Assembly (NCBI GenBank): GCA_030390025.1
Contig: CM059431.1
Span: 127,908,001 to 127,972,000 of the forward strand
Origin: Squalus acanthias
Taxonomy: Eukaryota
Direction of reading: 5' to 3'
Length of the DNA stretch: 64,000 nucleotides
Position 1 is the first letter of the stretch, and every line of letters starts with the position of its first letter. The notes under the pieces are model-generated. The model saw only the letters and a program-made list of their open reading frames with translations. It searched no databases and had not been told where the DNA came from. Positions 1-64,000 of the stretch are shown here, piece after piece. The position numbers were made by a program, and so were the translations under genes.

Positions 1-277
1 CTACTTACCTTGTTAAAGGGGTGTCATACGCCTGCTTTTTTTATGTGTAAAATCTTCACCACTTACCTGCGCGTTCAAAGCTGAAAAAAAACTAAGTGCA
101 CTGCGTGCGCACAGCCTGTAGCGCGCACGCAGTTCACTTAGGAACCGCCCCCTTTTGAATTCACGAAGTGCCGGTTTCCCACGCATGCGCAGTGCATGCA
201 GGAAACCGGCAATTGGAGACCTAATACGCGAGAGTACACAGTGCGTACTCTCGCGTATTAGGTCTAATTTTCGGGCC
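1..277. mobile_element. Right part of a non-autonomous Harbinger-type MITE
   Basis: Ends in TAATTTTCGGGCC, similar to other Harbinger-type termini in the window; internal motifs resemble the MITE at 7496-8251; CpG-rich subterminal sequence. Confidence 0.45.
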
Positions 278-999
278 AATGTGTTGGGGGATAGGGAGCT
301 AACATTGATCATTATTAAATTTAATATTTAATGAATTAAATCTAAAGTGCATCATTCATTTTAAAATTTTCACATTTGGTGGAGTTCAATTTCTGAAATT
401 ACCCATTAGATTACAAGACCACCTTGTGATTGTCATGTATTCTGCCATCAGATAATTTAGTTCAGATTTTCATAGTGAGTCGCAGACATTCTACTGCCAG
501 CATGCTGTCCCAAATTCATTGAAAATAGTAAGCTTACCAAAGATTTCATCTTTGTTGCTCCATAGTTAGAACTGTGGGAAAACTCTGGCACTTTTTGATA
601 AGTGAGCCACTGAACCTGAGCTGTTGCAGCATGCAGCAAGACATCCTGCCCATCAAGTCTGCACCAGTGCTTTTATCCACATGATGTACCTAGTCTAATC
701 CCAGTCCCCTGCTTCCTTCCATGACCCTTTAATATTCCTCTTTTTCAAGCAACTATCTAATTCCCTTCTAAAATAATTTATGGACTCTACTTCAACAATA
801 GTTTCTTTCAGAGAATGTTGCATTCTAACTACCCTCTATGCAATTAAAATTTTCGAATCTCTCTTTTATATTGTTTTGTGATCATCTCAAATATATTTCA
901 TTACAGACTTGCTGATCAGTGAAGTGCCGCTTTATTCACCCTACCACAAAAACATAGATAAAATGGAGTTCACATAAAAGGGACAAGGATGATTCCAGC

Positions 1000-1470
1000 C
1001 TTAATCACCATAGAAGACCATCATGTATGTGCCAACTTACAGCTAGAGCAATCCGAACCATTGCTATTGCTTTCCTCTCCTTATAGCCTTGTATCTTCCG
1101 CTGCTTCAAATATCCAACTTTTCCTTAAAATATACAAAATTCTCTGCCTCAACTAATCTCTGTGGCAAAGCATTCCATCTTCCAATAATTCTAGGCTTAA
1201 ATAAATTTCTCCTAACTTCAGTGGCTGACTGGCATCCTTCTGTATTGCAAATGGCTATAGTTCTCCTCCTCATATCAGCACATGGAAAATAAGACACATC
1301 ACTGTTTCTTCCTCCAACACCTTCTTTCAAAACTCTGAATATGCACAGCCTTTTAAACCCTAAGCTTAGCATCAAATAATCACTATTGCTTAGATTTATC
1401 TAATCTATCCAATTCAGAGTTCTGAATTCTGGGACAATCCTTGTTGCTATTCTGTGAACCCTCTGTAATT
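1000..1470 (-). mobile_element. Degenerate CR1 LINE 3' fragment
   Basis: ORF 1106-1375 translates RRNLFKPRIIGRWNALPQRLVEAENFVYFKEKLD, typical CR1 ORF2 C-terminus. Confidence 0.6.
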
Positions 1471-1752
1471 CAACACTATGGGCCCGATTTTCCCAATGGA
1501 GGCGGGTTTCGGTTTGGGTGGGTTCCAAACCCGCCTCCACTGTGAGGTGGGAAACATTTGCGATTTTCCCCTAATTGGCCAGTTAATTTCAGAGATGTGG
1601 GTTCCCCTGGCCCAGTTAGTCTTTTGGGACTGAAACTCGCCTCTGCTGACGTCACTTATCCAGCTTCATTTAAGGGCTGCTTGCTGCCTTGGCTCATTCC
1701 ACTGGTTTTTGGTCGATGGTGCACCACCTCCAAACTTTTATCTCCTTGAAGA

Positions 1753-1945
1753 ATGGCCAACTCCAAGGCAAGGGCCTCTCCGAGGTTCTCGGATGAGGCG
1801 CTAGGTATGCTGGTTGAGGGGGCGAGAGCTAGCAGGAAGGTGCTTTTCCCGTCATCTGGGAAAAAGAAGCCTCTCAAAGAAACCAAGGCTGTGTGGGTCC
1901 AGCTGGCAATGGATATAACCTCCAGATCTGTGTGCAGATCGGGTG
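1753..1945 (+). pseudogene. Truncated Harbinger Myb/SANT-like DNA-binding gene
   Basis: MANSKARASPRFSDEALGMLVEG..VLFP..KAVWVQLA resembles exon 1 of the Myb-like gene at 18487-18723. Confidence 0.7.
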
Positions 1946-2261
1946 AATGTTTCTGTTTATTGATGAAATGCCATTCCTGTGTGAATGCATTAAAATTAGG
2001 TGATGGCAAACTGTTGGCGTGATGGCATCTGTTATTTCGGCTTAAGCAGCTCCACATTGCAGGCTCCGCGACACTTGCATGGTCAGGTTGGTGGTCAGAG
2101 TGAAAGGAAACCACAGAGTCATGTCCATTATCTATCATGTGTTAAGAATGGGCAACCTATGCATCCCTTGCATCACGGGCATCCGCTGCTGCTGGTTGAT
2201 ATGCCGCCACTCATTCCTCTTCCTCCTCCTCCTCCGCCTCCTCCTCCTCCTCCTCATCTGA

Positions 2262-3340
2262 GGAGGCTATGAACTGAGCCACTTGCTCATCAGTAAGCCA
2301 CGACGCTGTGCCATGTTGTGCAGTGCACTGCAGACCATGACCATACTGGAGACCCTGGCTGCTGAATACTATAGGGCTCCACCTGATCTGTCAAGGCATC
2401 TGAATCGCATCTTCAGCAAGTCAATGGTTTGCTCGATGATGGACCTGGTTGAAATGTGGCTGGCGTTGTAGCGCTCTTCAGCCTCGTTAGCTGACCTCCT
2501 GATCGGCATCATTAGCCACTTCTTCAGGGGGTAGCCCTTGTCACCAAGGAGCCATCCGTTAAGTTGGTTTGGCGGACTGAAGAGCGGAGGAACACTAGAG
2601 TTCCGCAGGATGAAAGAGTCATGGCAACTACCACAGAATTTGGTGCAAACATGCAAAATCTCCTTCTTGTGGTTACACACCAGCTGTACGTTGAGGTTGA
2701 CAAAGATAGCTGGGTTTTGATGGGGTGCTCTAAGGGCCACATGTGTGCAGTCTATGACGCCCTGCACCATTGGCAAGCCTGCCATATTTGCAAAGCCAAC
2801 TGAACGTGCGGTTACACTTGCTTGATCCCTTGAGAAGTAGATGTAATTGTGCATCTTTGCAAAAAGGGCATCGGTAACCTGCATGATGCAACTGTGGGCG
2901 GCCGACTGGGAGATGTCACTGATGTCTGCTGATGATCCCTGGAAGGAGCCTGAGGCAAAAAAGTTGAGTGCAGTGGTGACTTTGACAGCCACTGGTAAGG
3001 GGTGTCCACCTGTTCCTCTGGGCTCCAGGTGTTGGTGCAGCATTGCGCAGATGTCTTCGACAACCTGTCGTGAAAGTCTCAGCCTCCTTTGGCACTGCTG
3101 CTCACTCATGTTGAGGTAGCTCATCCTCTATCTGTAAACCCTGAGAGGTGGGTATCTCCTGCGGCGACGTGCTTCTATGCGCTGGCGCCTTCGGCCCTGT
3201 GCAGCATTAGGTGGTTGAGCAGGAGGTTGGCGCTCCTGCTGCTGTTGCTGCTGAGCTGCCTGGTTCTGCTGCTGCCGTGGCTGCTCCTCATCCGAATCTG
3301 AGCTCCATGGTGAAAAGAAATAAATGGTTCCCATGCTGCT
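2262..3340 (-). pseudogene. Harbinger (HARBI1-like) DDE transposase pseudogene
   Basis: [40 protein letters not shown] motifs; frameshift near 3125, premature stop at 2369, NRKG-x-HS motif deleted. Confidence 0.9.
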
Positions 3341-5339
3341 GGCAGATACCTCCGTTGGGGAAGCGCTCAGTCCAAGCGGGGAGAGGGTCTTCCAAGGAGG
3401 TCCCACAGTTGACAGATAGAAGCTGCAGCACCTCTGACTTTGGTAGGCCTGCTAAAAGTGCTGAAAGACCTGTGGAACAAAAATTCTGCCACCTGCAACT
3501 GCTCCCTGATGAAAGCTCCGTTTTAATGGTGGAGCTGCAGCTGTGAGAAGGCCACCCACTTGTCAACCCACCAGGATTAGCTGGCGTGGTTTAGGAGGGT
3601 CGTGCAACATGCACAAAATGTGGCAAAATAACAAAGGCCTGTGAAAATAGGATTCTAGAGGCCCTTAACTAGTATTTAAGGCTCTTAACTACCTCTCTAA
3701 ACCGATGGAGACGGGTTGGAGGCGGGTTCCGAACCCGCCCTCAGTTTTTGCCATTTTGCCAACTGTCCTGCCTCCAAACCCGCCTCCTCAGGGCTAGGAA
3801 AATCGCCCCCATACTCTTTTAAGGTAAGAAGCTCAAAAATGTACACAATTATTTATCTTCTATGGAAGTGATCCTTCTGTGGGAAATGAAGAGTGAGGCA
3901 ACAAATGCAATGAGGGTAATTTTGACTGTGCGATTGTGTAAAACGCATGATAGCAAATCAGCAGCCCGTTTCACATCTCTCCTGATTTTTATTTCCGTTG
4001 AAGTCAATGGAAATAAAAACCGAGAGAGATGTAAAATGGGCTGCCGATTCGCTATCACCCATTTTAATCTATCACGTAAAGTCAGAATTACCACCAATGA
4101 GTGTTAGTGGTTTGGTGAATACAGAGGATAAATTATTTTGTGATAATGTTATGCAATTTATGCTAATTCTAATCTGTAAGTTTAGTGGTTAATCAAGAGT
4201 TATGATTATGTGACAGGCAAATATGAAGTGAAAGGAAACCCAACATATAGACATGAGTCTGTAGGCAAATGATGGTGCAGCCTAATACCTAACCCCCCAG
4301 TTTTATGATTCCTGAAGTGCTAGTGGTGCTGCAGGAGATGGTTGTAAGGAGAGTCACCATTTTTGCCACTCTATAGGTCAGGATATACCTGGAAGGAGAT
4401 GCAGACAGATTGGAGACCACAGTTGATCATTATTGTCACTGGTTGCACCTGCCCTACTTTGCATAGTAGCTGCAAGCATCCTGACAGCTGACGGCACAGC
4501 TCTGGATCTTATTCTCTGCTGGCCTGTGAAGACAGTTCCTCATGGTCATCATCAAGGTAGGGTCAATAATGCCTGCAGTTATGGTTGGTGCTATTTTGGT
4601 GGGTGCTGCCAAGATGGTTATGTTGGTACACTTTCAACCATGCAGTATCAATGAGATCATCACAAACATGATTGAGATTTTTCCGAGGAACCATCCAATA
4701 TTATTATCAGTCAAGCATTCACATATTTTACTATACTATTGAGTCTGTTGTCCCTGCTTCCATTGAGGATATAAGCCTCTATATGCACTCCACATGATAT
4801 GGAATGCACTCACTGTCTGCCAAAGAAAAGTAAGCACCCCTTTGGCTACAGAAGCTGGTGTGCAGGTACCTGTGGATGGACACAGAGCACTTCTCATGAG
4901 GCATGATCTAGCTGGGATCCTTCGTTGGTCCTTTTCTTCTTCCAAATATCTCAGCTAGGGGATTCCCATTACAAACCCATCGGTGGCAGTAATGTTGCTG
5001 GGAGCAAAAATAAATGAGCAAAAACAATTGGCACAAAGGCTTATGAGAAACTAAAGTCACAATTTTAACACAGGGCACATTGGGGACAGGCAGGGTGCGG
5101 TGCTGGAGGGAAACCCCCACAGTGAGTTGAACATGGAACAACTGCCTCCTGCTCAAAACCAGCGGGAGTGAAGTCAGGGCTGCCAGGCAAGAGCAGGAAT
5201 TCAGCCGAGGGTCCAACGCTACCAGGGACCCAAGGGAAAGGTCCTCGGTATAAGAGTGACTGGCATGTGCAATGTCCCTGTCTCCAAATTAATATTTAAA
5301 CAAAGCTCCTAACTGTTTGAAAATAGGAAAATGGTTTAG

Positions 5340-6130
5340 CACTACCATTAATGGCTCAGCAAGCCTGGGAAGGGGCACCCAGGGCAGCACTGCAAGAGAG
5401 GTCCTCTACCCACAGGAGTCAGGAGTCCCTCCAGAAAGAACGATGTGGGACCAGATCACCGAGACCATCACTGCCAGCAGTGTCGCCCCCACAACCTGGC
5501 TCCAGTGCCCAAAGAAGCTTCATGACCTCAGACCACAGGTAAAGATCAGTGAATGCATCTTCAAAAGCCATCTCCTACCAACTGCATCACTAGCCTCACA
5601 CATTGCTCAATGCACGACTCCCCTCCACCCCCCAATCACTCACCTACCAACAATCTGCACCAATCATGAGGCACATCTCCCATTCCTAGCCTCACCTCAC
5701 CCCCGTTGGAGGAGACGGTGCAGGCCATTCTTGGCAGGGGCATGGCTGAGCCCTTGGCCAGCGGCGGGGCTGAAAGGATACAAGATGCTGGTATCCTCAT
5801 ACGTTATCCTCCTTCTCGCATGCACCTCTTGCTTTCCTGCCCTCCCCTCACCACAACTCCACCCTTGTGCCTTCCTCATTTCACACACCCAAGAAATGCA
5901 GCCTGCCCAGCCAATGGGTGACCAGGAAGAGGGAGAGGAGAATGAAGAATAACAAGAAGAAACACCGTCACTCGATTTGACACACCCAGCCACCAGCTCC
6001 TCAAGTGCCCCCCACTGAAAGTCAGCAGCCTTCCACCAGCCATGCTGCAGCCACTGGGGTAGCACTGCGAGACATCAGTAGGACAGGCAAAGGCACACAC
6101 AAGACAGTCACTAAGGGAATGCACAAGGGT
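5340..6130 (+). pseudogene. Decayed Harbinger Myb-like gene remnant
   Basis: REVLYPQ..WDQI..TWLQCPKKLHDL motif and 3' sequence resembling copies at 27370-28200 and 38400-40630. Confidence 0.65.
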
Positions 6131-7495
6131 GATTAGTTGATTTCTTGATGTAATATTGGATGGATAGATGTATAAAGTTGGATTGGAAAGTTTGCTTCGT
6201 GGTGGCTTTTATTTCAGCATTGTGGCCAAGAGGATATTGTGATGGTCAGTAACAGAGGGAAGGTAAGGTGTGGGACTAATGTTGAAAGGGGAATTGGGGT
6301 TGTGGTCACTGGGACCGCAGGCAGATGATTTCATCCAGGATATCTTGGCTACAAAGGGGCTGTCTCGGTTGCATCCTTCCGTCTGCTTCCTCCATTCCGC
6401 TTCCTCCTCTTTGGCTTCCTCCGCTTCTGTGTCTCCCTCTTCCCTCTGTGAGCAGATGCTGTAAATCTGAAATGCCAGCATAAAATGCTGGAAATATTCA
6501 CCAGCTCAGGCATCACCTTGACCTGAGACGTGAACTCTTTCTCTCTCCATGGATGTTGCCTGACCTGCTGAGTATTTGCAGCATTTTCTGCTTTCTCAGA
6601 GGCCTTCCTTTACCATCCAAGGCCTTGTATGCATGCAGCAACACTCCCTACACACTTAAAAATCTTTTAACATCTATCGCAGCAAGCCACTACTACAATA
6701 AAATTAAAAAAAGCATTCCAAAAGCTGAAATGCAAACTTACTTGAAAGATGTGTGTGTCCCTTTAAGAGGTGCTGACAGTGCCTCTGTCAGTCTCTTTAC
6801 ACGCTGGGTTTCCCTGGCGTGATTATGTCCCAGTGCTGAATTCAGCGCTAGGGTCGAAGTTAGCCAGGGTGACGTTAAGTTGCCGTTGCACCCCGACTGA
6901 CGTCACCAATCCGCCATTTTTCTTTGCAGGGCGCTAATACTTACCGGCGGCGCTACGAGGAGGACCAAAATGAAGAACACCGCGGGACCTGCCACTTTTT
7001 GACGGTAACTGGTGGCGTAAAGCCCTTGAATTTTTTGCCCTTAAGCTCTACAATGACAAAGGTATATAGATTATATAAAATATTAAACAGTATAGATAAG
7101 GTGAACACAGAATATTACTTCATAGTAAGTCAGGTTTGTAAGATCAAAGGATATAAATTTCATTAGTGAAAAGAAAATTTAGAGCAGCTGGTGGAATGGT
7201 AGATAAATATTCGGAATAATCTTCCAGAAAAGATTATACAGTGAAAGACGTTGAGGCCTTTCTAAATGCATTGGGAGACTGGGCTGGAAGAGTTAAAGTA
7301 GCAGAGGGTTGAGTTTCAATGGACTGAATTACCTTTTCTTGCTCTTAATTGTCTGAATCATCTTATGTAAACTGTACAGTTAAATAAATATGTAGTACAC
7401 AGTGTATATATAAATGGAATAGACTACACTGACATTGGTACTGCTTTGGAAATTGGAGGTGGGGAGGTGATCTGATTTTTTCTCATAATTTCATT

Positions 7496-8251
7496 GGGCC
7501 TGAATTTCCGATTGGAGGCTTCATGCGGGTGGATGCCTCCGATCGGAAAAAATCTACGCACTTACCTGCTGGCTACGTAGGTCCTGAGACTTGCGATCCT
7601 GGGGCTCTGCTCTATGAAATGCGCAGAGGCCCAGGTATCCCAGGGGCGCAGGCGGTTCGCAAGCGTCCCCTGAGATCACGTGGGCCATGGGGAACCAATC
7701 AAAGAAGGGAATCCCCCTTCACACTTTTTACAGGTCTCTACACGCAGAACTGTCAAAAGTATGAATGGGGATCACTTAAAAAACACAGTTAAACATTAAA
7801 TACATTTTTTTTAAATCACATATTTAAAATTCATTAAAATGATATTAAATTAAATATTTTAAACAAAAATTTAATTTTTTGAAAAAAAGAATTAAAGTTT
7901 TTTACAGGCCTAAAAATAAACTTACCTTTTATTAAAGGTATTTTAAAATTATAAATCAGTGAAATTTTTTTTTAAAACTCTTATGCTGGTAAAAGCAGGC
8001 CTTATGCCTGCTTTTACCAAGCGTAAGATTTTTAAAGGCTTTCAGCGGGCAGAAGTTGTGCGGAAAGCGGAACTCCCTGCACGCGGAGGCCTATCTCCTG
8101 GGCAGGCGGAGGATCTGTCAAGAGAATTCTTGACAGATCGCAAGTGCCGGGTTTTAGCGCATGCGCTTCGCATGCCTAAACCCGGCACTTGAGCGGCCCC
8201 TATGGGTGCGTACACACCTCGTACGCACCCGTGGGGTCCGAAAATCGGCCC
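7496..8251. mobile_element. Non-autonomous Harbinger-type MITE
   Basis: Imperfect TIRs GGGCCTGAATTTCCG / CCGAAAATCGGCCC flanked by matching 3-bp TSD ATT (7493-7495, 8252-8254); AT-rich core, no coding capacity. Confidence 0.75.
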
Positions 8252-8464
8252 ATTGTGTTCTAACGATCCATGCCCATAATCTGTTTTTGAAGTCTTTTGC
8301 TGCTTGGTAAAGTAATTAGAACTCCAGAGATCTAGAACTCCCAGCATGTTGAACTAGTTACCACATTGGGTACTTATACATTTTATTACATGTACATAGC
8401 TGACTTACTTCTTTTACCCCTTTTAATACGAATCTAATAATCTAACTGACCATGACCATTCTAT

Positions 8465-9494
8465 TTCCCGCACTTCTGCTCTCACCCCTTCCCCTCCCTC
8501 CCGGAACCACGATAGGGTTCCCCTTGTCCTCACCTTTCACCCCACCAGCCTCCACATTCAACGGATCATCCTCCGCCATTTCCGCCACCTCCAGCGGGAT
8601 CCCACCACCAAACACATCTTCCCCTCACCTCCCCTTTCAGCATTCCGAAGGGACCGTTCCCTCCGCGACACCCTCGTCCACTCCTTTATCACCCCCAACA
8701 CCCCTTCCCCTTCACCCGGCACCTTCCCGTGCAAGTGTAGAAGATGCAACACCTGCCCTTTTACCTCCCCCCTTCCCACTGTCCAGGGCCCCAAACACTC
8801 CTTCCAGGTGAAACAGCGATTTACTTGTACTTTTTGCAATTTAGTATACTGTATTCGCTGCTCACGAGGAGGTCTCCTCTACATTGGGGAGACCAAACAC
8901 AGATTGGGTGACCGCTTTGCGGAACACCTCCATTCAGACCGTAAGGGTGACCCCGAGCTTCCGGTCGCCTGTCACTTTAATTCTCCACTCTACTCCCACT
9001 CTGACTTCTCTGTCCTCGGCCTCTTATACTGTTCCAATGAAGCTCAGCATAAGCTCGAGGAACAGCAACAAATCTTTCGATTAGGCACTTTACAGCCTTC
9101 TGGACTCAACATCGAGTTCAACAATTTCAGATCATAACCTCTGCTCCTATCTTTTTTTCTCTCTCTCACATGGCAGCTGTTGATCATCCATTTACACTTC
9201 ATCTAAAGTCATCTTTTGTTTCTTAACTTGTCCCATTACCATCTACTTTTGCCTTGCACCATCATCCCTTTTGTCTCTTAACCTCTCCTGCCTTCCACCC
9301 TATCACAGACCTTCCCTTTTGTTCTTTCCTACCCTCCCCCCTCTCCCTGCCCCTACACTTGCTTAAAAACCTGTTACATCTCCAACTTTTTCCAGTTCTG
9401 ACGAAGGGTCATCGATCTGAAACGTTAACTCTGTTTCTCTCTCTACAGAAGCTGCCGGGCCTGCTGTGTATTTCCAGAATTTTCTGTTTTTATT
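8465..9494 (+). mobile_element. Penelope-like element 3' fragment with GIY-YIG endonuclease remnant
   Basis: VYCIRCSRGGLLYIGETKHRLGDRFAEHL in ORF 8808-9137; tail sequence (CTGACGAAGGGTCATCGA..GAAACGTTAACTC) recurs at ~12560-13640. Confidence 0.8.
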
Positions 9495-9674
9495 ATTAAT
9501 AATCTAACTGGTTGTTTATCAGTTCAGTATGTGAAAAATACATTGCATATTGAAATGGTTTAAATAATATAATTACTGATAGTGTTTAGCTAAACTGGAT
9601 GGTCCATCTTGCTATTTAACTTGTATGTAAATATGTAATCACGTACATTGAAGTCTCCAAATCAAACATTACTG

Positions 9675-11248
9675 TATCCAATGACCAAACTGCTGACCAC
9701 CCAACTTCTGTTTCTGGCTCCCATGTTAGCTGACATTGTTAACGGTTCTCTCTCCTTAGCTATTGTCCCCCTCTCCCTCAAATCTGCCGTCATCACCCCT
9801 CTCCTCAAAAAAATAACGCTTGACCCCCTCCGTCCTCGCAAACTACCGCCCGATCTCCCTTTCCTCTCCAAAGTCCTTGAACGCGTTGTCGCCTGCCAAA
9901 TCCATGCCCATCTTTCCCGCAATTCCATGTTTGAATCCCTACAATCAGGTTTCCACCCTTGCCACAGTACCGAAACGGCTCTCAGCAAAGTCACGAATGA
10001 CATCCTTGGTGACTGTGACAAAGGTAAACTATCCCTCCTCATCCTTCTTGAGTTGTCTGTAGCCTTTCACATGGTTGACCACTCCATCCTTCTCCAATGC
10101 TTCTCCACCATCATCCAGCTGGGTGGGACTGCACTCGCCTGGTTCCATTCTTATCTATCCAATCGTAGCCAAAGAATCACCTGCAACAGCTTCTCTTCCC
10201 GGTCTCGCACCGTTACCTCTGGTGTCCCCCAAGGATCTATCGTTGGCCCCCTCCTATTTCTCATCTACATGTTGCCCCTTGGCGACATCATCCGAAAACA
10301 CGGCGTCAGTTTCCACATGTACGCTGACGACACCCAGCTCTACCTCACTACCTCTTCTCTTGACCCCTTCACGGTCTCTAAATTGTCAGACTGCTTGTCC
10401 GACATACAGTTATGGATGAGCAGAAATTTTCTACAACTAAATACTGGGAAGACCGAAGCCATTGTTTTCGGTCCCCTCCACAGACTCCATTCTCTAGCCG
10501 CTGACTCCATCCCTCTCCCTAGCATCTGCCTGAGGCTGAACCACACTGTTCGCAACCTTGGTGTCATATTTGATCCTGAAATGAGCTTCTGACAACGTAT
10601 CCACAGCATAACTGAAATCGCCTATTTCGACCTCCGTAACATCGCCCGTCTCTGCCCTTGCCTCAGCTCTTCCACTGTGGAGACCCTCATCCATGCCTTT
10701 GTTACCTCTAGACTTGACTATTCCAACACATTCCTGGCCATCCTCCCACATTCTACCCTACGTAAACTTGAGGTAATCCAAAACCCGGCTGCCCGTCTCC
10801 TATCTCGCACCAAATCCCGCTCGCTCATTACCTCAATTTCAAAATTCTCATCCTTGTTTTCCAATCCCTCCATGGCCTTGCCCCTCCCTATCTCTGGAAT
10901 CTCCTTCAGCCCCACAACCCCCTGAGATATCTGCACTCCTCTAATTTTGCCCTCTTGAACATCCCTGATTATAATCGCTCAACCATTGGTGGCCGTGCCT
11001 TCTGTTGCCTAGGCCCTAAACTGTGGAATTCCCTGCCTGAACCTCTCCGCCTCGCTACCCTCTTTCCTCCTTGAAGACGCTCCTTAAAACCTACCTCTTT
11101 GACCAAGCTTTTGGTCACCTGCCCTAATTTATCCTTATGTGGCTCGGTGTCAATTTTTTTGCCTTGTAATACTCCTGTGCAGCGTCTTGGGACGTTTTAC
11201 TACGTTAAAGGCTCTATATAAATACAAGTTGTTGTTGTTGTTGTTGTT
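9675..11248 (+). mobile_element. 5'-truncated L2-clade LINE (RT pseudogene)
   Basis: [35 protein letters not shown] motifs; stops and frameshifts downstream; (GTT)n 3' tail at ~11228-11248. Confidence 0.9.
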
Positions 11249-11595
11249 GACATGGAGCAAAAACTATTAAAACATCTGACATTTGGAAGTACTACAGGCA
11301 GGATAGTGCGAACATATGCATCTTTACAAATGTAGATAGCCTGCTTCTGTCAGCCAGCAATTGTGAACAAAACAAGTCTTTTTAAAGAGAATGACATTGA
11401 ATTGAAATACATTAATTTTAAAGAACAGCTGATACAGTGAAACCTATAAATGATGAACACTTAACAGACTGGTATCAGCCGTCCTTATTTTGCAGATGGC
11501 CATTGTATGGATATAGTTTTGGCCAGGTTGCACGAAGATAGTCACCGCTTCTGTTCGACCGTCTCCTGAAATCGGCAAACCCGTCATCCTCCCCG

Positions 11596-12406
11596 GCAGG
11601 GACAGGGGACACAGGGATTCAAACCCTGGGACTCGCAGGGACAGGGGACACAGGGATTCAAACCCTGGGAACGGGTAGGGACAGGGGGACACAGGGATTC
11701 AAACCCAGGGAACGGGCAGGGACAGGGGACACAGGGATTCATACCCCGGGACTCGCAGGGACAGGGGACACAGGGATTCAAACCCTGGGAACGGGCAGGG
11801 ACAGGGGACACAGGGGGATTCAAACCCTGGGAACAGGCAGGGACAGGGGACACAGGGGGATTCAAACCCTGGGAATGGGCAGGGACAGGGGACACAGGGG
11901 GATTCAAACCCTGGGACTCGCAGGGACAGGGGACACAGGGATTCAAACCCTGGGAACGGGCAGGGACAGGGGACACAGGGGGATTCAAACCCCGGGACTC
12001 GCAGGGACAGGGGACACGGGGATTCAAACCCTGGGAACGGGCAGGGACAGGGGACACAGGGGGATTCAAACCCGGGGACTCGCAGGGACAGGGGACACAG
12101 GGGGATTCAAACCCTGGGAACGGGCAGGGACAGGGGACACAGGGGGATTCAAACCCTGGGAACGGGCAGGGACAGGGGACACAGGGGGATTCAAACCCCG
12201 GGAACGGGCAGGGACAGGGGACACAGGGGGATTCAAACCCCGGGACTCGCAGGGACAGGGGACACAGGGGGATTCAAACCCTGGGAACGGGCAGGGACAG
12301 GGGACACAAGGGGATTCAAACCCTGGGAACGGGCAGGGACAGGGGACACAGGGATTCAAACCCTGGGAACGGGCGGGGACAGGGGACACAGGGGGATTCA
12401 AACCCC
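11596..12406. repeat. Minisatellite, ~38-42-bp unit GCAGGGACAGGGGACACAGG(GG)GATTCAAACCCTGGGA(ACGG/CTC)
   Basis: About 20 directly visible tandem copies with two interspersed unit variants. Confidence 0.95.
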
Positions 12407-12681
12407 AGGCACTGGCAGGGTCAGCTCCTCTCTCTCAATATTACTGCTCTGTAGTGCACTATTAGGTGTTCACTGTGATACCATCAGTCATTTCGAATTA
12501 GCTAAGCACTTGTACCGAGAAGAGTGCTGGTACCTACGCCCATTAACATTACTTTGTTATAAAAACAGAAAATGTTGGAAATACTCAGCAGGTCAGGCAG
12601 CATCTGTGGAGCGAGAAACAGAATTAACGTTTCAAATCGATGACCTTTCGCCAGAACTAAAGGTCATCGACCTGAAACGTT

Positions 12682-13547
12682 GGGGGGAATTTTTCAGGGG
12701 GTCAGCGGAGAGAATCACACACACACACACACTGGGGGAGAATCACACACACACACACTGGGGGAGAATCACACACACACAGTTTGGTGGCGGGTCGGGT
12801 GGGAAAATGTTTATTTTGACAGTGGGTCAGGAACCCGCTGTCAACAGGCCGCCACGTGACTTTCCCAGATGTCAGGTCTGTCAGGGCTGAACAGACCCGA
12901 CACGCAGCGGCGGGGGAGGCAATTCAGGTCATTATGACCTTGTTAACAGCCCATTAAAAAGTATTTTTGATCTCACCTTACCATTTTACGAGGTTGCCCA
13001 CGGGGTCCATGATGCTCAGGGATCACGTCAGGTAAGGAGGTCGGGAGTTGTATGACCATGGAATCATCTCGTTACTTGACAGCTGCAAATGTGCTATAAA
13101 AGCTCCCACCTCACAGCTGTTCACTTTCCAAGCTCAGAAACTATTGCTGACTGCATTTGGAAGACAGATTGAGCTTTATGCAGGTTGCAACTCTCTATCC
13201 AGTGTCACCTCATTTGAACAACCTTTCTCACCATTGACAGATCGCTTCTGTCATCTCTACCTCACCTGCCATCTAATACATCAGCATCGGTGCCCTTGAA
13301 ACTATCTCACCTTGGTCCTCAGAATCCTACCACAATCAGCCCCAACACCAGCAGCACCAGGCACACCAGTAGCAAATGACATCTTCAGACCCGCTTCTTT
13401 CAATTGGCTGGCAAGTGCGCTGGGTGAGCTTAACGAGCCCAATCAACATAAAATCATTCTACAGAGCGGGCTGGAGCCAGCAGCGGGGTCGGGACCCGCC
13501 ACCAACGTCGCCCGCACCGGACACACCGAGTAGGGGAAATCTCGGCC
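12682..13547. mobile_element. Harbinger-type MITE inserted in a Penelope-tail repeat
   Basis: Interrupts GACCTGAAACGTT|AACT; flanks GTT/ATT fit a decayed 3-bp TSD; G-rich left and C-rich right termini. Confidence 0.55.
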
Positions 13548-14344
13548 ATTAACTGTTTCGCTCTCTACAGATGCTGCCTGACCTGCTGAGTATATCCAGC
13601 ATTTCCTGTTTTTATTTCAGATTTCCAGCCTCCACAGTATTTTGCTAATATAACCTTGTTGCTGGATCCCAGCATGAAGTATACTGGGGGCTTTCTTTCC
13701 CTTACTAATTGTTTTGTCCCTCTCCCTTCCTAATGGAATTGAACTCTGCTGGGGCATGGTTCCATGGGCATGAGCCAGCCTTTGGGTACCTAATCCAAAT
13801 TGATTCAAACTCTAGGGACCGGCCGCATATCTTTTACAAATTGCAATGACTTACATTCTGTGTGAGTTTTAGGATGTGTGTACAATAGTGCCATTCTGTG
13901 AGAGAGCGTGGCAGATGGAACAAATTGCCCTTGGTGTGCTTAACAAAACAACTTATCTGTCTGTTAAATCCAAGACAGACTCTGCTGTGAAGGACGTTTC
14001 CCTGATCAGTGTGCTTACACGAGGCAGAAAAATTATAATCAACTGTCCTTGGGAACAGTGTGAATTAGAGGCTTACCAACAGCGACAACAACTGCAGGGG
14101 GATTCAAACCCCAGTGTTCGGCTTTGCATTCTTTTTAAGTTGCAATGACTGAAATGTTGTGTGAGTTTTAAGAACTGTGCAGTGTAAAAACAACTTTACA
14201 AAATTGATTGTAAGGCTTCTCTGTCGGTCCCCAGTTTCAATACCCCTGATAAATATACCAGCGGCAATCAGTTCCATCTGTAATGCTCTCTCAGAGAATG
14301 GCATTATTGTACACAGCTCTCCCCAGCCTCAGCTGACGGGCAGT

Positions 14345-14838
14345 ATCCCGAAGGTACTCCCACAGTGCTGTTAGGGAGGGAGTTCCAGGATTTCGACCCA
14401 GCGACGATGAAGGATCGGCGATGTACTTCCACATCAGGATGGTGTGTGACTTGGAGGGGAACTTGCAGGTGGTGATGTTCCCATGCTCCTGCTGCCCTTG
14501 TCCTTCTGGGTGGAAGAGGTCGCGGGTTTGGGAGGTGCTGCCAAAGAAGCCTTGGTGAGTTGCTGCAGTGCATCTTGTAGATGGTACACACTGTAGCCAT
14601 GGTGTGCCGGTGGTGCAGGGAATGAATATTTAAGGTGGTGGATGGGGTGCCAATCAAGCAGGTTGCTTTGTGCTGGATGGTGTCAAGCTTCTTGAGTGTT
14701 GTTGGAGCTGCATTCATCCAGGCAAGTGGAGAGTATTCCATCACACTCCTGACTTGTGCCTTGTAGATGGTGGAAAGGCTTTGTGGAGTCAGGAGGTGAG
14801 ACACTCGCTGCAGAATACCCAGCCTCTGACCTGCTCTT
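14345..14838 (-). mobile_element. Non-LTR retrotransposon 3' fragment (RT C-terminal region)
   Basis: IYKAQVRSVMEYSPLAW..KKLDTIQ..WNSLP; same family at 20606-23320, 28540-28690 and 63040-63780. Confidence 0.8.
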
Positions 14839-15359
14839 AGAGTTATAGGGGTAAAAATTCAGTTGGTTGCGCCTCCCGTTAGCGCCTTAAATGGGCGCTA
14901 ATGGGGCGTTAAGGCGCTAACGCCCGGGCGCAGCGCTGTTTGCGCCGCTCGAGAACTTAACTTGAGATTGTGCGGCAGCGCTAAAACTTACCGCTGCGAC
15001 CACCTGCGCGCGCAGATTGTGACGTCAGTCCGTGGTGCAACGCCCTTGGGGCGCCCCGGAGCGGAAATTGAGTGGCGCCCCCTGCCTTACCGCCTGGCGC
15101 TTCCAACGACCGGAAGACTGGAACGTTATCAATCGGTCTGGGGCTGGGGGGGGCGCTATTTAAAGGGGGCCTCTTCCTGTCTTTTTCTGTGGTCGACATT
15201 TATGCACCACTCGTTCTGAGAGAGAGAGAGAGATTCGGAGAGAGAGAGAGAGAGACTTCTACATTGACTCAACGCTTTGTGAGGTAGTTTTGCCTAGTTC
15301 ATCCTAACTTTGCTGCTACTTTCGTTGCTGTACCTCATTACTTTTCTGGCAAAGAGAAG

Positions 15360-16520
15360 ATGGGGGCTGCAATGATTGGGGGCGTCGTCCTGCTCCAGCT
15401 CAATCGGAGCAGAGTGAGACGCAGACAGAGAGTGGCAATGATGGCCAGACGGAGGAGGCCCATCAGGCGCATGTACAGGAGAGCTTACCCTCCCAGGGTA
15501 TATCGTGAACAGCTCTCCTACATCCACATGTCCGAGGAGCTGTGTTTGCGAAGGCTGCGATTCAGCAAGGAGGTGGTCACTGAGCTCTGCCACCTGCTGC
15601 AGCCAGATCTGCAGCCTCAGCTGAGGTCCAGGACGTCTCTGTCGGTGGCAGTGAAGGTCACAGTGGCCTTGAACTTCTACGCCACTGGCTCATTCCAAGC
15701 TGCTGTTGGGGACCTCGCCAATATCTCCCAGTTTGCGATGCATCGCTGCATCCAGCAGGTCACCAATGCCCTCTTCACAAGGAGACGAGACTTCATCTCC
15801 TTCCCTATGACCCCAGACAAGCAGCATGACCGTGCTATGGGCTTTGCGAGGGTAGCGGGCTTCCCCATGGTGCAGGGCGCCATTGACTGCACGCATGTGG
15901 CTTTGCGTGCTCCGCGAGAGAATGCAGAGGAGTTCCGGAACAGAAAGGGGTTCCATTCCTTGAATGTGCAGTTGGTCTGTGACCACAGACAGGTGATTCT
16001 CGCTGTCAATGCCCACTATCCGGGCAGCTGCCACGATGCTTTCATCCTGCGCCAGAGTACTGTGGCAGAAATTTTCGAGGCACCGCATCAGCCAGTCGGT
16101 TGGCTTCTGGGGGACAAGGGGTACGCATTGAGCACCTGGCTGATGACACCGCTCCGTGCGCCAAACACCCCTGCTGAGCTGCGGTACCAGGAAAGCCAAC
16201 AAGCAACGAGGAACATTATTGAGCGCACAATCGGCGTGCTCAAACAACGATTCCGCTGTCTGGACCATTCCGGAGGAGCCCTGCAGTACTCGCCTGAGCA
16301 AGTTTCCAAATTCGTAGTGGTGTGCTGCATGTTGCACAACATGGCAATCCTCAGGACGCAGCCAATGCCACCAGGCCTTGCAGCACCACAAGAGGAGGAG
16401 GAGGAAGAGGAGGAACAGGCCGAGGACGATGATCAGCAGCAGCACCAAGGCAGGAGGGCGGCCCACAATGGTCAAACTGCAAGGGCCGTCCGTCAACGAC
16501 TAATAGCAAGCCGCTTCTAG
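15360..16520 (+). CDS. Harbinger DDE transposase (HARBI1-like nuclease), intact 386 aa
   Basis: Uninterrupted ORF with GAIDCTHV, NRKGFHSLNVQLVCD, GSCHDAFIL, LGDKGY, IIERTIGVLKQRFRCL, CCMLHN; lies inside TIRs. Confidence 0.93.
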   Translation: MGAAMIGGVVLLQLNRSRVRRRQRVAMMARRRRPIRRMYRRAYPPRVYREQLSYIHMSEELCLRRLRFSKEVVTELCHLLQPDLQPQLRSRTSLSVAVKVTVALNFYATGSFQAAVGDLANISQFAMHRCIQQVTNALFTRRRDFISFPMTPDKQHDRAMGFARVAGFPMVQGAIDCTHVALRAPRENAEEFRNRKGFHSLNVQLVCDHRQVILAVNAHYPGSCHDAFILRQSTVAEIFEAPHQPVGWLLGDKGYALSTWLMTPLRAPNTPAELRYQESQQATRNIIERTIGVLKQRFRCLDHSGGALQYSPEQVSKFVVVCCMLHNMAILRTQPMPPGLAAPQEEEEEEEEQAEDDDQQQHQGRRAAHNGQTARAVRQRLIASRF

Positions 16521-16814
16521 GGCCCCTGCCAGTGCTACAAACACGAATCAACCCAGCACGCAACCCCTAAGCCGGCCAAGGCACCAATAATTCCAACCAC
16601 CAGCCATGTATATTTTGAATACAGAAACTTATTTATTGTACAAACTCTGTGTGTGTCAATTCCTCATGACAAACTCATAGAAATAAACACAAAAAAACAG
16701 TCAATAATATAACTGGTTCTCACAACCTGGAGATAATGTCCAAAACACTAAACAAAAGTTGGGCCATGAAACTCGGCCTTTAATAAAAAAATGACCAGCA
16801 TTTTGGCACACCTC

Positions 16815-18723
16815 CTACTTTTTGCCCTTCGAGGGTGATCTCCTTCCCTTGCGCACTTCCCCCCTTCTAACCCTACTGCTCCTCCGTAATGGGACCTCAG
16901 TGGCTGCAGCAAGGCTGGTGGAAGGCTGCTGCTTGTCAGACCCTGACACTGCAGATGCCCCTGAAGGCCGGCCTCGACCACTTCTGGGCCTGGAGGGCCC
17001 GGCTGCAGACTGCACCAACTCTGCATGGGCGGCAGCAGTCTGTCCTACAGGCGGTGGCAAGTGCAGTGGAGAAGTGACAGTGTTGGCAGCAGGAATGCTG
17101 TCATCGTGAGAGAGGACAGCAACTCCCTGCTCGCCCGACACACTGGCACTCCCACGGGGCAGCACTTCAGCATCCGGAGCAATTTGCCTGAGAACAGATT
17201 GCTGGCCTGCTGCGGCGCGGTGACAGCCCCGGGGACATGTGCACGAACCATCGAGGATGGCAGCAGTCAGTGCTCGCGTGGCCTCAATCTGAGTCTGCAT
17301 GAGAGCAGGCTCAGATGGGTTCCTGGCAGCCAGTGACTGAATTGCAGCAGTAAGCTTTAGTGTGGCATCCGCCTGTGCTACAGCGAAGTGCTCCACACTC
17401 CTTGCCAGTGCCTCAATGCATTCGGGCACCCTTCCCACTGCACCCATGAGCTCAGTGTGCATGACCACCGCCTGGCTGTTCATTTCTGCAATCATCCGCT
17501 CCTCCTCTGCGTCCATTGCATCAGGAGTGTCTGGCATACTCTCCCTCTGGGGAGAAGGCTCCCGTTCTTCCCTCCCCCCCCCATGGCGTTGCTGCAGCCC
17601 GCTGGGTCCTGGAACTTCACCATCATCAGCCCCTTCCCCCCTGCTCCCCCGTTCTTCCCTCCCCCCCCATGGCGTTGCTGCAGCCCGCTGGGTCCTGGAA
17701 CTTCACCATCATCAGCCCCTTCCCCCCTGCTCCCCTCCGGGGAAGGCGTGTTCCCAGTGTGGCCATGGGCTTCCTCGGGAGAGGGTGGCACTGATGCTCC
17801 GGCTTCCTCTTCCTCCTCAGCTGCAGCATCACTCCCAGTGGCAGCTTCAGGGACCATCTCCTCAGCTGGTGAATCACCATCTGAAAGCAGGGAGGTACAA
17901 GAGTGGCTTTAGCGTGAGGACAGGGTGGCAGTAAGGGAGGAATAAGTGCAGCGAGTTAGCAAGTTGGATTGAAAGTGTCAAAGGCTGGTATTGTGAGGGA
18001 CAAGTGGAAGGACAGAGGACAAAAAGGTGATGACCTTACCATTGCTGTCCACAACGGGGTCGGCGTCTCCAGTGGCGACGGGACCGATCACCCGGCTTGC
18101 CACAATCCTGTGGACGCGCTCCTCCAGATCGCTGAGGGGTTGCAGCTGAAGCCGCCCTCCACCCGTCCGTTGCTGCTGTCTCCGATTATGAGCCAGCTTA
18201 GCCTGCAAGAAAAAGGACAGCATCTGAGTCAATATACAGCCATGGTCTTGCCTGATGTGCCTCCCATAGGTGAATAGCCCTTACAATATGCAGCCATGGT
18301 CTTGCCTGATGTGCCTCCCATAGGTGAATAGCCCTTACTGTATGCAAAGTGTGGAATGTGTGTGTGTGTTTGATGAAAGGGCCATAGGTGTTGAATGAGT
18401 GTTGTGCATTGGGGTTTTAAGACCCTCTGGCCATAGAGTGAGGTTGAGATGGAGGGATGGAGAGGTATTGAGAAAAAGCCACTCACCCTGACGACCCGAG
18501 TGAGGTCGTTGAACTTTTTGCGGCACTGGACATGGGTCCTGGGCACCATGCTCCTGGAGGAGACGCTCTGAGCCACCTCCCTCCACACTCTTCTGAACTC
18601 GCGTGGCAAAGGCCTCCTGCCACTCTCTGGGAACAGCATGCATCGTCTGCGCTCCACTGCGTCAACCAGAGCATCCAAGGCCCGCTCGGTGAAGCGATGA
18701 GCGCGTTCTCTCATCCTCTCCAT
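16815..18723 (-). CDS. Harbinger Myb/SANT-like accessory gene, 3 exons (18723-18487, 18202-18040, 17880-16815), one -1 frameshift in a G-run
   Basis: RFT..LDALVDAVE..W.EVA..RT..QCRKKFNDL motif; GT-AG sites in compatible phase (AGG|GTGAGT, TTGCAG|GCT, ATG|GTAAGG, TTTCAG|AT); spliced length 1466 nt, one short of a 488-aa frame. Confidence 0.8.
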
Positions 18724-19071
18724 TCTTGGCAGCAAAATGGATTACAGGTCTCTCCAGGCTGAGATTCAAGGCTGCAATGAGCAGGGTGAATCTTTGGCCC
18801 CCCCCGCTTTAAGAAGTGTCCGGCGCCAGTGTGTCTGTGTTACCGCGCTAACTGACAGCAGCTGCGCTGCGCTCGTGCGCTGAGTTAGCGCCTCACTCCT
18901 AGGCCTTTGCGCCTTAAGAGAGGTGTGCAGCGCCTAATTTAGCGCTCCACTCACCTCCCGGGGCGGTAAAAGTGAAGTTTCCTGTCAGTGCCGATAATTA
19001 GCGCCAGGCGCTAATATTTGCGCGCGGACGATATTTGCGCCCCAAATGGGGCGCGACCTAATTTCTACCCC

Positions 19072-20605
19072 ATAGAGTCATAAAGGCACAGAAGGAGGCC
19101 AATCGGCCCATCGAGTCTGCGCCGGCTCTCTGTAGAGCAATCCAGTCAGTCCCATTCCCCCACTCTATCCCCGTAGCCCTGCAAGTTTATTTCCCTCAAG
19201 TGCCTATCCAGTCTCCCCTTGAAAACATTGAGTGTGTCCGCTTCCACTACACGAATTCCAGGTCATCACCACTCGCTGCGTAAAATAGTTTTTGCTCACA
19301 TCTCCCCTGTATCTCTTGCCCAAAACCTTAAATCTGTGTCCCCTAGTCCTTGTACCATCAACTAGTGGAAACAATCTTTCCCTGCCTAGCCTATCTAAAC
19401 CTGTCATAATCTTGTACACATCTATCAAATCACCCCTCAACCTCCTTTGCTCTAATGAAAACAAATCCAGCTTCTCCAACCTGTCCTTGTAGCTAAGATC
19501 CCCCATCCCCGGAACCATTCTGGTAAATCTCCTCTGCACCCTCTCAAGGACCTTCACATCCTTCCTAAAGTGAGTTGACCAGAACTGGACGCAATACTCC
19601 ATTTGTGGCCTAACCAGTGCTTAAAGAAGGTTCAGCATAACTTCTCTACTTTTGTACTCAATACCTCTATTTATGAAGCCCAAGATCCCATATGCTTTGC
19701 TAACCACTCTCTCAATATGTCCTGCAACCTTCAGGGACCAATGCACATTAACTCCCAGGTCCCTCTGTCCCTGCACACTCTGTAAAACTGTGCCATTAAG
19801 TGTATATTGCCTCTCCCTGTTCCTTCTGCCAAAATGCATCACCACACACTTCTCTGTATTAAATTCCATCTGCCACTTGTCTGCCCATTCTGCTCGCCTT
19901 TCTATGTCCTGTTGCAGTCGATTGGTATCATCATCACTGTTTGCCACACCCCCAAGTTTGGTGTCATCGGCAAATTTAGAAATTCTACTCTATAATTCAA
20001 TATCCAGGACATTTATATATATCAAAAAAAGCAGTGGCCCCAGCACTGACCCTTGGGGAACACCACTGTCTACCATCCTCCAGTCTGAAAAACAGCCATT
20101 TACCACAACTCGCTGTTTTCTGTCCTTTAGCCAATTCCTTATCCAAGCTGCCACTGACCCACCTATTCCATGAGCCTCAATTTTGTTAACCAGCCTTCTA
20201 TGTGGCACTTTGTCAAACGCCTTCCGAAAATCCATATAGACAACATCCATTGCATTCCCTTCATCAATCCTCTCTGTTTCTTCATCAAAAAATTCAATTA
20301 GCTTAGTCAAACACGATCTGCCTTTTACAAATCTGTGTTGGCTCTCCTTAATTAGCTTAAACCTCTCCAAGTGCCCGTTAATTTTTTCCTTGATTATTGT
20401 TTCTAAACCTTTACCCACCACTGATGTTAAACTGACTGGCCTGTAGTTACTAGGATTGTCCTTACACCCTTTCTTGAACAATGGTGTCACATTTGCCACT
20501 TTCCAATCCTCAGGCACCTTCCCCTCATCTAGGGAAGATTGGAAAATTATGGCAAGCCCTTCTGCTATCTCCTTCCCCAATTACCTTAGCAATCTGGGAT
20601 GCAAG
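19072..20605 (-). mobile_element. CR1 LINE 3' fragment
   Basis: [50 protein letters not shown] motifs across frameshifted ORFs. Confidence 0.9.
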
Positions 20606-23320
20606 CCTCTTGTAGCCACAGTATTTATGTGGATGGCCCAGTTAAGTTTCTGGTCAATGGTGACCCCCAGGATGTTGATGGTCGAGGATTTGGTGATGGT
20701 AATGTCGTTGAATGTCAAGGGGCGGAGGTTAGACTCTCGCTTGATGGAGATAGTCATTGCCTGGCACATGTGTGGCGTGAAGGTTACTTGCCACTTATCA
20801 GCCCGAGCCTGAATTTCATCCAGGTCTTGCTGCATTCGGGCATAGACTGCTTCATTATCTGAAGAGTTGTGAATGGAACTGAACACTATGCAATCATCAG
20901 CAAACATCCCCACTTCAGGGAACTACAGGCCAGTTAGCCTGACATCAGTCATCGGGAAAATGCTGGAATCCATTGTTAAGGAAGTGGTATCAGGGCACTT
21001 AGAAAATCACAACATGATTAGGCAGAGTCAACATGGTTTTATGAAAGGGAAATCGTGTTTGACAAATTTATTAGAGTTTTTTGAGGATGTAACTAGCAGG
21101 GTAGATAAAGGGGAAACAGTGGATGTAGTATATTTGGATTTCCAAAAGGCATTCGATAAGGTGCCACATAAAAAGTTATTACACAAGATTAGGGCTCACG
21201 GGGTTGGGGGTAATATAGTAGGACGGATAGAGGATTGGTTAACAAACAGAAAACAGAGAGTAGGGCTAATGGATCTTTTTCAGGTTGGCAGGCTGTAACT
21301 AGTGGGGTGCCGCAAGGATCAGTGCTGGGGCATCAATTATTTACAATCTATATTAATGACCTAGATGAAGGGACCGAGTATAATGTATCCAAGTTTGCTG
21401 ATGATACAAAGCTAGGTGGGACAGTAAGCTGTGAGGAGAACACAAAGAGGCTGCAAAGGGAAATAGATAGACTAAGTGAGTGGGCAGTAAGGTGGCAGAT
21501 GGAGTATAATGTAAAGAAATGTGAGGTAATTCACTTTGGTAGGAAGAATAGAAAAACAGAATATTTTTTAAATGGTGAGAAACTTCAAATGTTGGTGTTC
21601 AGAGAGATTTGGGTGTCCTCGTGCAAGAAACACAGAAAGCTAGCATACAGGTACAGCAAGCAATAAGGAAGGCAAATGGCACGTTGGCCTTTATTGCAAG
21701 GGGGTTTGAGTGTAAGAGTAAGGAAGTCTTGCTACAATTGTACAGGGCCTTGGTGAGACCACACCTGGAGTACTGCGCACAGTTTTGGTCTCCTTATCTA
21801 AGGAAGGATATACTTGCCTTGGAGGCGGTGCAACGAAGGTTCACTAGGTTGATTCCTGGGATGAGAGGGCTGTCCTATGATGAGAGATTGTGTAGAATGG
21901 GCCTATACTCTCTAGAGTTTAGAAGAATGAGAGGTGATCTTATTGAAACATACAAGATTCTGAAGGGGATTGACAGGGTAGATGCTGAGAGGTTGTTTCC
22001 CCTGGTTGGAGTGTCTAGAACTAGGGGGCATAGTCTCAGGATAAGGGGTCGGCCACTTAAGACTGAGATGAGGAGGAATTTCTTCACTCAGAGGGTTGTG
22101 ACTCTTTAGAATTCTCTGCCCCAGAGGGCTGTGCATGCTGAGTCTTTGAGTAGATTCAAGGCTGAGATAGATAGATTTTTGGATTCTAAGGGAATCAAGC
22201 GATATGGAGATCGGGCGGGAAATTGGAGTTGAGGTCGATGATCAGCCATGATCTTATTGAATGGTGGAGCAGGCTTGAGGGGCCGTATGGCCTACTCCTG
22301 CTCTTATTTCTTATGTTCTTATGTTCTGACCTTATGATGAAGGGAAGGTCATTGATGAAGCAGCTGAAGATGGTTGGGCCTAGGACACTGCCGTGAGAAG
22401 CTCTTGCAGCGATGTCCTAGGGCTGAGATGATTGTCCTCCACAACTATAACCATCTTCCTTTGTGCTAGGTATGACTCCAGCCAGTGGAGAATGTTCCCC
22501 CTGATTCCCATTGACTTCAATTTTAATAGGGCTCCTTAATGCAACACTCGGTCAAATGCTGCCTTGATGTCAAGGGCAGTCACTCACACTTTAGCTCTTT
22601 TGGACCAATGTTGTAATAAGGTCTGGAGCCGAGTGGTCTTGGCGGAACCCAAATGGAGCATCAGTGAGCTGGTTATTGGTGAATAAGTGTCGCTTGATAG
22701 CACTGTCAACAACACCTTCCATCACTTCACTAATGATTGAGAGTAGACTGATGGGGCGGTAATTGGCCAGATTGGATTTGTCCTGCTTTTTGTTGACAGG
22801 ACATACCTGGGCAGTTTTCCACATTGTCGGGTAGATTCCAGTGTTGTAGCTGTACTGGAGCAGCTTGGCTAGAACCATGGCTTGTTCTGGAACACAAGAC
22901 TTCAGCACAACAGCCGAGATGTTGTCAGGGCCCATAGCCTTTGCTGTATGCAGTGCGCTCAGCCGTTTCTTGATATTACGTGGAGTGAATCAAAGACTGG
23001 CTTCTGTGATGGTGGGGCCCTCGGGAGGAGGCCATGATGGATCATCTACTCGGCACCTCTGGCTGAAGATGGTTGTATATGCTTCAGCCTTGTATTTTGC
23101 ACTTGCGTGCTGAGCTTCGTCATCATTAAGGATGGGGATGTTCATGGAGCCTCCTCCTCCCGTTAGTTGTTTAGTTGTCCACCACCATTCACAACTGGAC
23201 GTGGCAGGACTGCAGAGCTTGGATCTGATTTGTTGGTTGTGGGTTCGCTTAGCTTTGTCTATAGCATGCTGCTTCTGCTAGTTAGTATGCATGTAGTCCT
23301 GTGTTGCAGTACTATGGCCA
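20606..23320 (-). mobile_element. Non-LTR retrotransposon fragment split by a CR1 insertion (pieces ~20606-20915 and ~22326-23320)
   Basis: MFADDC and NYRPISLLSIIS..FGFRQ motifs on either side; sequence joins across CCCACTTC|TGACCTTATG. Confidence 0.75.
20916..22327 (+). mobile_element. CR1 LINE 3' fragment nested in another LINE
   Basis: [42 protein letters not shown]; (TTCTTATG)n tail. Confidence 0.9.
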
Positions 23321-23322
23321 GT

Positions 23323-24276
23323 ACCTGATGGGCAGTACCCCCTCTCCCTGGCCTCACCTGATGGGCAGAACCCCCTCTCCCCAGCCTCACCTGATGGGCA
23401 GTATCCCCATTCCCCGGCCTCACCTGACGGACTGCACAGCCTCTCCCTGGCCTCACCTGATGGGCAGTACCCCCTCTCCCCGGCCTCATCTGCTGGGCAG
23501 TACCCCCATCCCTGGCCTCACCTTATGGGCAGTACCCCCTCTCCCTGGCCTCACCTGATGAGCAGTACCCCCTCTCCCTGGCCTCACCTGATGAGCAGTA
23601 CCCCCTCTCCCTGGCCTCACCTGATGGGCAGTACCCCCTCTCCCTGGCCTCACCTGATGGGCAGTACCCCCTCTCCCTGGCCTCACCTGATGGGCAGTAC
23701 CCCCTATCCCTGGCCTCACCTGATGGGCAGTACCCCCCTGCCCGGCCTCACCTGACGGGCAGTACCTCCTCTCCCCGTCCTCACCTGATGAGCAGTACCC
23801 CCTCTCCCTGGCCTCACCTGATGGGCAGTACCCCCTCTCCCTGGCCTCACCTGATGGGCAGTACCCCCTCTGCCCAGCCTCACCTGATGGGCAGTACCCC
23901 CTCTCCCCGGCCTCACCTGATGAGCAGTAACCCCTCTCCCCAGCCTCACCTGATGGGTAGTACCCCCTCTCCCTGGCCTCACCTGATGGGCAGTACCCCC
24001 TCTCCCCGGCCTCACCTGATGGGCAGTACCCCCTCTGCCCAGCCTCACCTGACAGGCAGTACCTTCTCCCTGGCCTCACCTGACGGACAGTACCTCCTCT
24101 CCCCAGCCTCACCTGACAGGCAGTACCCCCTCTGCCCGGCCTCACCTGACAGGCAGTACCCCCTCTCCCTGGCCTCACCTGACGGGCAGTACCCCCTCTC
24201 CCCAGTCTCATCTGCTGGGCAGTACCCCCATCCCTGGCCTCACCTGACGGACAGTACCCCCTCTGCCTGGCCTCAC
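23323..24276. repeat. Minisatellite, 33-bp unit CCTCACCTGATGGGCAGTACCCCCTCTCCCTGG
   Basis: About 29 visible tandem copies; explains the MGSTPSPWPHL repeat ORFs. Confidence 0.95.
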
Positions 24277-25438
24277 TGGGTGGATAATATGGCAGCGGGA
24301 ACCATTTGAGACTCATCTTTCTGCAAGTGCGTCCTGGTGTCGAGCAACCAAACCGCCACCGAGACTGCACAACTGCACAAAGGAGATGCTGACTGGCAGT
24401 GGAAACTCATGCGCACACTCCAGCAGCAGCTCGGCAGTGGCCACTGGCTGCCATCTGACTCAGATACAGGTACAGTACTTGGAACATTTTCTGTGACCCA
24501 TATCCCATGTTTTGAGGTGTAAAATACACCAAGTAAATAGGGCCTGGTATATTGAAGGCTGTCTGCAGTTTGTCATTTGCGAGTTTTGTCATTTCAGAGT
24601 GCCTCTTGTATCTTTCACAATGTAAGTTATTTTGAACTGTCATGAAGTGTTCATTTTTTACAGCTGTCCATCGTTTGGTGGTGTCTTTTTCTTCCAGGTT
24701 TCACTGCACATTGTTTGGATATTAATTGATTAATGGATATATACAAACTATCTAATGTATTCAATACATAAGTACTGAATATAAATATCTCATCACCGAT
24801 GTACATGTATTTCTCATGGGATGAAGGATGATTATTTGTTGATAGGAGCTTTCAATTGCAATAATATGAGTTCTGTACATCGGCTTTAACTCGAGTTTTA
24901 TAATACCTCTGATTTAAGAATCAAAGACCTTTAACAACCAGTTCTTAGCAGGTTCCACAAAGAATGATATTTTAATTATAACCTGATTTGCAACTGCTAT
25001 TTCTTGACATTCAGCAATGGGAAAATCGCTTATTAATTCTATAAAATGACCCATAGATGAGGAATAATCATTTTCCTCTATACGTAAAATGAAAATAAAT
25101 TGCTAAATTGTCATTAGTTTATAATGACACTTTGGTTACAAAAATCATTAACTTGACTCTCAAGGAAACAATACATTTTTATCATTGGCATTCTTCGCAT
25201 GAAGCTTTGCACTGGGAGCACTAAAGATGAACATTTATTCTCTTCCCTGTGTGAAAGGAATTACAAAGGAGAATTCAAAAATTTCTCTTTAAAGTTAACT
25301 TTATAGGAATTTAAAAGTGTTTTCAGGATCCTTGCAAGGCATTGTAGTCCCGAAGATTTTAAAATGTAAGATTTAACTGAATTTGATATACGTGCATGTT
25401 GGAATCCAGTAAAATTGTAACATATAACCAAAAGAAAT

Positions 25439-27262
25439 GGGGCTAGAGTTCAGCTAGTTATAGCAACAACAACAACAACAATTTGTATTTATATAGCACC
25501 TTTAACGTAGTAAAACCTCCCAAGGCGCCTCACAGGAGTGTTATAAGAAAAAAATTGACACCGAGCCACATAAGAAATTAAGGCAGGTGACCAAAAGCTT
25601 GGTCAAAGAGGTAGGTTTTAAGGAGTGTCTTAAAGGATGAAAGAGAGGTAGCGAGGCGGAGAGGTTTAGGGAGGGAATTCCAGAGCTTAGGGCCTCGGCA
25701 GATGAAGGCAGAGCTACCGATGGTTGAGCGATTGTAATCAGGGATGCTCAAGAGGGCAGAATTTGAGGAGCGCAGATATCTCGGGGAGTTGTGGGGCTGA
25801 AGGAGATTACAGAGATAGGGAGGGGCGAGGCCTTGGAGGGATTTGAAAACAAGGATAAGAATTTTGAAATCGAGGCTTTGCTTAACCGGAAGCCACTGTA
25901 GGTCAGCGAGCACAGGGGTGATGGGTGAACGGGACTTGGTGCGAGTTAGGACACAGGCAGCCGAGTTTTGGATGACCTCATGTTTACGTAGAGTAGAATG
26001 TGGGAGGCCAGCCAGGAGTACATTGGAATAGTCAAGTCTAGAGGTAACAAAGGCATGGATGAGAGTTTCAGCAGCAGATGAGCTGAAGCGGGGCAGAGAC
26101 AGGCAATGTTACGGAGGTGGAAATAGGCGGTCTTAGTTATGCTGTGGATATGTGGTCAGAAGCTCATTTCAGAGTCAAATATGACACCAAGGTTGCGAAG
26201 AGTCTGGTTCAGCCTCAGACAAATGTTAGGGAGAGGAACGGAGTCAGTGGCTAGGGAGCGGAGTTTGTGGCGGGGACCGAAGACAATGGCTTTGGTCTTC
26301 TCAATATTGAATCGGAGAAAATTTCTGCGCATCCAGTACTGGATGTCGGACAAGCAGTCTGACAATTTAGAGACCGGGGAGGCGTCGAGAGAAATGGTGC
26401 TGAGGTAGAGCTGGGTGTCGTCAGTGTACATGTGGAAACTGATGCTGTGTTTTTGGATGATGTCACCAAGGGGCAGCATATAGATGAGAAATAGGAGGGG
26501 CCCAAGGATAGATCCTTGGGGGACCCCAGAGGTAAAGATGCGGGAGCGGGAAGAGAAGCCATTGCAGGTGATTTTCTGGCTACGAATAGATAGATAAGAA
26601 TAGAACCAGGCGAGTGCAGTCCCACCCAGCTAGAGGATGGTGGAGAGGCATTGGAGAAGGATGGAGTGGTCAACCGTGTCAAAGGCTGCAGTCAGCGCAA
26701 TCTGGGCGGAATCAGCTGAAGTAGCGCAAAAGATTGGGGAACCTTAAACATAAGTGAATTACGGCCAAAGCCACTTATGTTTGTGTTTCCCGTGATCTTT
26801 TATGCTGGTTCAAGATTGAATTCGCCTGGATCAGGCCCCGCCCACAAAAGTGGCCACGCCCCCGGTTGAAACTGCGAGAGTCCGCTGATTGCGCTGGTTC
26901 AGGAAGGTTCTTCAAATTAAACGGTTCAGTGTAGTTTTTTTAAAGTAATTTTCAGTGATTTTAAATCAGGTTACTCACAGGCTGGACATCCTTATTAAAA
27001 ATGCTGATAAACCCATTTTCAGCTCTATTAATAAAACTGCACCAGGTTACCACTCTTAAATACATCACAAAATACTTTTTAATGAAAAAAAAGCAAGTAA
27101 GTTCTATTACGCTGCCCGATTGCATTGGTTTATGGAAGATTTTACATTTGTGATTACACAAATGAATTTTAGTGGATAATGGAAGTGTAACCTAACCAGT
27201 GCAATTTCAAGTGCATTTTGGGCGCAATTTCCCGATTGTGCCCAAAGCAGAAACTCTACCTC
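25439..27262. mobile_element. Harbinger-type MITE interrupted near its left end by an L2
   Basis: Termini GGGGCTAGAGTTC / GAAACTCTACCTC are approximate inverted repeats. Confidence 0.45.
25463..26690 (-). mobile_element. L2 LINE 3' fragment
   Basis: YTDDTQLY, LRNLGVIFD, WLPVKQ..FKILILVFK, WNSLP..FKTLLKTYLF; (CAA)n tail on + strand. Confidence 0.9.
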
Positions 27263-27331
27263 CGGACTTTATTTAGCATCATAGTCATAATTCAGAAATC
27301 TGTCTTGTTTTAAATCATAAAAGAGTCTATA

Positions 27332-28513
27332 GGGCTGATTTTGCCAGGGTTGCAGTTCTTGATTATCTGAAAGGAGAAAGGCACAAGGGTAAGGTTGTGG
27401 TGAGAAGAGCGGGGGAAAGCAAGAGGTGCATGCTTACACCATCTGCAACTTGTAAATCAGAAGAGATTGTGGGATGAGGGGGAAGTGGGATGCGAGAAGA
27501 AGGATTAGATTTGAGAATACTGACATTTTCAATTGATTCAGCCCCACCACTGGCCACGGGCTCAGCAAAGTCCCTCCCAAGAATGGCCAGCACTGTCTCC
27601 TACATCGGGGTAAGGTTATGCAGACGCACCTGTGCTCCTTCATTAGCCGGTGCTGCCTCTGGTTATGTGCCACCTTATCCTGCAAGAAAGAGGGAAGTCT
27701 GTCAGTGAGTGTCATACAATCTGTTTGGGTGATATGCCTGTCTTGGTTGAATAGCTGGTAGTGTGTGCAAGCTGTGAGATGTGGGTGTGAGGCTTGTAGC
27801 AGTGGTAAGTTCGTGAGGGTGAGGCAAAACTATGAATGTGAGGTATGGGTCATGATTGATAGAGCTTGTTGGTAGGTGAGTGAAGGGAGTGTGGTGAATT
27901 GAGCAGTGTGTGAGCCTAGTCGTTCACTTGTAAGGATGAATTCACTGACCTTGATCACGCGAGTGAGGTCATTAAACTTCTTGCGGGAGTTCATACAGGC
28001 CCTCGGAACTACACTGCTGGCATTGACCATGACAGCTATCTGCTCCCATTGCATTTTCCAAATTTGCCTGGAGGGCCTCTTGGCTCCCTACGGATACAGG
28101 ACCTCTCTCCTCCTGTCCATCTCCTGCACCAAGGCCTCCAGTGCTGCATCCGAGATCCTTGAGGGACGCTCTCTCCCCTGTTGTGCCATCGGTACCTCCT
28201 CCTCCCCACACACTGTTCCCTAGCCAGTTGAATCACCTGCTGCAGCCAAAATGCACCTCCCCTTTAAGAGATGCAGACTGCCTTTAAGAAGTACAGGCTA
28301 TATTTAATTGGTGCGAGCCTTGCATGAACTTGGGCCACCTAATGAGCATGCAGCAATTCAGCAGTGCATTCAGCGCTGGGCTGCATGCTATAATCATTCT
28401 AATTAGCAGGCAGCAGAAGTTGGCACGCTACCTGCATCAATTTGAACGGGCGTGGGTTGATCCCGTATTGTGATTCCCAAGCCCGTTTTCAGGGGAAATC
28501 CAATTTTTAGCCC
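27332..28513 (-). mobile_element. Deleted Harbinger derivative with Myb-like remnant
   Basis: WEQIA..VPR..SRKKFNDLTRVIK|VS and QDKVAHN exon remnants; termini GGGCTGATTTTG / CAATTTTTAGCCC. Confidence 0.65.
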
Positions 28514-28539
28514 TCTGCCTTCAATAAGCCCTGATCTTT

Positions 28540-28690
28540 TTTTTAAATTCGTTTATGGGATCAGGGCGTCGCTGGCAATGCCAGCATTTATTGCCCATCC
28601 CTAATTGCCCTTGAGAAGGTGGTGGTGAGCCGCCTTCTTGAACCTCTGCAGTCCGTGTGGTGATTGTACTCCCACAGTGCTGTTAGGTAG
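28540..28690 (-). mobile_element. LINE 3' end that hosts the LTR element (continues at 38162-~38200)
   Basis: Joined flanks give GTGCTGTTAGGTAGGGAGTTCCAGG, matching uninterrupted copies at ~14365 and ~63175. Confidence 0.85.
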
Positions 28691-30397
28691 TGTAAGGGAT
28701 TTCCCCTGACCCTGCGTGTCTCGTAGCCTGTGAGATTCACGCGGCTCTGTGCAGCCTGTATGTCAGTGCGGGTCTAGGCCTGGTTGCCTGTTCTGGTCTC
28801 CAGCCAGTCTGGGAACACTAGACACACCTGTGAGTGGTTCGAATCACTCTCCCTTACGGTTCTAGACACTGGACTTAGATGCGAGAGCAGTAATGGAGAT
28901 AAAACTCATGTAGACTTGGTTTGAATGGTACGAAATGGAAAATCTTTATTGCATGATACTTAAAATTATGAAATACATGTCATAAGCACAGATTAATGAC
29001 AGTACAATCTTACAAACGGTTATATAGTCGATCTTAGGGAAACGAGGAACGAACGGCACAACGTAAATAGGGGCACACATTACAAATATCCTTAATCTTT
29101 AAACCCTCCCCTATCAATATCTATCCTAAACTAGCTTCGTAGGATCTCGAGACTCATGCTCACCACTCGTGATAACTCGGAGAAATTCCGAATAGCTGAT
29201 CGGATGTTTTTCACCGCAGCACCCACGTGTCGGTCAGGAGATCTCCTGGTCCCACTTGTTTACTTGCTTCTGCTGCTCCGGCTAGTAGGCTGGACCGTCT
29301 GCTGTGATGAAGACCTCTGTTGGTGGGTTTCACAGTTTAGTCTTGGAGCACCGTTGTCAATATCATTGATACGATGTGTTTTCCACGTTCCAACCTCCTT
29401 AGAAGTTTAAAGAGGAAAACTTCCTGGCGAGAAAACTTGGCTGATCGACCTACAGGCGCGGTCGGGATTTACTGACCGTGGCGATGGATATGGTCTTCTT
29501 CTCTTCTCCTCTCATCTCATCTCATCTCATCTCATCTCGGGCCTTTGGTTCCGCTGCCAGTTACCAACATAGGTCTTCGTTACGCGACACGAGGTAGATC
29601 CGTACGGATCAGAAAGTTCAACAGTCTTTTCAGAAGAGGCAACAGGCACGCAGAAACCCAACTACGAGTACACAGGAGCAGCCACGAGGTTACGAATCGA
29701 CCGGATAAAACACAGGAGCAAGCGAGCGAACGCAGGAGCACGAACAAGAGCACGAGGCCAGAGGCAAGAGACAAGAGAGCGAGTGGACGGTTTGGGGCCT
29801 GCAATTATAGTGCAAAAATCTTCCGTTTCCCGCCCAACTATAATGTCCATTCTTTTGTTTAGGGTTTGGCGCCCAAATGTCTTGTATGGGTGATCTCCGT
29901 CCTTAATGGGTTTCGGGGCTACTCATGAATGTTTGAGTACCTGTTAATATTTCTCCCATTGTTAAATCGGTCGGTGTTCTCCCTGGAGGGGTTTGGGGCT
30001 TCCAAGTGTCCTGTATACGGCTCTCTCATCGTAGAGTCGTTGGGAGTTTACATATTAATGTCCTTTGGATGGGCCCTTGATTACTCGGTACAATGGCTTT
30101 CCTTTGTACCTGGGAGACCGATTCCAGTATCTATGTTTATACTGCAAACCCATAATGTCTCGTGTATTATCTTCACTGTGCTGAATCGTTATCGATCTTG
30201 CACAAATGTTTAATGGAACGCCATCTTGTCTGCCTGTTGAAAAGTCTAGAATGTTCTGTCACGAGGTGCGGCGGCCATTTTACAGGCTGCTTGTGTCCAA
30301 TTTAAACCTGCCAGCATTCTGCTGAAATAAAAGCTGTTTGAACGAACCTTTGTGTTTTCTCCTTATTAATCAAATCGCGATAATTGCGAATTCTACA
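28691..30397 (-). repeat. 3' LTR
   Basis: Direct repeat of 36443-38161 (offset 7752 up to the indel); AATAAA on minus strand at 28945-28950; lacks a 12-bp segment present in the 5' LTR. Confidence 0.97.
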
Positions 30398-30410
30398 GTC
30401 CCTCCTGTTG
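30398..30410 (-). promoter_or_regulatory. Polypurine tract
   Basis: Minus strand reads AACAGGAGGGAC immediately before TGTAG of the 3' LTR. Confidence 0.7.
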
Positions 30411-30823
30411 ATGCGAATAACTCCGCTTATCGTATCAAAAATCACAGTGGTGAGCAATCTTATCTCGATTTCACTCCGAATCCAGTAAATTAATCCCATA
30501 AATTTTAACTTAACTAGGGTCTCTGTGTCGTCCTTATTTCCCAAGAAAATCACATTTTATATCACCGTAGGCATCATTTGCCCTTAAACTTACACCACTT
30601 GTTTTCCTTCCCGGCGTAACCAGGCCGATACCTCACGCATCACCTGTATATTTGTCTTTTATTCAGGGAAAGGAAAAAAAAACAAAACCCAAAACCAAAC
30701 AATCAACACCATCACCAAAATAAACAAATCCCAACTCTTAAACATGTCGAGTTTCCAACGTATTTACAATGAGTACAAACTTCCGCGGCGCACGCGGCGA
30801 GCGGGAGTGACGCCATTTTCCGA

Positions 30824-33175
30824 TTACACGGTGCTCTCATCGTGCACGCGCACGTAACGTTCTCGCCACTCTCCCGTGTTTTCATGCTTGGTGAGGCGCT
30901 TGTCTCTTTTACAATGTATGACCAATAGGTACACTACAATAAACACTTGACAGACGACTAAAATGTGGGAGGCTATTCTGATCCATGAAGGCACTTCAAT
31001 ATTGGTGAACAGATTCCACCACGGTGGAACCACTATGTCCAAAATGTCTGTTCCTATCTCGACAGTTTTCTGCTCTAATGTATAAAAATGTTTCTGTGAT
31101 ACCGCGACGGCTTTCAGAAGTTTGGTTAAATGCTCAGGGAGAGGGGGAATGAGGTATCCAAAATGCGCGACAAATCGCTGCAAGTCGGTGAAATTCTCTT
31201 TTACTGTGAGGTGAACAGTGGATGGTTCAGGGATTGGGATGATTCGCTGTTGTGCTACTTGAACTTCAGCCCTGGGTTTAAAACAGAAACTGCTGTCACT
31301 CACCGGACACCGGCTACGGTTTCCATGCTGGTAGTGTTGCGCTGCAGTGGTAACACAATATGTTCCACCCCCGATGTATGCTACCTGCGGAGGCACATGA
31401 TCTTGTGCCATTGCCTCCATGGTGCAATTCATGGACTTGGCGCCAGCCGTTCTGAACCCGCACTGTGGTGTTAAAAAGGCATTCAAGTGCTGGGGGCACA
31501 GTATTATGTGTGCTCCCCTGCCACGACAACCAGAGAGATCTGTACCTGTCATCGTTTGCTCCCAGCGGATGACGTAAGGTGGAACCGCTGCATAACGAAT
31601 GTGGGCTCCCCCCTGAATGACACCAATGTTCTCTACCCGATACACCGGGGCGGGCTTTGCTGTGTTGCCCAAAACCGGCATGCGTAATACTATTCCCATA
31701 ATAGTATGGTTTGAACGTCCGCAGTCCACGGGGACTGGGTAAGCTTCTGAAGCTAGCCTGAGCTGGCACGGACTTAATGCGTTCTGAAAAGGGTGGAGCG
31801 CCCGTAGGTGTTTGTTACTTATCCAGGACGGAACCAAACCTTGTTTTAAATCCTCCAAATTACTGCGGCCCTCGCCCAGTAACCACGCCCCGTAAAGCAC
31901 GCACACCTCGTTCTGCGCAGCTTGATCGGATGCATTCCGATCTTCCCTGATCAGGGCATTTACCGTACGCGCATGTTTCTCCAGCTCTGCTATAATTTCC
32001 TTTAAATGGAGAGTCATGGCTTGGTCCTCGTGTAGACCTGACCCTACCACTTTATTCTCATCTGTTAGAATGTCTTTTAACTGTGTTTTTAAACCATTAA
32101 TCTGGGTCTGCAGCTCCACACTGTCTAGAGCGTTGACCACAGATGTCCCTGTGTTAAACGCAGTGAACGCATCGTTCACCAAACCCCTTCTTTGCCTCCC
32201 TACTTGATCCAAAACTTCCTGCGGTGCGGTGTACAAGCTTGTCTTATCAATTTCTGCAAAATCAAACTCGTAAAATTGTCTGAACATCTTGGTCAACAGG
32301 ACCTGATACAACTGTTCCGTCTTTTTGGGGCACCACTCTGGTAACCGTACCTCAGTGAGATTTAAAATCACCGAGGCCACCGCGTAATGTACCCCCTGAA
32401 ATAGTATCTGGTCTGTGGGGACCAGTACCAAACCGTTTCCGGGTCCCTTACTAGTTTTAGGGCACCCTTCTTCCTCAGCTAGAACCACCGGAATCGTGGG
32501 CGGGGCTTTGCGTGGGCGCGTAATGAGTTCAGTGGCATTTACTGGGATCGGGGAGAATGGGGCTCCGCACCCCCTGGTGCTCGCATCCCACCTCATCCCC
32601 TGTCCGTTATCCTGCCACTGATTAATAAAAAATATGGAGATGCCTTTGGGGCAAACGTACTTTGACCCCCACATACATACATAAATCCCCTCATCCGGTT
32701 CCCACCATTTGTCCCAACAGACTTTCACTTGTCCGTCTGTCCCCGTAATTGTCCGATGGGTATTATTACCCAGTCGTTCCCACTCGACCGAAGAGTTTCT
32801 CATAGTTTTGCTCAGCTTTCGCAGCTACCACCATCGGCTCAATGGGACATCCCCACTACAGGTCAAACAAATCCGTTTGCCGACGGTGACGCTGATCCTG
32901 GGTGCGATGATCCTTACTTTGGGGCACATTAAAGAAGTCTCTTTGTAGGCGAACCCCGATGTGCTGGAATACTCCGTTGAGTTCGTTCCCAGCCATCCTG
33001 GCCACCTTCCCTTGTGGAAATAGGTGCTGGTCCCCTCTGCCTTCCGTCTTCCGGTCCCATCCACCGCGATGGGGGCCGTGTCCCCGGAACATCCAAACAC
33101 CACGACATCCTTGGTGTGGCCTCGATAGGCCAATCCACATCCGATTGCCACGAGCAATACTAGAATTCGTTCCAT
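30824..33175 (-). CDS. env: Envelope glycoprotein, 783 codons with one in-frame TAG (32827-32825): signal peptide, Ig-like domain, class I F-like fusogen, TM
   Basis: MERILVLLVAIGCGLA signal peptide in AGGATGG context; ORFs 32825-33358 and 30824-32803 are the same frame; furin site RQRR (32197-32186) then GLVNDAFTAFNTGTSVVNAL, heptad repeat, Cys-rich region and TM IASHILVVCQVFIVVYLLVI. Confidence 0.88.
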
Positions 33176-33187
33176 CCTTCCTTGGTT

Positions 33188-33212
33188 CCTGTGATCAGAT
33201 AGAATGAGGTAG
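33188..33212 (-). promoter_or_regulatory. Candidate env splice acceptor
   Basis: CTACCTCATTCTATCTGATCACAG|G; exon would start 13 nt before the env ATG. Confidence 0.55.
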
Positions 33213-33438
33213 CCAGCCTCGCAAAAGTCTCTGGCTTTTGTGAAGGGTGAGCGGGTCCCCTGACCTCGCCTCACGTAAACTTCAACGTTTGCTGAATAGA
33301 CTTCCTCTAAACCTAGCCTTAAAACTCCCATCATTTTATCGTTTTCTGTTAAAAACACTACAAACTTAACCTTGAACTATAAACTTAAAACTTAAAACTA
33401 ATAACTTTACAGTGCCGCCCGTTCTCAGGGCGGCCCCT

Positions 33439-34626
33439 TTAAATTCTGAGAAGGCTGCTGCGAGCTCTTCCCGACGGTGGGAGGGCACTGACCCTTCCCT
33501 CTGATCTGCCGCAGCCTGTTGCTGCGCTGACCCTTTCCTCTGATCTGCCGCAGCCTGTTGCTGCGCTGACCCTTTCCTCTGATCTGCCGCAGCCTGTTAC
33601 TGCTGCGATGTGGCCGGTCTGTACCCGGGTTATCTTAACCTGAAGTCTACGCCTTGGGGCAGTCTGGGGACATGACCACATCCTCCTGGGCTGGGGTTCT
33701 CTACTTGACCTACGGGGAGTTGCTATGGGCGGGGGTTCCGTGACGGACGGACCGGGTTCCGAGACCTCCAACGGGATGACCTGGGGTTCCATCACAGTCG
33801 CCGGCTCCGCCTCCGCTGACTCCGCCTCCCTAACCTCGGGGCTGGCAGTTCGTGGCTCCGCCCTGCTCGGCCCAGCAGGCGGCCCTTCACTCGTGATCTC
33901 TGCCTCCCCTGAGGACTGGACGTTCAAAGCGGGCGGCCACATCTCTGGGAGCCACACCGGTACTCTCTGTGCTCCTATAGCGGCTGGCCCTGCCTCCTCT
34001 AGCTCCTCCCTCCTGTCCTCGGGACCTGCAGCTTGCGTGTCCACCCTGTGTGGATCTCTACCTACAGCCCCCATTCCCTCCAGACCGTTCCTCAGGAACC
34101 ACCCGTCATCATCACTATGCTCATCTGCACTATCCTCATCTGACCAGGGTACCCTGAGTTCTTCCTCATCTAACCCCCAATTCCAGAAAAACGCTGCATG
34201 ATCGTCCGGGATGTCCCTTCCCCTGATACAAGCTGCTATGCCTGCCTGTGTGCCTTGTGGTCCTACCTGGGGCTGTGCTTTCCCATTGGCGGGATTTACC
34301 CCTGTAGTTTTCCCCTGCGCACCCGGCTGGTACAGTCTGCATTGGTTTACATCCTCATACTCCCGGCTTTTGGCTGCCCTGTAGGCTGCTTTTATCTCTC
34401 TAAGCTGCGCTTCTAGCCTGAGCACGTCTAACTTTCCCATTGCTCGGGCGTTCTCCTCCCGCAGGGCCTGCTCTCTAAGCTGCCCTTCCAGCCCATCTAT
34501 TTTCCCTATTAAGCGGGCGTTCTCCTCCCGCAAGGCCTGCTCTCTTAACCTGGCCTCCTCTCCGCAGACCCCCTCCTGTGCGTGTCTTTTAAAAGGACAC
34601 AGGTAGGCAGGCTGCGTGGGCTCTAG
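33439..34626 (-). CDS. Gag-readthrough extension (395 aa), unknown coiled-coil plus acidic/Pro-rich protein in the position normally held by pol
   Basis: Open in the gag frame from the codon after the gag TGA (CTA GAG CCC ACG..; LEPTQPAYLCPFKRHAQEGVCGEEARLREQALREENAR..) to TAA at 33441-33439; no ATG before the Met in RAMGK. Confidence 0.75.
   Translation of the reverse strand, partial: LEPTQPAYLCPFKRHAQEGVCGEEARLREQALREENARLIGKIDGLEGQLREQALREENARAMGKLDVLRLEAQLREIKAAYRAAKSREYEDVNQCRLYQPGAQGKTTGVNPANGKAQPQVGPQGTQAGIAACIRGRDIPDDHAAFFWNWGLDEEELRVPWSDEDSADEHSDDDGWFLRNGLEGMGAVGRDPHRVDTQAAGPEDRREELEEAGPAAIGAQRVPVWLPEMWPPALNVQSSGEAEITSEGPPAGPSRAEPRTASPEVREAESAEAEPATVMEPQVIPLEVSEPGPSVTEPPPIATPRRSSREPQPRRMWSCPQTAPRRRLQVKITRVQTGHIAAVTGCGRSEERVSAATGCGRSEERVSAATGCGRSEGRVSALPPSGRARSSLLRI
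33488..33604. repeat. 39-bp coding tandem repeat (3 copies; AATGCGRSEERVS)
   Basis: CTGACCCTTTCCTCTGATCTGCCGCAGCCTGTTGCTGCG x3, frame-preserving. Confidence 0.9.
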
Positions 34627-36438
34627 TCATTGGGTACTATTAGACGGTCCTGCGGCACCTACGGGGCCGGTTGCGACCGCCACCTGTCCACGCGCATTCA
34701 AGACCAGCTTGCGCATGGCTCCTAACACTGCTTCGAGGTCGTCGGGAGGGGTGGGTGCCTTGGCTTCCTTAGCCGGGACCGGCGCCTGGGCTCGCACCGC
34801 GGGATTTTTATCCTTGGAATCCTTCCAAGGGTTCCTGCAATGCTTGCGCCAGTGCCCTGTCTTCCCACACCCGTAACAAGCATTACTTGCCTGTGGGGCG
34901 CGATTTCCCTCCTGATGCCACTCCTTTTGAGCCGGGGCTGCGGGTCGTACCTCATGTACTCTTCCCTTAAAGGGACGTGTCGTCATACCCCTTATATTAC
35001 GATAACCTAACGTGAGTCGATTCAAGACCGACTCTTCCGTAAGGTTGAGGTCATTGGGATCGAACCAGGCTTTTGCCTGCTCTCTAACGGCTGGTAAACT
35101 GTTGGCTATTATGCACCTAAGCCAATGAATTAAAGCGGCGCCTTCCACATCTTCGCGCTCGGGCGCACCTAGACAGCTGCGCTCATATACTGGCCACAGC
35201 CTGTCGGCAAAAACCTTCGGGGGTTCTCCCTCCATCTGCACTGTCTGTCCCACTCTAGCAAACGGACCTCCGTCGTTCGCCCCCACTACTTCTAGGACCT
35301 CATTCTTTAATTCCTCATAACTCTTGTTTCCCCTCTTGCTCTCGCCTGAGAGACACTGAAGGACCGAGCTGTCTAATGAGAACAGCAGCATTTTTGCTGT
35401 CTCCCCATCATCGCAGCCGTTAATGGCTGCGGCTTGCTCAACTTCTCTGAAATGTACGGAAGGGTCGTCTATCTCGGTCAGCTTCCGTACGTGATTTATC
35501 ATAGCTCTCAGCTGATGTGAACTGTGAGGCAACACCAGCTGTCCGAGGAGATCCCCCGGTTCTTCCCCACCGTTTCTGCTTGGGCCCCTTTTAATACCCG
35601 TTACTGGATACAACGATCCCTTTTCTTCTTCCTTTTCAATGGGCTTTTTCGTTTCTTCCATTGCTTCCTCCCTAACCCAGGTTTCTGAATAGCTGGGTGG
35701 CGCGGAGGGCGCAGTGGCTACTACTTCTTCTGCTTTACTTGGTGGGGATTTTCTAAATCTCTCATTTACTAGCGGCTGGTGCGCCGACGGATTGATAAGG
35801 CACACCATGCCGTTCGCATTATTCACGGCCTTTTTGAGGCTCTCTATCTCCCTTTGGCAGGCGCTATGGTCGGCTCCCTGAAACTTATCCTCAAGGGCCA
35901 ACTTATACGCCGACCTAACCCCCATTAAGCTCTCTTCTTGAGTTCTTATCTGGGCAGCTTGGCGGTTGCATCTTTCCTTTAACCTACTCTCATTCAATTT
36001 TGCTTCAGTGACCTGGCACTCGAGATACTCTATCCTTGTTTTAAGGTGACTGGAGACTTCCTGGCTTTCCTGGTGTAACTCATTTAAATTCTTAATGAGC
36101 ACCTCCCCTCCAGAAACCTTCTCCTCCATTTCTCCCTCTAAATGGCTGATTCGAGCTGTTAGCGCTGTAATGGTCTGGTTTGAAATCTGAACCTGCCTTT
36201 TGTAGCACATAAGCCAGACTGCTTTCTCAACTGCCTTTTTATGTTCCTTACTATCTGTCCACCTTTCAGCTGCCTCTAGTGGGCTCTTATCCGCTAACAA
36301 TTCACTTATCCACTTCTTAGTTAGATTAACCTTTCCAAACACATAATCCGCTATCTTTTCCTGCATAACATTTCGTACAGTCATTCCAAAATCTAACACA
36401 CTACCCTCTCGCTGCCAGTGTCCTGCCGCGGTCGCCAT
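34627..36438 (-). CDS. gag: Gag polyprotein, 603 aa
   Basis: Starts AAAATGG (MATAAGHW); long N-terminal coiled coil, PSAPPSY late motifs (35709-35689), MHR-like QMEGEPPKVFADRL, zinc knuckle CYGCGKTGHWRKHC (34878-34837). Confidence 0.92.
   Translation of the reverse strand: MATAAGHWQREGSVLDFGMTVRNVMQEKIADYVFGKVNLTKKWISELLADKSPLEAAERWTDSKEHKKAVEKAVWLMCYKRQVQISNQTITALTARISHLEGEMEEKVSGGEVLIKNLNELHQESQEVSSHLKTRIEYLECQVTEAKLNESRLKERCNRQAAQIRTQEESLMGVRSAYKLALEDKFQGADHSACQREIESLKKAVNNANGMVCLINPSAHQPLVNERFRKSPPSKAEEVVATAPSAPPSYSETWVREEAMEETKKPIEKEEEKGSLYPVTGIKRGPSRNGGEEPGDLLGQLVLPHSSHQLRAMINHVRKLTEIDDPSVHFREVEQAAAINGCDDGETAKMLLFSLDSSVLQCLSGESKRGNKSYEELKNEVLEVVGANDGGPFARVGQTVQMEGEPPKVFADRLWPVYERSCLGAPEREDVEGAALIHWLRCIIANSLPAVREQAKAWFDPNDLNLTEESVLNRLTLGYRNIRGMTTRPFKGRVHEVRPAAPAQKEWHQEGNRAPQASNACYGCGKTGHWRKHCRNPWKDSKDKNPAVRAQAPVPAKEAKAPTPPDDLEAVLGAMRKLVLNARGQVAVATGPVGAAGPSNSTQ
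36420..36437 (-). promoter_or_regulatory. Primer-binding site, tRNA-Arg(UCG)-type
   Basis: TGGCGACCGCGGCAGGAC lies 5 nt after the 5' LTR and is complementary to GTCCTGCCGCGGTCG-CCA, which I recall as the 3' end of a vertebrate tRNA-Arg(TCG). Confidence 0.85.
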
Positions 36439-36442
36439 TTTC

Positions 36443-38161
36443 TGTAAGGGATTTCCCCTGACCCTGCGTGTCTCGTAGCCTGTGAGATTCACGCGGCTCT
36501 GTGCAGCCTGTATGTCAGTGCGGGTCTAGGCCTGGTTGCCTGTTCTGGTCTCCAGCCAGTCTGGGAACACTAGACACACCTGTGAGTGGTTCGAATCACT
36601 CTCCCTTACGGTTCTAGACACTGGACTTAGATGCGAGAGCAGTAATGGAGATAAAACTCATGTAGACTTGGTTTGAATGGTACGAAATGGAAAATCTTTA
36701 TTGCATGATACTTAAAATTATGAAATACATGTCATAAGCACAGATTAATGACAGTACAATCTTACAAACGGTTATATAGTCGATCTTAGGGAAACGAGGA
36801 ACGAACGGCACAACGTAAATAGGGGCACACATTACAAATATCCTTAATCTTTAAACCCTCCCCTATCAATATCTATCCTAAACTAGCTTCGTAGGATCTC
36901 GAGACTCATGCTCACCACTCGTGATAACTCGGAGAAATTCCGAATAGCTGATCGGATGTTTTTCACCGCAGCACCCACGTGTCGGTCAGGAGATCTCCTG
37001 GTCCCACTTGTTTACTTGCTTCTGCTGCTCCGGCTAGTAGGCTGGACCGTCTGCTGTGATGAAGACCTCTGTTGGTGGGTTTCACAGTTTAGTCTTGGAG
37101 CACCGTTGTCAATATCATTGATACGATGTGTTTTCCACGTTCCAACCTCCTTAGAAGTTTAAAGAGGAAAACTTCCTGGCGAGAAAACTTGGCTGATCGA
37201 CCTACAGGCGCGGTCGGGATTTACTGACCGTGGCGATGGATATGGTCTTCTTCTCTTCTCCTCTCATCTCATCTCATCTCATCTCATCTCGGGCCTTTGG
37301 TTCCGCTGCCAGTTACCAACATAGGTCTTCGTTACGCGACACGAGGTAGATCCGTACGGATCAGAAAGTTCAACAGTCTTTTCAGAAGAGGCAACAGGCA
37401 CGCAGAAACCCAACTACGAGTACACAGGAGCAGCCACGAGGTTACGAATCGACCGGATAAAACACAGGAGCAAGCGAGCGAACGCAGGAGCACGAACAAG
37501 AGCACGAGGCCAGAGGCAAGAGACAAGAGAGCGAGTGGACGGTTTGGGGCCTGCAATTATAGTGCAAAAATCTTCCGTTTCCCGCCCAACTATAATGTCC
37601 ATTCTTTTGTTTAGGGTTTGGCGCCCAAATGTCTTGTATGGGTGATCTCCGTCCTTAATGGGTTTCGGGGCTACTCATGAATGTTTGAGTACCTGTTAAT
37701 ATTTCTCCCATTGTTAAATCGGTCGGTGTTCTCCCTGGAGGGGTTTGGGGCTTCCAAGTGTCCTGTATAACTACCTGCTAACGGCTCTCTCATCGTAGAG
37801 TCGTTGGGAGTTTACATATTAATGTCCTTTGGATGGGCCCTTGATTACTCGGTACAATGGCTTTCCTTTGTACCTGGGAGACCGATTCCAGTATCTATGT
37901 TTATACTGCAAACCCATAATGTCTCGTGTATTATCTTCACTGTGCTGAATCGTTATCGATCTTGCACAAATGTTTAATGGAACGCCATCTTGTCTGCCTG
38001 TTGAAAAGTCTAGAATGTTCTGTCACGAGGTGCGGCGGCCATTTTACAGGCTGCTTGTGTCCAATTTAAACCTGCCAGCATTCTGCTGAAATAAAAGCTG
38101 TTTGAACGAACCTTTGTGTTTTCTCCTTATTAATCAAATCGCGATAATTGCGAATTCTACA
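36443..38161 (-). repeat. 5' LTR
   Basis: Minus strand TGTAGAATTC...CCCTTACA; copy of 28691-30397 plus 12 bp near 37769-37780; (TCTCA)n microsatellite inside. Confidence 0.97.
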
Positions 38162-38399
38162 GTAGGGAGTTCCAGGATTTTGACCCAGCGAGTGGCGATG
38201 AACTGGAATTTGCTGCCGATGGAAGTGGTGGAAGCGGAGACAGTTTTCAAAGGGAGACTGGATAGGCACTTGAAGGAAATCAACTTGCTGGGCTACGGGG
38301 ATAGAGCGGGGGAATGGGACTGACTGGATTGCTCTACCGAGAGCCGGCATGGACCCGATGGGCCGAACGGCCCCTTCTGTGCCGTTTTGACTCTATGAC

Positions 38400-41300
38400 A
38401 CGGGAGAGAACATGCTCCAGGTTTTTGAGACGCTGCACTGGAGGTCTTGGTGGAGGAGGTGGCTAGTAGGAGAGATGTCCTGTACCGCAGGGGGCCAGGA
38501 GGCCCTCCAGACACATGCTCAGAAGGCAGTGGGAACAGAAAGCCGTGGAGGTCAATGCCAGGAATCTAACCACGAGGACCTGGATGCAGTGCCGCAAGAA
38601 GTTCAATGAACTCTCACGGGTGGTCAAGGTCCATGAATGCATCTTCATCAACTGCATCACTAGTCTCAGCCACTGCTCAATTCACCACACTCCCTTCACT
38701 CACCTACGAACAATCTCTATCAATCAGATCTCATACCTAACATTCATAACTTCACCTCACCCTCACACATGTAGCACTGCTGCAAGCCTCACACCCACAT
38801 TTCACAGCCTGCACACACTGCCAGCTATTCCACCATGACAACCACATCACCCAAACAGGTTGTACGACACTCACTGACAAAGTTCCTTCTCCCTTGCAGG
38901 ACAAGGTGGCGCACAACCTGAGGCAGCAGGGGCTACCCATAGGGAGACCGGCACACCTGCATGTCCTAACCCCCATGGAGGAGATGATGCTGGCCTTTAT
39001 TGGAATGGCAATTGCTGAGGCTGTGGCCAGCAGCTGGGCTGAATCAATTGAAGATGCCGGTATCCTCATACCTAATCCTCCTTCTCACATCCCACTTCCT
39101 CCTCATTCCACAATCAATTCTGAGGGGGCTTGATCGGGTGGATGCGGGGAGGATGTTTCCACTGATGGGTGAGACTAGAACTAGGGGGCATAATCTTAGA
39201 ATAAGGGGCTGCCGTTTCAAAACTGAGATGAGGAGAAACTTCTTCACTCAGAGGGTAGTAAATCTATGGAATTTGCTACCTCAGAGAGCTGTGGAAGCTG
39301 CGACATTAAATAAATTTAAAACGGAGATAGACAGTTTCCTAGCTGATAAGGGAATTAAGGGTTATGGGGAGCGGGCAGGGAAGTGGACGTGAGTCTAGGT
39401 TCGGATCACCCATGATCCTATTGAATGGCGGAGCAGGCCCGAGGGGCCATATGGCCCACTCCTGCTCCTACTTCTTATGTTCTTATGTTATGTTCAAGCT
39501 GCAGATGGTGTAAGCATGCACCTCTTACTCTCCCCTCACCACAGCCTTACCCTTGTGCCTTTCTCCTTTCAGATACCCAAGAAGTGCTTCGTGGCAATGG
39601 AACAAGAAAACAATGATGATGACGACACGCTGTCAGTCGATTTCACACACGCAGCCACCAGCTCAGATACTGACACTGCGTGTAATTTAGAGGATAGTAT
39701 AGAGGCAGGATCTGCACATAGTGAGACACCGGGCACGAGTGGCCTACAGCCAGGGCAGGGGCCACGGATAGCGCAGGTGCCAGTTCGCACACGTGAGGTC
39801 GCACATGGGTTCCGCTACAGTGGTCTCAGATGAGAACTTCAATGGGGCTGCCTGCAGAAGAAGGCAGATGGGTATGCACAACAAAATGCTTGGTGCATTG
39901 GGAGGCCTGCCAGAAAGCCTTCGTTCAATGTCAAGGATCATGATGGAGTCCAGCACCAACTTGGCACAGGGCTTTGCGAAGAGCTTGGAGCCCATCGTTA
40001 CCAGCGTGGAAGTAGTGGTCCACTCCATTCGCACACTTGTGGAGCCAACCATGATGTAACGTCTGATGGCCAATGTCTCAGCTTCCATTGCAACACAAGC
40101 AGCAGCCAGCCATCATCTGGGTACTGCAGTGAAAGCTTAGACTGCTGTCATGCAGGGTCAGCTTGCTGCCATGCAAGTCCAGACTGCTACCATCATGGCT
40201 GTATTCAAAGGGACTTGCAGGGTGACATAGCAGTCCAGCAATCTGTCCTCCAATAGATTACTAGGATTGCTGAGGCACTACCCCGGGGGAGTGACAATGG
40301 CTCCATGGCGCACGAACCTGAGGTCCTCTCTCAGGAAGGCAGCATTCGTCCTCCCACTCCTGCCACTCCCCCAGTGCCCTTGCTGTAGCCTGTCAGCCAG
40401 TCATCCCAGATTGCTGCCGCCTATGCCGAGATGGTGCAGTCCGCAGCCGAGCCGTCCAGGCCCAGAGCTGCTCGAGGTCGTCCTCCAAGTCCATCTGCCG
40501 TCTCCCCCAGTGAAAGTCAGTGGCCTGCTACCAGCCATGCTGTAGCCACTGGGGTAGCACTGCGTAGGAACATTAGGACAGGCAAAGTCACATGGAAGAC
40601 AGGCACTAAGGGGATGCACAAGGTTGATTAGTTGACGTTTGTATGCAATATTGCATGGTTTCACTTATAATTTTGGGTTGGACTGTTTATTTTGTGTTGG
40701 CTTTTATTTTTGCATTGTGGCCAAGCGGATGCTGTGATGGTCAGTGACAGAGGGACGGTAAGGAGTGTGGGACTGTTGGTGAAAGAGGAATTGGGGTTGC
40801 AGTTACCAATATCGCACTCAAATTAGTTTTTCACAGACAGCCCGGCCAGAAAGGGGCTGTCTTGCTTGCCTCCTCTCTTCCTCTTCCTCCTCTTCCTCCT
40901 GATGCTTCTGCTCCTCAGTTGATTACAGCATAGCTGTTGGGAAGGGCTGTCCACTTATGATGGCGAGGTTGTACAGCATGCAGCAGACCACCACGAATCT
41001 TGACACCCACTGTGCCGAGTACTGAAGGGTTCCTCCAGGCAGCGGAAGTGTTGTTTCAGCATGCCAATGGTCTCCTCTATCACATTTCGTGTGGCAGCAT
41101 GGCACTCATTGTATGCATGTTGTGCACGTGTGCCATGTCCTTAGCGGAGAGTCCTTGTCGTCCAGTAGCCACCTTTGCTTTGCCATAGTGGCTCAAATGC
41201 AGCCTGCACAGTGGACTGCCGCAGAATGAAGACATCATGACTGCTGCCAGGATACCAGGCATTGATATGCATGATTCACTGCCTTTGGTTGCACACCAGC

Positions 41301-42404
41301 TGGACGTTGAGCGAGTGGAATCCCTTTCGGTTCCAGTACCTGGCAGAGTTGACATGCGGTGCTGCAAAGCGATGTGCGTGCAGTCAATGGCAACCTACAC
41401 CATGGGGAAGACTGCAATCCTCGCAAAGCCACATGGTCTCTCTGCCTGCTGGTCTCTGGCAAGAGAAAATGCAATGTAGTTATCTGTCTTTGAATAGAGA
41501 GCCTCAGTGACATCTCTTACGCAACAGTGCACTGCAAACTGCGAGATATTGCTAATATCTCCAGCTCCAGCCTGGAATTAGCCAGACGCATAAAAGTTTT
41601 TTGCCACGGTACCTTGACAGCCACTGGCAATGCAATCCTTGCCTTGCTCTGAGGATGCTATTGTGACTGCCGCAGATGACAGATTTCAGTGAGGACATCC
41701 TTATTGAAGCATAGGCACATTGTTCCTCGCTGTGGTTCAGGTAGGAAAATTGCTCCCTGAACACCCTGCACGCAAAAGGCCTCCTGCTGAGAACCCTTCT
41801 CCCTCCTCCTCCTCCCTCTTTCAGCAGCTTGTCCTGCCCTGTGTCACCTCTGCTCATTCTCCCAGTCATGCTGTATTCCAAGGGGAATATTTATTTATGT
41901 ATTCATGTATGGCAGCAACTGGTTTGTTCAGAAGTCAGGAAAAAGTCCTTCATCACTTGCCACACTTCTCCCTGTAGACCTTTGCAACTTCAAACAACTA
42001 TAGAAAGCACCAAACACTTGTAGAATCGTAGCAACAGCCAGAAGAAATCAACCAGCAACTAGGCTGTAAGTAGTTGATGATCCCTTTAAATAATGCTGTT
42101 AGGGGGTCCTCCCGGCTGCTTAAGGCGTGTTCAGCTGTGCGACGTTAAGAGAGGATGTTGGCTGGAGCCTGGAGCTCCAAAATAGCACCGCTGGCGTCAA
42201 ATCAGCGTTGCATGCTGATTGACGTCATGATCTCTGTCTGCTCCGCATACTTCTGGTGGATTTTAGCTGTGCGCGCGCTAACGACTTCACCAATATGGCG
42301 TCCAACGCGATTCAAGGCAGAAGTGCGCGCGCTCACATCGGACACCATTATGGTCGCCAAATGGCACCCAAATAAGGGGTGCTACCGATCCCAATTTTGC
42401 GCCC
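38400..42404. mobile_element. Decayed two-gene Harbinger element (Myb-like pseudogene + ~38400-40630; transposase pseudogene - ~40820-41870)
   Basis: WMQCRKKFNELSRVVK, QDKVAHN exons; LQYSAQWVSRFVVVCCMLYNLA transposase C-terminus; right terminus CCAATTTTGCGCCC. Confidence 0.8.
39122..39495 (+). mobile_element. Short CR1 3' end inserted in the Myb-like pseudogene
   Basis: TRGHNLRIRG..RRNFFTQRVVNLWNLLP; (TTCTTATG)n tail. Confidence 0.85.
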
Positions 42405-43249
42405 AAAGTATATTAACACCCAGTTGTGAGATTATGGTAAGTGTCTAATTTGTTCAGAACCCATAAGGATTTTAGTTGGAAAATTTCCTTCAGAGTATGC
42501 ACAATCTCCTTTCATATGCAACAAATAGCTATCCTTCATCCCAGAAGAAATCCATTGTTCAACAGTTTACCATATAATTGTGCTTCCACCCACATGCAAT
42601 CTAAAGGCCTTGGGCAAATCGTTACCAACCAATTATCTACAAACTCTGCTTGTGCCCTCTGAAGAATAATCAGGCTTCAATGTGCATAAGAAATGAATTT
42701 AAAGTATAGTGGAGAGAAAAAGGTCGACTGTAACAGATCGTTTCAAAAGTAATGAAGATATATTATATTCTTGAAAGAATTTCTGACAGCAAACCGTGGA
42801 ATTTTAAGTCTGCCAGTAATTAAACATGCTGGGCTAGAAATTCGAGCTGCCTCAGGACAAACCAATCTTGTAGTGGGGTCCTGAAAAGACGTTAAGCCCT
42901 TAATTGCATTTGTAAAGGGAATACAGCTGTTTCGAGCGTGGGCACTGGAAGATGAGTTTTTGCCCTTTCCCAATATGGTGGGCGGTACACTTCAGGCCAG
43001 AATCCTGTGCGTACTTCCTGCCCGTCATATTAGGGACTTAGTAGGTCTGTTAGCAGCTGAACTTATCAGCCACTGTATTGAGCGCTCCCCTAATGGCTCA
43101 GTAAGTCTATCTAGTGAGTAACTAAGCCATACAGACTGAGAATATTCTGGAAAACTTGGTCTTCAGAACTCTTCCATCACCCTTTGCTGGACTGGATGGG
43201 ACTGGTTCCTCAAGCTCTTACTGCTGCTCCTCACCATCATACACCTGTT

Positions 43250-44170
43250 CAGCCATGGCTCAGTGGTAGCCTTCTTTCCTCTGAGTCAGATGGTTGTGGC
43301 TTTTACTCCCACTCCCGCGTGTGGAGCACAAATTCTAGGCTGACACTTCGGCGTAATACTGAGGTAAACATAGAAACATATAAACATGGAAACTAGGAGC
43401 AGGAGTAGGCCATTCGGCCCGTTGAGCCTGCTCCACCATTCAATACGATCATGGCTGATCATCCAAATCCAGTACCCTATCCCTGCTTTCTCACACAGAA
43501 TCCCCATCGCGCCTGCACCGACACATATCCCACCCTATCCCCGTAACCCCACGTATTTAATTCCCCCTAACATATCCCATCCTATCCCTGTAACCCCACA
43601 TATTTAATCCCCCCCTAACACTAAGGGTCAATTTATCATAGCCAAATCAACCTAACCCGCACATTTTTGGACTGTGGGAGGAAACCGGAGCACCCGGAGG
43701 AAACCCACGCAGACACGGGGAGAATGTGCAAACTCCACACAGACAGTCACCCGAGGCCAGATTCGAACCCGGGTCCCTGGCGCTGTGAGGCACCAGTGCT
43801 AACCACGATGCCACCGTGTTGCTGCAGTGCTGCAGTGTCGGAGATGTCGTCTATCAGATGAGATATTAAATTGACGGCCTGTCTACCCTCTCAGGTTGCC
43901 GCAAAAGATCCCATGGCACTATTTTGAAGAAGAGCAGCGGAGTTCTCCCTAGTGTCCTGGCCAATATTTATCCCCCAGCCAACATCACTAAAACAGCTTA
44001 TCTGGTCATTAACACATTGCTGCTTTGTGGGACCTTGCTGTTTGTAAATTGGCTGCCGTGAGTCCTACATATAACAGTGATTACATTTCAAAGGTATTTC
44101 ATTGGCTGTAGCACACGTTGGAACATCCTGAGCTCATGAAAGACACTATAAAAATGCAAGTTCTTTATTT
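43250..44170 (+). mobile_element. tRNA-derived Deu-domain SINE (SacSINE1-like), split by another SINE
   Basis: A-box TGGCTCAGTGG at ~43255; Deu-like core GATGAGA..AAAGATCCCATGGCACT..GTCCTGGCCAA at ~43855-43965; L2-like tail. Confidence 0.65.
43366..43822 (-). mobile_element. V-SINE (HE1-like) with CR1-derived tail
   Basis: Reverse complement of tRNA head (GGTTCGAATC B-box) and V-domain GGAGGAAACCGGAGCACCCGGAGGAAACCCACGCAGACAC; CR1-type 3' tail near 43366-43500. Confidence 0.75.
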
Positions 44171-46736
44171 CCTCAGACGAGCTCTCTTATCTGCACTGAC
44201 CCTATAGATTTAGATTCTACCCTCCCTTGGCTCCTCATTCTTCTGCTAGATTACTGGATCCGCCGGTGTGCACTGGTAACTTCTGAGGCCACTACTCACC
44301 TCTGCTGGACCCCTAGATCCACTTCTGCTAGCTCATAGTCGACTCCTCCAAAGTCCTCTCTTTCCACTGGAGAGCCTGCAGCAATGCGCTGGAACTGTCC
44401 CTCAAACAGCTGCCGGATTCTCCACAACTGACTCCAAACCTAGACAATGGTCCAATGATGCTTCAAACTACAAGTTAACTTCATCCCACCACAGGACCTC
44501 AGACTTTAACTTTGCACTCTCTCATATTGTTTGCTCCCTATTCTCTGTTTACAATAAGGATCTGTCGCTCCTAATATCTGTCAAACCTATGTAGAGGAGA
44601 GTAAAATCGGGTGGGATGTAAAAGCAGCGTCACACCCGATCCTGTCAGTTTTTCAACGTGTGGGTTAGGTTAAAATTGCCCTCATGGTCTAAATGTCTGT
44701 TTTTAACCATTCACGCAGTTTCTCTCGGTGTTATGCCGATCTCCAGCTGGAGAAACCCATGTAAATTTCAGGCACCGGTTTATAGTGAGTAAAGGAGACA
44801 GCGTTATGGAACTGACAGAAAATTGAGTGAAGGATATAATGATGACATTATGCACTCATTAACATGTTTGTAGGTGGATTCTTCCTGGGGCCATCCAAAG
44901 TCTGATCGCCAAATCAGATGGAGAGAATAATGATCTGGAGGGTGAAATTTGTCTTGGACAGTAAGGCAAAACAGGTGACAGGGAGTCGGCACCCATGTTT
45001 GCACTCTGCCTGATTTTCTGCCGATTCCCTAGCGCCCATTTTACGCTACTCCCAAGACAATTTTCACCCCCTTAGTGTTGCTTACCTGTGCCCAATTTCA
45101 CAATTGGTCGTGCCCATTTTATGTTGAAAATTGGGCGTAAACAATTGGAAAATCTATGCTCAAGTGTTCAATATTTAAGGGAGGTATAACCTCAAACTAT
45201 AATTTTACAACACTGTTATTTCTAATTATAAAAATCTGAAAAATAAACACTTGGGAAGATCTGAGTTTGAAAATTATGATTATATTGACTTGCGCTGAGT
45301 CCAATCACTCATGAACCCATATTAAACTTACAACCTGATGAGGCTAAGCAAGGCAAAAGATAGTAGCCAGATGGCACTCCTGGCTTACATCTGGTCTGTC
45401 CATCTATGGGTGTCATTTTCTCAGCACCGACCTTCACTGTGTTCCCCATTTGGGCAACCATCAGGAAACTGTGTGCAAATGTTCAGCAATAACTTCACTC
45501 TAATACACCAACCTACATATACAGCTGCCTCACATCCTCACCTGCAGGTTGACCCTTAAAGGTACTTTGACATGACTTACTGTTCTGCCTGTGTCCTCAT
45601 GATCTGTTTGTTCACATCAGCCTTTCACACTGTCTCTACTGTCTTTCCAGGAAAAGATGGCCCAGAACAACAGAGAATCACAGGTCAGAGTGGGGGGGGG
45701 GGGGGCAGCCTTCTTTAGACCTTGGACACCCCACAAAGAACAAGTCCTTGATCGTCTGGGGAGGCCATCAGCTGAGGAAGTCGGAGATGGAGAAGTTAGA
45801 GAGAAGTTGCTGGCTGTCAGTAAGTGAACAAAATATGCTGCCCTAACATGCCTCCTTAGCAATAAACCTTGCCTTCCGACAGACACAATGCTGCTCCTGA
45901 TACATGTGCTATTGTTTATGTCACTCTGATGTCTCTCAACAATTCCTAACTCTTTCCATCTTCTCCTTCGTTATGCCATTCACAGCTTGGTGGCAAGTGA
46001 CAATGTTCCAGCAGATGCAAGCATTGGTCCAAGAGCTATCCACCTGGATCGGCCCAGATATCATGGAAAAGGAAGAAACAGAGGCTGATACACTGAAATT
46101 AAGTGTGGAAGAAGAGTGCATGGTGAAGCACGGGCAGATTGACATTCCTGAGCGGAGGGTCAGAAGATGTTATTCCTTGTTGAAGAGCCGCTTGCTTTCA
46201 AAAAAATTATTCTCACAGAGCATCACACCTCTTGTGCGGGAATGACGAGCAGTCTCCCAGAATTTACAGCAGCTGTCTAGCCAGCCAATGTGGCGCCCTA
46301 CGGGATGGCTTTGCATACCATCCCCTGGACCATGTAGCGGCTCTAGCCAGGCCTGTGATGGCTGCCTAGAACACATTCAGAAATGGATTCTACAATTGTA
46401 GTCATGAATACTGCAATTGAGGTCTTGGGTGACCACATCGAGAAGGCTGTCTCATCCGCTTTCACTCAAGTTGGCAAACACAAGATAACCATTAGGCCAG
46501 TCTTTAATGATCTGTCAGGTTCCATTCAGTCTGTCCTCAGGCAGAGCAGTGGCCTGACACTGCCAATGTCAACTCTCAGTGCACTGACAGGAAGGAGCCC
46601 TCCACATGTAGCTCAAAAAAGCAGGACCAGGTTGCCTAGGCAACAGTACAGCAGATACATCCTGAATTAGGTCTTTTGCAGGATGTTGGGGACTGCACGG
46701 ATAGTCCATCAATCCCAGGAGGCTCTTGGACACAAT

Positions 46737-49062
46737 GGCCCCAATATTTACTCAGAGACACATTGGGAACGGGGGAGGGGCGGTCAGATATCGTGTGGGA
46801 AACCCGCAATAAGTTCAGCACATCTGTCTGTGACTTTTTAACTCAGCCATGCATTAGCATTTTACTAAATAACAACAGAAAACGCTGGTAAAACTCAGCA
46901 GGCGAGGCAGCATCCGTGGAGAGAGAAACAGAGTATTTTAGCATTTTACTTCCGGGTTTGCCGTTCAATCAGCAGCAGCGGGCATGATAAGGACGCGCAT
47001 GAAGCAATCTCAATTCCAATATATAAAGGGCCAATCCAAAGATGCAATTTGGAGGAGTTGGGAGATTTGGAACAGAGACAGCAATCATAGATGATGAAAT
47101 CAGGACTCTCAAAGGCTGCGCCCTGCTTTAACGATGCCTCACTTGATGTGCTGCTGGGGGCTGTGAGGAGCTTCAGAGAGATACTTTACCCAAGCAATGG
47201 GAGGAAGAAACCTGCTGTTGTCACAAAGAAGGTGTGGTTGGAGGTGTCCCAGGAGGTGAGCAGCAGGAGCGTTGTGCCATGCTCCTGGATTCAGTGCAGG
47301 AAATGCTTCAATGACCTAACCAGGTCAGGAAAGGTGAGTATGAAGGGATTATTACTAGTCCTAGCCCCTTTAGGGCTACCCTGGATCAGGCGTATTCCCC
47401 AAACGTTCACTTTCAACTAAAGTTTGAGGTAGCTGAATCCTAAAGACGCTTAATTGGGTCTAAAGGTCTGGACCATCTCTCCCTAAAGGAAAGGAACAAC
47501 CTGAAAATGTTACTGTCCTCCAGATAGCACTTTTAATAAGTTTAGCTAGACTGTAACGGATATTATGAGGGGCCAGAAAACTCCCCCAGAATTCTGCAAC
47601 TCCTCACCAAAGAGTATACAGAAATTGAGTTTGCGTGTTTGATACAGAAGTATTATGTGAGACAATTCTAAAAATATATAGATTTATTAAAGAACCGACA
47701 TGTAATTTACAGTTGGTGAGTCAATCGCAACATTAACACTTCCTAAAAGAGAAAGCTTTACAATTCTATTATCAGAGATCCTTATTCTCAAATCTTAACT
47801 TCGCTATAGTTTTACAGTTCTTAGTCTTATTCAGGATATCCACCAAAGTCAAATACAGTACCTTGATCCCCGAGATACAAAGAGTTGTAGACTTACAGAG
47901 CCACCTCTGAAGCCTGAGAATCGCTTTGACCCTTTACAGCAATCTATTATCCCATTTGAGAGTTCAATATTTATACCCTTTTCCAGTGATATCTCCTTTA
48001 AGGTTGTCTGCTGATGTAAGCTAATTATCTCTAGTCATTTTTCTGCTGACCCCTGCAATTCTTAGTCACCTCAGCTGGTAGCAATACAGACTCGTGTCTC
48101 CTCTAGGTGTTCCAAGCTTACCATAAAAAATGGTGTAACAGCAGGTGCATTTTATTTGATGACATTTTTACTAAGGCCTTCTGTTTGTTTCTCTTTACGA
48201 AGTGTAAATTAGAATACCTTAACCAGGGTGATCTTTTGTTTTGTTCCGAAAGGTTCAGACTGTCAGGAGCCTTTAACCTTCTATTTCAATAAGGTTATTG
48301 ATTCAGTGTCAACAACTATCTTATCTCTATTGCCAGAATGCTACTACAGCTTTTTCAGTTAGGTTTCCAGATTTCCAGACCCAGTTTGTCATGTTTTAAT
48401 AAGGCCAGAATTCTTTCATAGAATGGTGTATTTTTCTGAATAGGTTTTATGGCTTATTCCTTCACAAGTACAGTTGCATATTCACCTATGACCTGCTGTG
48501 TGCATCATCCCAGCCTCTCACTCTGCCTTTTCAAGACTACCCCATCATATCACTCCATCACATCACTCTTCACACCCACTTACCTTGCACGCCCACCCAT
48601 CCTTCTCTTTCTATGCACTCAGTCACATCCCCATCTATCCATCCACCACTCCCACTCACCCTCATCCTTATGCAATTTGATGCCTCTCCCTGACAGTCAC
48701 CCTCACCAAATGCACTGCATCCATCGGGTGAACACATGCTATTACACTCGTTCATAAGTCTGTTCTTTCCCTCATTGCCGGAGAAGAGAGCACATAAAAA
48801 GAGGGAGAGGGAGAGAACTGAAGGTGGGCCTCCATGAAATCCCAGTTAACAAATGCAGAGGAGGAGGCGCTGGAGATCAGTGGAGTTTTGGTGTCCCTGG
48901 CCATCGGAGATGGGGAGATGGGTGCTCCCAGCTACCTGGTGACACAATTATATTTTAGCGACCCACATGCCATATGGTACTCAGTCATGTTGACTTGATT
49001 CCAACAGCGAGTGAAATATGATCATCTTCATAATGCGAAGTTGCAACTTCTTACCTTGCCAA
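46737..49062 (+). mobile_element. Harbinger left arm with Myb-like pseudogene, interrupted by a solo LTR and truncated at the minisatellite
   Basis: AAPCFNDASLDVLLGAV..WLEVSQ..WIQCRKCFNDLTRSGK|GTGAGT; colinear with the copy at 58961-60050. Confidence 0.75.
47341..48466 (-). mobile_element. Solo LTR (1126 bp)
   Basis: TG..CA ends, 4-bp TSD AGTA (47337-47340, 48467-48470); empty site AGGTGAGTACAGT seen in the paralogue at ~59461; TATAAA (47975-47970) and AATAAA (47688-47683) on minus strand. Confidence 0.85.
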
Positions 49063-49069
49063 GGGGGAG

Positions 49070-51900
49070 ATGGTAGCGTGGGTCATGGGGGAGATCAGAG
49101 TGTGGGTCATGGGGAGATCAGAGTGTGGGTCATGGGGGAGATCAGAGTGTGCGTCATGGGGGCGATCAGAGTGTGCGTCATGGGGGCGATCAGAGTGTGG
49201 GTCATGGGGGAGATCAGAGTGTGGGTCATGGGGAGATCAGAGTGTGGGTCATGGGGGAGATCAGAGTGTGCGTCATGGGGGCGATCAGAGTGTGCGTCAT
49301 GGGGGCGATCAGAGTGTGGGTCATGGGGGAGATCAGAGTGTGGGTCATGGGGAGATCAGAGTGTGGGTCATGGGGGAGATCAGAGTGTGCGTCATGGGGG
49401 CGATCAGAGTGTGGGTCATGGGGGCGATCAGAGTGTGGGTCGTGGGGGAAATTAGAGTGTGGGTCATGGGGGAGATCAGAGTGTGGGTCATGGGGGAGAT
49501 CAGAGTGTGGGTCATGGGGAGATCAGAGTGTGGGTCATGGGGGAGATCAGAGTGTGCGTCTTGGGGGCGATCAGAGTGTGGGTCATGGGGGCGATCAGAG
49601 TGTGGGTCGTGGGGGAAATTAGAGTGTGGGTCATGGGGGAGATCAGAGTGTGGGTCATGGGGGAGATCAGAGTGTGGGTCGTGGGGGAAATCAGAGTGTG
49701 GGTCGTGGGGGAAATCAGAGTGTGGGTTGTGGGGGAGATCAGAGTGTGGGTCGTGGGGGAAATCAGAGTGTGGGTCATGGGGGAGATCAGAGTGTGGGTC
49801 GTGGGGGCGATCAGAGTGTGGGTCGTGGGGGCGATCAGAGTGTGGGTCGTGGGGGCGATCAGAGTGTGGGTCATGGGGGAGATCAGAGTGTGGGTCGTGG
49901 GGGAAATCAGAGTGTGGGTCGTGGGGGCGATCAGAGTGTGGGTCGTGGGGGCGATCAGAGTGTGGGTCGTGGGGGCGATCAGAGTGTGGGTCGTGGGGCG
50001 ATCAGAGTGTGGGTCGTGGGGGCGATCAGAGTGTGGGTCATGGGGGAGATCACAGTGTGGGTCGTGGGGTGATCAGAGTGTGGGTCGTGGGGCGATCAGA
50101 GTGTGGGTCGTGGGGGCGATCAGAGTGTGGGTCATGGGGGAGATCAGAGTGTGGGTCGTGGGGTGATCAGAGTGTGGGTCGTGGGGCGATCAGAGTGTGG
50201 GTCGTGGGGGCGATCAGAGTGTGGGTCATGGGGGAGATCAGAGTGTGGGTCGTGGGGTGATCAGAGTGTGGGTCGTGGGGCGATCAGAGTGTGGGTCGTG
50301 GGGGCGATCAGAGTGTGGGTCATGGGGGAGATCAGAGTGTGGGTCGTGGGGTGATCAGAGTGTGGGTCGTGGGGCGATCAGAGTGTGGGTCGTGGGGGCG
50401 ATCAGAGTGTGGGTCATGGGGGAGATCAGAGTGTGGGTCATGGGGGAGATCAGAGTGTGGGTCGTGGGGCGATCAGAGTGTGGGTCGTGGGGGCGATCAG
50501 AGTGTGGGTCATGGGGAAGATCAGAGTGTGGGTCATGGGGGAGATCAGAGTGTGGGTCGTGGGGCGATCAGAGTGTGGGTCGTGGGGGCGATCAGAGTGT
50601 GGGTCATGGGGGCGATCAGAATGTGGGTCGTGGGGGAGATCAGAGTGTGGGTTGTGGGGGAGATTGGTTCGTGGGTCATGGGGGAAATCAGAGTGTGGGT
50701 CGTGGGGGCGATCAGAGTGTGGGTCGTGCGGGAGATCAGAGTGTGGGTCGTGGGGGCGATCAGAGTGTGGGTCGTGGGGGCGATCAGAGTGTGGGTCGTG
50801 GGGGCGATCAGAGTGTGGGTCATGGGGGAGATCAGAGTGTGGGTCGTGGGGGAAATCAGAGTGTGGGTCATGGGGGAAATCAGAGTGTGGGTCGTGGGGG
50901 CGATCAGAGTGTGGGTCATGGGGGAAATCAGAGTGTGGGTCGTGGGGGCGATCAGAGTGTGGGTCATGGGGGCGATCAGAGTGTGGGTCGTGGGGGAGAT
51001 CAGAGTGTGCGTCATGGGGGAGATCAGAGTGTGGGTCATGGGGGAGATCAGAGTGTGGGTCGTGGGGGAGATCAGAGTGTGGGTCGTGGGGTGATCAGAG
51101 TGTGGGTCGTGGGGGCGATCAGAGTGTGGGTCATGGGGAAGATCAGAGTGTGGGTCATGGGGGAGATCAGAGTGTGGGTCATGGGGGAGATCAGAGTGTG
51201 GGTCATGGGGGAGATCAGAGTATGGGTCATGGGGGCGATCAGAATGTGGGTCGTGGGGGAGATCAGAGTGTGGGTTGTGGGGGAGATCAGAGTGTGGGTC
51301 GTGGGGCGATCAGAGTGTGGGTCGTGGGGGCGATCAGAGTGTGGGTCGTGGGGGAGATCAGAGTGTGGGTCGTGGGGCGATCAGAGTGTGGGTCGTGGGG
51401 GAGATTGGTTCGTGGGTCATGGGGGAAATCAGAGTGTGGGTCGTGGGGGCGATCAGAGTGTGGGTCGTGGGGCGATCAGAGTGTGGGTCATGGGGGAAAT
51501 CAGAGTGTGGGTCATGGGTGAAATCAGAGTGTGGGTCGTGCGGGAGATCAGAGTGTGGGTCGTGGGGGCGATCAGAGTGTGGGTCGTGGGGGCGATCAGA
51601 GTGTGGGTCGTGGGGGCGATCAGAGTGTGGGTCATGGGGGAGATCAGAGTGTGGGTCGTGGGGGAAATCAGAGTGTGGGTCATGGGGCGAATCAGAGTGT
51701 GGGTCGTGGGGGCGATCAGAGTGTGGGTCATGGGGGCGATCAGAGTGTGGGTCGTGGGGGAGATCAGAGTGTGCGTCATGGGGGAGATCAGAGTGTGGGT
51801 CATGGGGGAGATCAGAGTGTGGGTCGTGGGGGAGATCAGAGTGTGGGTCGTGGGGAAGATCAGAGTGTGGGTCGCAGGGGAGATCGGTTTGTGGGTCGGG
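49070..51900. repeat. G-rich minisatellite, 23/24-bp unit GATCAGAGTGTGGGTCRTGGGGG(A/C)
   Basis: About 2.8 kb of directly visible tandem copies. Confidence 0.97.
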
Positions 51901-52379
51901 GGGAGATTGGAGTGTGGTTGGCGAGAGATCGGAGCGTGAATCAATGGGAGGAGATCTGAGCGTGGGTTGTGAGGGTGATCTGAGCATGCGGATAAATGCA
52001 GGTTAGCTTAATCTGCCATGGGAAAGCACTCCTGTTCCTCCTGGCCCACAAGCAGTGCTGGAAAGGCACTTGCCTGCTGGATCTGGCCTTTCTCGCCTCC
52101 CTCCAGCTGCTGGGTTTTCTGAGCCCTGGGAAACCTGGCTCACAGCATTAAATGTAAAACTCTGGTAAAATTTGAACCACGCAGCCTCATCAAAATATTT
52201 AAATAACTGACCCACCTCTCGCCCCCCCAACCCGTTAAAACCAGATGTGGGCAAGTTGGAGGTGGGTTTGGGTCAGGTTTCAGATTTCAGAAATTTTACA
52301 CCTCTCCCGTCCGTCGTGTAAGGTTAAAATGCTGTGTGTTTCCAGCCTTTTCTGTTTTTATGAAGGAGTTATGAATGGT

Positions 52380-53200
52380 TGTTCTTGTTAGCATAGGGTG
52401 GTGATAAGGACCCTCTTCTATTTCCCCCTTGTGAGTTGCTTCACTTTCCCTCTGTTGCTGTCCATTGTCTTCCTCCTTCCAGTAAAGTAGCTGGATGCCT
52501 CTATATAGAATTAAATTGTGTTGCACACAATATACTAACACAATGCAGGACACTTATACTAGACTGGACTGCAAAGGCCCTCAGGAACAATCCAGGTTTC
52601 GAAACCTTGACTTGAATGTCTGCTCAATTAGTATATAGGTAATTGTAGATCTCCTATGTACCTGACCTTGGGAAATGCACTAGCCTCATCATCTAAGGTA
52701 GAAGTGGCTATTGCTTGCCTCCCGATAGTCACCTGATGACTTGTGCTGGATCTGTGAAGAGGGCTGGCGCACTGGACCTGTGGATGAACAAAGTGAGCAT
52801 TAACATGAAGCAAGTGGCCAAGATGGTCATAGATAGCTCCATGTTGAGTGAGTGGAATCATTATTTGTTTAAATAACAATGGCATGAACATAAGCAGCTT
52901 AAATGGCCATTGACATTGGCAACCCCTTGGATTCTTGGGAATCCTGCCACTCTGAAGAATCCTACAACCCTTTACCTCTGTGACCAGGCATCCACGGGAA
53001 AGCTGATGAACTATGTGGGTTATGGAATCAATGGTTCTCTGATCACCCTGAACATTTTTGGTCTGCAGACTGTGTGATTTGGGGGATGTCTTCCATTGCA
53101 GCCTAAGAGGAATCAGAAGTGCAAAAGTTAAGTGCCACTGTCACTTTTACTCCAACTGGCAATGCGGTTAAGGATGCTGAAGCTGGTTGCAGATTCTCCT
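52380..53200 (-). pseudogene. Highly decayed Harbinger transposase relic
   Basis: RFRNLDC and SCIVLVYCVQHNL remnants followed by an acidic tail. Confidence 0.45.
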
Positions 53201-53253
53201 CTAACAGTTGGCACAGCTCTTCGCTCAGGGGCATCTTATTCTCTGGATGGAGT

Positions 53254-53600
53254 GAGCTTCTGGCACAGTGGTAGCATTCCCACCTCTGAGGCAGAAGGTG
53301 CAGGGTTCAAACCCCACTCCAGACAGTCCCGGCGAGTGGAGTCGGAGCTATGGCTTTGAATTCTGGGTTGACATACAGCGGGATACTTGCATCTGGTGGG
53401 TGTGGGTGGCCTCCCCTTATCGTATGGGTTGTGGGAGCCCATAAAACCCTCCAGCCGTATAGGACTAACTACCCTATCGGCTGGTATAAAGATGGTTATG
53501 GCCGTGGAAGGAGCGTTAACGAGGCCTGTCAGTCTGTTAATCAGCCTGCGAATCCTCCCACTACTTCACACTGATCACTGATCCCCAAAGGGAACAGCGA
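53254..53600 (+). mobile_element. tRNA-derived SINE
   Basis: A-box TGGCACAGTGG and B-box GGGTTCAAACC; head resembles that at 43250. Confidence 0.5.
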
Positions 53601-54304
53601 GAAGACACGAAAATGATGATGATGTCTCGGGATTCACAGCTCCTGGAATAGATGAAGAGTTAAACTTTATGGCCTGTAATGCCTGCTTGCTTGGCATATT
53701 CAGGTGAGTTGATGTGGCTCTGGTATATTTCCACAAAATTGAGAGGTCGCACAACACCAGGTTATAGTCCAACAGTTTTATTTGAAATCACAAGCTTTCG
53801 GAGCTATCGATCGCCCCTTCCTCAGGTGAAGTAAAGAAATACAGACTCGACAAAGCATATATAGATAGAGAACAATGCATGTGTACCTTATATTTCCACA
53901 AGCCAGCTCTCAGTTTGCTGCTTCTCCTGAACTTCTTCCATTGCAGCGAGGAACAGTGTAATAGTGATGTGCTTCTGAATTGGTAAAGTCAGGAACCTTC
54001 ACTTAACAATGCTCAACTTCAGGAGGCTCCAAGACTGTCCACAAATACTGAAGATAAAGAGCGCAATTGATGCTCTTAAATTGTAAAGTCAGTAGCTGTG
54101 ACAAATTGCATCACTGCTCCCTTTACAAATAGCTCTGACTGAAAGGAATGCCTATTTTATACAGGCATCTCTAATCCCAGGGCCCAACTGTTACCATGGA
54201 AAATGTGATGTCTGGTGTCATTCCATCATCACTGCCCAATTTGCATTTTGTTGCCAATAATTGGGCAGGTGCTACTACTGTCCATTGTCACCTCCTGCAG
54301 AAAA

Positions 54305-57300
54305 TCAACGACAACAACTTATATTTATATAGCAACTTTAATGTGCAAGATTCTCAAAATTCACAGATCCCCCTAACTCTAAGAAAAACCCTAAGGAAAA
54401 AGACTTTGGACTCTTTTCCAGCTATTACAGGGTGGTGAAGTGCATTGGGCCTAACCGAAGGACATTTTCGAGCAAAAAACAAGATTTGGTATTTTTAAAA
54501 CATGTCTGGACTTGTCAGGGAGAAAAGGCTGTGAAGGGAGGTGGGGTCAACCTCTGTAAAAACAGTTTGGGTATTGGAGCTAATGGAAACTGGGGAACCG
54601 CATGACCTTACTGGGAGTTTAAATCGGCCCCTATTGGACATTAACATCCTAACAATAAACCCGAGGAAAAGCAGTCTCCACCCAAATTTACAGAGCCCAT
54701 TAAAGACATGCATAAAACAGATTACTTCGGCCTACTCTATAGAACTCCTAGGCCTAGACAAGAAACCCAAAACATGAGGACAGTCAACTACGATTAAGTG
54801 GCAAATCGACAGGATGGGGCCATCCCGGAACCACTTCACACCTTAACAAACAAGTTACCGTTAATGAGCCTGCCAAAATCTAACAAAGACCAGGATCTGA
54901 TTTGGCGCGCAGATAAGGGAGCTTCAATGGGTATAATTGAAGGCCCGTTCTCAACCTGAAAAAGAAGAAGAGGAAGGAAGAACAAGAAGACATTGACGGA
55001 AGCATTCTCCGCAATACAGTTCTACAACACCACCATTCAGCGTTCCGTGTCCAGCCAGGAGGTCGACAGCTCAAAGGCCAGACCATCCAACAAAGTAGGC
55101 TGACACATGAAGAAACCAGAATGACCGCCTCAGTGACCACCAGACACCTCACGGCAACAAGGCCCTCACGAAACAACCAACCGAACACCAAGTACCAAGT
55201 ACCAAGGCCACCGCGACCAAAGAAAACCAACTCGAAGAAAAACAGAAGATCCGCAAAGTTTCCACTCTACAATCTACTCCTGACTTACCTCTGGGTAAGA
55301 TTTTCCCTTAAAAACTCTAAACCCTACTTCTAAACCAAAGAAAAGTGGGTACTCACCTGATAAATCCAATACGCCCCCTACGGCATCAGCGGACTCGCGA
55401 AGACTGACCAGATACGCAGTTGAAGTCCTCTACCGCGTACAGGGTACGGCAGACACCAACCAACATATACAGCGAACCCCAAAACTGCGAACTAACCTAA
55501 ATGTCAAGGATTCTGGTGAGTATCATCCCTGGTCCTCTAGAGTCCAACCTAGCTAGTGAAGTGGGATTGGGAGGGGTGAAGTATTCTCCTAATGTTATTT
55601 CCCTCGTTTGTACCGAAGTGTTCCCCACTTTTAGAGTGTTAAGAGTGTTTGTGTTGTGTTTTACTTTCTTGAATAAAGATCAAAGTTCTTGCATCAAAAC
55701 CAGTTGTCTGCTGCACTTTTTGTCACAACCCCCAAATAAGTCCAAGGTCGAGAACCAAGGGAGTGGGAGCGATTCGAACCGCTCAGAAGTCAGAGGTGAA
55801 GCTGACACAAACCACCACCCCCTACAAATGTAATAAAATGTCCCAAGGCACTTCACAGGAGTGTTATCAAAAATAATTTACACCGAGCCATATAAGGAGA
55901 TGTTAGGACAGATGGCCAAAAGCTTGGTCGAAGAGGTAGGTTTTAAGGAGTGTCTTAAAGGAGGAAAGAGAAGTGGAGAGGCGGAGAGATTTAGGATGGG
56001 AATTCCAGAGCTTAGGACCTAGGCAGCTGAAGACACGACCGCCAATGGTGGAGCATTTAAAATCAGGGATGTTCAAAAATCCAGGATAGGAGGAGCGCAG
56101 AGGTCGAGTGGGATTATAGGGCTGGAGAAGATTAGAGAGATAAGGAGGGGCGTGGCCATGGAGGGATTTGAAAACAAGGATGAGAATTTTAAAATTGAGG
56201 CATTGCTTAACTGGGAGCCAATGCAGGTCAGCAAGCACAGGGGAGGTGGGTGAGCGGGACTTGGTGCGAGTTAGCACACGGGAGGCAGAGTTTTGGATGA
56301 CCTCAAGTTTATGGAGGGTAGAACTAGGGTGGCCGGCCAGGGGTGCATTGGAATAGTCAAGTCTAGAGGTGATAAAGGCATGGATGAGGCTTTCAGCAGC
56401 AGCTAAGTTGAGGTAAGGTCGGAGACAGGCGATATTACAAAGGTGGAAATGGGCAGTCTTAGTGATAGAATGGATATGAGGTAGGAAACTCAATTTGTGA
56501 TCAAATGTGATATCAAGGTTGCGAACAGACTTGGCTGGCCTTAGACAGTTGCTAGGGAGAGATTGAAAGATTGAATCAGTGGAAAGGGAATGGAGTTTGT
56601 GGCCTGAACCGAAGACAATGGCTTTGGTTTTCTCGATATTTAATTGGAGGAAATTTCTACTCATCCAGTGCTGGATGTGGAACAAGCAGCCTGGTAGCAT
56701 TGGGATGGTGGAGGGTTCGAGAGAGGTGGAGAAGAGGTAGAGCTGGGTATCTGGAGCATACATGTGAAAACTCACGTTGTGTTGTCGCATGATGTCACCG
56801 AGGGGCAGCATGTAGATGAGAAACAGGAGGGGACCAAGGATAGATCCTTGGGGGACAACAGAGGTGACAATGCAGGATCAGGAAGAGAAGCCATTGCAGG
56901 TAATTCTATGGTTGCGGCTGGCAAGATAGGAATTAAACCAGATGTGCAGAGTGTAGTCCCAACCAGCTGGACGACGATGGAGAGGCATTGGAGCAGAATT
57001 TTGTGGTCAACCATGTCAAAGGTCGCAGACAGGTCCAGAAGGACGAGAAGGGATAGATTACCTTTGTCGCAGTCAATTAAGATGTCATTTGTGACCTTGG
57101 TAGGAGCAGTTTCAGTGCTGTGGCAGGGGTGGAAGCCTGATTGGAAGGGTTCAAACAAGGAGTTCTGGGAAAGATGGGCACGGATTTGGAGTCAACAACA
57201 TGTTCAAGAACTTTGGAGAGGAAAGGGAGGTTGGAGATGGAGTGATAGCTTGCAAGGATGGAGGGGGTCAATGGTTTTTTTGAGGAGAGGGTCGATGACG

Positions 57301-57990
57301 GCGGTTTTGATGGAAAGGGGGACAATACCGGAGGAGAGAGAACCGTTAACAGTATCTGCTAACATGGGAGCCAGGAAGGAAAGTTGGGTTGTCAGCCAGA
57401 GAGCAAGAGTTCTGTTTCTTTGACAAGATGAGCTTTGAAAGGGAAAGAGGGAAGATAGGAGAGAAATTAGAGAAATATGCAAATTTAGGGTTAGGGCAGG
57501 GGGAAAACAGAGAGGAATTAAGGTCTGGTGGGCTAGGGGAAGGGAGGGAATTGAAAGCAGAAACAGTTGAATGGATGTTGTCGATCTTTTTAACAAAGAA
57601 GTCCATGAGCTCCTCACATTTATTGTTGGAAGCGAGGGAGTAGAAGGCAGGGGAGGGTGGTTTAAGAAGACGGTTAGTGGTGGAGAAGAGATGCCTGGTG
57701 TTATTTTTGCCTTCCAGGGTGATCTTAGAATAGTGGGTGATTTTAGTGATGATGATGATTTAGCCAAATCTGGTGATGGATGATTAGACCAGTTGTCTGC
57801 CAAAGACTTTCAAGTCTGCATCTCTTGGACTTAAGGGAGCGGAGATGAGGGGTATACCAGGGGGAACGACTAGCGTGAGAGAGTGTAATGATTTTAGTGG
57901 GGACAAGGGCATCAAAGCTGGTGGAGAAAGTGTAAATCATAACTTTATTAATACACCCATGGAAAGCAGGCAGAGAATCCAGCCCAAAGT
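54305..57990 (-). mobile_element. L2 LINE fragment with a solo LTR inserted in its 3' tail
   Basis: FQSGFHPCHSTETA, LDLSATFDMVDH, HMYAPDTQLY, SRLDYSN, WLPVKQ motifs; tail resumes on both sides of 54344-55826. Confidence 0.9.
54344..55826 (+). mobile_element. Solo LTR (1483 bp) related to the LTRs of the 28691-38161 element
   Basis: TG..CA ends, 4-bp TSD AATG (54340-54343, 55827-55830); TATAAT ~54933, AATAAA ~55672; U5 block TAAGTCCAAGGTCGAGAACC..GATTCGAACCGCTCA resembles TAAGTCCAGTGTCTAGAACC..GATTCGAACCACTCA. Confidence 0.85.
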
Positions 57991-58508
57991 GTGTGGAACG
58001 AGAGGCAGAAAGAGTTGAAGACAAACAGAAAGTTTATGAGAGTGAACAGAAACCACTGAAGAGAATCAGAGAAGCAGAGCTACAGCTACAGAAACAGAAA
58101 GTATTATTATTTTTGTCATTATTTTTGTCCATTAATAGCATCACAGGTGGTCACATATTATTATGTAATAATGTTGTGTCCTGCTGAGTATATCTATCTT
58201 TTATAATTAAAGGTTTTCCCTATGGGATATGTGGAATACAGTGTGGGAAAGTGTCTGACATGACTATAGAGAACCAGGCCTGCTGATTGGTTTGAATTTT
58301 ACATTCACTAAAAATCCAAAAGCAATTAAGCTCTTAGAAACACACACATTACATTTCACTATTTCTCAAAATATTCCCATTGCAGTTAAAAAGGAACCAA
58401 TCACATCTCTGAAAAAGATCCTTTGAGCAGCCATGTTAGTTTCCTGCAATCCATTATATACTCTTACGAATGAAGAGGCAGATTTTCTGCTGGAGTTACC
58501 CTGGTGAG

Positions 58509-58885
58509 TAGGGTTGCCAAACCTCCAGGATTGGAGTCGCCAGAAATTGAATATTAATCTCCAGTACACAGCTGCAAGCAACCCTGGAGAAAAAAAAATT
58601 GGGTATTAAAAAAAATGTGTTTTTCATTTTCTTTGAACACTTCTGATTATTAATTATAAAAATATTGAAGATGGGAAAACAAGGGTCTTTGACTGATAGT
58701 TAAGGATCATCCAATTGGGTAATGAAGAGTCTTTTCGCTTTCCAGTTGCCGTGGGACGGCCAGTTGGCTGTGTTGATGGATGTGTTGGGTGACCAATGGT
58801 GGGAGCGTGTGGGCAGGACAGTTGGAGGCAGGAGGTCATGTGATGAAATCTCCAGGAAGGCATTCACCCAGAGTTAACAACACTA
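58509..58885. mobile_element. Possible old hAT-type MITE
   Basis: Starts TAGGGTTGCCAA and ends in a degenerate inverted copy TTAACAACACTA; TSD not recognisable. Confidence 0.35.
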
Positions 58886-58960
58886 GTGGGGGGAGCATTT
58901 AGTTCTAAGCAGCTGTGCCAACTTTTTACTTCTTGTATTTGTTGCCGGGGCATATAGAAT

Positions 58961-61900
58961 GGCCCTGATCTTATCTGGGAGGCGCGCTGGGAGCGGGAGG
59001 GGGGTTCCGATATCGTGTGGGAAACCTGGAAGCATGTTAAGCGTGTCTGTCAGTGGCTTTTTAACGCAACCACCTCATTATCATATTAATTCCAGGTTTC
59101 CCACCTAATCAGCGGCAGCAGGTGTGATGAGGATCCGCATGACGCGATCTCAACTCCAGTATGTAAAGGGACAATGCAATGATGCAATTTGGAGGTGTTG
59201 GAGTTTGGGAGAAGAAAGGAGGAAGGTGAGGAATGGAAGCGAGACGTGCAAAGGCTCCGACCCTTTTCAATGATGCCTCCCTGGATGTGGTGCTGGGGGC
59301 TGTGAGGAACCAGGGGGAGATACTTTCCCCAGAAATGGGAGGAAGGAACCTATGACAGAGACCAAGAAGGCATAGTTGGAGTTTACCGAGAAGGTCAACG
59401 TAGAGCCATGCTCCTGGATGCAGTGCAGGAAGCACTTTAATGGCCTAACCAGGTCATGAAAGGTGAGTACAGTGACACATTGACCTATATCCTGCTGTGT
59501 GCATCACCCCAGCCCCTCACTCTGGCTTTTCAAGCTACTCCATCACATCACTCTTCATACCCACTTACCTTGCAGGTGCACCCATTACTCCTGGCTATGC
59601 ACTTCCTCACATTCCCATCTATCCATCCACCACTGACACTCACCCTCATCCCTAGGCAATGTCATGCCTCATCCTGATCCGCAAATGCTCTCCATCCATC
59701 AGATGAATACATGCCATTACACTCTCTCATAGGCCTGTTCTTTCCTTCGTTGCAGGAGAAGAGAGCACAGAACACCAGGGAGAGGCAAAGAACCGGAGGT
59801 GGTCCTCCAGCTATTTCGCAGCTTACAAGTGCAGAGAAGCTCTGGAGATCACCGGAGTCTTGGCATGTCTGGCCGGTGGAGATGGGGACCTCCCAGCTAC
59901 CTGGTGACACAATTAAATATCAGACAGCCACATGTTATACGACACTCAGTCATGTTGACTTGATTTCAACAGCAAGTGAAATATGATCATGTTCATAATG
60001 AGAAGTTGCAACATTCTTACCTTGCCAGTACTCATTCCTGTCTTTTATCTCCCACAGGGCCTTCACGCGTGCAACAGGAATTGGTGGAGGTTGCGGACAA
60101 CGATTCCTCAGAGGAGCTCAATTGTTCTAAGGATGCACCGTCACAGGACTCGCATACCATGCTCCAGCTCAGACACTTGCACTTCGATGGGACCACGTAG
60201 ACATCTGGTTGAATTTTCACCTGATGAGTTACAATTCACAAGTGAGCAAAAGCAGATGGTGGTGGCGGGGACAGCAGTGGAGAGTCCGTGTTAGAAGGTG
60301 CAGCCCTCTCCAAGCTCTGCTCAGCTGGACACAGATACTGTATCCAGGGACTGTCGAAGAAGAGAATAATCATTGAGTAGCAGCAGAGAATGTGCGATGT
60401 ACTGACAGGCCTTCCAAGCACACTGTCCACCATTGCAGAGAGATAGGAGGAGTCCGCCTCAAGCATGAGTGGATTGATGTCACACGGAACTGTGATGATG
60501 TCTTCTTTGCATGGGTAGACTGGCCAACTACATGGAACATCAAACGTGGCAATCATACGCGTCCATGAAAGTCTTGAGCAAGGGCTTACAGACTCTGGAT
60601 GCCACCTTAAATAGGATGGCAGAGTGCTCTCCAGCACAGTGGTAGCAGTCAAGTGCGGCTGGGCCATGAGAGGGATGATGCCGACAGGGGACATGGAAGT
60701 GGGGACTCCACTCAAAGCGCTTCATCTTCTGACCCATTGCCCGGCACCCCCCTCCCCCCGCCCTCCCCCAGTCAGTAACCCACATGCTGCCTCGTCTCCT
60801 AATGGGCAAGTCTGCCCCTGCACAGGTGCAGGTGGAGCTGTCTTTGGTGGAGCCCTCACGGACTCCAAAACCCAGAGGACATTGACCAAGAGCATCTCAG
60901 CAATCAGCAGGGGTCAGAGCAGCCTGCCTCTATCTCTACTCAAGCCACATAGGAGCGCTAGGAAAAGGAAGAATAAAGATTTGTATTTGCACAAGGGTAT
61001 GCACATGGGTGTCTTAGACATTGTTATATTGTTAAGTTTCTGTTCTTTACTTGAAGCACATAAATATTATTCTTTTGCACCACTTTCCTGTCTTGCCCAA
61101 TTGAAAGGCATGGTTGGTTGTTTGCAGGACTGCTTTGTGTTAGTGGTGGGGCAGGCCGAAAAGTGGCTGTTGCATGTGATTGTGAGATGGGTACACTGGT
61201 GGAACCTAAGTGAACCTCACAATAATCAGAGCACTCTGGGCAGCAATGTGCACAACTGGTGGTGCATTGCCCTCTTCGCCTTCCTCCTCCTCGTCTTCCT
61301 CCTCCTCGGAATCTTCTGAAGATGTTCTGCGCTCTGCGGCTTAGTCCTCCTGCAGGTCCAAATCTCTCTGCCGCTCCCCTCTCTGCCGCTGCCCTCTCTG
61401 CTGCTCCCCTCTCTGCTGCTGCCCTCGCTCCTGTGCAGCTACAGGTCTGTGACCAGCAGGCTGCTGCAGTTGCTGGTGCTGTTGCTGATCATCTTGGTCC
61501 TCATCTGAGATCCAATCTAAGGCAGCATAAGCAGCACCCATCCTGATCTGATGGATCAAACCGCCAAAATGTAGAAGAAGCCTCTAAAGTGTAGAAAGTC
61601 AACTCTCAGCAAAAGTACTGTGAACACCCTTTCCCACTAACAAGTAAGAAAGCAGATTGAGTACTGGGTATATAGTGCCATATTTCCCTGAGAATAACTG
61701 ACCCTCTCAATTGTGTTCTCAATTTGCATTCACTGGTGAGTTTCAGGCATCTCGCAAAACACGTTAAACTTAAAAATCGGTGTCAATATCGCTCGAATTG
61801 AGCGATTAACATATGTTAATTGCCAACCCGCCTCTCCTGAGGGGGATGCATGCACACAGCCTAACATGCTGGAGTGAAACCCAGCAGTCAGCGGGATGGA

Positions 61901-61985
61901 GCCGGCTTACCGACGCGCTGTCAATTTCACCGGGTTTAACCCCCCCACCCAAACCCACGCGCTCCTCCATGTTAAAATTACCCCC
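58961..61985. mobile_element. Decayed, internally deleted Harbinger element
   Basis: Myb-like pseudogene (+, ~59233-60990; QEKRAQNTRERQRTGGGPP exon); Q-rich transposase N-terminal and acidic C-terminal remnants (-, ~61210-61560); right end GTTAAAATTACCCCC. Confidence 0.7.
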
Positions 61986-63039
61986 AATATGTCTGCCCAA
62001 ATATAGGTGGGTATATTCAAAAACTATACAAATGCACACCAGGGGCTACTGTTTGCCCTTGGCGTCCAGTGTTACTCTAGGCTGCGGAAGGAAGTATTAA
62101 AGATTTAAAGGCACAAAAAAGCTGACGCAAAAAACTGACTGCCTGGGCTTAGGTGGAAATCTAAAATCTTTGATATTTCTTAAACAACATTAACCAGCAG
62201 CTCAGAGGCTGCCGGCCATGTGACACTGCAGCAGGCCTCAAAAGCCTTCTGCAGCCAATCTCCAAAACTAAATTCTGGTGGTCTCCTCAGCGGAGGCCAA
62301 AGAGCCCACTAACATGGTTCAAATGAACCTATGGCTGGGTGCTGTCTGTGGTACATCTTTGTGGCAGGAAGAAATCTTTCCACACCAAAGATCTGCCCAG
62401 ATCTCACAGTAGGTCACAATGTATAACAAATAGAAGATCCACATGTCTGGAAAATAAAACACAAAACTTCCTTACTAAAGTACCCAAGCCAACTTCTAGT
62501 ACCGCCAGTAACCTTTCTTACATAGGTCTTGACCTTGCCTTTTGCTCTATTCTTGAAGCTTTAATCCTTGAGCTGAGCATCCACTATAATATTTTTTAAA
62601 AGCCCAACCTGGGTTCCAGACTACAATTCTTAAAAGTCAGTCAAAGGAAAAATTGCATGGAAATGAATGCAAGCAGTAGACATATTCTGTGAGGATCCAC
62701 CTGTTTGATGTCAGTCAAGATTGCACAGCCACTGGAATTAAACATTACCTTCTAAGCTCTATAAAGGAATGATTCAATGAAAGATCGCTCTTTAAAGAAT
62801 GCAGATTTTCAAAATCTAATGATCCACCACACATAATAATACTTACTTTGTAGCTCTCCGCATGGTCATGTTGGCAGAGAGTGCTAATGGTCGGAGATTA
62901 ATTCTCCAGTTTAAAAAATATGTGTCCAATCCATCAAAGTGAATATTGTTTAACCAACTCAGACAGTGGCTGCTGCTTCACCTGGAGATAGGCATGATAA
63001 TTAGTGATACTGTTCGAGCATCCAACACTGAGAAAGGCT

Positions 63040-63780
63040 TTTTAAAATTCGTTTATGGGATGTGGGCGTCGCTGGAAAGGCCAGCATTTATTGCCCATCC
63101 CTAATTGCCCTTGAGAAGGTGGTGGTGAGCCGCTTTCTTGAACCGCTGCAGTCCGTGTGGTGAAGGTACTCCCACAGTGCTTAGGTAGGGAGTTCCAGGA
63201 ATTTGACCCAGCGACGATGAAGGATCAGCAATATATTTCCAAGTCAGGATGGTGTGTGACTTGGAGGGGAACTTGGAGGTGGTGGTGTTCCCATGCGCCT
63301 GCTGCCCTTGTCCTTCTAGGTGGTAGAGCTCATGGGTTTGGGAGGTGCTGTCGAAGAAGCCTTGCTGAATTGCTGCAGTGCATCTTGTAGATGGTACACA
63401 CTGCAGACATGGTGCGCTGGTGGTGGAGGGAGTGAATGCTTAAGGTGGTGGATGGAGTGCCAATCAAGCAGGCTGCTTTGTCCTGGATGGTGTTAAGCTT
63501 CTCGAGTGTTGTTGGAGCTGCACTCATCCAGACAAGTGGAGAGTATTCCATCACACTCCTTACTTGTGCCTTGTAGATGTTGGAAAGGCTTTGGAAAGGC
63601 TTTGAGGAGTCAGGAGGTGAGACACTCACCGCAGAATACCTAGCCTCTGACCTGCTCTTGTAGCCACAGTATTTATGTGGCTGGTCCAGTTAAGTTTCTG
63701 GTCAATGGTGACCTCCAGGATGTTGATGGTGGGGGATTCGGCGATGGTAATGCCGTTGAATGTCAAGGGGCGGTGGTTTG
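63040..63780 (-). mobile_element. Non-LTR retrotransposon 3' fragment
   Basis: IYKAQVRSVMEYSPLVW; near-identical to 14345-14838 and 28540-28690. Confidence 0.85.
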
Positions 63781-64000
63781 ACTTAGTAGCAGTGTTCAAC
63801 ATAGCTGTTTAGTTATGTTCAAAGAAATCTGTGTGTGGATCCATGTATACAGAATAAAAGTAACAAGCAGAAAATTTTAAGTACATATGGGGAACATCTT
63901 TATGATTTTTCTAAAAATACCAAGCAGAGGAAACTTCCATGAATCAATTTACAGTGACACTATAGTGACCAGAGCAATATTTATCTATCGGTAGGAAATT

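Follow-up and report, generated by a model that had tools for sequence, protein, structure and literature searches.

Architecture of the provirus

The 64,000-nucleotide stretch of DNA analyzed here, referred to as the window, carries an endogenous provirus at 28691-38161 on the minus strand, which is a genuine insertion with long terminal repeats (LTRs) and a target-site duplication that were read directly. The 3′ LTR (28691-30397, minus strand; 1,707 bp, TG..CA ends) and its direct repeat, the 5′ LTR (36443-38161, minus strand; 1,719 bp), are enclosed by identical 4-bp copies of GTAG, located at 28687-28690 on the 3′ side of the element and at 38162-38165 on the 5′ side. Aligning the two LTRs gave 0 mismatches and a single 12-bp gap (37769-37780 in the 5′ LTR, missing between 30016 and 30017 of the 3′ LTR), and the pair is therefore, as the first-pass annotation had judged by eye, identical except for one 12-bp indel. 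Genome sequences matching the 5′ LTR number at least 50, with identities of 96-100%. A short polypurine tract, AGGAGGGAC in element sense, adjoins the 3′ LTR (30398-30408, minus strand) and is identical in 6/6 sampled pol-less copies, while a TGG-initiated, primer-binding-site-like 18-mer, TGGCGACCGCGGCAGGAC in element sense, lies 5 nt inward of the 5′ LTR (36420-36437, minus strand). The primer may be an Arg tRNA; one gapped pattern, written to find a tRNA gene with an exact match to the site, returned 0 matches, and the 64-kb window contains no tRNA gene. Each component of the complete cis machinery that had been claimed for this locus (TG..CA LTRs, GTAG duplication, primer site, and polypurine tract) was seen directly.

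The interior comprises four frames on the minus strand, not three long ones as first described, with the env frame cut by an in-frame TAG. The reported absence of enzyme motifs was confirmed, with no Pfam match (E ≤ 1) to protease (PR), reverse transcriptase (RT), RNase H, or integrase (IN) in the interior frames of the window element. An autonomous element with a cryptic polymerase was ruled out on the grounds that no enzyme domain was found. Open reading frames of the window family have already been annotated in related species as host proteins or chimeras.

The gag gene (34627-36438, minus strand; 603 codons and a TGA stop), with an ATG that overlaps the primer site, encodes a coiled coil at its N terminus, a CA-like helical region, and a single CCHC knuckle. 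The zf-CCHC match in the window gag has a Pfam E of 0.31, PF00098 is carried by a gag homologue, and two Gag homologues were found in all. Nothing significant was obtained by comparing the Gag sequence with the PDB, and the predicted Gag model is poor (pLDDT 48.4); its top structural matches, the Arc, MLV, and HIV capsids (E 0.014-0.1), lend weak support to a capsid-like fold. The gag stop is set in the context TGA-CTA-G, which may promote stop-codon readthrough and is retained, and RNA structure downstream of the stop was non-significant in both forms of the element (z −1.7 and +0.9).

A paramyxovirus F-like envelope

The env gene (30824-33334, minus strand) is annotated as an F-type class I fusion glycoprotein of 836 codons, broken at codon 170 by an in-frame TAG (32825-32827) that reads TGG in other copies. 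The 666-aa "env" described earlier misses the first 169 residues, including a signal-like peptide (33128-33175); further along the same strand lie an RQRR cleavage site (32186-32197), a fusion-peptide-like stretch (32126-32185), and a transmembrane segment (TM; 30917-30985). With the TAG in its env, the window copy is of no use as a source of envelope, yet it is still equipped in cis for mobilization. No run listed is recorded as RNA, and contig joints from other sequencing runs included no env splice joint, two results with no bearing on expression.

The fold was predicted on an intact homologue taken from the full-length copy L031. Foldseek matched this model to paramyxovirus and pneumovirus F proteins (E 3.6e-10, probability 1.00), with 233 matches at E ≤ 0.001, the top-listed of which are all paramyxovirus or pneumovirus F. 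This was further strengthened by VIA-align comparison with F (Z 13.1 over 321 residues; Z 12.0, rmsd 4.7 over 285 residues), in which Env residues ~298-705 can be overlaid on the complete F ectodomain, and by an F-type layout of basic cleavage site, fusion peptide, long heptad helix, beta-rich head, second helix, and TM. At the sequence level, PF00523 (Fusion_gly) had no match at E ≤ 1 in Env or in any of the 45 aligned sequences (44 relatives plus Env), comparison of Env with the PDB gave chance-level matches only, and the nearest ESM clusters carry Gypsy, Baculo_F, or Fusion_gly, which serves as a lead only. The predicted Env is thus paramyxovirus F-like at the level of fold (Foldseek E 3.6e-10; Z 13), which bears out its earlier assignment as F-type even though PF00523 is unmatched. 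Like the viral F proteins (PDB 1ztm, 8tve, 8dmj, 3rki, and others), Env has an RQRR site followed by a hydrophobic peptide and then a long helix, but its identity to them is only 8-14%, it is encoded by a retrovirus, and it has an extra N-terminal region of ~297 residues that is poorly modeled, with weak Ig-like hints.

Pol remnants around a foreign filler

Between gag and env, ORF2 (33439-34626) proved to be a composite in one frame, made of 12 Pol codons, ~81 foreign coiled-coil codons, and a Pol tail of ~300 residues. The pol start, ~11-12 codons (LEPTQPAYLCPF; 34595-34626, minus strand), lies directly downstream of the gag stop and is followed by a foreign filler of 245 bp (34350-34594, minus strand; ~81 aa, helical and heptad-like, with an internal degenerate repeat of ~70 bp) that stands in place of 3,620 bp of pol. 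The 3′ part (33439-34349, minus strand) is the post-integrase C-terminal Pol tail, ~300 aa of low complexity ending in the pol stop, matching full-length copies at 97-98% identity from nt 5719 of L031 onward and containing a 39-bp tandem repeat in three units at 33488-33603. In other words, Pol residues ~13-1217, covering PR-RT-tether-RNase H-IN, were swapped for 245 nt of foreign sequence. The first-pass annotation had placed an unrelated open frame in the pol slot and argued against a simple pol deletion; ORF2 is instead the Pol frame with its enzymes replaced. That annotation had named degenerate pol within 33439-34626 as a finding that would count against it, and this is in part what is seen: 36 nt of the 5′ end of pol and about 910 nt of its 3′ end are present at ~98% identity to full-length copies, and the enzymes are absent. 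By blastn and tblastx, the filler resembles neither the full-length element nor any other part of the window; the only similarity recovered was its own internal repeat.

Full-length helpers and copy number

The spacing of LTR pairs in the genome, measured start to start, falls into two size classes of ~11.1 kb and ~7.7 kb. All nine long interiors examined (9/9) align with the window element except for 3,620 bp that replace element positions 3568-3812. We refer to the pol-deleted sub-family of the window element as S and to its full-length gag-pol-env relatives in the same genome as helpers. The helper pol frame contains PR (RVP), RVT_1, RT_RNaseH_2, RNase_H, Integrase_H2C2, rve, and SH3_Tf2-1, and window gag and env are ~99% identical to the nine full-length interiors. 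The pol-bearing partner that had been predicted, with the same LTR ends and primer site, therefore exists, and its polypurine tract matches as well (LTRs 96-100% identical). Sampled full-length interiors had gag open in 9/9, pol open to its usual stop in 8/9, env open in 7/9, and all three open in 7/9, and 4-bp duplications with 0-3 LTR mismatches were found in 7/7 evaluable copies (the eighth pair was not located). Taken together, Retroviridae-like features are all present: TG..CA LTRs, a short duplication, primer site, polypurine tract, CCHC gag, and the PR-RT-tether-RNase H-IN order in the helper form. Against the PDB, helper Pol scores at much the same level with Ty3 (8e-72), MLV/XMRV RT (6e-70), and foamy virus PR-RT (2e-63), and helper IN is nearest to PFV IN (1e-33) among the matches; this pattern fits a deep lineage and is not diagnostic.

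Copy numbers were obtained from exact 35-41-mer matches, with reversed-pattern controls at 0. The S gag/filler junction gave 1,102 genome matches (35-mer; reversed control 0), the gag/PR junction of pol-bearing forms gave 1,870, and the IN-end/tail junction, which distinguishes two helper sublineages, gave 987 for the window-like helper and 979 for the second sublineage. The family thus totals ~3,000 near-identical copies, of which ~1,900-2,000 are pol-bearing and about one third are pol-less. S junction matches occur on all large contigs, and in a search with the 291-bp junction, 40/40 scored places were full-length matches at ≥98% identity. The gag/filler junction is no assembly artifact, since it is also spanned by contigs of two other sequencing runs. 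Six S copies were sampled whole, a small and biased set chosen via LTR similarity to the window; their flanks are all different, their LTR pairs differ by 0-3 mismatches, and their duplications comprise five perfect 4-bp repeats and one 8-bp repeat. The check proposed earlier, for many copies with distinct duplications, is borne out by the 1,102 junction matches and by the duplications that 6/6 sampled copies each have of their own.

Selection, mosaicism, and age

The dN/dS comparisons reported here are simple site counts with no substitution model. In gag, variants shared between copies split 11 non-synonymous vs 15 synonymous (p 9e-5); in env the split was 1 vs 12 (p 2e-7), and for gag variants shared only among S copies it was 6 vs 9 (p 0.002). 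On these counts, gag and env polymorphisms show apparent purifying selection. Low dN/dS in S gag could reflect recombination with helper gag rather than use of S-encoded Gag. Env was open in 4/6 sampled S copies. The proposal that the element builds its own particle and envelope therefore stands for the family, with gag under apparent purifying selection and env mostly open, and falls for the window copy, with its TAG in env.

Informative sites found only in S cluster at element positions 3166-4234, and downstream of 4234 (env, polypurine tract, and LTR start), 0/26 informative sites are S-only. The 26 S copies compared fall into at least four right-junction/tail classes, and some carry the second helper sublineage's tail; S is a mosaic with both helper sublineages. 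The junction material included 20 pieces (491 bp) that were the first-listed exact 35-mer matches on three contigs. Filler divergence among S copies reaches 12.5%, against about 0.4% among sampled helpers, which indicates that the S lineage predates the current burst.

Origin and probable mobilization of the pol-less sub-family

These observations are best explained if the window holds a recent insertion of S, a non-autonomous, pol-deleted sub-family of an F-type-Env endogenous retrovirus that is mobilized by its helpers, in what is probably an elasmobranch genome (probability of the explanation about 0.85). S retains the cis elements (LTRs, primer site, and polypurine tract), gag with its stop codon, and env; of pol it keeps the in-frame start and the non-enzymatic tail. 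Its own LTR would drive transcription of S RNA, particles made in cells that also express full-length copies would take that RNA up, and helper PR, RT, and IN would then reverse-transcribe and integrate it, giving new copies with 4-bp duplications. Co-packaging of S and helper RNAs would also permit recombination, which may be why S cannot be told apart from the helper in its env and LTRs while the junction core keeps an older history. Trans-mobilization is well supported because the sampled S copies differ in flanks and duplications and their LTR pairs are near-identical. We infer dependence on helper proteins from the absent enzymes and from the env and LTR variants that S has in common with helpers; the earlier proposal of a non-autonomous family that needs a borrowed Pol is upheld by the same lack of enzymes in S and by a helper with matching cis ends in the genome.

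A different possibility, which we regard as unlikely, is that S is an independent satellite lineage in which ORF2 is a functional novelty rather than a mere scar, for example, a Gag-readthrough mimic of Gag-Pol that enters or hijacks helper particles. In its favor, the filler shares no similarity with the helper; a filler divergence of up to 12.5% marks the lineage as old and diverse; the TGA-CTA-G context at the gag stop is retained; the first ~140 ORF2 codons are open in 24/26 S copies; and the three right-junction variants seen in the six whole copies are offset by +33 and +9 nt, which preserves the frame in all of them. However, three quarters of ORF2 (~300/395 residues) is merely the Pol C-terminal tail, and the copies are too young for open frames to mean much. 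By the same site counts, shared filler variants (23 non-synonymous, 12 synonymous) give a dN/dS of about 0.56 (p 0.08), filler singletons one of about 0.85, and the tail one of about 0.7, which is non-significant; moreover, ORF2 matched no Pfam family (E ≤ 1), and no homologue of the filler was found among proteins of 152-2,000 aa. In its most far-reaching form, which we offer as speculation, S would be a long-lived satellite with its own capsid and envelope genes that has outlived at least one helper turnover by recombining its flanks with the active pol-bearing sublineage, and the readthrough product (coiled-coil module plus integrase tail) would act as a functional Gag-Pol mimic conferring a packaging or competition advantage. 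If true, this would give virophage-like or satellite-like hyperparasitism a counterpart among vertebrate retroviruses, and would do so in a lineage with an F-type Env that had not been described in cartilaginous fishes before.

It is improbable that S is a transducing defective retrovirus, one that took up part of a host gene as its filler and joined it in frame to the gag-readthrough frame. Replacement of pol in frame by foreign, coding-like sequence in a helper-dependent element recalls the acutely transforming retroviruses, but the filler is just ~81 aa of repetitive helix and its flanks resemble diverged helper homologues, a hint that the donor was viral and not the host. An 86-aa filler query had no homologue at E ≤ 0.01 among proteins of 152-2,000 aa, which is weak evidence, and the top 40 matches of the 291-bp junction search of the genome were all element copies, masking any host source behind them.

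Multiplication of S mainly at the DNA level, through tandem or segmental duplication or LTR-LTR recombination instead of reverse transcription, is very unlikely as a general account. Several S interiors lie 7.6-8.2 kb apart on one contig, and some copies form tandem arrays at 7.7-kb or 6.4-kb spacing (three S at 7.72 kb on one contig and six at 6,417 bp on another), so part of the S copy number does come from DNA-level events. Against a dominant role stand the distribution of matches over all large contigs and the unique flanks, own duplications, and near-identical LTR pairs of 6/6 sampled copies. A one-off artifact, whether loss of pol from one provirus once it had inserted or misassembly of a normal gag-pol-env provirus, is effectively ruled out by the 1,102 junction 35-mers (reversed control 0), the 40/40 scored places full-length at ≥98%, the distinct duplications, and the junction-bridging contigs of other runs.

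Comparison with known systems

Non-autonomous spread by deleted proviruses has precedents. Mouse ETn/MusD, IAP I-delta-1, and SFFV-type defective retroviruses are deleted derivatives that have LTRs and packaging in common with a competent relative and can outnumber it; ETn is without coding capacity, and the IAP deletions fuse gag and pol. To our knowledge, none of ETn/MusD, IAP I-delta-1, and SFFV has an F-type Env. Chicken EAV-HP is present in a handful of copies, and the S family is three orders of magnitude more numerous. As described, its LTR-flanked insert likewise misses the whole pol gene yet has inserted at new loci, but it also misses parts of gag and env and measures about 4.2 kb (PMC3554524). 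A further parallel is bovine ERVK[2-1-LTR], described as a young clade of autonomous C-type and non-autonomous D-type copies, the defective ones being trans-mobilized and making up a large share, for which a "parasite-of-parasite" dynamic is proposed (PMC10924933). The D-type copies are described there as without functional genes, whereas S has gag open, env open in most sampled copies, and both under apparent purifying selection; S further differs from the bovine system in its F-type Env, cartilaginous-fish host, and foreign in-frame filler (PMC10924933).

The lokiretroviruses, which are defined by an RT phylogeny that places them as sister to other retroviruses and whose Env has detectable sequence similarity to PF00523, resemble the present family in gag-pol-env layout and in having a tether plus RNase H (Wang & Han 2020, PMC7947760). 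In that study, their Env is likewise described with a signal peptide, basic cleavage site, fusion peptide, coiled coils, TM, and resemblance to paramyxovirus and pneumovirus F, although PF00523 went undetected in the window-family Env and its 44 aligned relatives (PMC7947760). Relatives of the window-family Env occur in frogs, including Xenopus tropicalis, which is among the species scored lokiretrovirus-positive (PMC7947760). Non-autonomous forms go unmentioned in the main text of that study, and none of the 6 chondrichthyan genomes in its dedicated screen was positive (0/6; PMC7947760); the present family extends F-fold retroviral envelopes to elasmobranchs.

A single vertebrate genome thus holds ~3,000 near-identical copies of an F-type-Env retrovirus, of which ~1/3 are a pol-less parasite of the rest, and the youth of the system is evident in the many open frames among the few copies sampled and in LTR pairs that differ by 0-3 bases. 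Such a system opens the questions of how defective endogenous retroviruses compete with, and perhaps throttle, their helpers, as in the "parasite-of-parasite" proposal for cattle ERVK, of whether a defective lineage gains from keeping its own gag and env, and of how frequently co-packaged genomes recombine. Set beside its chicken, bovine, and mouse counterparts, the element is of a known kind, the non-autonomous endogenous retrovirus, in a striking new setting.

Anatomy of the pol-less provirus

The window carries a retrovirus-like provirus of 9,471 bp on the minus strand (28691-38161), and the anatomy assigned to it in the first-pass annotation proved real. Direct-repeat alignment places the 3' LTR at 28691-30397 (minus, 1,707 bp) and the 5' LTR at 36443-38161 (minus, 1,719 bp), the two aligning with no mismatch and one gap of 12 bp, with TG..CA ends and GTAG on either side. 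Read in element sense, GAAAA separates the 5' LTR from a primer-site-like 18-mer beginning TGG, and the 3' LTR is adjoined by the short purine run AGGAGGGAC. The gag ATG (36436-36438) overlaps the 18-mer, and gag begins with hardly any untranslated leader after the 5' LTR (36420-36442).

The minus-strand interior holds four stop-to-stop frames of 632, 395, 183, and 666 aa, the last two being a single env frame split by a TAG at 32825-32827; the proposed layout of gag, middle frame (ORF2), and env is thus real, with env broken in the window copy. No protease, RT, RNase H, or integrase was found in the element by Pfam at E ≤ 1, in agreement with the earlier reading by eye. Three large minisatellites lie near the element, at 49063-51984 (24-bp unit, ×123), 23323-24276 (33-bp unit, ×29), and 11595-12424 (42/81-bp unit, ×20), and most other long open frames of the window fall within them.

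Pol-bearing copies and the origin of the middle frame

An LTR search of the host genome (3.7 Gb, 3,882 contigs) returned at least 50 matches at 96-100% identity, with LTR pairs forming two spacing classes of ~11.1 kb versus ~7.7 kb. Nine long interiors and five short whole copies were fetched for comparison (six short copies with the window, 15 in total). The pol-bearing helper with the same LTRs that had been postulated was found: 9/9 long copies align over the entire window element except for one block, which measures 3,620 bp in the long copies versus 245 bp in the window (element 3568-3812; window 34350-34594). A long copy encodes gag (603 codons from the ATG), a TGA, an in-frame pol of 1,520 codons in which Pfam recognizes RVP, RVT_1, RT_RNaseH_2, RNase_H, Integrase_H2C2, rve, and SH3_Tf2-1, and finally an env frame of 854 codons.

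Comparison with this long form overturned the suggestion that the pol slot holds an unrelated open frame and no pol sequence, as a quarter of ORF2 is foreign and the remaining three quarters come from the pol tail. It joins, all in frame, the first 12 codons of long-form pol, ~81 codons without relation to the long element or the rest of the window, and the last ~300 pol codons, a low-complexity tail that follows the integrase SH3-like domain; Pol residues ~13-1217 are the portion deleted. Within this tail, a 39-bp repeat (window 33488-33603) differs in copy number between proviruses, the tail ranges from 896 to 989 nt across copies, and one repeat unit is skipped in contigs of two sequencing runs.

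Copy number and independent integration

A 35-mer over the junction of gag with the filler (the 245-bp foreign piece in place of pol) had 1,102 matches in the genome at ≤2 mismatches. The gag/protease junction of the long form had 1,870, and the right junction had 300 in its window type and 445 in an alternative type, with reversed-pattern controls giving 0 matches for each of the four probes. With a 291-bp junction probe, 40/40 scored places were full-length matches at ≥98% identity. Flanking sequence differs among all six short copies studied in full, their LTR pairs have 0-3 mismatches, and five carry their own perfect 4-bp target-site duplication (gggg, caag, ccac, aatg, ctac), so that the multicopy family supposed in the first-pass annotation is borne out. 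The long copies likewise show 4-bp duplications and 0-3 LTR mismatches in 7/7 evaluable cases, the eighth pair not having been located. A single copy made by deletion or misassembly is excluded by the many junction matches, the independent integrations, and contigs from two other runs that bridge the gag/filler junction.

The remaining short copy, L043 (G000:C10:70846400-70856100), has the 8-bp direct repeat ggctaggc at its flanks where 4 bp is usual. Pol-less interiors also occur in tandem, three at 7.72-kb spacing (G000:C1:143657915-143673390) and six at 6,417-bp spacing (G000:C3:64286081-64318198), the latter implying a shorter pol-less variant. These arrays look like LTR-sharing concatemers. 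What DNA-level duplication explains is limited to some tandem arrays. An LTR variant without about 159 bp (query 934-1092) is present on pol-less and full-length copies alike (G000:C10:70847291, C12:2452286, C3:189462763, C273:711277). Near-identical sequence was seen in sequencing runs X1-X14 (0.41-0.61 of sampled words), which are labeled as five different organisms; the family may be common to related species, or the samples may be labeled differently.

Reading frames, selection, and mosaic history

Among the six short copies, gag is open in all, ORF2 in five (one frameshift), and env in four, the breaks being the TAG of the window and one other; among the nine long copies, gag is open in all, pol to its usual stop in eight, env in seven, and all three together in seven. 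Simple counts of synonymous and non-synonymous sites across the 15 copies gave 11 non-synonymous and 15 synonymous shared variants in gag (expected non-synonymous fraction 0.78; P = 9e-5), 1 and 12 in env (P = 2e-7), and 21 and 9 in the Pol tail (not significant). Among variants common to short copies only, gag had 6 and 9 (P = 0.002) and the tail 16 and 7; env had none. Judged from these sequence counts, the purifying pattern argues that gag and env are in use by the replicating population. For the filler, 23 non-synonymous and 12 synonymous shared variants among 26 short copies (dN/dS ~0.56, P = 0.08) hint only weakly at a role for the foreign peptide.

A tree of gag, tail, and env groups the six short copies as a clade (support 0.90) nested among long copies. 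The sites setting them apart cluster around the junction (element 3166-4234), and downstream, in env, the polypurine tract, and the LTR start, 0/26 informative sites are private to short copies. Immediately ahead of the filler, ~45 nt diverge from the long form by ~15%, versus ~1% elsewhere. The right junction is variable across 26 short copies. A window-like tail is joined in 5 and 33 additional foreign nucleotides are present in 8, with one copy intermediate and one departing at a later point. The other 11, classed by motif, have a tail unlike the window-like helper, this class being heterogeneous (mostly clearly diverged, a few intermediate). The diverged tail is that of a second pol-bearing sublineage, with 979 matches (≤2 mismatches) at the integrase-end/tail junction and 987 (≤1 mismatch) for the window-like sublineage. 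The two sublineages are about equal in size genome-wide, and pol-less copies occur with either tail. The filler diverges among the 26 short copies by 5.3% on average and by up to 12.5%, and sampled long copies differ from each other by about 0.4%. On this small, non-random sampling, the pol-less lineage would predate the present burst and may keep swapping its flanks with a co-packaged helper.

Envelope fold and virus group

The env had been called F-type, a designation that stands at the level of fold (Foldseek, VIA-align) and not of sequence: a PDB search by sequence gave no match to Env, and PF00523 is absent by Pfam from this Env and 44 relatives. An exhaustive HMMER search recovered 49 Env relatives, those looked up coming from sharks, a skate, a sawshark, and frogs, and the best matches of Env and Gag share 51-75% identity with a skate, which points to an elasmobranch host. 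Env runs from an RQRR site through a hydrophobic peptide, a long helix, and a second helix to a TM segment. Its AlphaFold model (45 sequences) has a mean pLDDT of 59.8, rising to 80-95 over residues ~290-360 and ~460-700, with the first ~297 residues lacking a confident model. Foldseek returned 233 matches at E ≤ 0.001; every top-listed PDB match is a paramyxovirus or pneumovirus F, with hPIV3 F ranking best (E = 3.6e-10, probability 1.00). VIA-align gave Z 13.1 over 321 residues against hPIV3 F and Z 12.0 (rmsd 4.7, 285 residues) against postfusion Nipah F, residues 298-705 spanning the whole F ectodomain. The predicted structure thus supports an F-type Env at fold level; ESM-Atlas neighbors (Gypsy, Baculo_F, or Fusion_gly) serve as a lead only. 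Env-like stretches also lie inside annotated "host" proteins of other elasmobranchs (P0002, P0003, P0010, P0039) under names such as Niban-1-like, ZFP2-like, and an F-box protein; these are probable chimeras in which a gene model has taken in ERV env.

Against the PDB, Ty3, MLV/XMRV, and foamy-virus enzymes are about equally similar to Pol, and PFV integrase is nearest to the integrase, similarities that would fit a deep-branching lineage. Lokiretroviruses are defined through RT phylogeny and an F-like Env (PMC7947760), and the same study screened 6 chondrichthyan genomes with 0 positive and scored Xenopus tropicalis as positive. The window family is a possible member: its Env has the fold of Mononegavirales F proteins and, at sequence level, no PF00523 match.

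Proposed mobilization and comparison with known elements

Pol-less copies have their cis elements, gag, and env in common with pol-bearing ones and lack the enzymes. The pol-less family exceeds 1,000 copies and shows independent integration; gag and env are under purifying selection, and variants are shared in mosaic fashion with two helper sublineages. We infer that pol-less RNA would be transcribed from its own LTR, that Gag would come partly from the pol-less element itself, and that this RNA would be packaged together with helper RNA, whose PR, RT, and IN would carry out its reverse transcription and integration, with template switching between the co-packaged genomes. The gag stop lies in a TGA-CTA-G context, which reportedly promotes readthrough, and no significant RNA structure was found downstream of it; a Gag-ORF2 readthrough product is plausible.

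Trans-mobilized non-autonomous ERVs are already known, ETn/MusD and IAP deletion forms among them, and the window family is another such case. A word search of the open-access literature, which cannot show absence, found no description of it. It is unusual in its scale, with about 1,100 defective copies beside about 2,000 that bear pol, in being extremely young, in keeping gag and env, and in its foreign insert, which is in frame. Also unusual are the signs that the defective lineage is long-lived and recombining, and the occurrence of an F-fold Env in a retrovirus from a cartilaginous fish. Further examples of this kind are the bovine ERVK C- and D-types, for which a parasite-of-parasite dynamic is proposed (PMC10924933), and EAV-HP, which is pol-less (PMC3554524).

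Follow-up and report, generated by a model that had tools for sequence, protein, structure and literature searches.

A glycoprotein gene on the minus strand of a Squalus acanthias sequence (GCA_030390025.1, contig CM059431.1, positions 127,908,001-127,972,000; 64,000 nt, hereafter the window) quite probably encodes a type I envelope protein (Env) in which an F-type fusion machine is preceded by a front extension with an Ig-like core. The gene is the env of an endogenous retrovirus that is very young and present in many copies in a cartilaginous fish, and the family to which the element belongs is a recently active elasmobranch endogenous retrovirus. Lokiretroviruses and foamy viruses already provide F-like retroviral Envs, and what is new here is the front module.

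An earlier sequence-only reading of this DNA had proposed such a chimera, and the motifs it quoted all lie where it placed them in the minus-strand translation of 783 codons (Table 1). These are ISVTVGKRICLTC, containing Cys106 (codon at 32860-32858); a C-strand string reading WW-stop-LRK; DEGIYVC (residues 161-167, window 32695-32675); GPGNGLVLVP (243-252); RQRR/GLVN (327-334); and DLSGC..ILCP..CG..CT (546-585). The internal stop in the C-strand string is an in-frame TAG (32827-32825), and its column holds a sense residue in all five relatives that span it. A Met ahead of the hydrophobic N-terminus is aligned in the three relatives read there (P0004, P0017, P0037), and the pre-Ig stretch GRWPGWLGSNST.YSS is conserved among elasmobranch relatives, with G63, N65, S66, S70, S71 and Y77 invariant. 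RQRR is the sole R-x-K/R-R site of the ectodomain, and the putative fusion peptide that follows it is only mildly hydrophobic. Residues 345-445 (HRA) have 62% hydrophobic a/d positions in the best heptad phase, the head carries cysteines at 470, 485, 550, 560, 572, 584, 607, 623 and 631, and hydrophobicity peaks in 19-residue windows starting at 728-739.

Table 1. Features of the env gene and of the provirus that carries it (window coordinates; residues are those of Env).
Feature	Position	Strand	Remarks
env frame	30824..33175	-	783 codons plus terminal stop; one internal stop
In-frame stop, codon 117	32825..32827	-	inside predicted C strand of Ig-like module; window copy only
Predicted signal peptide, residues 1-~19 (MERILVLLVAIGCGLAYRG)	33119..33175	-	hydrophobic N-terminus; helix 5-19 in model
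Pre-Ig region, residues 20-84	32924..33118	-	pLDDT <40 in models
Ig-superfamily-like module, residues 85-190	32606..32923	-	Cys106, Trp115/116, D-E-G-I-Y-V-C 161-167
Pro-rich linker, residues 191-235	32471..32605	-	low-confidence, pLDDT 29-38
F2-like segment, residues 236-330	32186..32470	-	starts at conserved C-P..G-P..G-L-V; pLDDT 83-94 for 241-310
Predicted furin-type cleavage site RQRR, residues 327-330	32186..32197	-	basic site, same column in relatives
Putative fusion peptide, residues 331-~355 (GLVNDAFTAFNTGTSVVNALDSVEL)	32111..32185	-	directly after cleavage site; function inferred
Heptad repeat A (HRA)/long central helix, residues ~356-444	31844..32110	-	model helices 333-376 and 383-444
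Beta-rich Cys-containing head, residues ~470-650	31226..31768	-	equivalent to F domains I and II
Heptad repeat B (HRB), residues 682-711	31043..31132	-	model helix 682-711; 89% hydrophobic a/d positions
Predicted transmembrane anchor, residues ~733-755	30911..30979	-	model helix 730-765
Short cytoplasmic tail, residues 756-783	30827..30910	-	read from sequence
5' LTR	36443..38163	-	99.3% identical to 3' LTR; CTAC, 4-bp target duplication, on both flanks
3' LTR (TG..CA)	28691..30399	-	preceded by purine tract AGGAGGGAC
gag-like frame	34627..36438	-	coiled coil and one CCHC knuckle; terminal stop in frame with pol
pol remnant	33439..34626	-	first protease-frame residues, 245-bp stretch, then post-integrase tail

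Structure prediction supports residues ~236-755 as a complete F-type class I fusion machine, in which the post-cleavage subunit and some 95 residues before the cleavage site are both of F type. Confidence of the whole-Env model, by block, is pLDDT 83-95 over residues 241-310 and 64-95 over 431-650, where 17 of 22 blocks reach at least 83; within the head (471-650, blocks of ten) the same range holds and 14 of 18 blocks reach that value. A Foldseek search of the PDB returned 238 matches with E<=0.001, the listed rows all being paramyxovirus or pneumovirus F and the best hPIV3 F (E 3.6e-11). The modeled fold superposes on solved F from the F2 start to HRB, across the three-domain ectodomain, at 6-17% identity. 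Against BFVD there were 58 matches at E<=0.001, including glycoproteins of arli-, lispi- and chu-viruses, WEHV-1 Env (2.1e-11), WDSV Env (1.2e-10), paramyxovirus F0 (1.1e-10), baculovirus F (2.7e-11 to 1.6e-10) and feline foamy virus gp130 (7.1e-5). A comparison of ESM features, which is independent of the structure model, placed residues 236-725 with Baculo_F (0.92; 195 shared), Fusion_gly PF00523 (0.91; 198) and Baculo_F/Gypsy (0.90). The cleavage site before the fusion peptide, two heptad repeats and C-terminal anchor are all present in Env, as in F.

Pfam returned DUF6360 (E 0.032) as the sole family at E<=1 for the window Env and no family for its neighbors, and neither PF00523 nor PF12259 is among the 25 listed of the 41 Pfam families found for 36 members. 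A single member, relative P0040, touched the Baculo_F model (E 0.0011; 18.1 bits, below the cut-off of 24.1). Nothing meaningful came from phmmer of Env against PDB sequences (best E 1.9); the family profile reached foamy gp130 in the Cys-rich head (8rm1_D, E 0.0027, its best PDB match), coronavirus spike (0.0046) and F0 (0.26). CX6CC occurs nowhere in Env, where the one CXXC (CLTC, 103-106) is part of the Ig-like B strand, and we therefore reject a gamma-type Env for this frame. The proposal that the fusogen is F-type rather than gamma-type is thus borne out by the fold matches, the ESM features and the missing CX6CC; the alternative, a C-terminal part of conventional retroviral TM type, falls on the F matches and the same absence.

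The order of parts from F2 to anchor is that of the F proteins of Paramyxoviridae and Pneumoviridae (PF00523), which likewise have a furin-type site abutting the fusion peptide, both heptad repeats and a head rich in disulfides. Env differs from them in some 215 extra residues between signal peptide and F2 and in a less hydrophobic fusion peptide, and it leaves PF00523 unmatched by sequence; the front extension is a feature that F proteins of paramyxoviruses, pneumoviruses and baculoviruses lack. Baculovirus F (Ld130/Baculo_F, PF12259) is the top ESM feature cluster of the core, and the G-L-x-N...G...D pattern that follows the cleavage site resembles it as well. Baculovirus F and the errantivirus-Gypsy ENV are F-type envelopes borne by retroelements, according to an eLife study (PMC13524379); the present Env differs in having a vertebrate host and a pol with retrovirus-type dual RNase H. 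The study reports having identified no intact vertebrate-genome ERVs homologous to the invertebrate elements, and its text, with 0 occurrences of 'immunoglobulin' or 'Ig-like', describes no Ig-like front module (PMC13524379).

Does this Env simply belong to the lokiretrovirus, foamy-like or epsilonretrovirus Env families, with nothing new about it? We consider this unlikely on balance. The lokiretrovirus Env, likewise from a vertebrate retrovirus, is reported to be related to the F of Mononegavirales and to resemble PF00523 (Wang and Han 2020, PMC7947760). It shares the layout of signal peptide, R-x-K-R, fusion peptide, coiled coil and anchor, and the proteins printed in the supplement have a similar (E)PGP..G(I/L)V at the F2 start (PMC7947760). 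However, the printed lokiretrovirus Envs lack an N-terminal module and pass from the signal peptide straight to F2, have a different, more hydrophobic fusion peptide, and reach PF00523 at E 2.2e-7, which this family does not (PMC7947760). That supplement contains neither of two 8-residue motifs taken from the frog relative P0066, and in the accompanying genome screen the Chondrichthyes (Orectolobiformes row) were positive in 0/3 genomes (PMC7947760).

The foamy virus connection is structural, the fusion subunit of Env gp130 being reported as linked to F by Fernandez et al. (2024, PMC11468914). The family profile touches gp130, as noted above, and among the PDB neighbors of pol the PFV integrase is the nearest retroviral integrase (8e-34). 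The RT of the family is closer to MLV RT (1.5e-51) than to the foamy PR-RT (2.5e-31), and Env has a classical short signal peptide in contrast to the long leader peptide of foamy Env. Foamy viruses are not known to have a Gag CCHC knuckle or read-through into pol; the element has the knuckle and an in-frame stop before pol, the latter shared with WDSV. As for epsilonretroviruses, the WEHV-1 and WDSV Envs match the model at E 2e-11 and 1e-10 by predicted structure; they have 1159-1317 residues against 783 here, and none was among the phmmer matches looked up. Published work has put chondrichthyan ERVs close to SnRV and the epsilonretroviruses (PMC4422223).

Searching 1.84 billion representatives with Env by phmmer gave 49 matches at E<=0.001; the 23 that were looked up lie on elasmobranch, coelacanth, frog or other contigs, and none carries a virus name. 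A profile search of a word-indexed protein collection likewise gave 11 close relatives only and zero named viruses. In public gene models, fragments of this Env are joined to host genes (Niban-like, zinc-finger, cadherin, F-box).

We favor the reading of an F-type Env with an added front module. Retroviruses have twice before been connected with F-like envelopes, by sequence for lokiretroviruses and by structure for foamy viruses, and this Env would be the third case, from Chondrichthyes. Because lokiretroviruses, foamy viruses and this family have them, and predicted epsilonretrovirus Env structures match, the comparison suggests that fusogens of F type occur widely in deep-branching retroviruses.

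That the ~215-residue extension is real, and extra relative to the F ectodomain, is supported because F alignments start at model residue 243-245 and because relatives P0038 and P0048, like the lokiretrovirus Envs, go straight to F2. In 49 of 50 rows the alignment begins there, against F residues 23-38, the other row beginning at F residue 130 in the entry's own numbering; in P0038 and P0048 the signal peptide is followed directly by the C-P..G-P..G motif. The alignment starts are what the proposed layout, an additional N-terminal part before a complete F ectodomain, had predicted.

Moderate support from sequence comparison points to an Ig-superfamily-like domain, most likely a β-sandwich, in the core of the extension (~85-190). 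Like Ig V/I-set domains (CRTAM IgV, JAML, VEGFR, antibody VL), the module has a Cys-Trp-Cys triad, 61-position spacing and D-x-G-x-Y-x-C. A B-strand Cys, a C-strand Trp and an F-strand Cys in D-x-G-x-Y-x-C, with the cysteines in the ~55-75-residue range of Ig domains, are all found, and the three close relatives that align across the full module retain this pattern. The distance from Cys106 to Cys167 is 61 positions, leaving 60 residues in between, one fewer than the sequence-only reading counted.

Module profiles were searched against 177,635 distinct PDB sequences, and their E-values put the Ig-like resemblance above chance level. With an eight-sequence profile, 60/60 listed matches were Ig-superfamily chains, five of them at E<=0.001 (JAML 1.1e-5), part of this signal coming from shark, frog and other sequences chosen for their Ig-like look. 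The four-sequence profile of close relatives found CRTAM IgV (E 0.0051), and 9 of its 12 matches were Ig-superfamily; the CRTAM IgV alignment is domain-length (profile 8-98 of 105, chain 7-96 of 101) with both Cys and DxGxYxC in register. ESM features of the module score 0.89-0.91 to the ig, V-set and I-set clusters. By Pfam, the family's own copy matches Ig_3 at 16.3 bits (E 0.014; cut-off 30); Ig_3 matches six of eight members (best E 0.0012), V-set one (0.0014) and I-set one (0.018), every one below its curated cut-off.

These Pfam scores are one reason to consider that the extension is instead a lineage-specific, beta-rich SU domain unrelated to the Ig superfamily, its motif resemblance due to chance or convergence; the F core would stand either way. 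The same reading gains from the additional cysteines 103, 153 and 175 and the Trp-rich C strand, which are atypical for Ig domains, and from hhalign comparisons with host exons. Here the close-relative profile failed, with a probability of 1.3% to V-set (17 columns) and 4.7% to I-set (9 columns), whereas the eight-sequence profile gave 65% to V-set (E 5.9e-5, 80 columns, from B-Cys to F-Cys) and 19% to I-set. Modeling also leaves room for it: the AlphaFold model built from a 12-row alignment for residues 1-205 of one natural open copy had a low-confidence mean pLDDT of 41.5, and Foldseek on it gave no match at E<=0.001, the few antibody V domains at E 0.8-1.3 being unusable; in the whole-protein model the module has pLDDT 39-66. 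Residues 87-169 are all-beta in both low-confidence models, with six strands in the whole-protein and seven in the N-terminal one. Against a non-Ig domain stand three separate sequence-based methods whose main matches are Ig-superfamily, and the domain-length register with CRTAM IgV, and we regard it as unlikely. The idea of an Ig-like domain in the front part accordingly holds at the level of sequence profiles and ESM features and falls short at the Pfam cut-offs and in the close-relative comparison with the host.

We continue with the Ig-superfamily-like domain. A survey of related Envs, which had been suggested as a check on the module, found Ig-like modules in shark and frog relatives and none in two other relatives, one of them from coelacanth. 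The module is common to relatives from the skate Rhinoraja, the sawshark Pristiophorus and the whale shark Rhincodon (45-72% identity), and Ig-like modules occupy the same position in relatives from Chiloscyllium, Pelodytes and Mantella (13-23%). A Mustelus/Pristiophorus group has a different N-terminal module, to which the close-relative Ig profile aligned with an hhalign probability of 1.2% over 15 columns around the CxxC.

Since shark and frog relatives carry Ig-like modules in the same position, the module, as judged from these alignments, is not a recent capture. The sequence-only reading had spoken of a captured Ig domain; in the sense of recent acquisition from a host, as an immune-receptor exon serving immune mimicry or as a decoy rather than entry, this is highly improbable. 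The motifs follow the pattern of cellular V/I-set domains, and V-set exons abound in the host genome (150 scored matches), but no cellular protein or donor for the module appears among the 49 HMMER matches, the close-relative profile finds the host V-set exons with the 1.3% probability given above, and the module has the wide distribution just described.

How such a protein would work we infer from the fold and from established F-protein behavior. Env would trimerize, and furin would cut it into an SU-like subunit (extension plus F2) and a TM-like, F1-like subunit, probably disulfide-linked in the manner of F; on the F2 side, Cys238 and Cys282 are conserved. The N-terminal module may bind a cell-surface molecule in cis, standing in for the paramyxovirus attachment protein, after which HRA would extend and the fusion peptide insert, and HRB would pack back to form a six-helix bundle. 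Paramyxoviruses split attachment and fusion between two proteins; a retrovirus, such as the one encoding Env, has no gene for a second, attachment protein available. The front module is a putative case of attachment and fusion on one F chain, which bears on how entry proteins acquire receptors. Receptor binding and immune mimicry, the two roles that the sequence-only reading suggested for the Ig domain, are both putative.

A broader reading, which we find quite possible while stopping short of calling it probable, is that a lineage of retroviruses found in cartilaginous fishes, coelacanth and frogs, active in this genome until very recently or even now, made an F fusogen into a self-contained entry protein by an insert of cell-type Ig-superfamily origin between signal peptide and F2, and that this insert is an exchangeable cassette: Ig-like in some lineages, another Cys-rich module in others and missing from yet others. 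If so, an exchange of front modules on a constant F core would change receptor use, no earlier F-type fusion protein would have had an Ig-superfamily attachment domain built into it, and the lokiretrovirus, foamy and epsilonretrovirus envelopes would be linked in one F-derived super-family.

The locus itself has all the features of a Retroviridae-type provirus: LTRs ending in TG..CA, a target duplication, gag, env and, in full-length copies, pol. The window copy is dead in env, with its one stop, and has lost pol. About 3.6 kb of pol (PR-RT-tether-RNase H-IN) is missing there and present in the full-length copies L013 and L014, and the 245-bp stretch within the remnant (34350-34594) is absent from full-length copies. 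A leader-to-env splice joint was absent from three contig sets that contain the element in pieces and whose RNA origin is a guess. No RNA data set was listed as containing the env stretch, and the one true RNA run compared with the element gave 0 reads; it carries a different organism label and so says nothing about expression here. We give almost no credence to the frame being a co-opted, syncytin-like host gene rather than part of a provirus, and reject it for the window locus: many copies are open and relatives are publicly annotated as host proteins, but the window copy is flanked by LTRs of 99.3% identity and by a target duplication and carries an internal stop, and the near identity and great number of the open copies fit recent insertion rather than long-term selection. 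Most sampled env copies of the family are open; at least 63 of the 67 scored in the genome have a frame of >=788 codons, and the 783-aa frame is uninterrupted in 10 of 11 other sampled copies. With the family young, abundant and mostly open, natural sequences exist for tests of cleavage, fusion and binding.

The env gene lies on the minus strand, within an LTR element, as a single frame broken by one in-frame stop (Table). On translation every string quoted in the sequence-only reading was found at the coordinates it gave, confirming its description of the frame and motifs. The N-terminus is hydrophobic, Cys106 lies 61 positions from the F-strand Cys of DEGIYVC, RQRR (327-330) is the sole R-x-K/R-R site of the ectodomain, there are ten N-x-S/T sites, and the hydrophobic maximum (windows starting at 728-739) is followed by a 28-residue tail; CX6CC was absent from the frame. 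CLTC (residues 103-106, window 32858-32869) forms a C-x-x-C motif on the predicted B strand, to which the TM offers no CX6CC partner; a C-x-x-C is conserved there in elasmobranch relatives, even those with a different N-terminal module (CFTC, CVQC, CLFC).

Positions in the window of the env gene, its motifs and the surrounding features
Feature	Window position	Strand	Remark
LTR (3')	28691-30399	-	preceded by purine tract
env frame	33175..30824	-	783 codons and terminal stop
DEGIYVC	32695-32675	-	from translation
Internal stop	32827-32825	-	TAG, codon 117
Cys106	32860-32858	-	from translation
39-bp tandem repeat	33485-33603	-	in pol tail
pol remnant	33439-34626	-	corresponding stretches L013 4646-8265, L014 1537-5156
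245-bp stretch	34350-34594		in place of ~3.6 kb
LTR (5')	36443-38163	-	TGG-starting primer-binding-like sequence five bases further on
Inverted-repeat arms	27352-28181 and 38398-39587		730 bp at 79.5% identity, ~100 bp at 85%
Satellite-like arrays	23240-24295 and 48992-49900		periods 33-nt and 24-nt

We conclude with high confidence that the core of this Env has an F-type fold. The whole protein was modelled with AlphaFold (X at the break, 36-row alignment); the mean pLDDT was 62, with blocks of ten residues at 83-95 across 241-310 and at 64-95 across 431-650 (at least 83 in 17 of 22). Foldseek with this model gave 238 PDB matches at E<=0.001, the best being hPIV3 F (3.6e-11), and each of those listed was a paramyxovirus or pneumovirus F. 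Among predicted viral structures (BFVD) there were 58 matches at E<=0.001, taking in baculovirus F (2.7e-11), paramyxovirus F0 (1.1e-10), feline foamy virus gp130 (7.1e-5) and glycoproteins of arli-, lispi- and chu-like viruses; the predicted Env structures of the exogenous fish epsilonretroviruses WEHV-1 (2.1e-11) and WDSV (1.2e-10) also resemble the model (BFVD Q9WHI8, A4GTG3). Language-model features of residues 236-725, for which no structural model was used, agree, their closest clusters bearing Baculo_F at 0.92, Fusion_gly (PF00523) at 0.91 and Baculo_F/Gypsy at 0.90, and the ten best family-bearing matches all in one clan. The earlier proposal of a paramyxo/pneumovirus-F-like fusogen is thus well supported.

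By plain sequence the F-type link is weak, and the Env falls outside the Pfam F families: with 36 aligned members neither F model was among the 25 of 41 families listed, DUF6360 was the sole family at E<=1 for the window Env, and Baculo_F matched one relative, below cut-off. The family profile against PDB sequences matched foamy virus gp130 (0.0027), coronavirus spike HR2/anchor (0.0046) and F0 (0.26).

Alignments to F begin at model residues 243-245, against F residues 23-38 in 49 of 50 rows (the other row has 130, in that entry's numbering), so residues 20-235 have no counterpart in F. A phmmer search of 1.84 billion representatives yielded 49 proteins at E<=0.001, and 16 reached E<=1e-30. 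The 23 that were traced include proteins from eight elasmobranch genera (Rhinoraja, Pristiophorus, Mustelus, Chiloscyllium, Rhincodon, Heptranchias, Heterodontus, Scyliorhinus), the coelacanth and the frogs Xenopus tropicalis, Pelodytes and Mantella, and none bears a virus name. Distant full-length relatives align to the query only from about residue 221-237 on. Members of a skate/shark group share the arrangement of the window Env at 45-72% identity, and Ig-like motifs occupy the equivalent position in a Chiloscyllium protein (P0013, labelled 'Ig-like domain-containing protein' in one source), two frog proteins (P0019, P0047) and P0034. In a Mustelus/Pristiophorus group the front module is Cys-rich but of another kind, and profile comparison gave no support for its homology to the module of the window Env. 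In two relatives (P0038 and P0048, the latter from Latimeria) the signal peptide runs directly into a conserved C-P..G-P..G motif; lokiretrovirus Envs given in the PMC7947760 supplement likewise have the signal peptide directly before a motif of this type, and no front module. Several relatives are chimeric gene models: P0003, P0004, P0011, P0040 and P0016 join Env-family fragments to Niban 1-like, ZFP2-like zinc-finger, cadherin, F-box or repeat proteins, and are probably annotation artefacts, possibly exonised ERV fragments.

The core of the front part, at about residues 85-190, probably has an Ig-type fold. All 60 matches listed for a profile of eight stretches were Ig-superfamily chains, five at E<=0.001 (JAML, 1.1e-5), with antibody VL domains aligned over positions 10-107; the profile is biased, because its distant rows were picked for their Ig-like look. 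With a profile of only the four close relatives, CRTAM IgV was matched across positions 8-98 (E 0.0051), and nine of its 12 matches were to the Ig superfamily. By ESM features, residues 84-192 lie close to clusters of ig, V-set and I-set (scores 0.89-0.91), nine of the ten best matches being in one clan. With hhalign the eight-row profile aligned to nine host-genome V-set exons over 80 columns, from B-strand Cys through F-strand Cys (probability 65%, E 5.9e-5), and to I-set at 19%; for the four-row profile the probabilities were 1.3% (host V-set) and 4.7% (titin I-set exons). Pfam Ig_3 was found in six of eight members, and all Pfam Ig matches fell under cut-off (16.3 bits against 30 for the family's own copy). 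AlphaFold folded residues 1-205 poorly (pLDDT 41.5), and Foldseek with this low-confidence model returned no match at E<=0.001. The Ig-like domain of the sequence-only reading is plausible without being settled.

That reading had further supposed a captured domain serving receptor binding or immune mimicry, and both capture and such a function may hold. None of the 49 phmmer matches is a cellular protein, nor can a donor be named. Relatives from skate, sawshark and whale shark have the module in common, and frog relatives have comparable ones, so any capture would be old or repeated; that a domain was recently captured for immune mimicry is unlikely.

F-like Envs are already known from retroviruses, being reported for lokiretroviruses (PMC7947760, PMC9040795), foamy viruses (PMC11468914) and invertebrate errantiviruses (PMC13524379); what is new here is the added front module. 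'Immunoglobulin' and 'Ig-like' have zero occurrences in PMC7947760, PMC9040795 and PMC13524379, and among the papers brought up by full-text searches of the open literature none describes such a module on an F-type retroviral Env. Exogenous epsilonretroviruses are credited with 'a distinct Env' (PMC9967133), and modelling of their SU is reported to have been unsuccessful (bioRxiv 10.1101/2021.11.05.467493); in the literature searched we found no statement that their Env is F-like.

The LTRs are 99.3% identical across 1721 columns, start with TG, end with CA and are flanked on both sides by the 4-bp duplication CTAC. Only about 6 kb separates them, holding a gag-like frame (coiled coil and one CCHC knuckle), an in-phase frame past the gag stop, and env. 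In the gag-like frame the first ATG (window 36420-36438) overlaps the primer-binding-like sequence. Two other copies in the genome (L013, L014) have an extra 3.6 kb at window position 34595/34349, which in L013 codes for protease, reverse transcriptase, a tether-type RNase H-like domain, RNase H and integrase; the window provirus thus represents a pol-deleted form, whose 395-aa frame comprises the protease-frame start, 245 bp with no counterpart in full-length copies, and the post-integrase tail. The 245 bp code for a coiled-coil-like segment. The 39-bp repeat, coding for GCGRSEERVSAAT-like units, has three units in the window and one in L013, so unit number differs among copies.

The dual RNase H arrangement of pol is that of retroviruses. 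The solved structures nearest to this pol are MLV/XMRV RT (1.5e-51), Ty3 (7e-55, mostly integrase) and PFV integrase (8e-34), with foamy PR-RT at 2.5e-31. Among named public proteins the closest are models called 'NYNRIN-like' or 'Gypsy integrase-like' (frogs 39-41%, coelacanth 40%, birds 32-36%); they lack the MLV-type integrase C-terminal domain, which is present only in more distant matches (29-43% identity). Chondrichthyan ERVs have been placed near SnRV and epsilonretroviruses (PMC4422223). In the PMC7947760 supplement the lokiretrovirus screen has a Chondrichthyes row of three genomes, none positive, and neither of two motifs taken from the Xenopus relative occurs in that supplement.

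The env belongs to a young, abundant elasmobranch ERV family. When the 666 residues past the stop were searched against the 3.7-Gb genome in six frames, 67 places were scored from 12,646 first-look candidates. Every one of the 67 was near-identical and free of internal stops, and 63 stood in open frames of at least 788 codons, enough for the whole env. Eleven further copies were retrieved together with their flanks; ten have frames of 783 residues without a break, at 99.7% identity, and one is split, so the codon-117 stop is private to the window copy; all five relatives covering that column have a sense residue. Deleted and full-length forms are both abundant, with, as lower bounds, at least 40 scored matches at >=98% identity to the deletion-specific stretch (from 1348 first-look candidates) and at least 40 at ~100% to a pol stretch (from 1774). 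The pol-deleted form has itself been amplified, as have full-length copies, and was presumably mobilised in trans. Many copies are paired, at spacings of 7.6-7.8 kb for the deleted form and 10.6-11.2 kb for the full-length form, for example C16:35643190/35650938 and C9:53443198/53454357, which suggests tandem arrays with a common LTR. Inverted-repeat arms flank the window provirus, whose insertion target was probably an older palindromic element or transposon. Elsewhere in the window are satellite-like arrays, and positions 50000-52000 have 61% G+C and a GC skew of 0.66.

Follow-up and report, generated by a model that had tools for sequence, protein, structure and literature searches.

A pol-deleted, probably helper-dependent endogenous retrovirus retains a putative UGA-CUAG readthrough site ahead of an apparently gutted, in-frame Pol

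Introduction

Pro-pol is expressed by stop-codon readthrough in gamma- and epsilonretroviruses, and the retroviral contexts given in section 4.1.2 of a 2026 review (PMC13517186) are UAG-GGA or UAG-GGC, with UGA named there only together with AGA, CGA, or AGU. Judged against that section, UGA-CUAG appears not to have been described previously as a retroviral gag-pol signal. In MoMLV and WDSV, and also in SSSV, ZFERV, and a frog ERV with UGA, gag and pro-pol form one frame with a single stop codon, which is located past the NC zinc knuckle and ahead of the protease DTGA motif. The endogenous retrovirus (ERV) family described in this study has the same arrangement but differs in its stop context, UGA-CUAG, and the copy analyzed here further differs in having no enzymes in frame behind the stop codon.

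UGA-CUAG is the best-characterized vertebrate cellular readthrough motif, and the same heptanucleotide occurs in the vertebrate type II UGA-CUA genes (OPRL1, OPRK1, AQP4, MAPK10, and MDH1) and in alphaviruses. The motif has been reported to be conserved throughout vertebrates and to be sufficient for several percent readthrough in reporters; the values in HEK-293T cells ranged from about 3.5% to about 31%, and CUAG directly behind UGA was the important element, giving at least about 3.5% (Loughran et al. 2014, PMC4132726). Unlike in these genes and alphaviruses, the motif reported here is located at a retroviral gag-pol junction.

ETn/MusD and pol-deleted HERV-H are non-autonomous ERV subfamilies, and acutely transforming retroviruses make Gag-X fusion proteins. 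MoMSV is named in PMC13517186 as a replication-defective, helper-dependent retrovirus. Helper-dependent, pol-deleted retroviruses are already known as a kind, and the element described here resembles them and the non-autonomous ERVs in having intact LTRs, primer-binding site (PBS), and polypurine tract (PPT), no RT or IN, autonomous relatives in the genome, and a high copy number. It differs from MoMSV, ETn/MusD, and HERV-H in that purifying selection acts on its gag and env and its pol frame is open through an in-frame deletion with a Gag-like helical insert. As in Gag-X fusions, pol has been lost and a foreign segment lies in frame downstream of gag. Unlike in Gag-X fusions, the gag stop codon has been retained, and a fusion would therefore require readthrough; moreover, the foreign part comprises 82 codons, is retroviral-looking, and led to no host gene.

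Results

The window, that is, the whole 64,000-nucleotide stretch of Squalus acanthias DNA that was analyzed, contains a 9.5-kb provirus on the minus strand with LTRs, a target duplication, a primer-binding site, gag, and env. Alignment of the two LTRs and direct reading of their TG..CA ends placed the 5' LTR at 36443..38161 and the 3' LTR at 28691..30397. The BLAST alignment of 28691-30399 with 36443-38163 spans 1721 columns and contains no mismatch and a single 12-nt gap; its final 2 nt extend by chance beyond the true LTR ends. The flanks carry a 4-bp target-site duplication, GTAG, at 38162..38165 and 28687-28690. The 18-nt primer-binding site (36420..36437, minus strand) begins with TGG 5 nt past the LTR end and overlaps the first ATG of the gag frame; we presume that it corresponds to the 3' end of tRNA-Arg. 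The polypurine tract (..AGGAGGGA.., 30400..30412, minus strand) adjoins the 3' LTR, and the complete LTR-PBS..PPT-LTR layout with its target-site duplication is present. Protease, RT, RNase H, and integrase were absent from the provirus, as determined by Pfam analysis of its four ORFs and by a DNA alignment in which 3617 nt of pol were missing.

The env frame comprises 836 codons from the same ATG in other copies. In the window copy, its N-terminal part (32828..33334, minus strand), with the signal-peptide-like sequence MERILVLLVAIGCGLA, is cut off by a private TAG at 32825..32827, where 19/19 other copies read TGG. The rest of env (30827..32803, minus strand) contains an RQRR cleavage-like site, a heptad region, and a C-terminal membrane anchor, and showed no sequence match in Pfam or the PDB. 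A candidate splice-acceptor-like site (..GTTTTTAACAG/A) lies just ahead of the env ATG, approximately 90 nt past the stop codon of the frame behind gag. No gag-env splice junction was seen in the contigs of four public runs, for which the library type is not given.

The gag frame starts at the ATG at 36438 and comprises 603 codons (34630..36438, minus strand), with an N-terminal coiled coil and a CCHC zinc knuckle at residues 520-535, approximately 70 residues ahead of the stop codon. Direct reading of the minus strand across the gag end gave ..AGT ACC CAA TGA CTA GAG CCC ACG CAG CCT GCC TAC CTG TGT CCT.., in which the leaky-stop motif TGA-CTAG occupies 34623..34629 (TGA 34629-34627, CTAG 34626-34623) with CAA before it. 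Behind the TGA, 395 sense codons follow in the gag frame as far as 33442 and are closed by a TAA at 33439..33441; the predicted readthrough product thus has 603 + 1 + 395 = 999 residues. The stop-to-stop ORF list contains the same frame at 33439..34626 (395 aa), directly behind 34627..36525, and the sequence and the list together confirm the gag stop and the 395 in-frame sense codons that the sequence-only reading had described. No ORF of at least 200 aa was listed in the other two minus-strand frames across the downstream region, and autonomous relatives share homologous pol-frame sequence over 313/395 downstream codons; the downstream frame is therefore not a chance opening. Gag homologues 619 aa (E 7e-157) and 628 aa (E 4e-93) long aligned as far as query residues 601 and 593, respectively, out of 603, and terminated within a few residues of the aligned part. 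A word-indexed search with gag among proteins of 1057-3015 aa, a search that by its own rating is weak evidence, gave no match.

Two autonomous relatives in the same genome carry the same junction. In L059, a gag-type frame upstream of pro-pol (169-975) ends in ..CAA TGA CTAG.. (stop codon 976-978) and is followed in the same frame by a 1496-aa Pro-Pol (979-5466) with the Pfam domains RVP (residues 17-114), RVT_1, RNase_H, Integrase_H2C2, rve, and SH3 (1181-1223). The best PDB sequence matches of this Pro-Pol were Ty3, XMRV/MLV RT, and foamy PR-RT/IN, and its RT was closest to XMRV/MLV among solved retroviral structures. In the closer autonomous relative, L061/L062, ..CCA TGA CTAG.. is followed by LEPAQPVYLCPLSYDAW..DTGAS, and L061 has gag, one stop codon, and pro-pol in one frame, arranged as in L059. 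The protease DTGAS motif lies approximately 37 residues past the stop codon in both L059 and L061, and the stop codon is flanked by the NC zinc knuckle on one side and the protease active site on the other. A query with the integrase C-terminus yielded 4296 candidates in the genome, and many of the 150 that were scored had frames open for 1400-1500 aa. The genome also contains elements whose gag and env N-termini are the same but whose gag and env lie approximately 6.9 kb apart. These findings indicate that TGA is the normal Gag-Pol readthrough site of the family. The sequence-only reading had proposed that a Gag-Pol-style recoding switch was reused and had asked whether an autonomous relative has the same junction leading into protease; because both relatives share TGA-CTAG, leading in frame into protease, RT, RNase H, and integrase, the switch appears to be inherited.

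Comparison with these relatives resolved the 395-codon frame into three pieces, namely 11 Pro-leader codons, a 245-nt insert, and the last approximately 300 codons of pol. Homology to the autonomous elements stops exactly at 34595 and resumes exactly at 34349 in the L061/L062 comparison; contigs of two public runs depart from the window sequence at both positions, and a contig of run X11 departs at 34595. The retained start of pro, LEPTQPAYLCP (34595..34626, minus strand), is 80% identical to L059 and 91.7% identical to L061. The insert (34350..34594, minus strand; 82 codons, in frame) replaces 3617 nt of PR-RT-RNaseH-IN, and the net deletion of 3372 nt (3 x 1124) keeps the frame. The Pol C-terminal tail (33442..34349, minus strand), approximately 302 codons from behind the position of the integrase SH3 and predicted to be disordered, exhibits 70% nucleotide identity to L059 4628-5419 and is 97.5% identical to L062, the closest autonomous copy sampled, which continues ..RRTKWFHINQCKLYQPGAQG... 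No Pfam domain was found in L059 Pol past SH3. The tail matched P0018 (E 9e-17), which starts with an integrase C-terminus and was the sole database protein matching the downstream frame (25 matches among 1.84 billion representatives). A 39-nt (13-codon) tandem repeat, with three units in the window copy, is located at 33484..33600 on the minus strand, and its unit number varies among copies. The 395-aa frame had no match among proteins of 217-692 aa in a word-indexed search of 5.8 billion.

The insert contains an internal duplication of approximately 90 nt (self-repeat 78%) and showed no homology to the pol of L059 or L061. Its peptide matched the Gag coiled coils of P0025 (9e-5) and P0001 (1e-3), falling on the same coiled-coil stretch in several Gag homologues, and hhalign against a Gag alignment gave a probability of 87% (E 4.5e-6). 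The insert thus weakly resembles a diverged Gag coiled coil. Because neither BLASTP against the gag of the element itself (E 1.6) nor BLASTN against the remaining window sequence (no match under E 0.8) gave a hit, it is not a copy of that gag. Genome queries that included the insert gave back the element's own copies, in the thousands, and nothing else. Structure prediction for the whole downstream frame gave one long helix at residues 20-97 (pLDDT 85-97), with the remainder below 50. A Rab11-FIP3 Pfam match on the insert (16.9 bits versus a cut-off of 31.9) was rejected as coiled-coil noise. The protein-atlas neighbours of the frame, which are cellular coiled-coil clusters, were likewise rejected (scores 0.80-0.82, recognition 1175, the chance level). 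On sequence evidence, the downstream frame is thus best described as the family's own pol with its enzymes deleted in frame (ΔPol) and not as a new cargo gene. The earlier label of a non-Pol cargo protein is contradicted by the Pro leader at 34626-34595 and the Pol tail at 34349-33442; just 82 codons are foreign, and these resemble Gag coiled coils and not a host gene.

We then compared copies across the genome, in which queries specific to ΔPol gave 1810-3060 first-look candidates. TGA-CTAG was present in 33/33 loci holding an exact 18-nt anchor; two of the 33 are the window itself, and the count covers the anchor-bearing loci among 38. The motif was likewise kept in 19/19 copies compared over 5.7 kb, from which a 20th copy without the anchor (L056) was omitted. 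Among 150 copies selected by the first 60 residues of ΔPol, the frame was 360-410 aa long in 136, shorter in 13, and without its stop codon in 1 (L060), which reads AGA and is the single exception to TGA. Of 39 distinct copies, 34 were open and 5 were frameshifted. The conservation of both TGA-CTAG and the open frame that the earlier reading had proposed to check was thereby found, the frame being open in about 90% of copies. As the copies are young, diverging from the window copy by approximately 1-4%, this share is close to that expected from neutral decay after insertion. Truncated frames numbered 13/150 for ΔPol, 35/150 for env, and 9/150 for gag, where the gag and env samples include autonomous elements; per codon, the share for ΔPol was roughly similar to that of env and about twice that of gag, in samples that differ in make-up. 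Length variants of the 39-nt repeat (+39, +117, -39, and -78 nt) were present in 35/39 copies, and all but one of the indels shared among the 39 copies were multiples of three. A frameshift at 34096 is common to 3/39 copies on different contigs, suggesting that copies with a broken ΔPol frame still spread.

The omega and dN/dS values reported here were corrected for transition bias. In 19 copies, omega was 0.36 for gag (p 1e-7), 0.14 for env (p 3e-25), and 0.76 for ΔPol (p 0.11), and the constraint on ΔPol was weaker than that on gag (Fisher p 0.009) and env (p 3e-10). The results revealed that gag and env of the pol-less element are under clear purifying selection, whereas amino-acid constraint on ΔPol is weak (omega 0.6-0.8). 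For variants shared among the 39 copies, omega was 0.63 in the ΔPol frame (p 0.035) and 2.1 and 0.88 in the two other frames, and 1 nonsense variant was observed versus about 5.5 expected. Between the window and L059, dN/dS was 0.63 for the tail in its own frame, 0.77 and 1.00 in its two alternative frames, and 0.32 for the C-terminal part of gag; the tail is thus equally constrained within the pol-less family and relative to the autonomous lineage (0.63 in both).

Gammaretroviral readthrough requires a downstream pseudoknot. In the window copy, an interrupted hairpin is predicted at 34563..34616 (minus strand), starting 10 nt past the UGA, with its 5' arm in the pro leader and its 3' arm in the insert. 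The 133-nt fold had a z score of -3.2 (0/200 shuffles folded as well), and the 75-nt fold reached -27.8 kcal/mol (z -2.1; 9/300 shuffles as good). Hairpins of approximately -27 kcal/mol, 9-10 nt past the UGA, are predicted in both the window and L061 (z about -2.1 each), and none was predicted behind the UGA of L059 (z 0). The hairpin varies by just three singleton changes, too few to inform on covariation, across the 39 copies, twenty of which were chosen by similarity in this same region. Because only 32 nt behind the stop codon are retained, any longer stimulator once located in pro has been lost. Readthrough into a Gag-ΔPol fusion nevertheless appears likely from the motif and its context.

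Discussion

We consider it probable, taking the explanation as a whole, that the provirus is a very recent insertion of a helper-dependent member of a large gamma/epsilon-type ERV family, with an inherited UGA-CUAG switch and a gutted, in-frame Pol that is an inherited by-product. The autonomous family would make Gag-Pro-Pol by readthrough of the in-frame UGA followed by CUAG. A single ancestral event may have removed 3617 nt of pol, from protease to integrase, and introduced 245 nt with the frame intact, and for this reason the frame behind the gag stop codon would be a gutted Pol of 11 Pro-leader residues, an 82-residue helical segment, and a disordered Pol tail of approximately 300 residues. 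Because the motif survives together with 32 nt past the stop codon, ribosomes should still read through at a few percent and produce the 999-residue Gag-ΔPol. The fusion is best seen as a by-product in that its frame has remained open but the constraint on its sequence is weak, comparable to that on the tail when non-autonomous and autonomous lineages are compared. Spread of the element would depend on RT and integrase supplied in trans by autonomous relatives, as its copy number and identical LTRs suggest.

This anatomy replaces the label of a non-Pol cargo with that of an enzyme-less, in-frame Pol behind the family's own leaky stop codon. A large and apparently still active ERV family of cartilaginous-fish type would use UGA-CUAG as its gag-pol signal. 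Well over a thousand candidate copies exist of the pol-less derivative, in which gag and env are under purifying selection, and this points to helper-dependent spread in particles and not to simple decay. The element is also a natural minimal construct, consisting of the stop codon, 32 nt of native context, and foreign sequence, for what the leakiness of a retroviral UGA-CUAG needs.

Alternatively, Gag-ΔPol may be a selected functional product, with the Pol tail a separable, virion-delivered module and the coiled coil aiding co-assembly with Gag; the recoding switch would be kept to package a few copies per particle, as the sequence-only reading had proposed for a cargo that is now re-identified. 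Both the deletion and the insertion kept the frame, the 82-codon insert is open, helical, and matched to one coiled-coil stretch of several Gag homologues, nonsense variants are scarce, shared variants have an omega of 0.63 (p 0.035), shared indels are multiples of three with one exception, and the tail is constrained no less within the pol-less family than relative to the autonomous lineage. However, omega in the 19 copies (0.76) is not significant and reflects weaker constraint than on gag or env, most of the in-frame indels are changes of the 39-nt repeat unit and hence in frame by construction, and three copies share a frameshift. Beyond one helix no fold was predicted, and no protein family was found in Pfam, the word-indexed search, or the protein atlas. 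An autonomous element carries a tail of 97.5% identity, and recombination with such helper tails could also import variants already filtered on a real Pol, which could account for the synonymous excess and mimic constraint. We regard selection for the fusion as unlikely. Its fullest form, a satellite retrovirus that keeps the tail on purpose and loads a few copies per particle through UGA-CUAG, with a borrowed coiled-coil handle and a rebuilt hairpin, is likewise a minority view for us; if true, the element would be a satellite retrovirus that doses an accessory protein of its own by readthrough. Arguing against a mere by-product are the scarcity of nonsense variants, the lean of shared variants toward synonymous change, and the frame kept through deletion and insertion.

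It is rather doubtful that termination at the UGA of the pol-less element is efficient, the pro stimulator having been deleted and the frame being an untranslated relic that is open through youth. Consistent with such a relic, 32 nt of the ancestral downstream sequence remain and no more, copies differ by only about 1-4%, and the proportion of truncated frames resembles that in env. Against it stand the values of at least about 3.5% obtained in reporters with CUAG behind UGA (PMC4132726), the shortage of nonsense variants, and a predicted hairpin 10 nt past the stop codon that matches in size the one predicted for the closest autonomous relative.

The frame may also be open for RNA-level reasons, with occasional readthrough ribosomes travelling about 1.2 kb further, clearing the region downstream of the gag stop codon, and protecting genomic RNA from nonsense-mediated decay, or with cis signals for env splicing or RNA export in the region. 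Retroviral readthrough can protect RNA from decay, the open frame shows little amino-acid constraint, a conserved 39-nt repeat of variable copy number is found where the tail ends, just ahead of env, and the candidate splice acceptor before the env ATG might belong to such signals. That candidate, however, lies beyond the frame and does not depend on the tail, and we judge the RNA-level account improbable.

A captured host gene in the Gag-onc style is highly improbable. In its favor, pol is missing and an in-frame foreign segment of 245 nt is joined downstream of gag; the protein-atlas neighbours are cellular coiled-coil proteins, but these score at the chance level (0.80-0.82). Against it, 313/395 codons are pol, an integrase-tail protein alone matches the pol part among 1.84 billion representatives, the word-indexed search at 217-692 aa was without a match, and the significant similarities of the insert are limited to retroviral Gag coiled coils. 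Contigs from public runs labelled with two further organisms also contain the element, including the stretch over the 5' breakpoint.

The gag stop codon and the frame behind it

The gag frame of the provirus runs on the minus strand from an ATG at 36438 for 603 codons and ends in ..AGT ACC CAA TGA CTA GAG CCC.., with the TGA at 34629-34627 and the CTAG at 34626-34623. Behind the TGA, the frame stays open as far as 33442, over 395 sense codons, and closes with TAA at 33441-33439; a stop-to-stop listing of the same strand in this stretch contained no further frame of at least 200 aa. The predicted read-through fusion thus has 999 residues, the length given by a sequence-only reading of this DNA. 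The 395-codon frame is termed deltaPol here. The conservation of the motif across genomic copies was also confirmed: TGA-CTAG was present in 33 of 33 anchor-holding loci as well as in 19 of 19 long copies, and one of 150 copies has AGA in place of the stop.

Self-comparison of the window revealed a directly repeated sequence (28691-30399 and 36443-38163), the two copies of which differ by a single 12-nt gap and by no mismatch. These copies contain minus-strand LTRs at 28691-30397 and 36443-38161, which start with TG, end with CA and are flanked on both sides by GTAG, a 4-bp duplication. Because the LTRs show no substitution over approximately 1.7 kb and only the one 12-nt indel, and because of the GTAG duplication, the insertion is very recent, so the ERV family may still be active. 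An 18-nt site starting with TGG, which we take to be the primer-binding site and which would match a tRNA-Arg, lies 5 nt after the upstream LTR, and a purine tract adjoins the downstream LTR. The inter-LTR region comprises gag, deltaPol and two further frames, one of 169 codons and an env-like one of 659 codons; no Pfam match to protease, RT, RNase H or integrase was found in any of these four frames. The element is a provirus without pol enzymes.

The first gag ATG overlaps the primer-binding site (36420-36438, minus strand), and the public Gag homologue P0002 likewise begins with MATAAG. Since conserved Gag sequence starts only approximately 25 residues past this ATG, an internal Met may be the true start.

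Origin of the downstream frame

We compared the 999-residue read-through translation with 1.84 billion representative proteins and obtained 25 matches, 24 of which had their best match in gag. For two of these proteins, 619 and 628 aa long, the match extends to query residues 601 and 593 of 603, and each protein stops within a few residues of where its match ends. The sole match to the downstream frame among the 25 was P0018, a protein whose start is an integrase C-terminus. A genome search with this integrase piece yielded 4296 candidates, of which 150 were scored; many of the scored matches lie within open frames of 1400-1500 aa.

At L059, the locus of an autonomous relative in the same genome, gag ends in ..ACC CAA TGA CTA GAG CCC.. 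and is followed in the same frame by 1496 residues containing RVP, RVT_1, RNase H, Integrase_H2C2, rve and SH3 (1181-1223) domains, with approximately 270 domain-free residues after the SH3 domain. The window matched L059 DNA through gag to 34595 at 80% identity, showed no match at 34594-34350, and matched again from 34349 to the frame end at 70%. A closer autonomous element, identified by the same gag and env N-termini lying approximately 6.9 kb rather than 3.6 kb apart, was sampled at both breakpoints (L061 and L062). Its junction reads ..CCA TGA CTA GAA.., then LEPAQPVYLCPLSYDAW..DTGAS; its identity to the window is 91.7% and ends exactly at 34595, whereas its sequence ..RRTKWFHINQCKLYQPGAQGKTTGV.. 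matches the window at 97.5%, starting exactly at 34349. Contigs from two public runs also diverge from the window at both breakpoints, into protease-like and integrase-like sequence.

Because homology stops at 34595 and resumes at 34349 in the relatives and the run contigs, the 395-codon frame is a pol gene in which 3617 nt were swapped for 245 nt, a net loss of 3372 nt (3 x 1124). Of its codons, 11 belong to the Pro leader, 82 are foreign and approximately 302 form the Pol tail, and the breakpoints are identical in 39 of 39 distinct aligned copies. The sequence-only reading had proposed that a Gag-Pol-style recoding switch was reused for a different, non-Pol cargo protein. The first half of this proposal stands: with TGA-CTAG leading into protease at both L059 and L061, this is a true recoding site, and an inherited one. 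The second half fails, since the homology to L059 and L061/L062 identifies the downstream protein as a gutted Pol and not a new cargo. A host gene was also considered as the source of the frame, and none was found in the protein-database and protein-atlas searches.

The 245-nt insert

The insert contains an internal duplication of approximately 90 nt (78% identity) and showed no similarity to the gag of the element itself. In an AlphaFold model, it forms one long helix (residues 20-97, pLDDT 85-97), and the remaining frame has a pLDDT of <50. The insert peptide matched a coiled-coil stretch of the Gag homologue P0025 (46% over 39 aa, E 9e-5) and the coiled coil of another, P0001 (E 1e-3 to 1e-4), with weaker matches to the homologues P0022 and P0008. 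A profile comparison with a 13-sequence Gag alignment identified the same coiled-coil stretch (probability 87%, E 4.5e-6). From these matches, we read the insert as a coiled coil that, somewhat more likely than not, came from the Gag of a diverged relative; coiled coils do yield spurious similarity.

Probable readthrough at the UGA-CUAG stop

We infer that the site is read through in the autonomous relatives, whose Pol can be made only by way of this in-frame UGA. UGA-CUAG in four mammalian genes directed efficient readthrough in HEK-293T reporters, from approximately 31% for OPRL1 to a lowest value of approximately 3.5% for MDH1; according to the same report, CUAG is required, UGA is the best stop for CUAG, and vertebrates as a whole have conserved the motif (Loughran et al. 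2014, PMC4132726). Readthrough is essential to gamma- and epsilonretroviruses, and the contexts given in section 4.1.2 of a 2026 review (PMC13517186) are UAG-GGA and UAG-GGC and, for UGA, AGA (SSSV), CGA (zebrafish ERV) and AGU (frog ERV). CUAG is absent from the retroviral stop contexts in that section, whereas UGA-CUAG is the context in the family studied here.

The pol-less element retains TGA-CTAG and the 32 nt behind it. An interrupted 17-bp hairpin, with its 3' arm from the insert, is predicted 10 nt past the UGA (34616-34563); its folding z-score was -3.2 in one run and -2.1 in a second (-27.8 kcal/mol, 9 of 300 shuffles equally stable). In the closest autonomous relative, protease sequence contributes to a predicted hairpin that is equally large and equally placed (-27.3 kcal/mol, z -2.1, 7 of 300 shuffles), and L059 has no such hairpin (z 0, 129 of 300 shuffles). 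These folding predictions are only suggestive; the copies vary too little for covariation to be informative. The motif of the window element is likely to be read through.

Maintenance of the deltaPol frame

Copies are very numerous in the 3.7-Gb genome of the window, in which a first look returned 2136, 3060 and 1810 candidates, rather than verified copy numbers, for the junction DNA, the 1.2-kb frame and its first 60 residues, respectively. In a sample of 150 copies picked solely by those 60 residues, the frame measured 360-410 aa in 136 copies and 73-348 aa in 13, and was fused to gag in 1. Among the 39 distinct aligned copies, 34 were open (369-434 aa) and 5 were frameshifted, always by 1-nt indels. 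One frameshift, at 34096, is common to three copies that lie on separate contigs. The frame-preserving indels were an insertion of 12 nt in 6 copies, a deletion of 18 nt in 1 copy and unit changes of a 39-nt tandem repeat in 35 copies, the last being in frame by construction. In samples of the same type, 9 of 150 gag frames were clearly truncated and 35 of 150 env frames were truncated; breakage per codon in deltaPol is approximately that of env and twice that of gag, a rough comparison in that the gag and env samples include autonomous elements.

Substitutions were classed against the codons of the window copy with the observed transition bias. Across 19 copies, omega was 0.36 for gag (p for synonymous excess, 1e-7), 0.79 for the N-terminal part of env (not significant) and 0.76 for deltaPol (p 0.11); for env, it was 0.14 (p 3e-25) in 17 of the 19, two sampled copies (L044 and L054) being excluded for poor env alignment. 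With 39 copies, deltaPol reached 0.63 for shared variants (p 0.035) and 0.72 for singletons (p 0.11), and the other two frames gave 2.1 and 0.88 for shared variants. One nonsense variant was observed, shared and singleton variants together, against approximately 5.5 expected. Constraint on deltaPol was significantly weaker than on gag (Fisher p 0.009) and env (p 3e-10). In the comparison of the window with L059, dN/dS was 0.63 for the tail (other frames, 0.77 and 1.00) and 0.32 for the C-terminal part of gag.

We read the deltaPol frame as held open somewhat better than by chance and its residues as barely constrained, to the same degree as the tail in the comparison with an autonomous lineage. 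These estimates concern young copies in samples chosen for similarity to the window, and recombination with helper tails could bring in pre-filtered variants. Most likely, the element tolerates the Gag-deltaPol fusion as a by-product. A functional fusion, packaged as a tail module, is unlikely, and an RNA-level reason for the open frame is more doubtful still. The element belongs with the helper-dependent, pol-deleted retroviruses; its two less usual traits are UGA-CUAG as the gag-pol signal of the family and a Gag-like helix that fills the in-frame deletion.

The Pol tail carries at its end a tandem repeat of 39 nt (13 codons; 33484-33600, minus strand), which varies in unit number among copies. 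Lying just ahead of env, this repeat could act in cis as an RNA element. Its motif, ATGCG[RG]S, occurs once in L059 and once in P0018.

The env gene and genomic distribution

In the window copy, env is split by a private TAG at 32825-32827 (minus strand), which is TGG in 19 of 19 other copies. From the ATG at 33334, the frame runs 836 codons to the stop in 8 of 19 copies, and in a ninth no stop occurs within the sequence retrieved; this makes the 169-aa ORF the env N-terminus with its signal peptide. The env protein (30827-33334, minus strand) had no Pfam match and no PDB sequence match; it carries an RQRR cleavage-like site with a hydrophobic stretch behind it, as well as a heptad region and a membrane-anchored part of approximately 450 aa. 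Of the genes, env shows the strongest conservation among the copies (96 synonymous versus 29 non-synonymous variants).

Contigs of two sequencing runs labeled as two other organisms (X1 and X3) cross both the stop codon of gag and the 5' breakpoint of the deletion, differing from the window at 3-4 positions, so the pol-less form is not confined to the assembled individual. In the window's own genome (G000), same-strand copies lie approximately 7.72-7.76 kb apart at C3311:2264435/2272186, C7:117261147/117268904 and C1:143657790/143665513/143673231. This spacing equals one LTR plus one internal region, and the copies look like LTR-sharing tandem arrays (LTR-internal-LTR-internal).

The window also holds satellite arrays at 23240-24295 and 48992-50000 (periods, 33 nt and 24 nt) and a short interspersed repeat of approximately 370 nt that occurs twice (21957-22328 and 39117-39492, 76-89% identical), once next to the provirus. 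An inverted match of 79% pairs 27457-28181 with 38398-39123.
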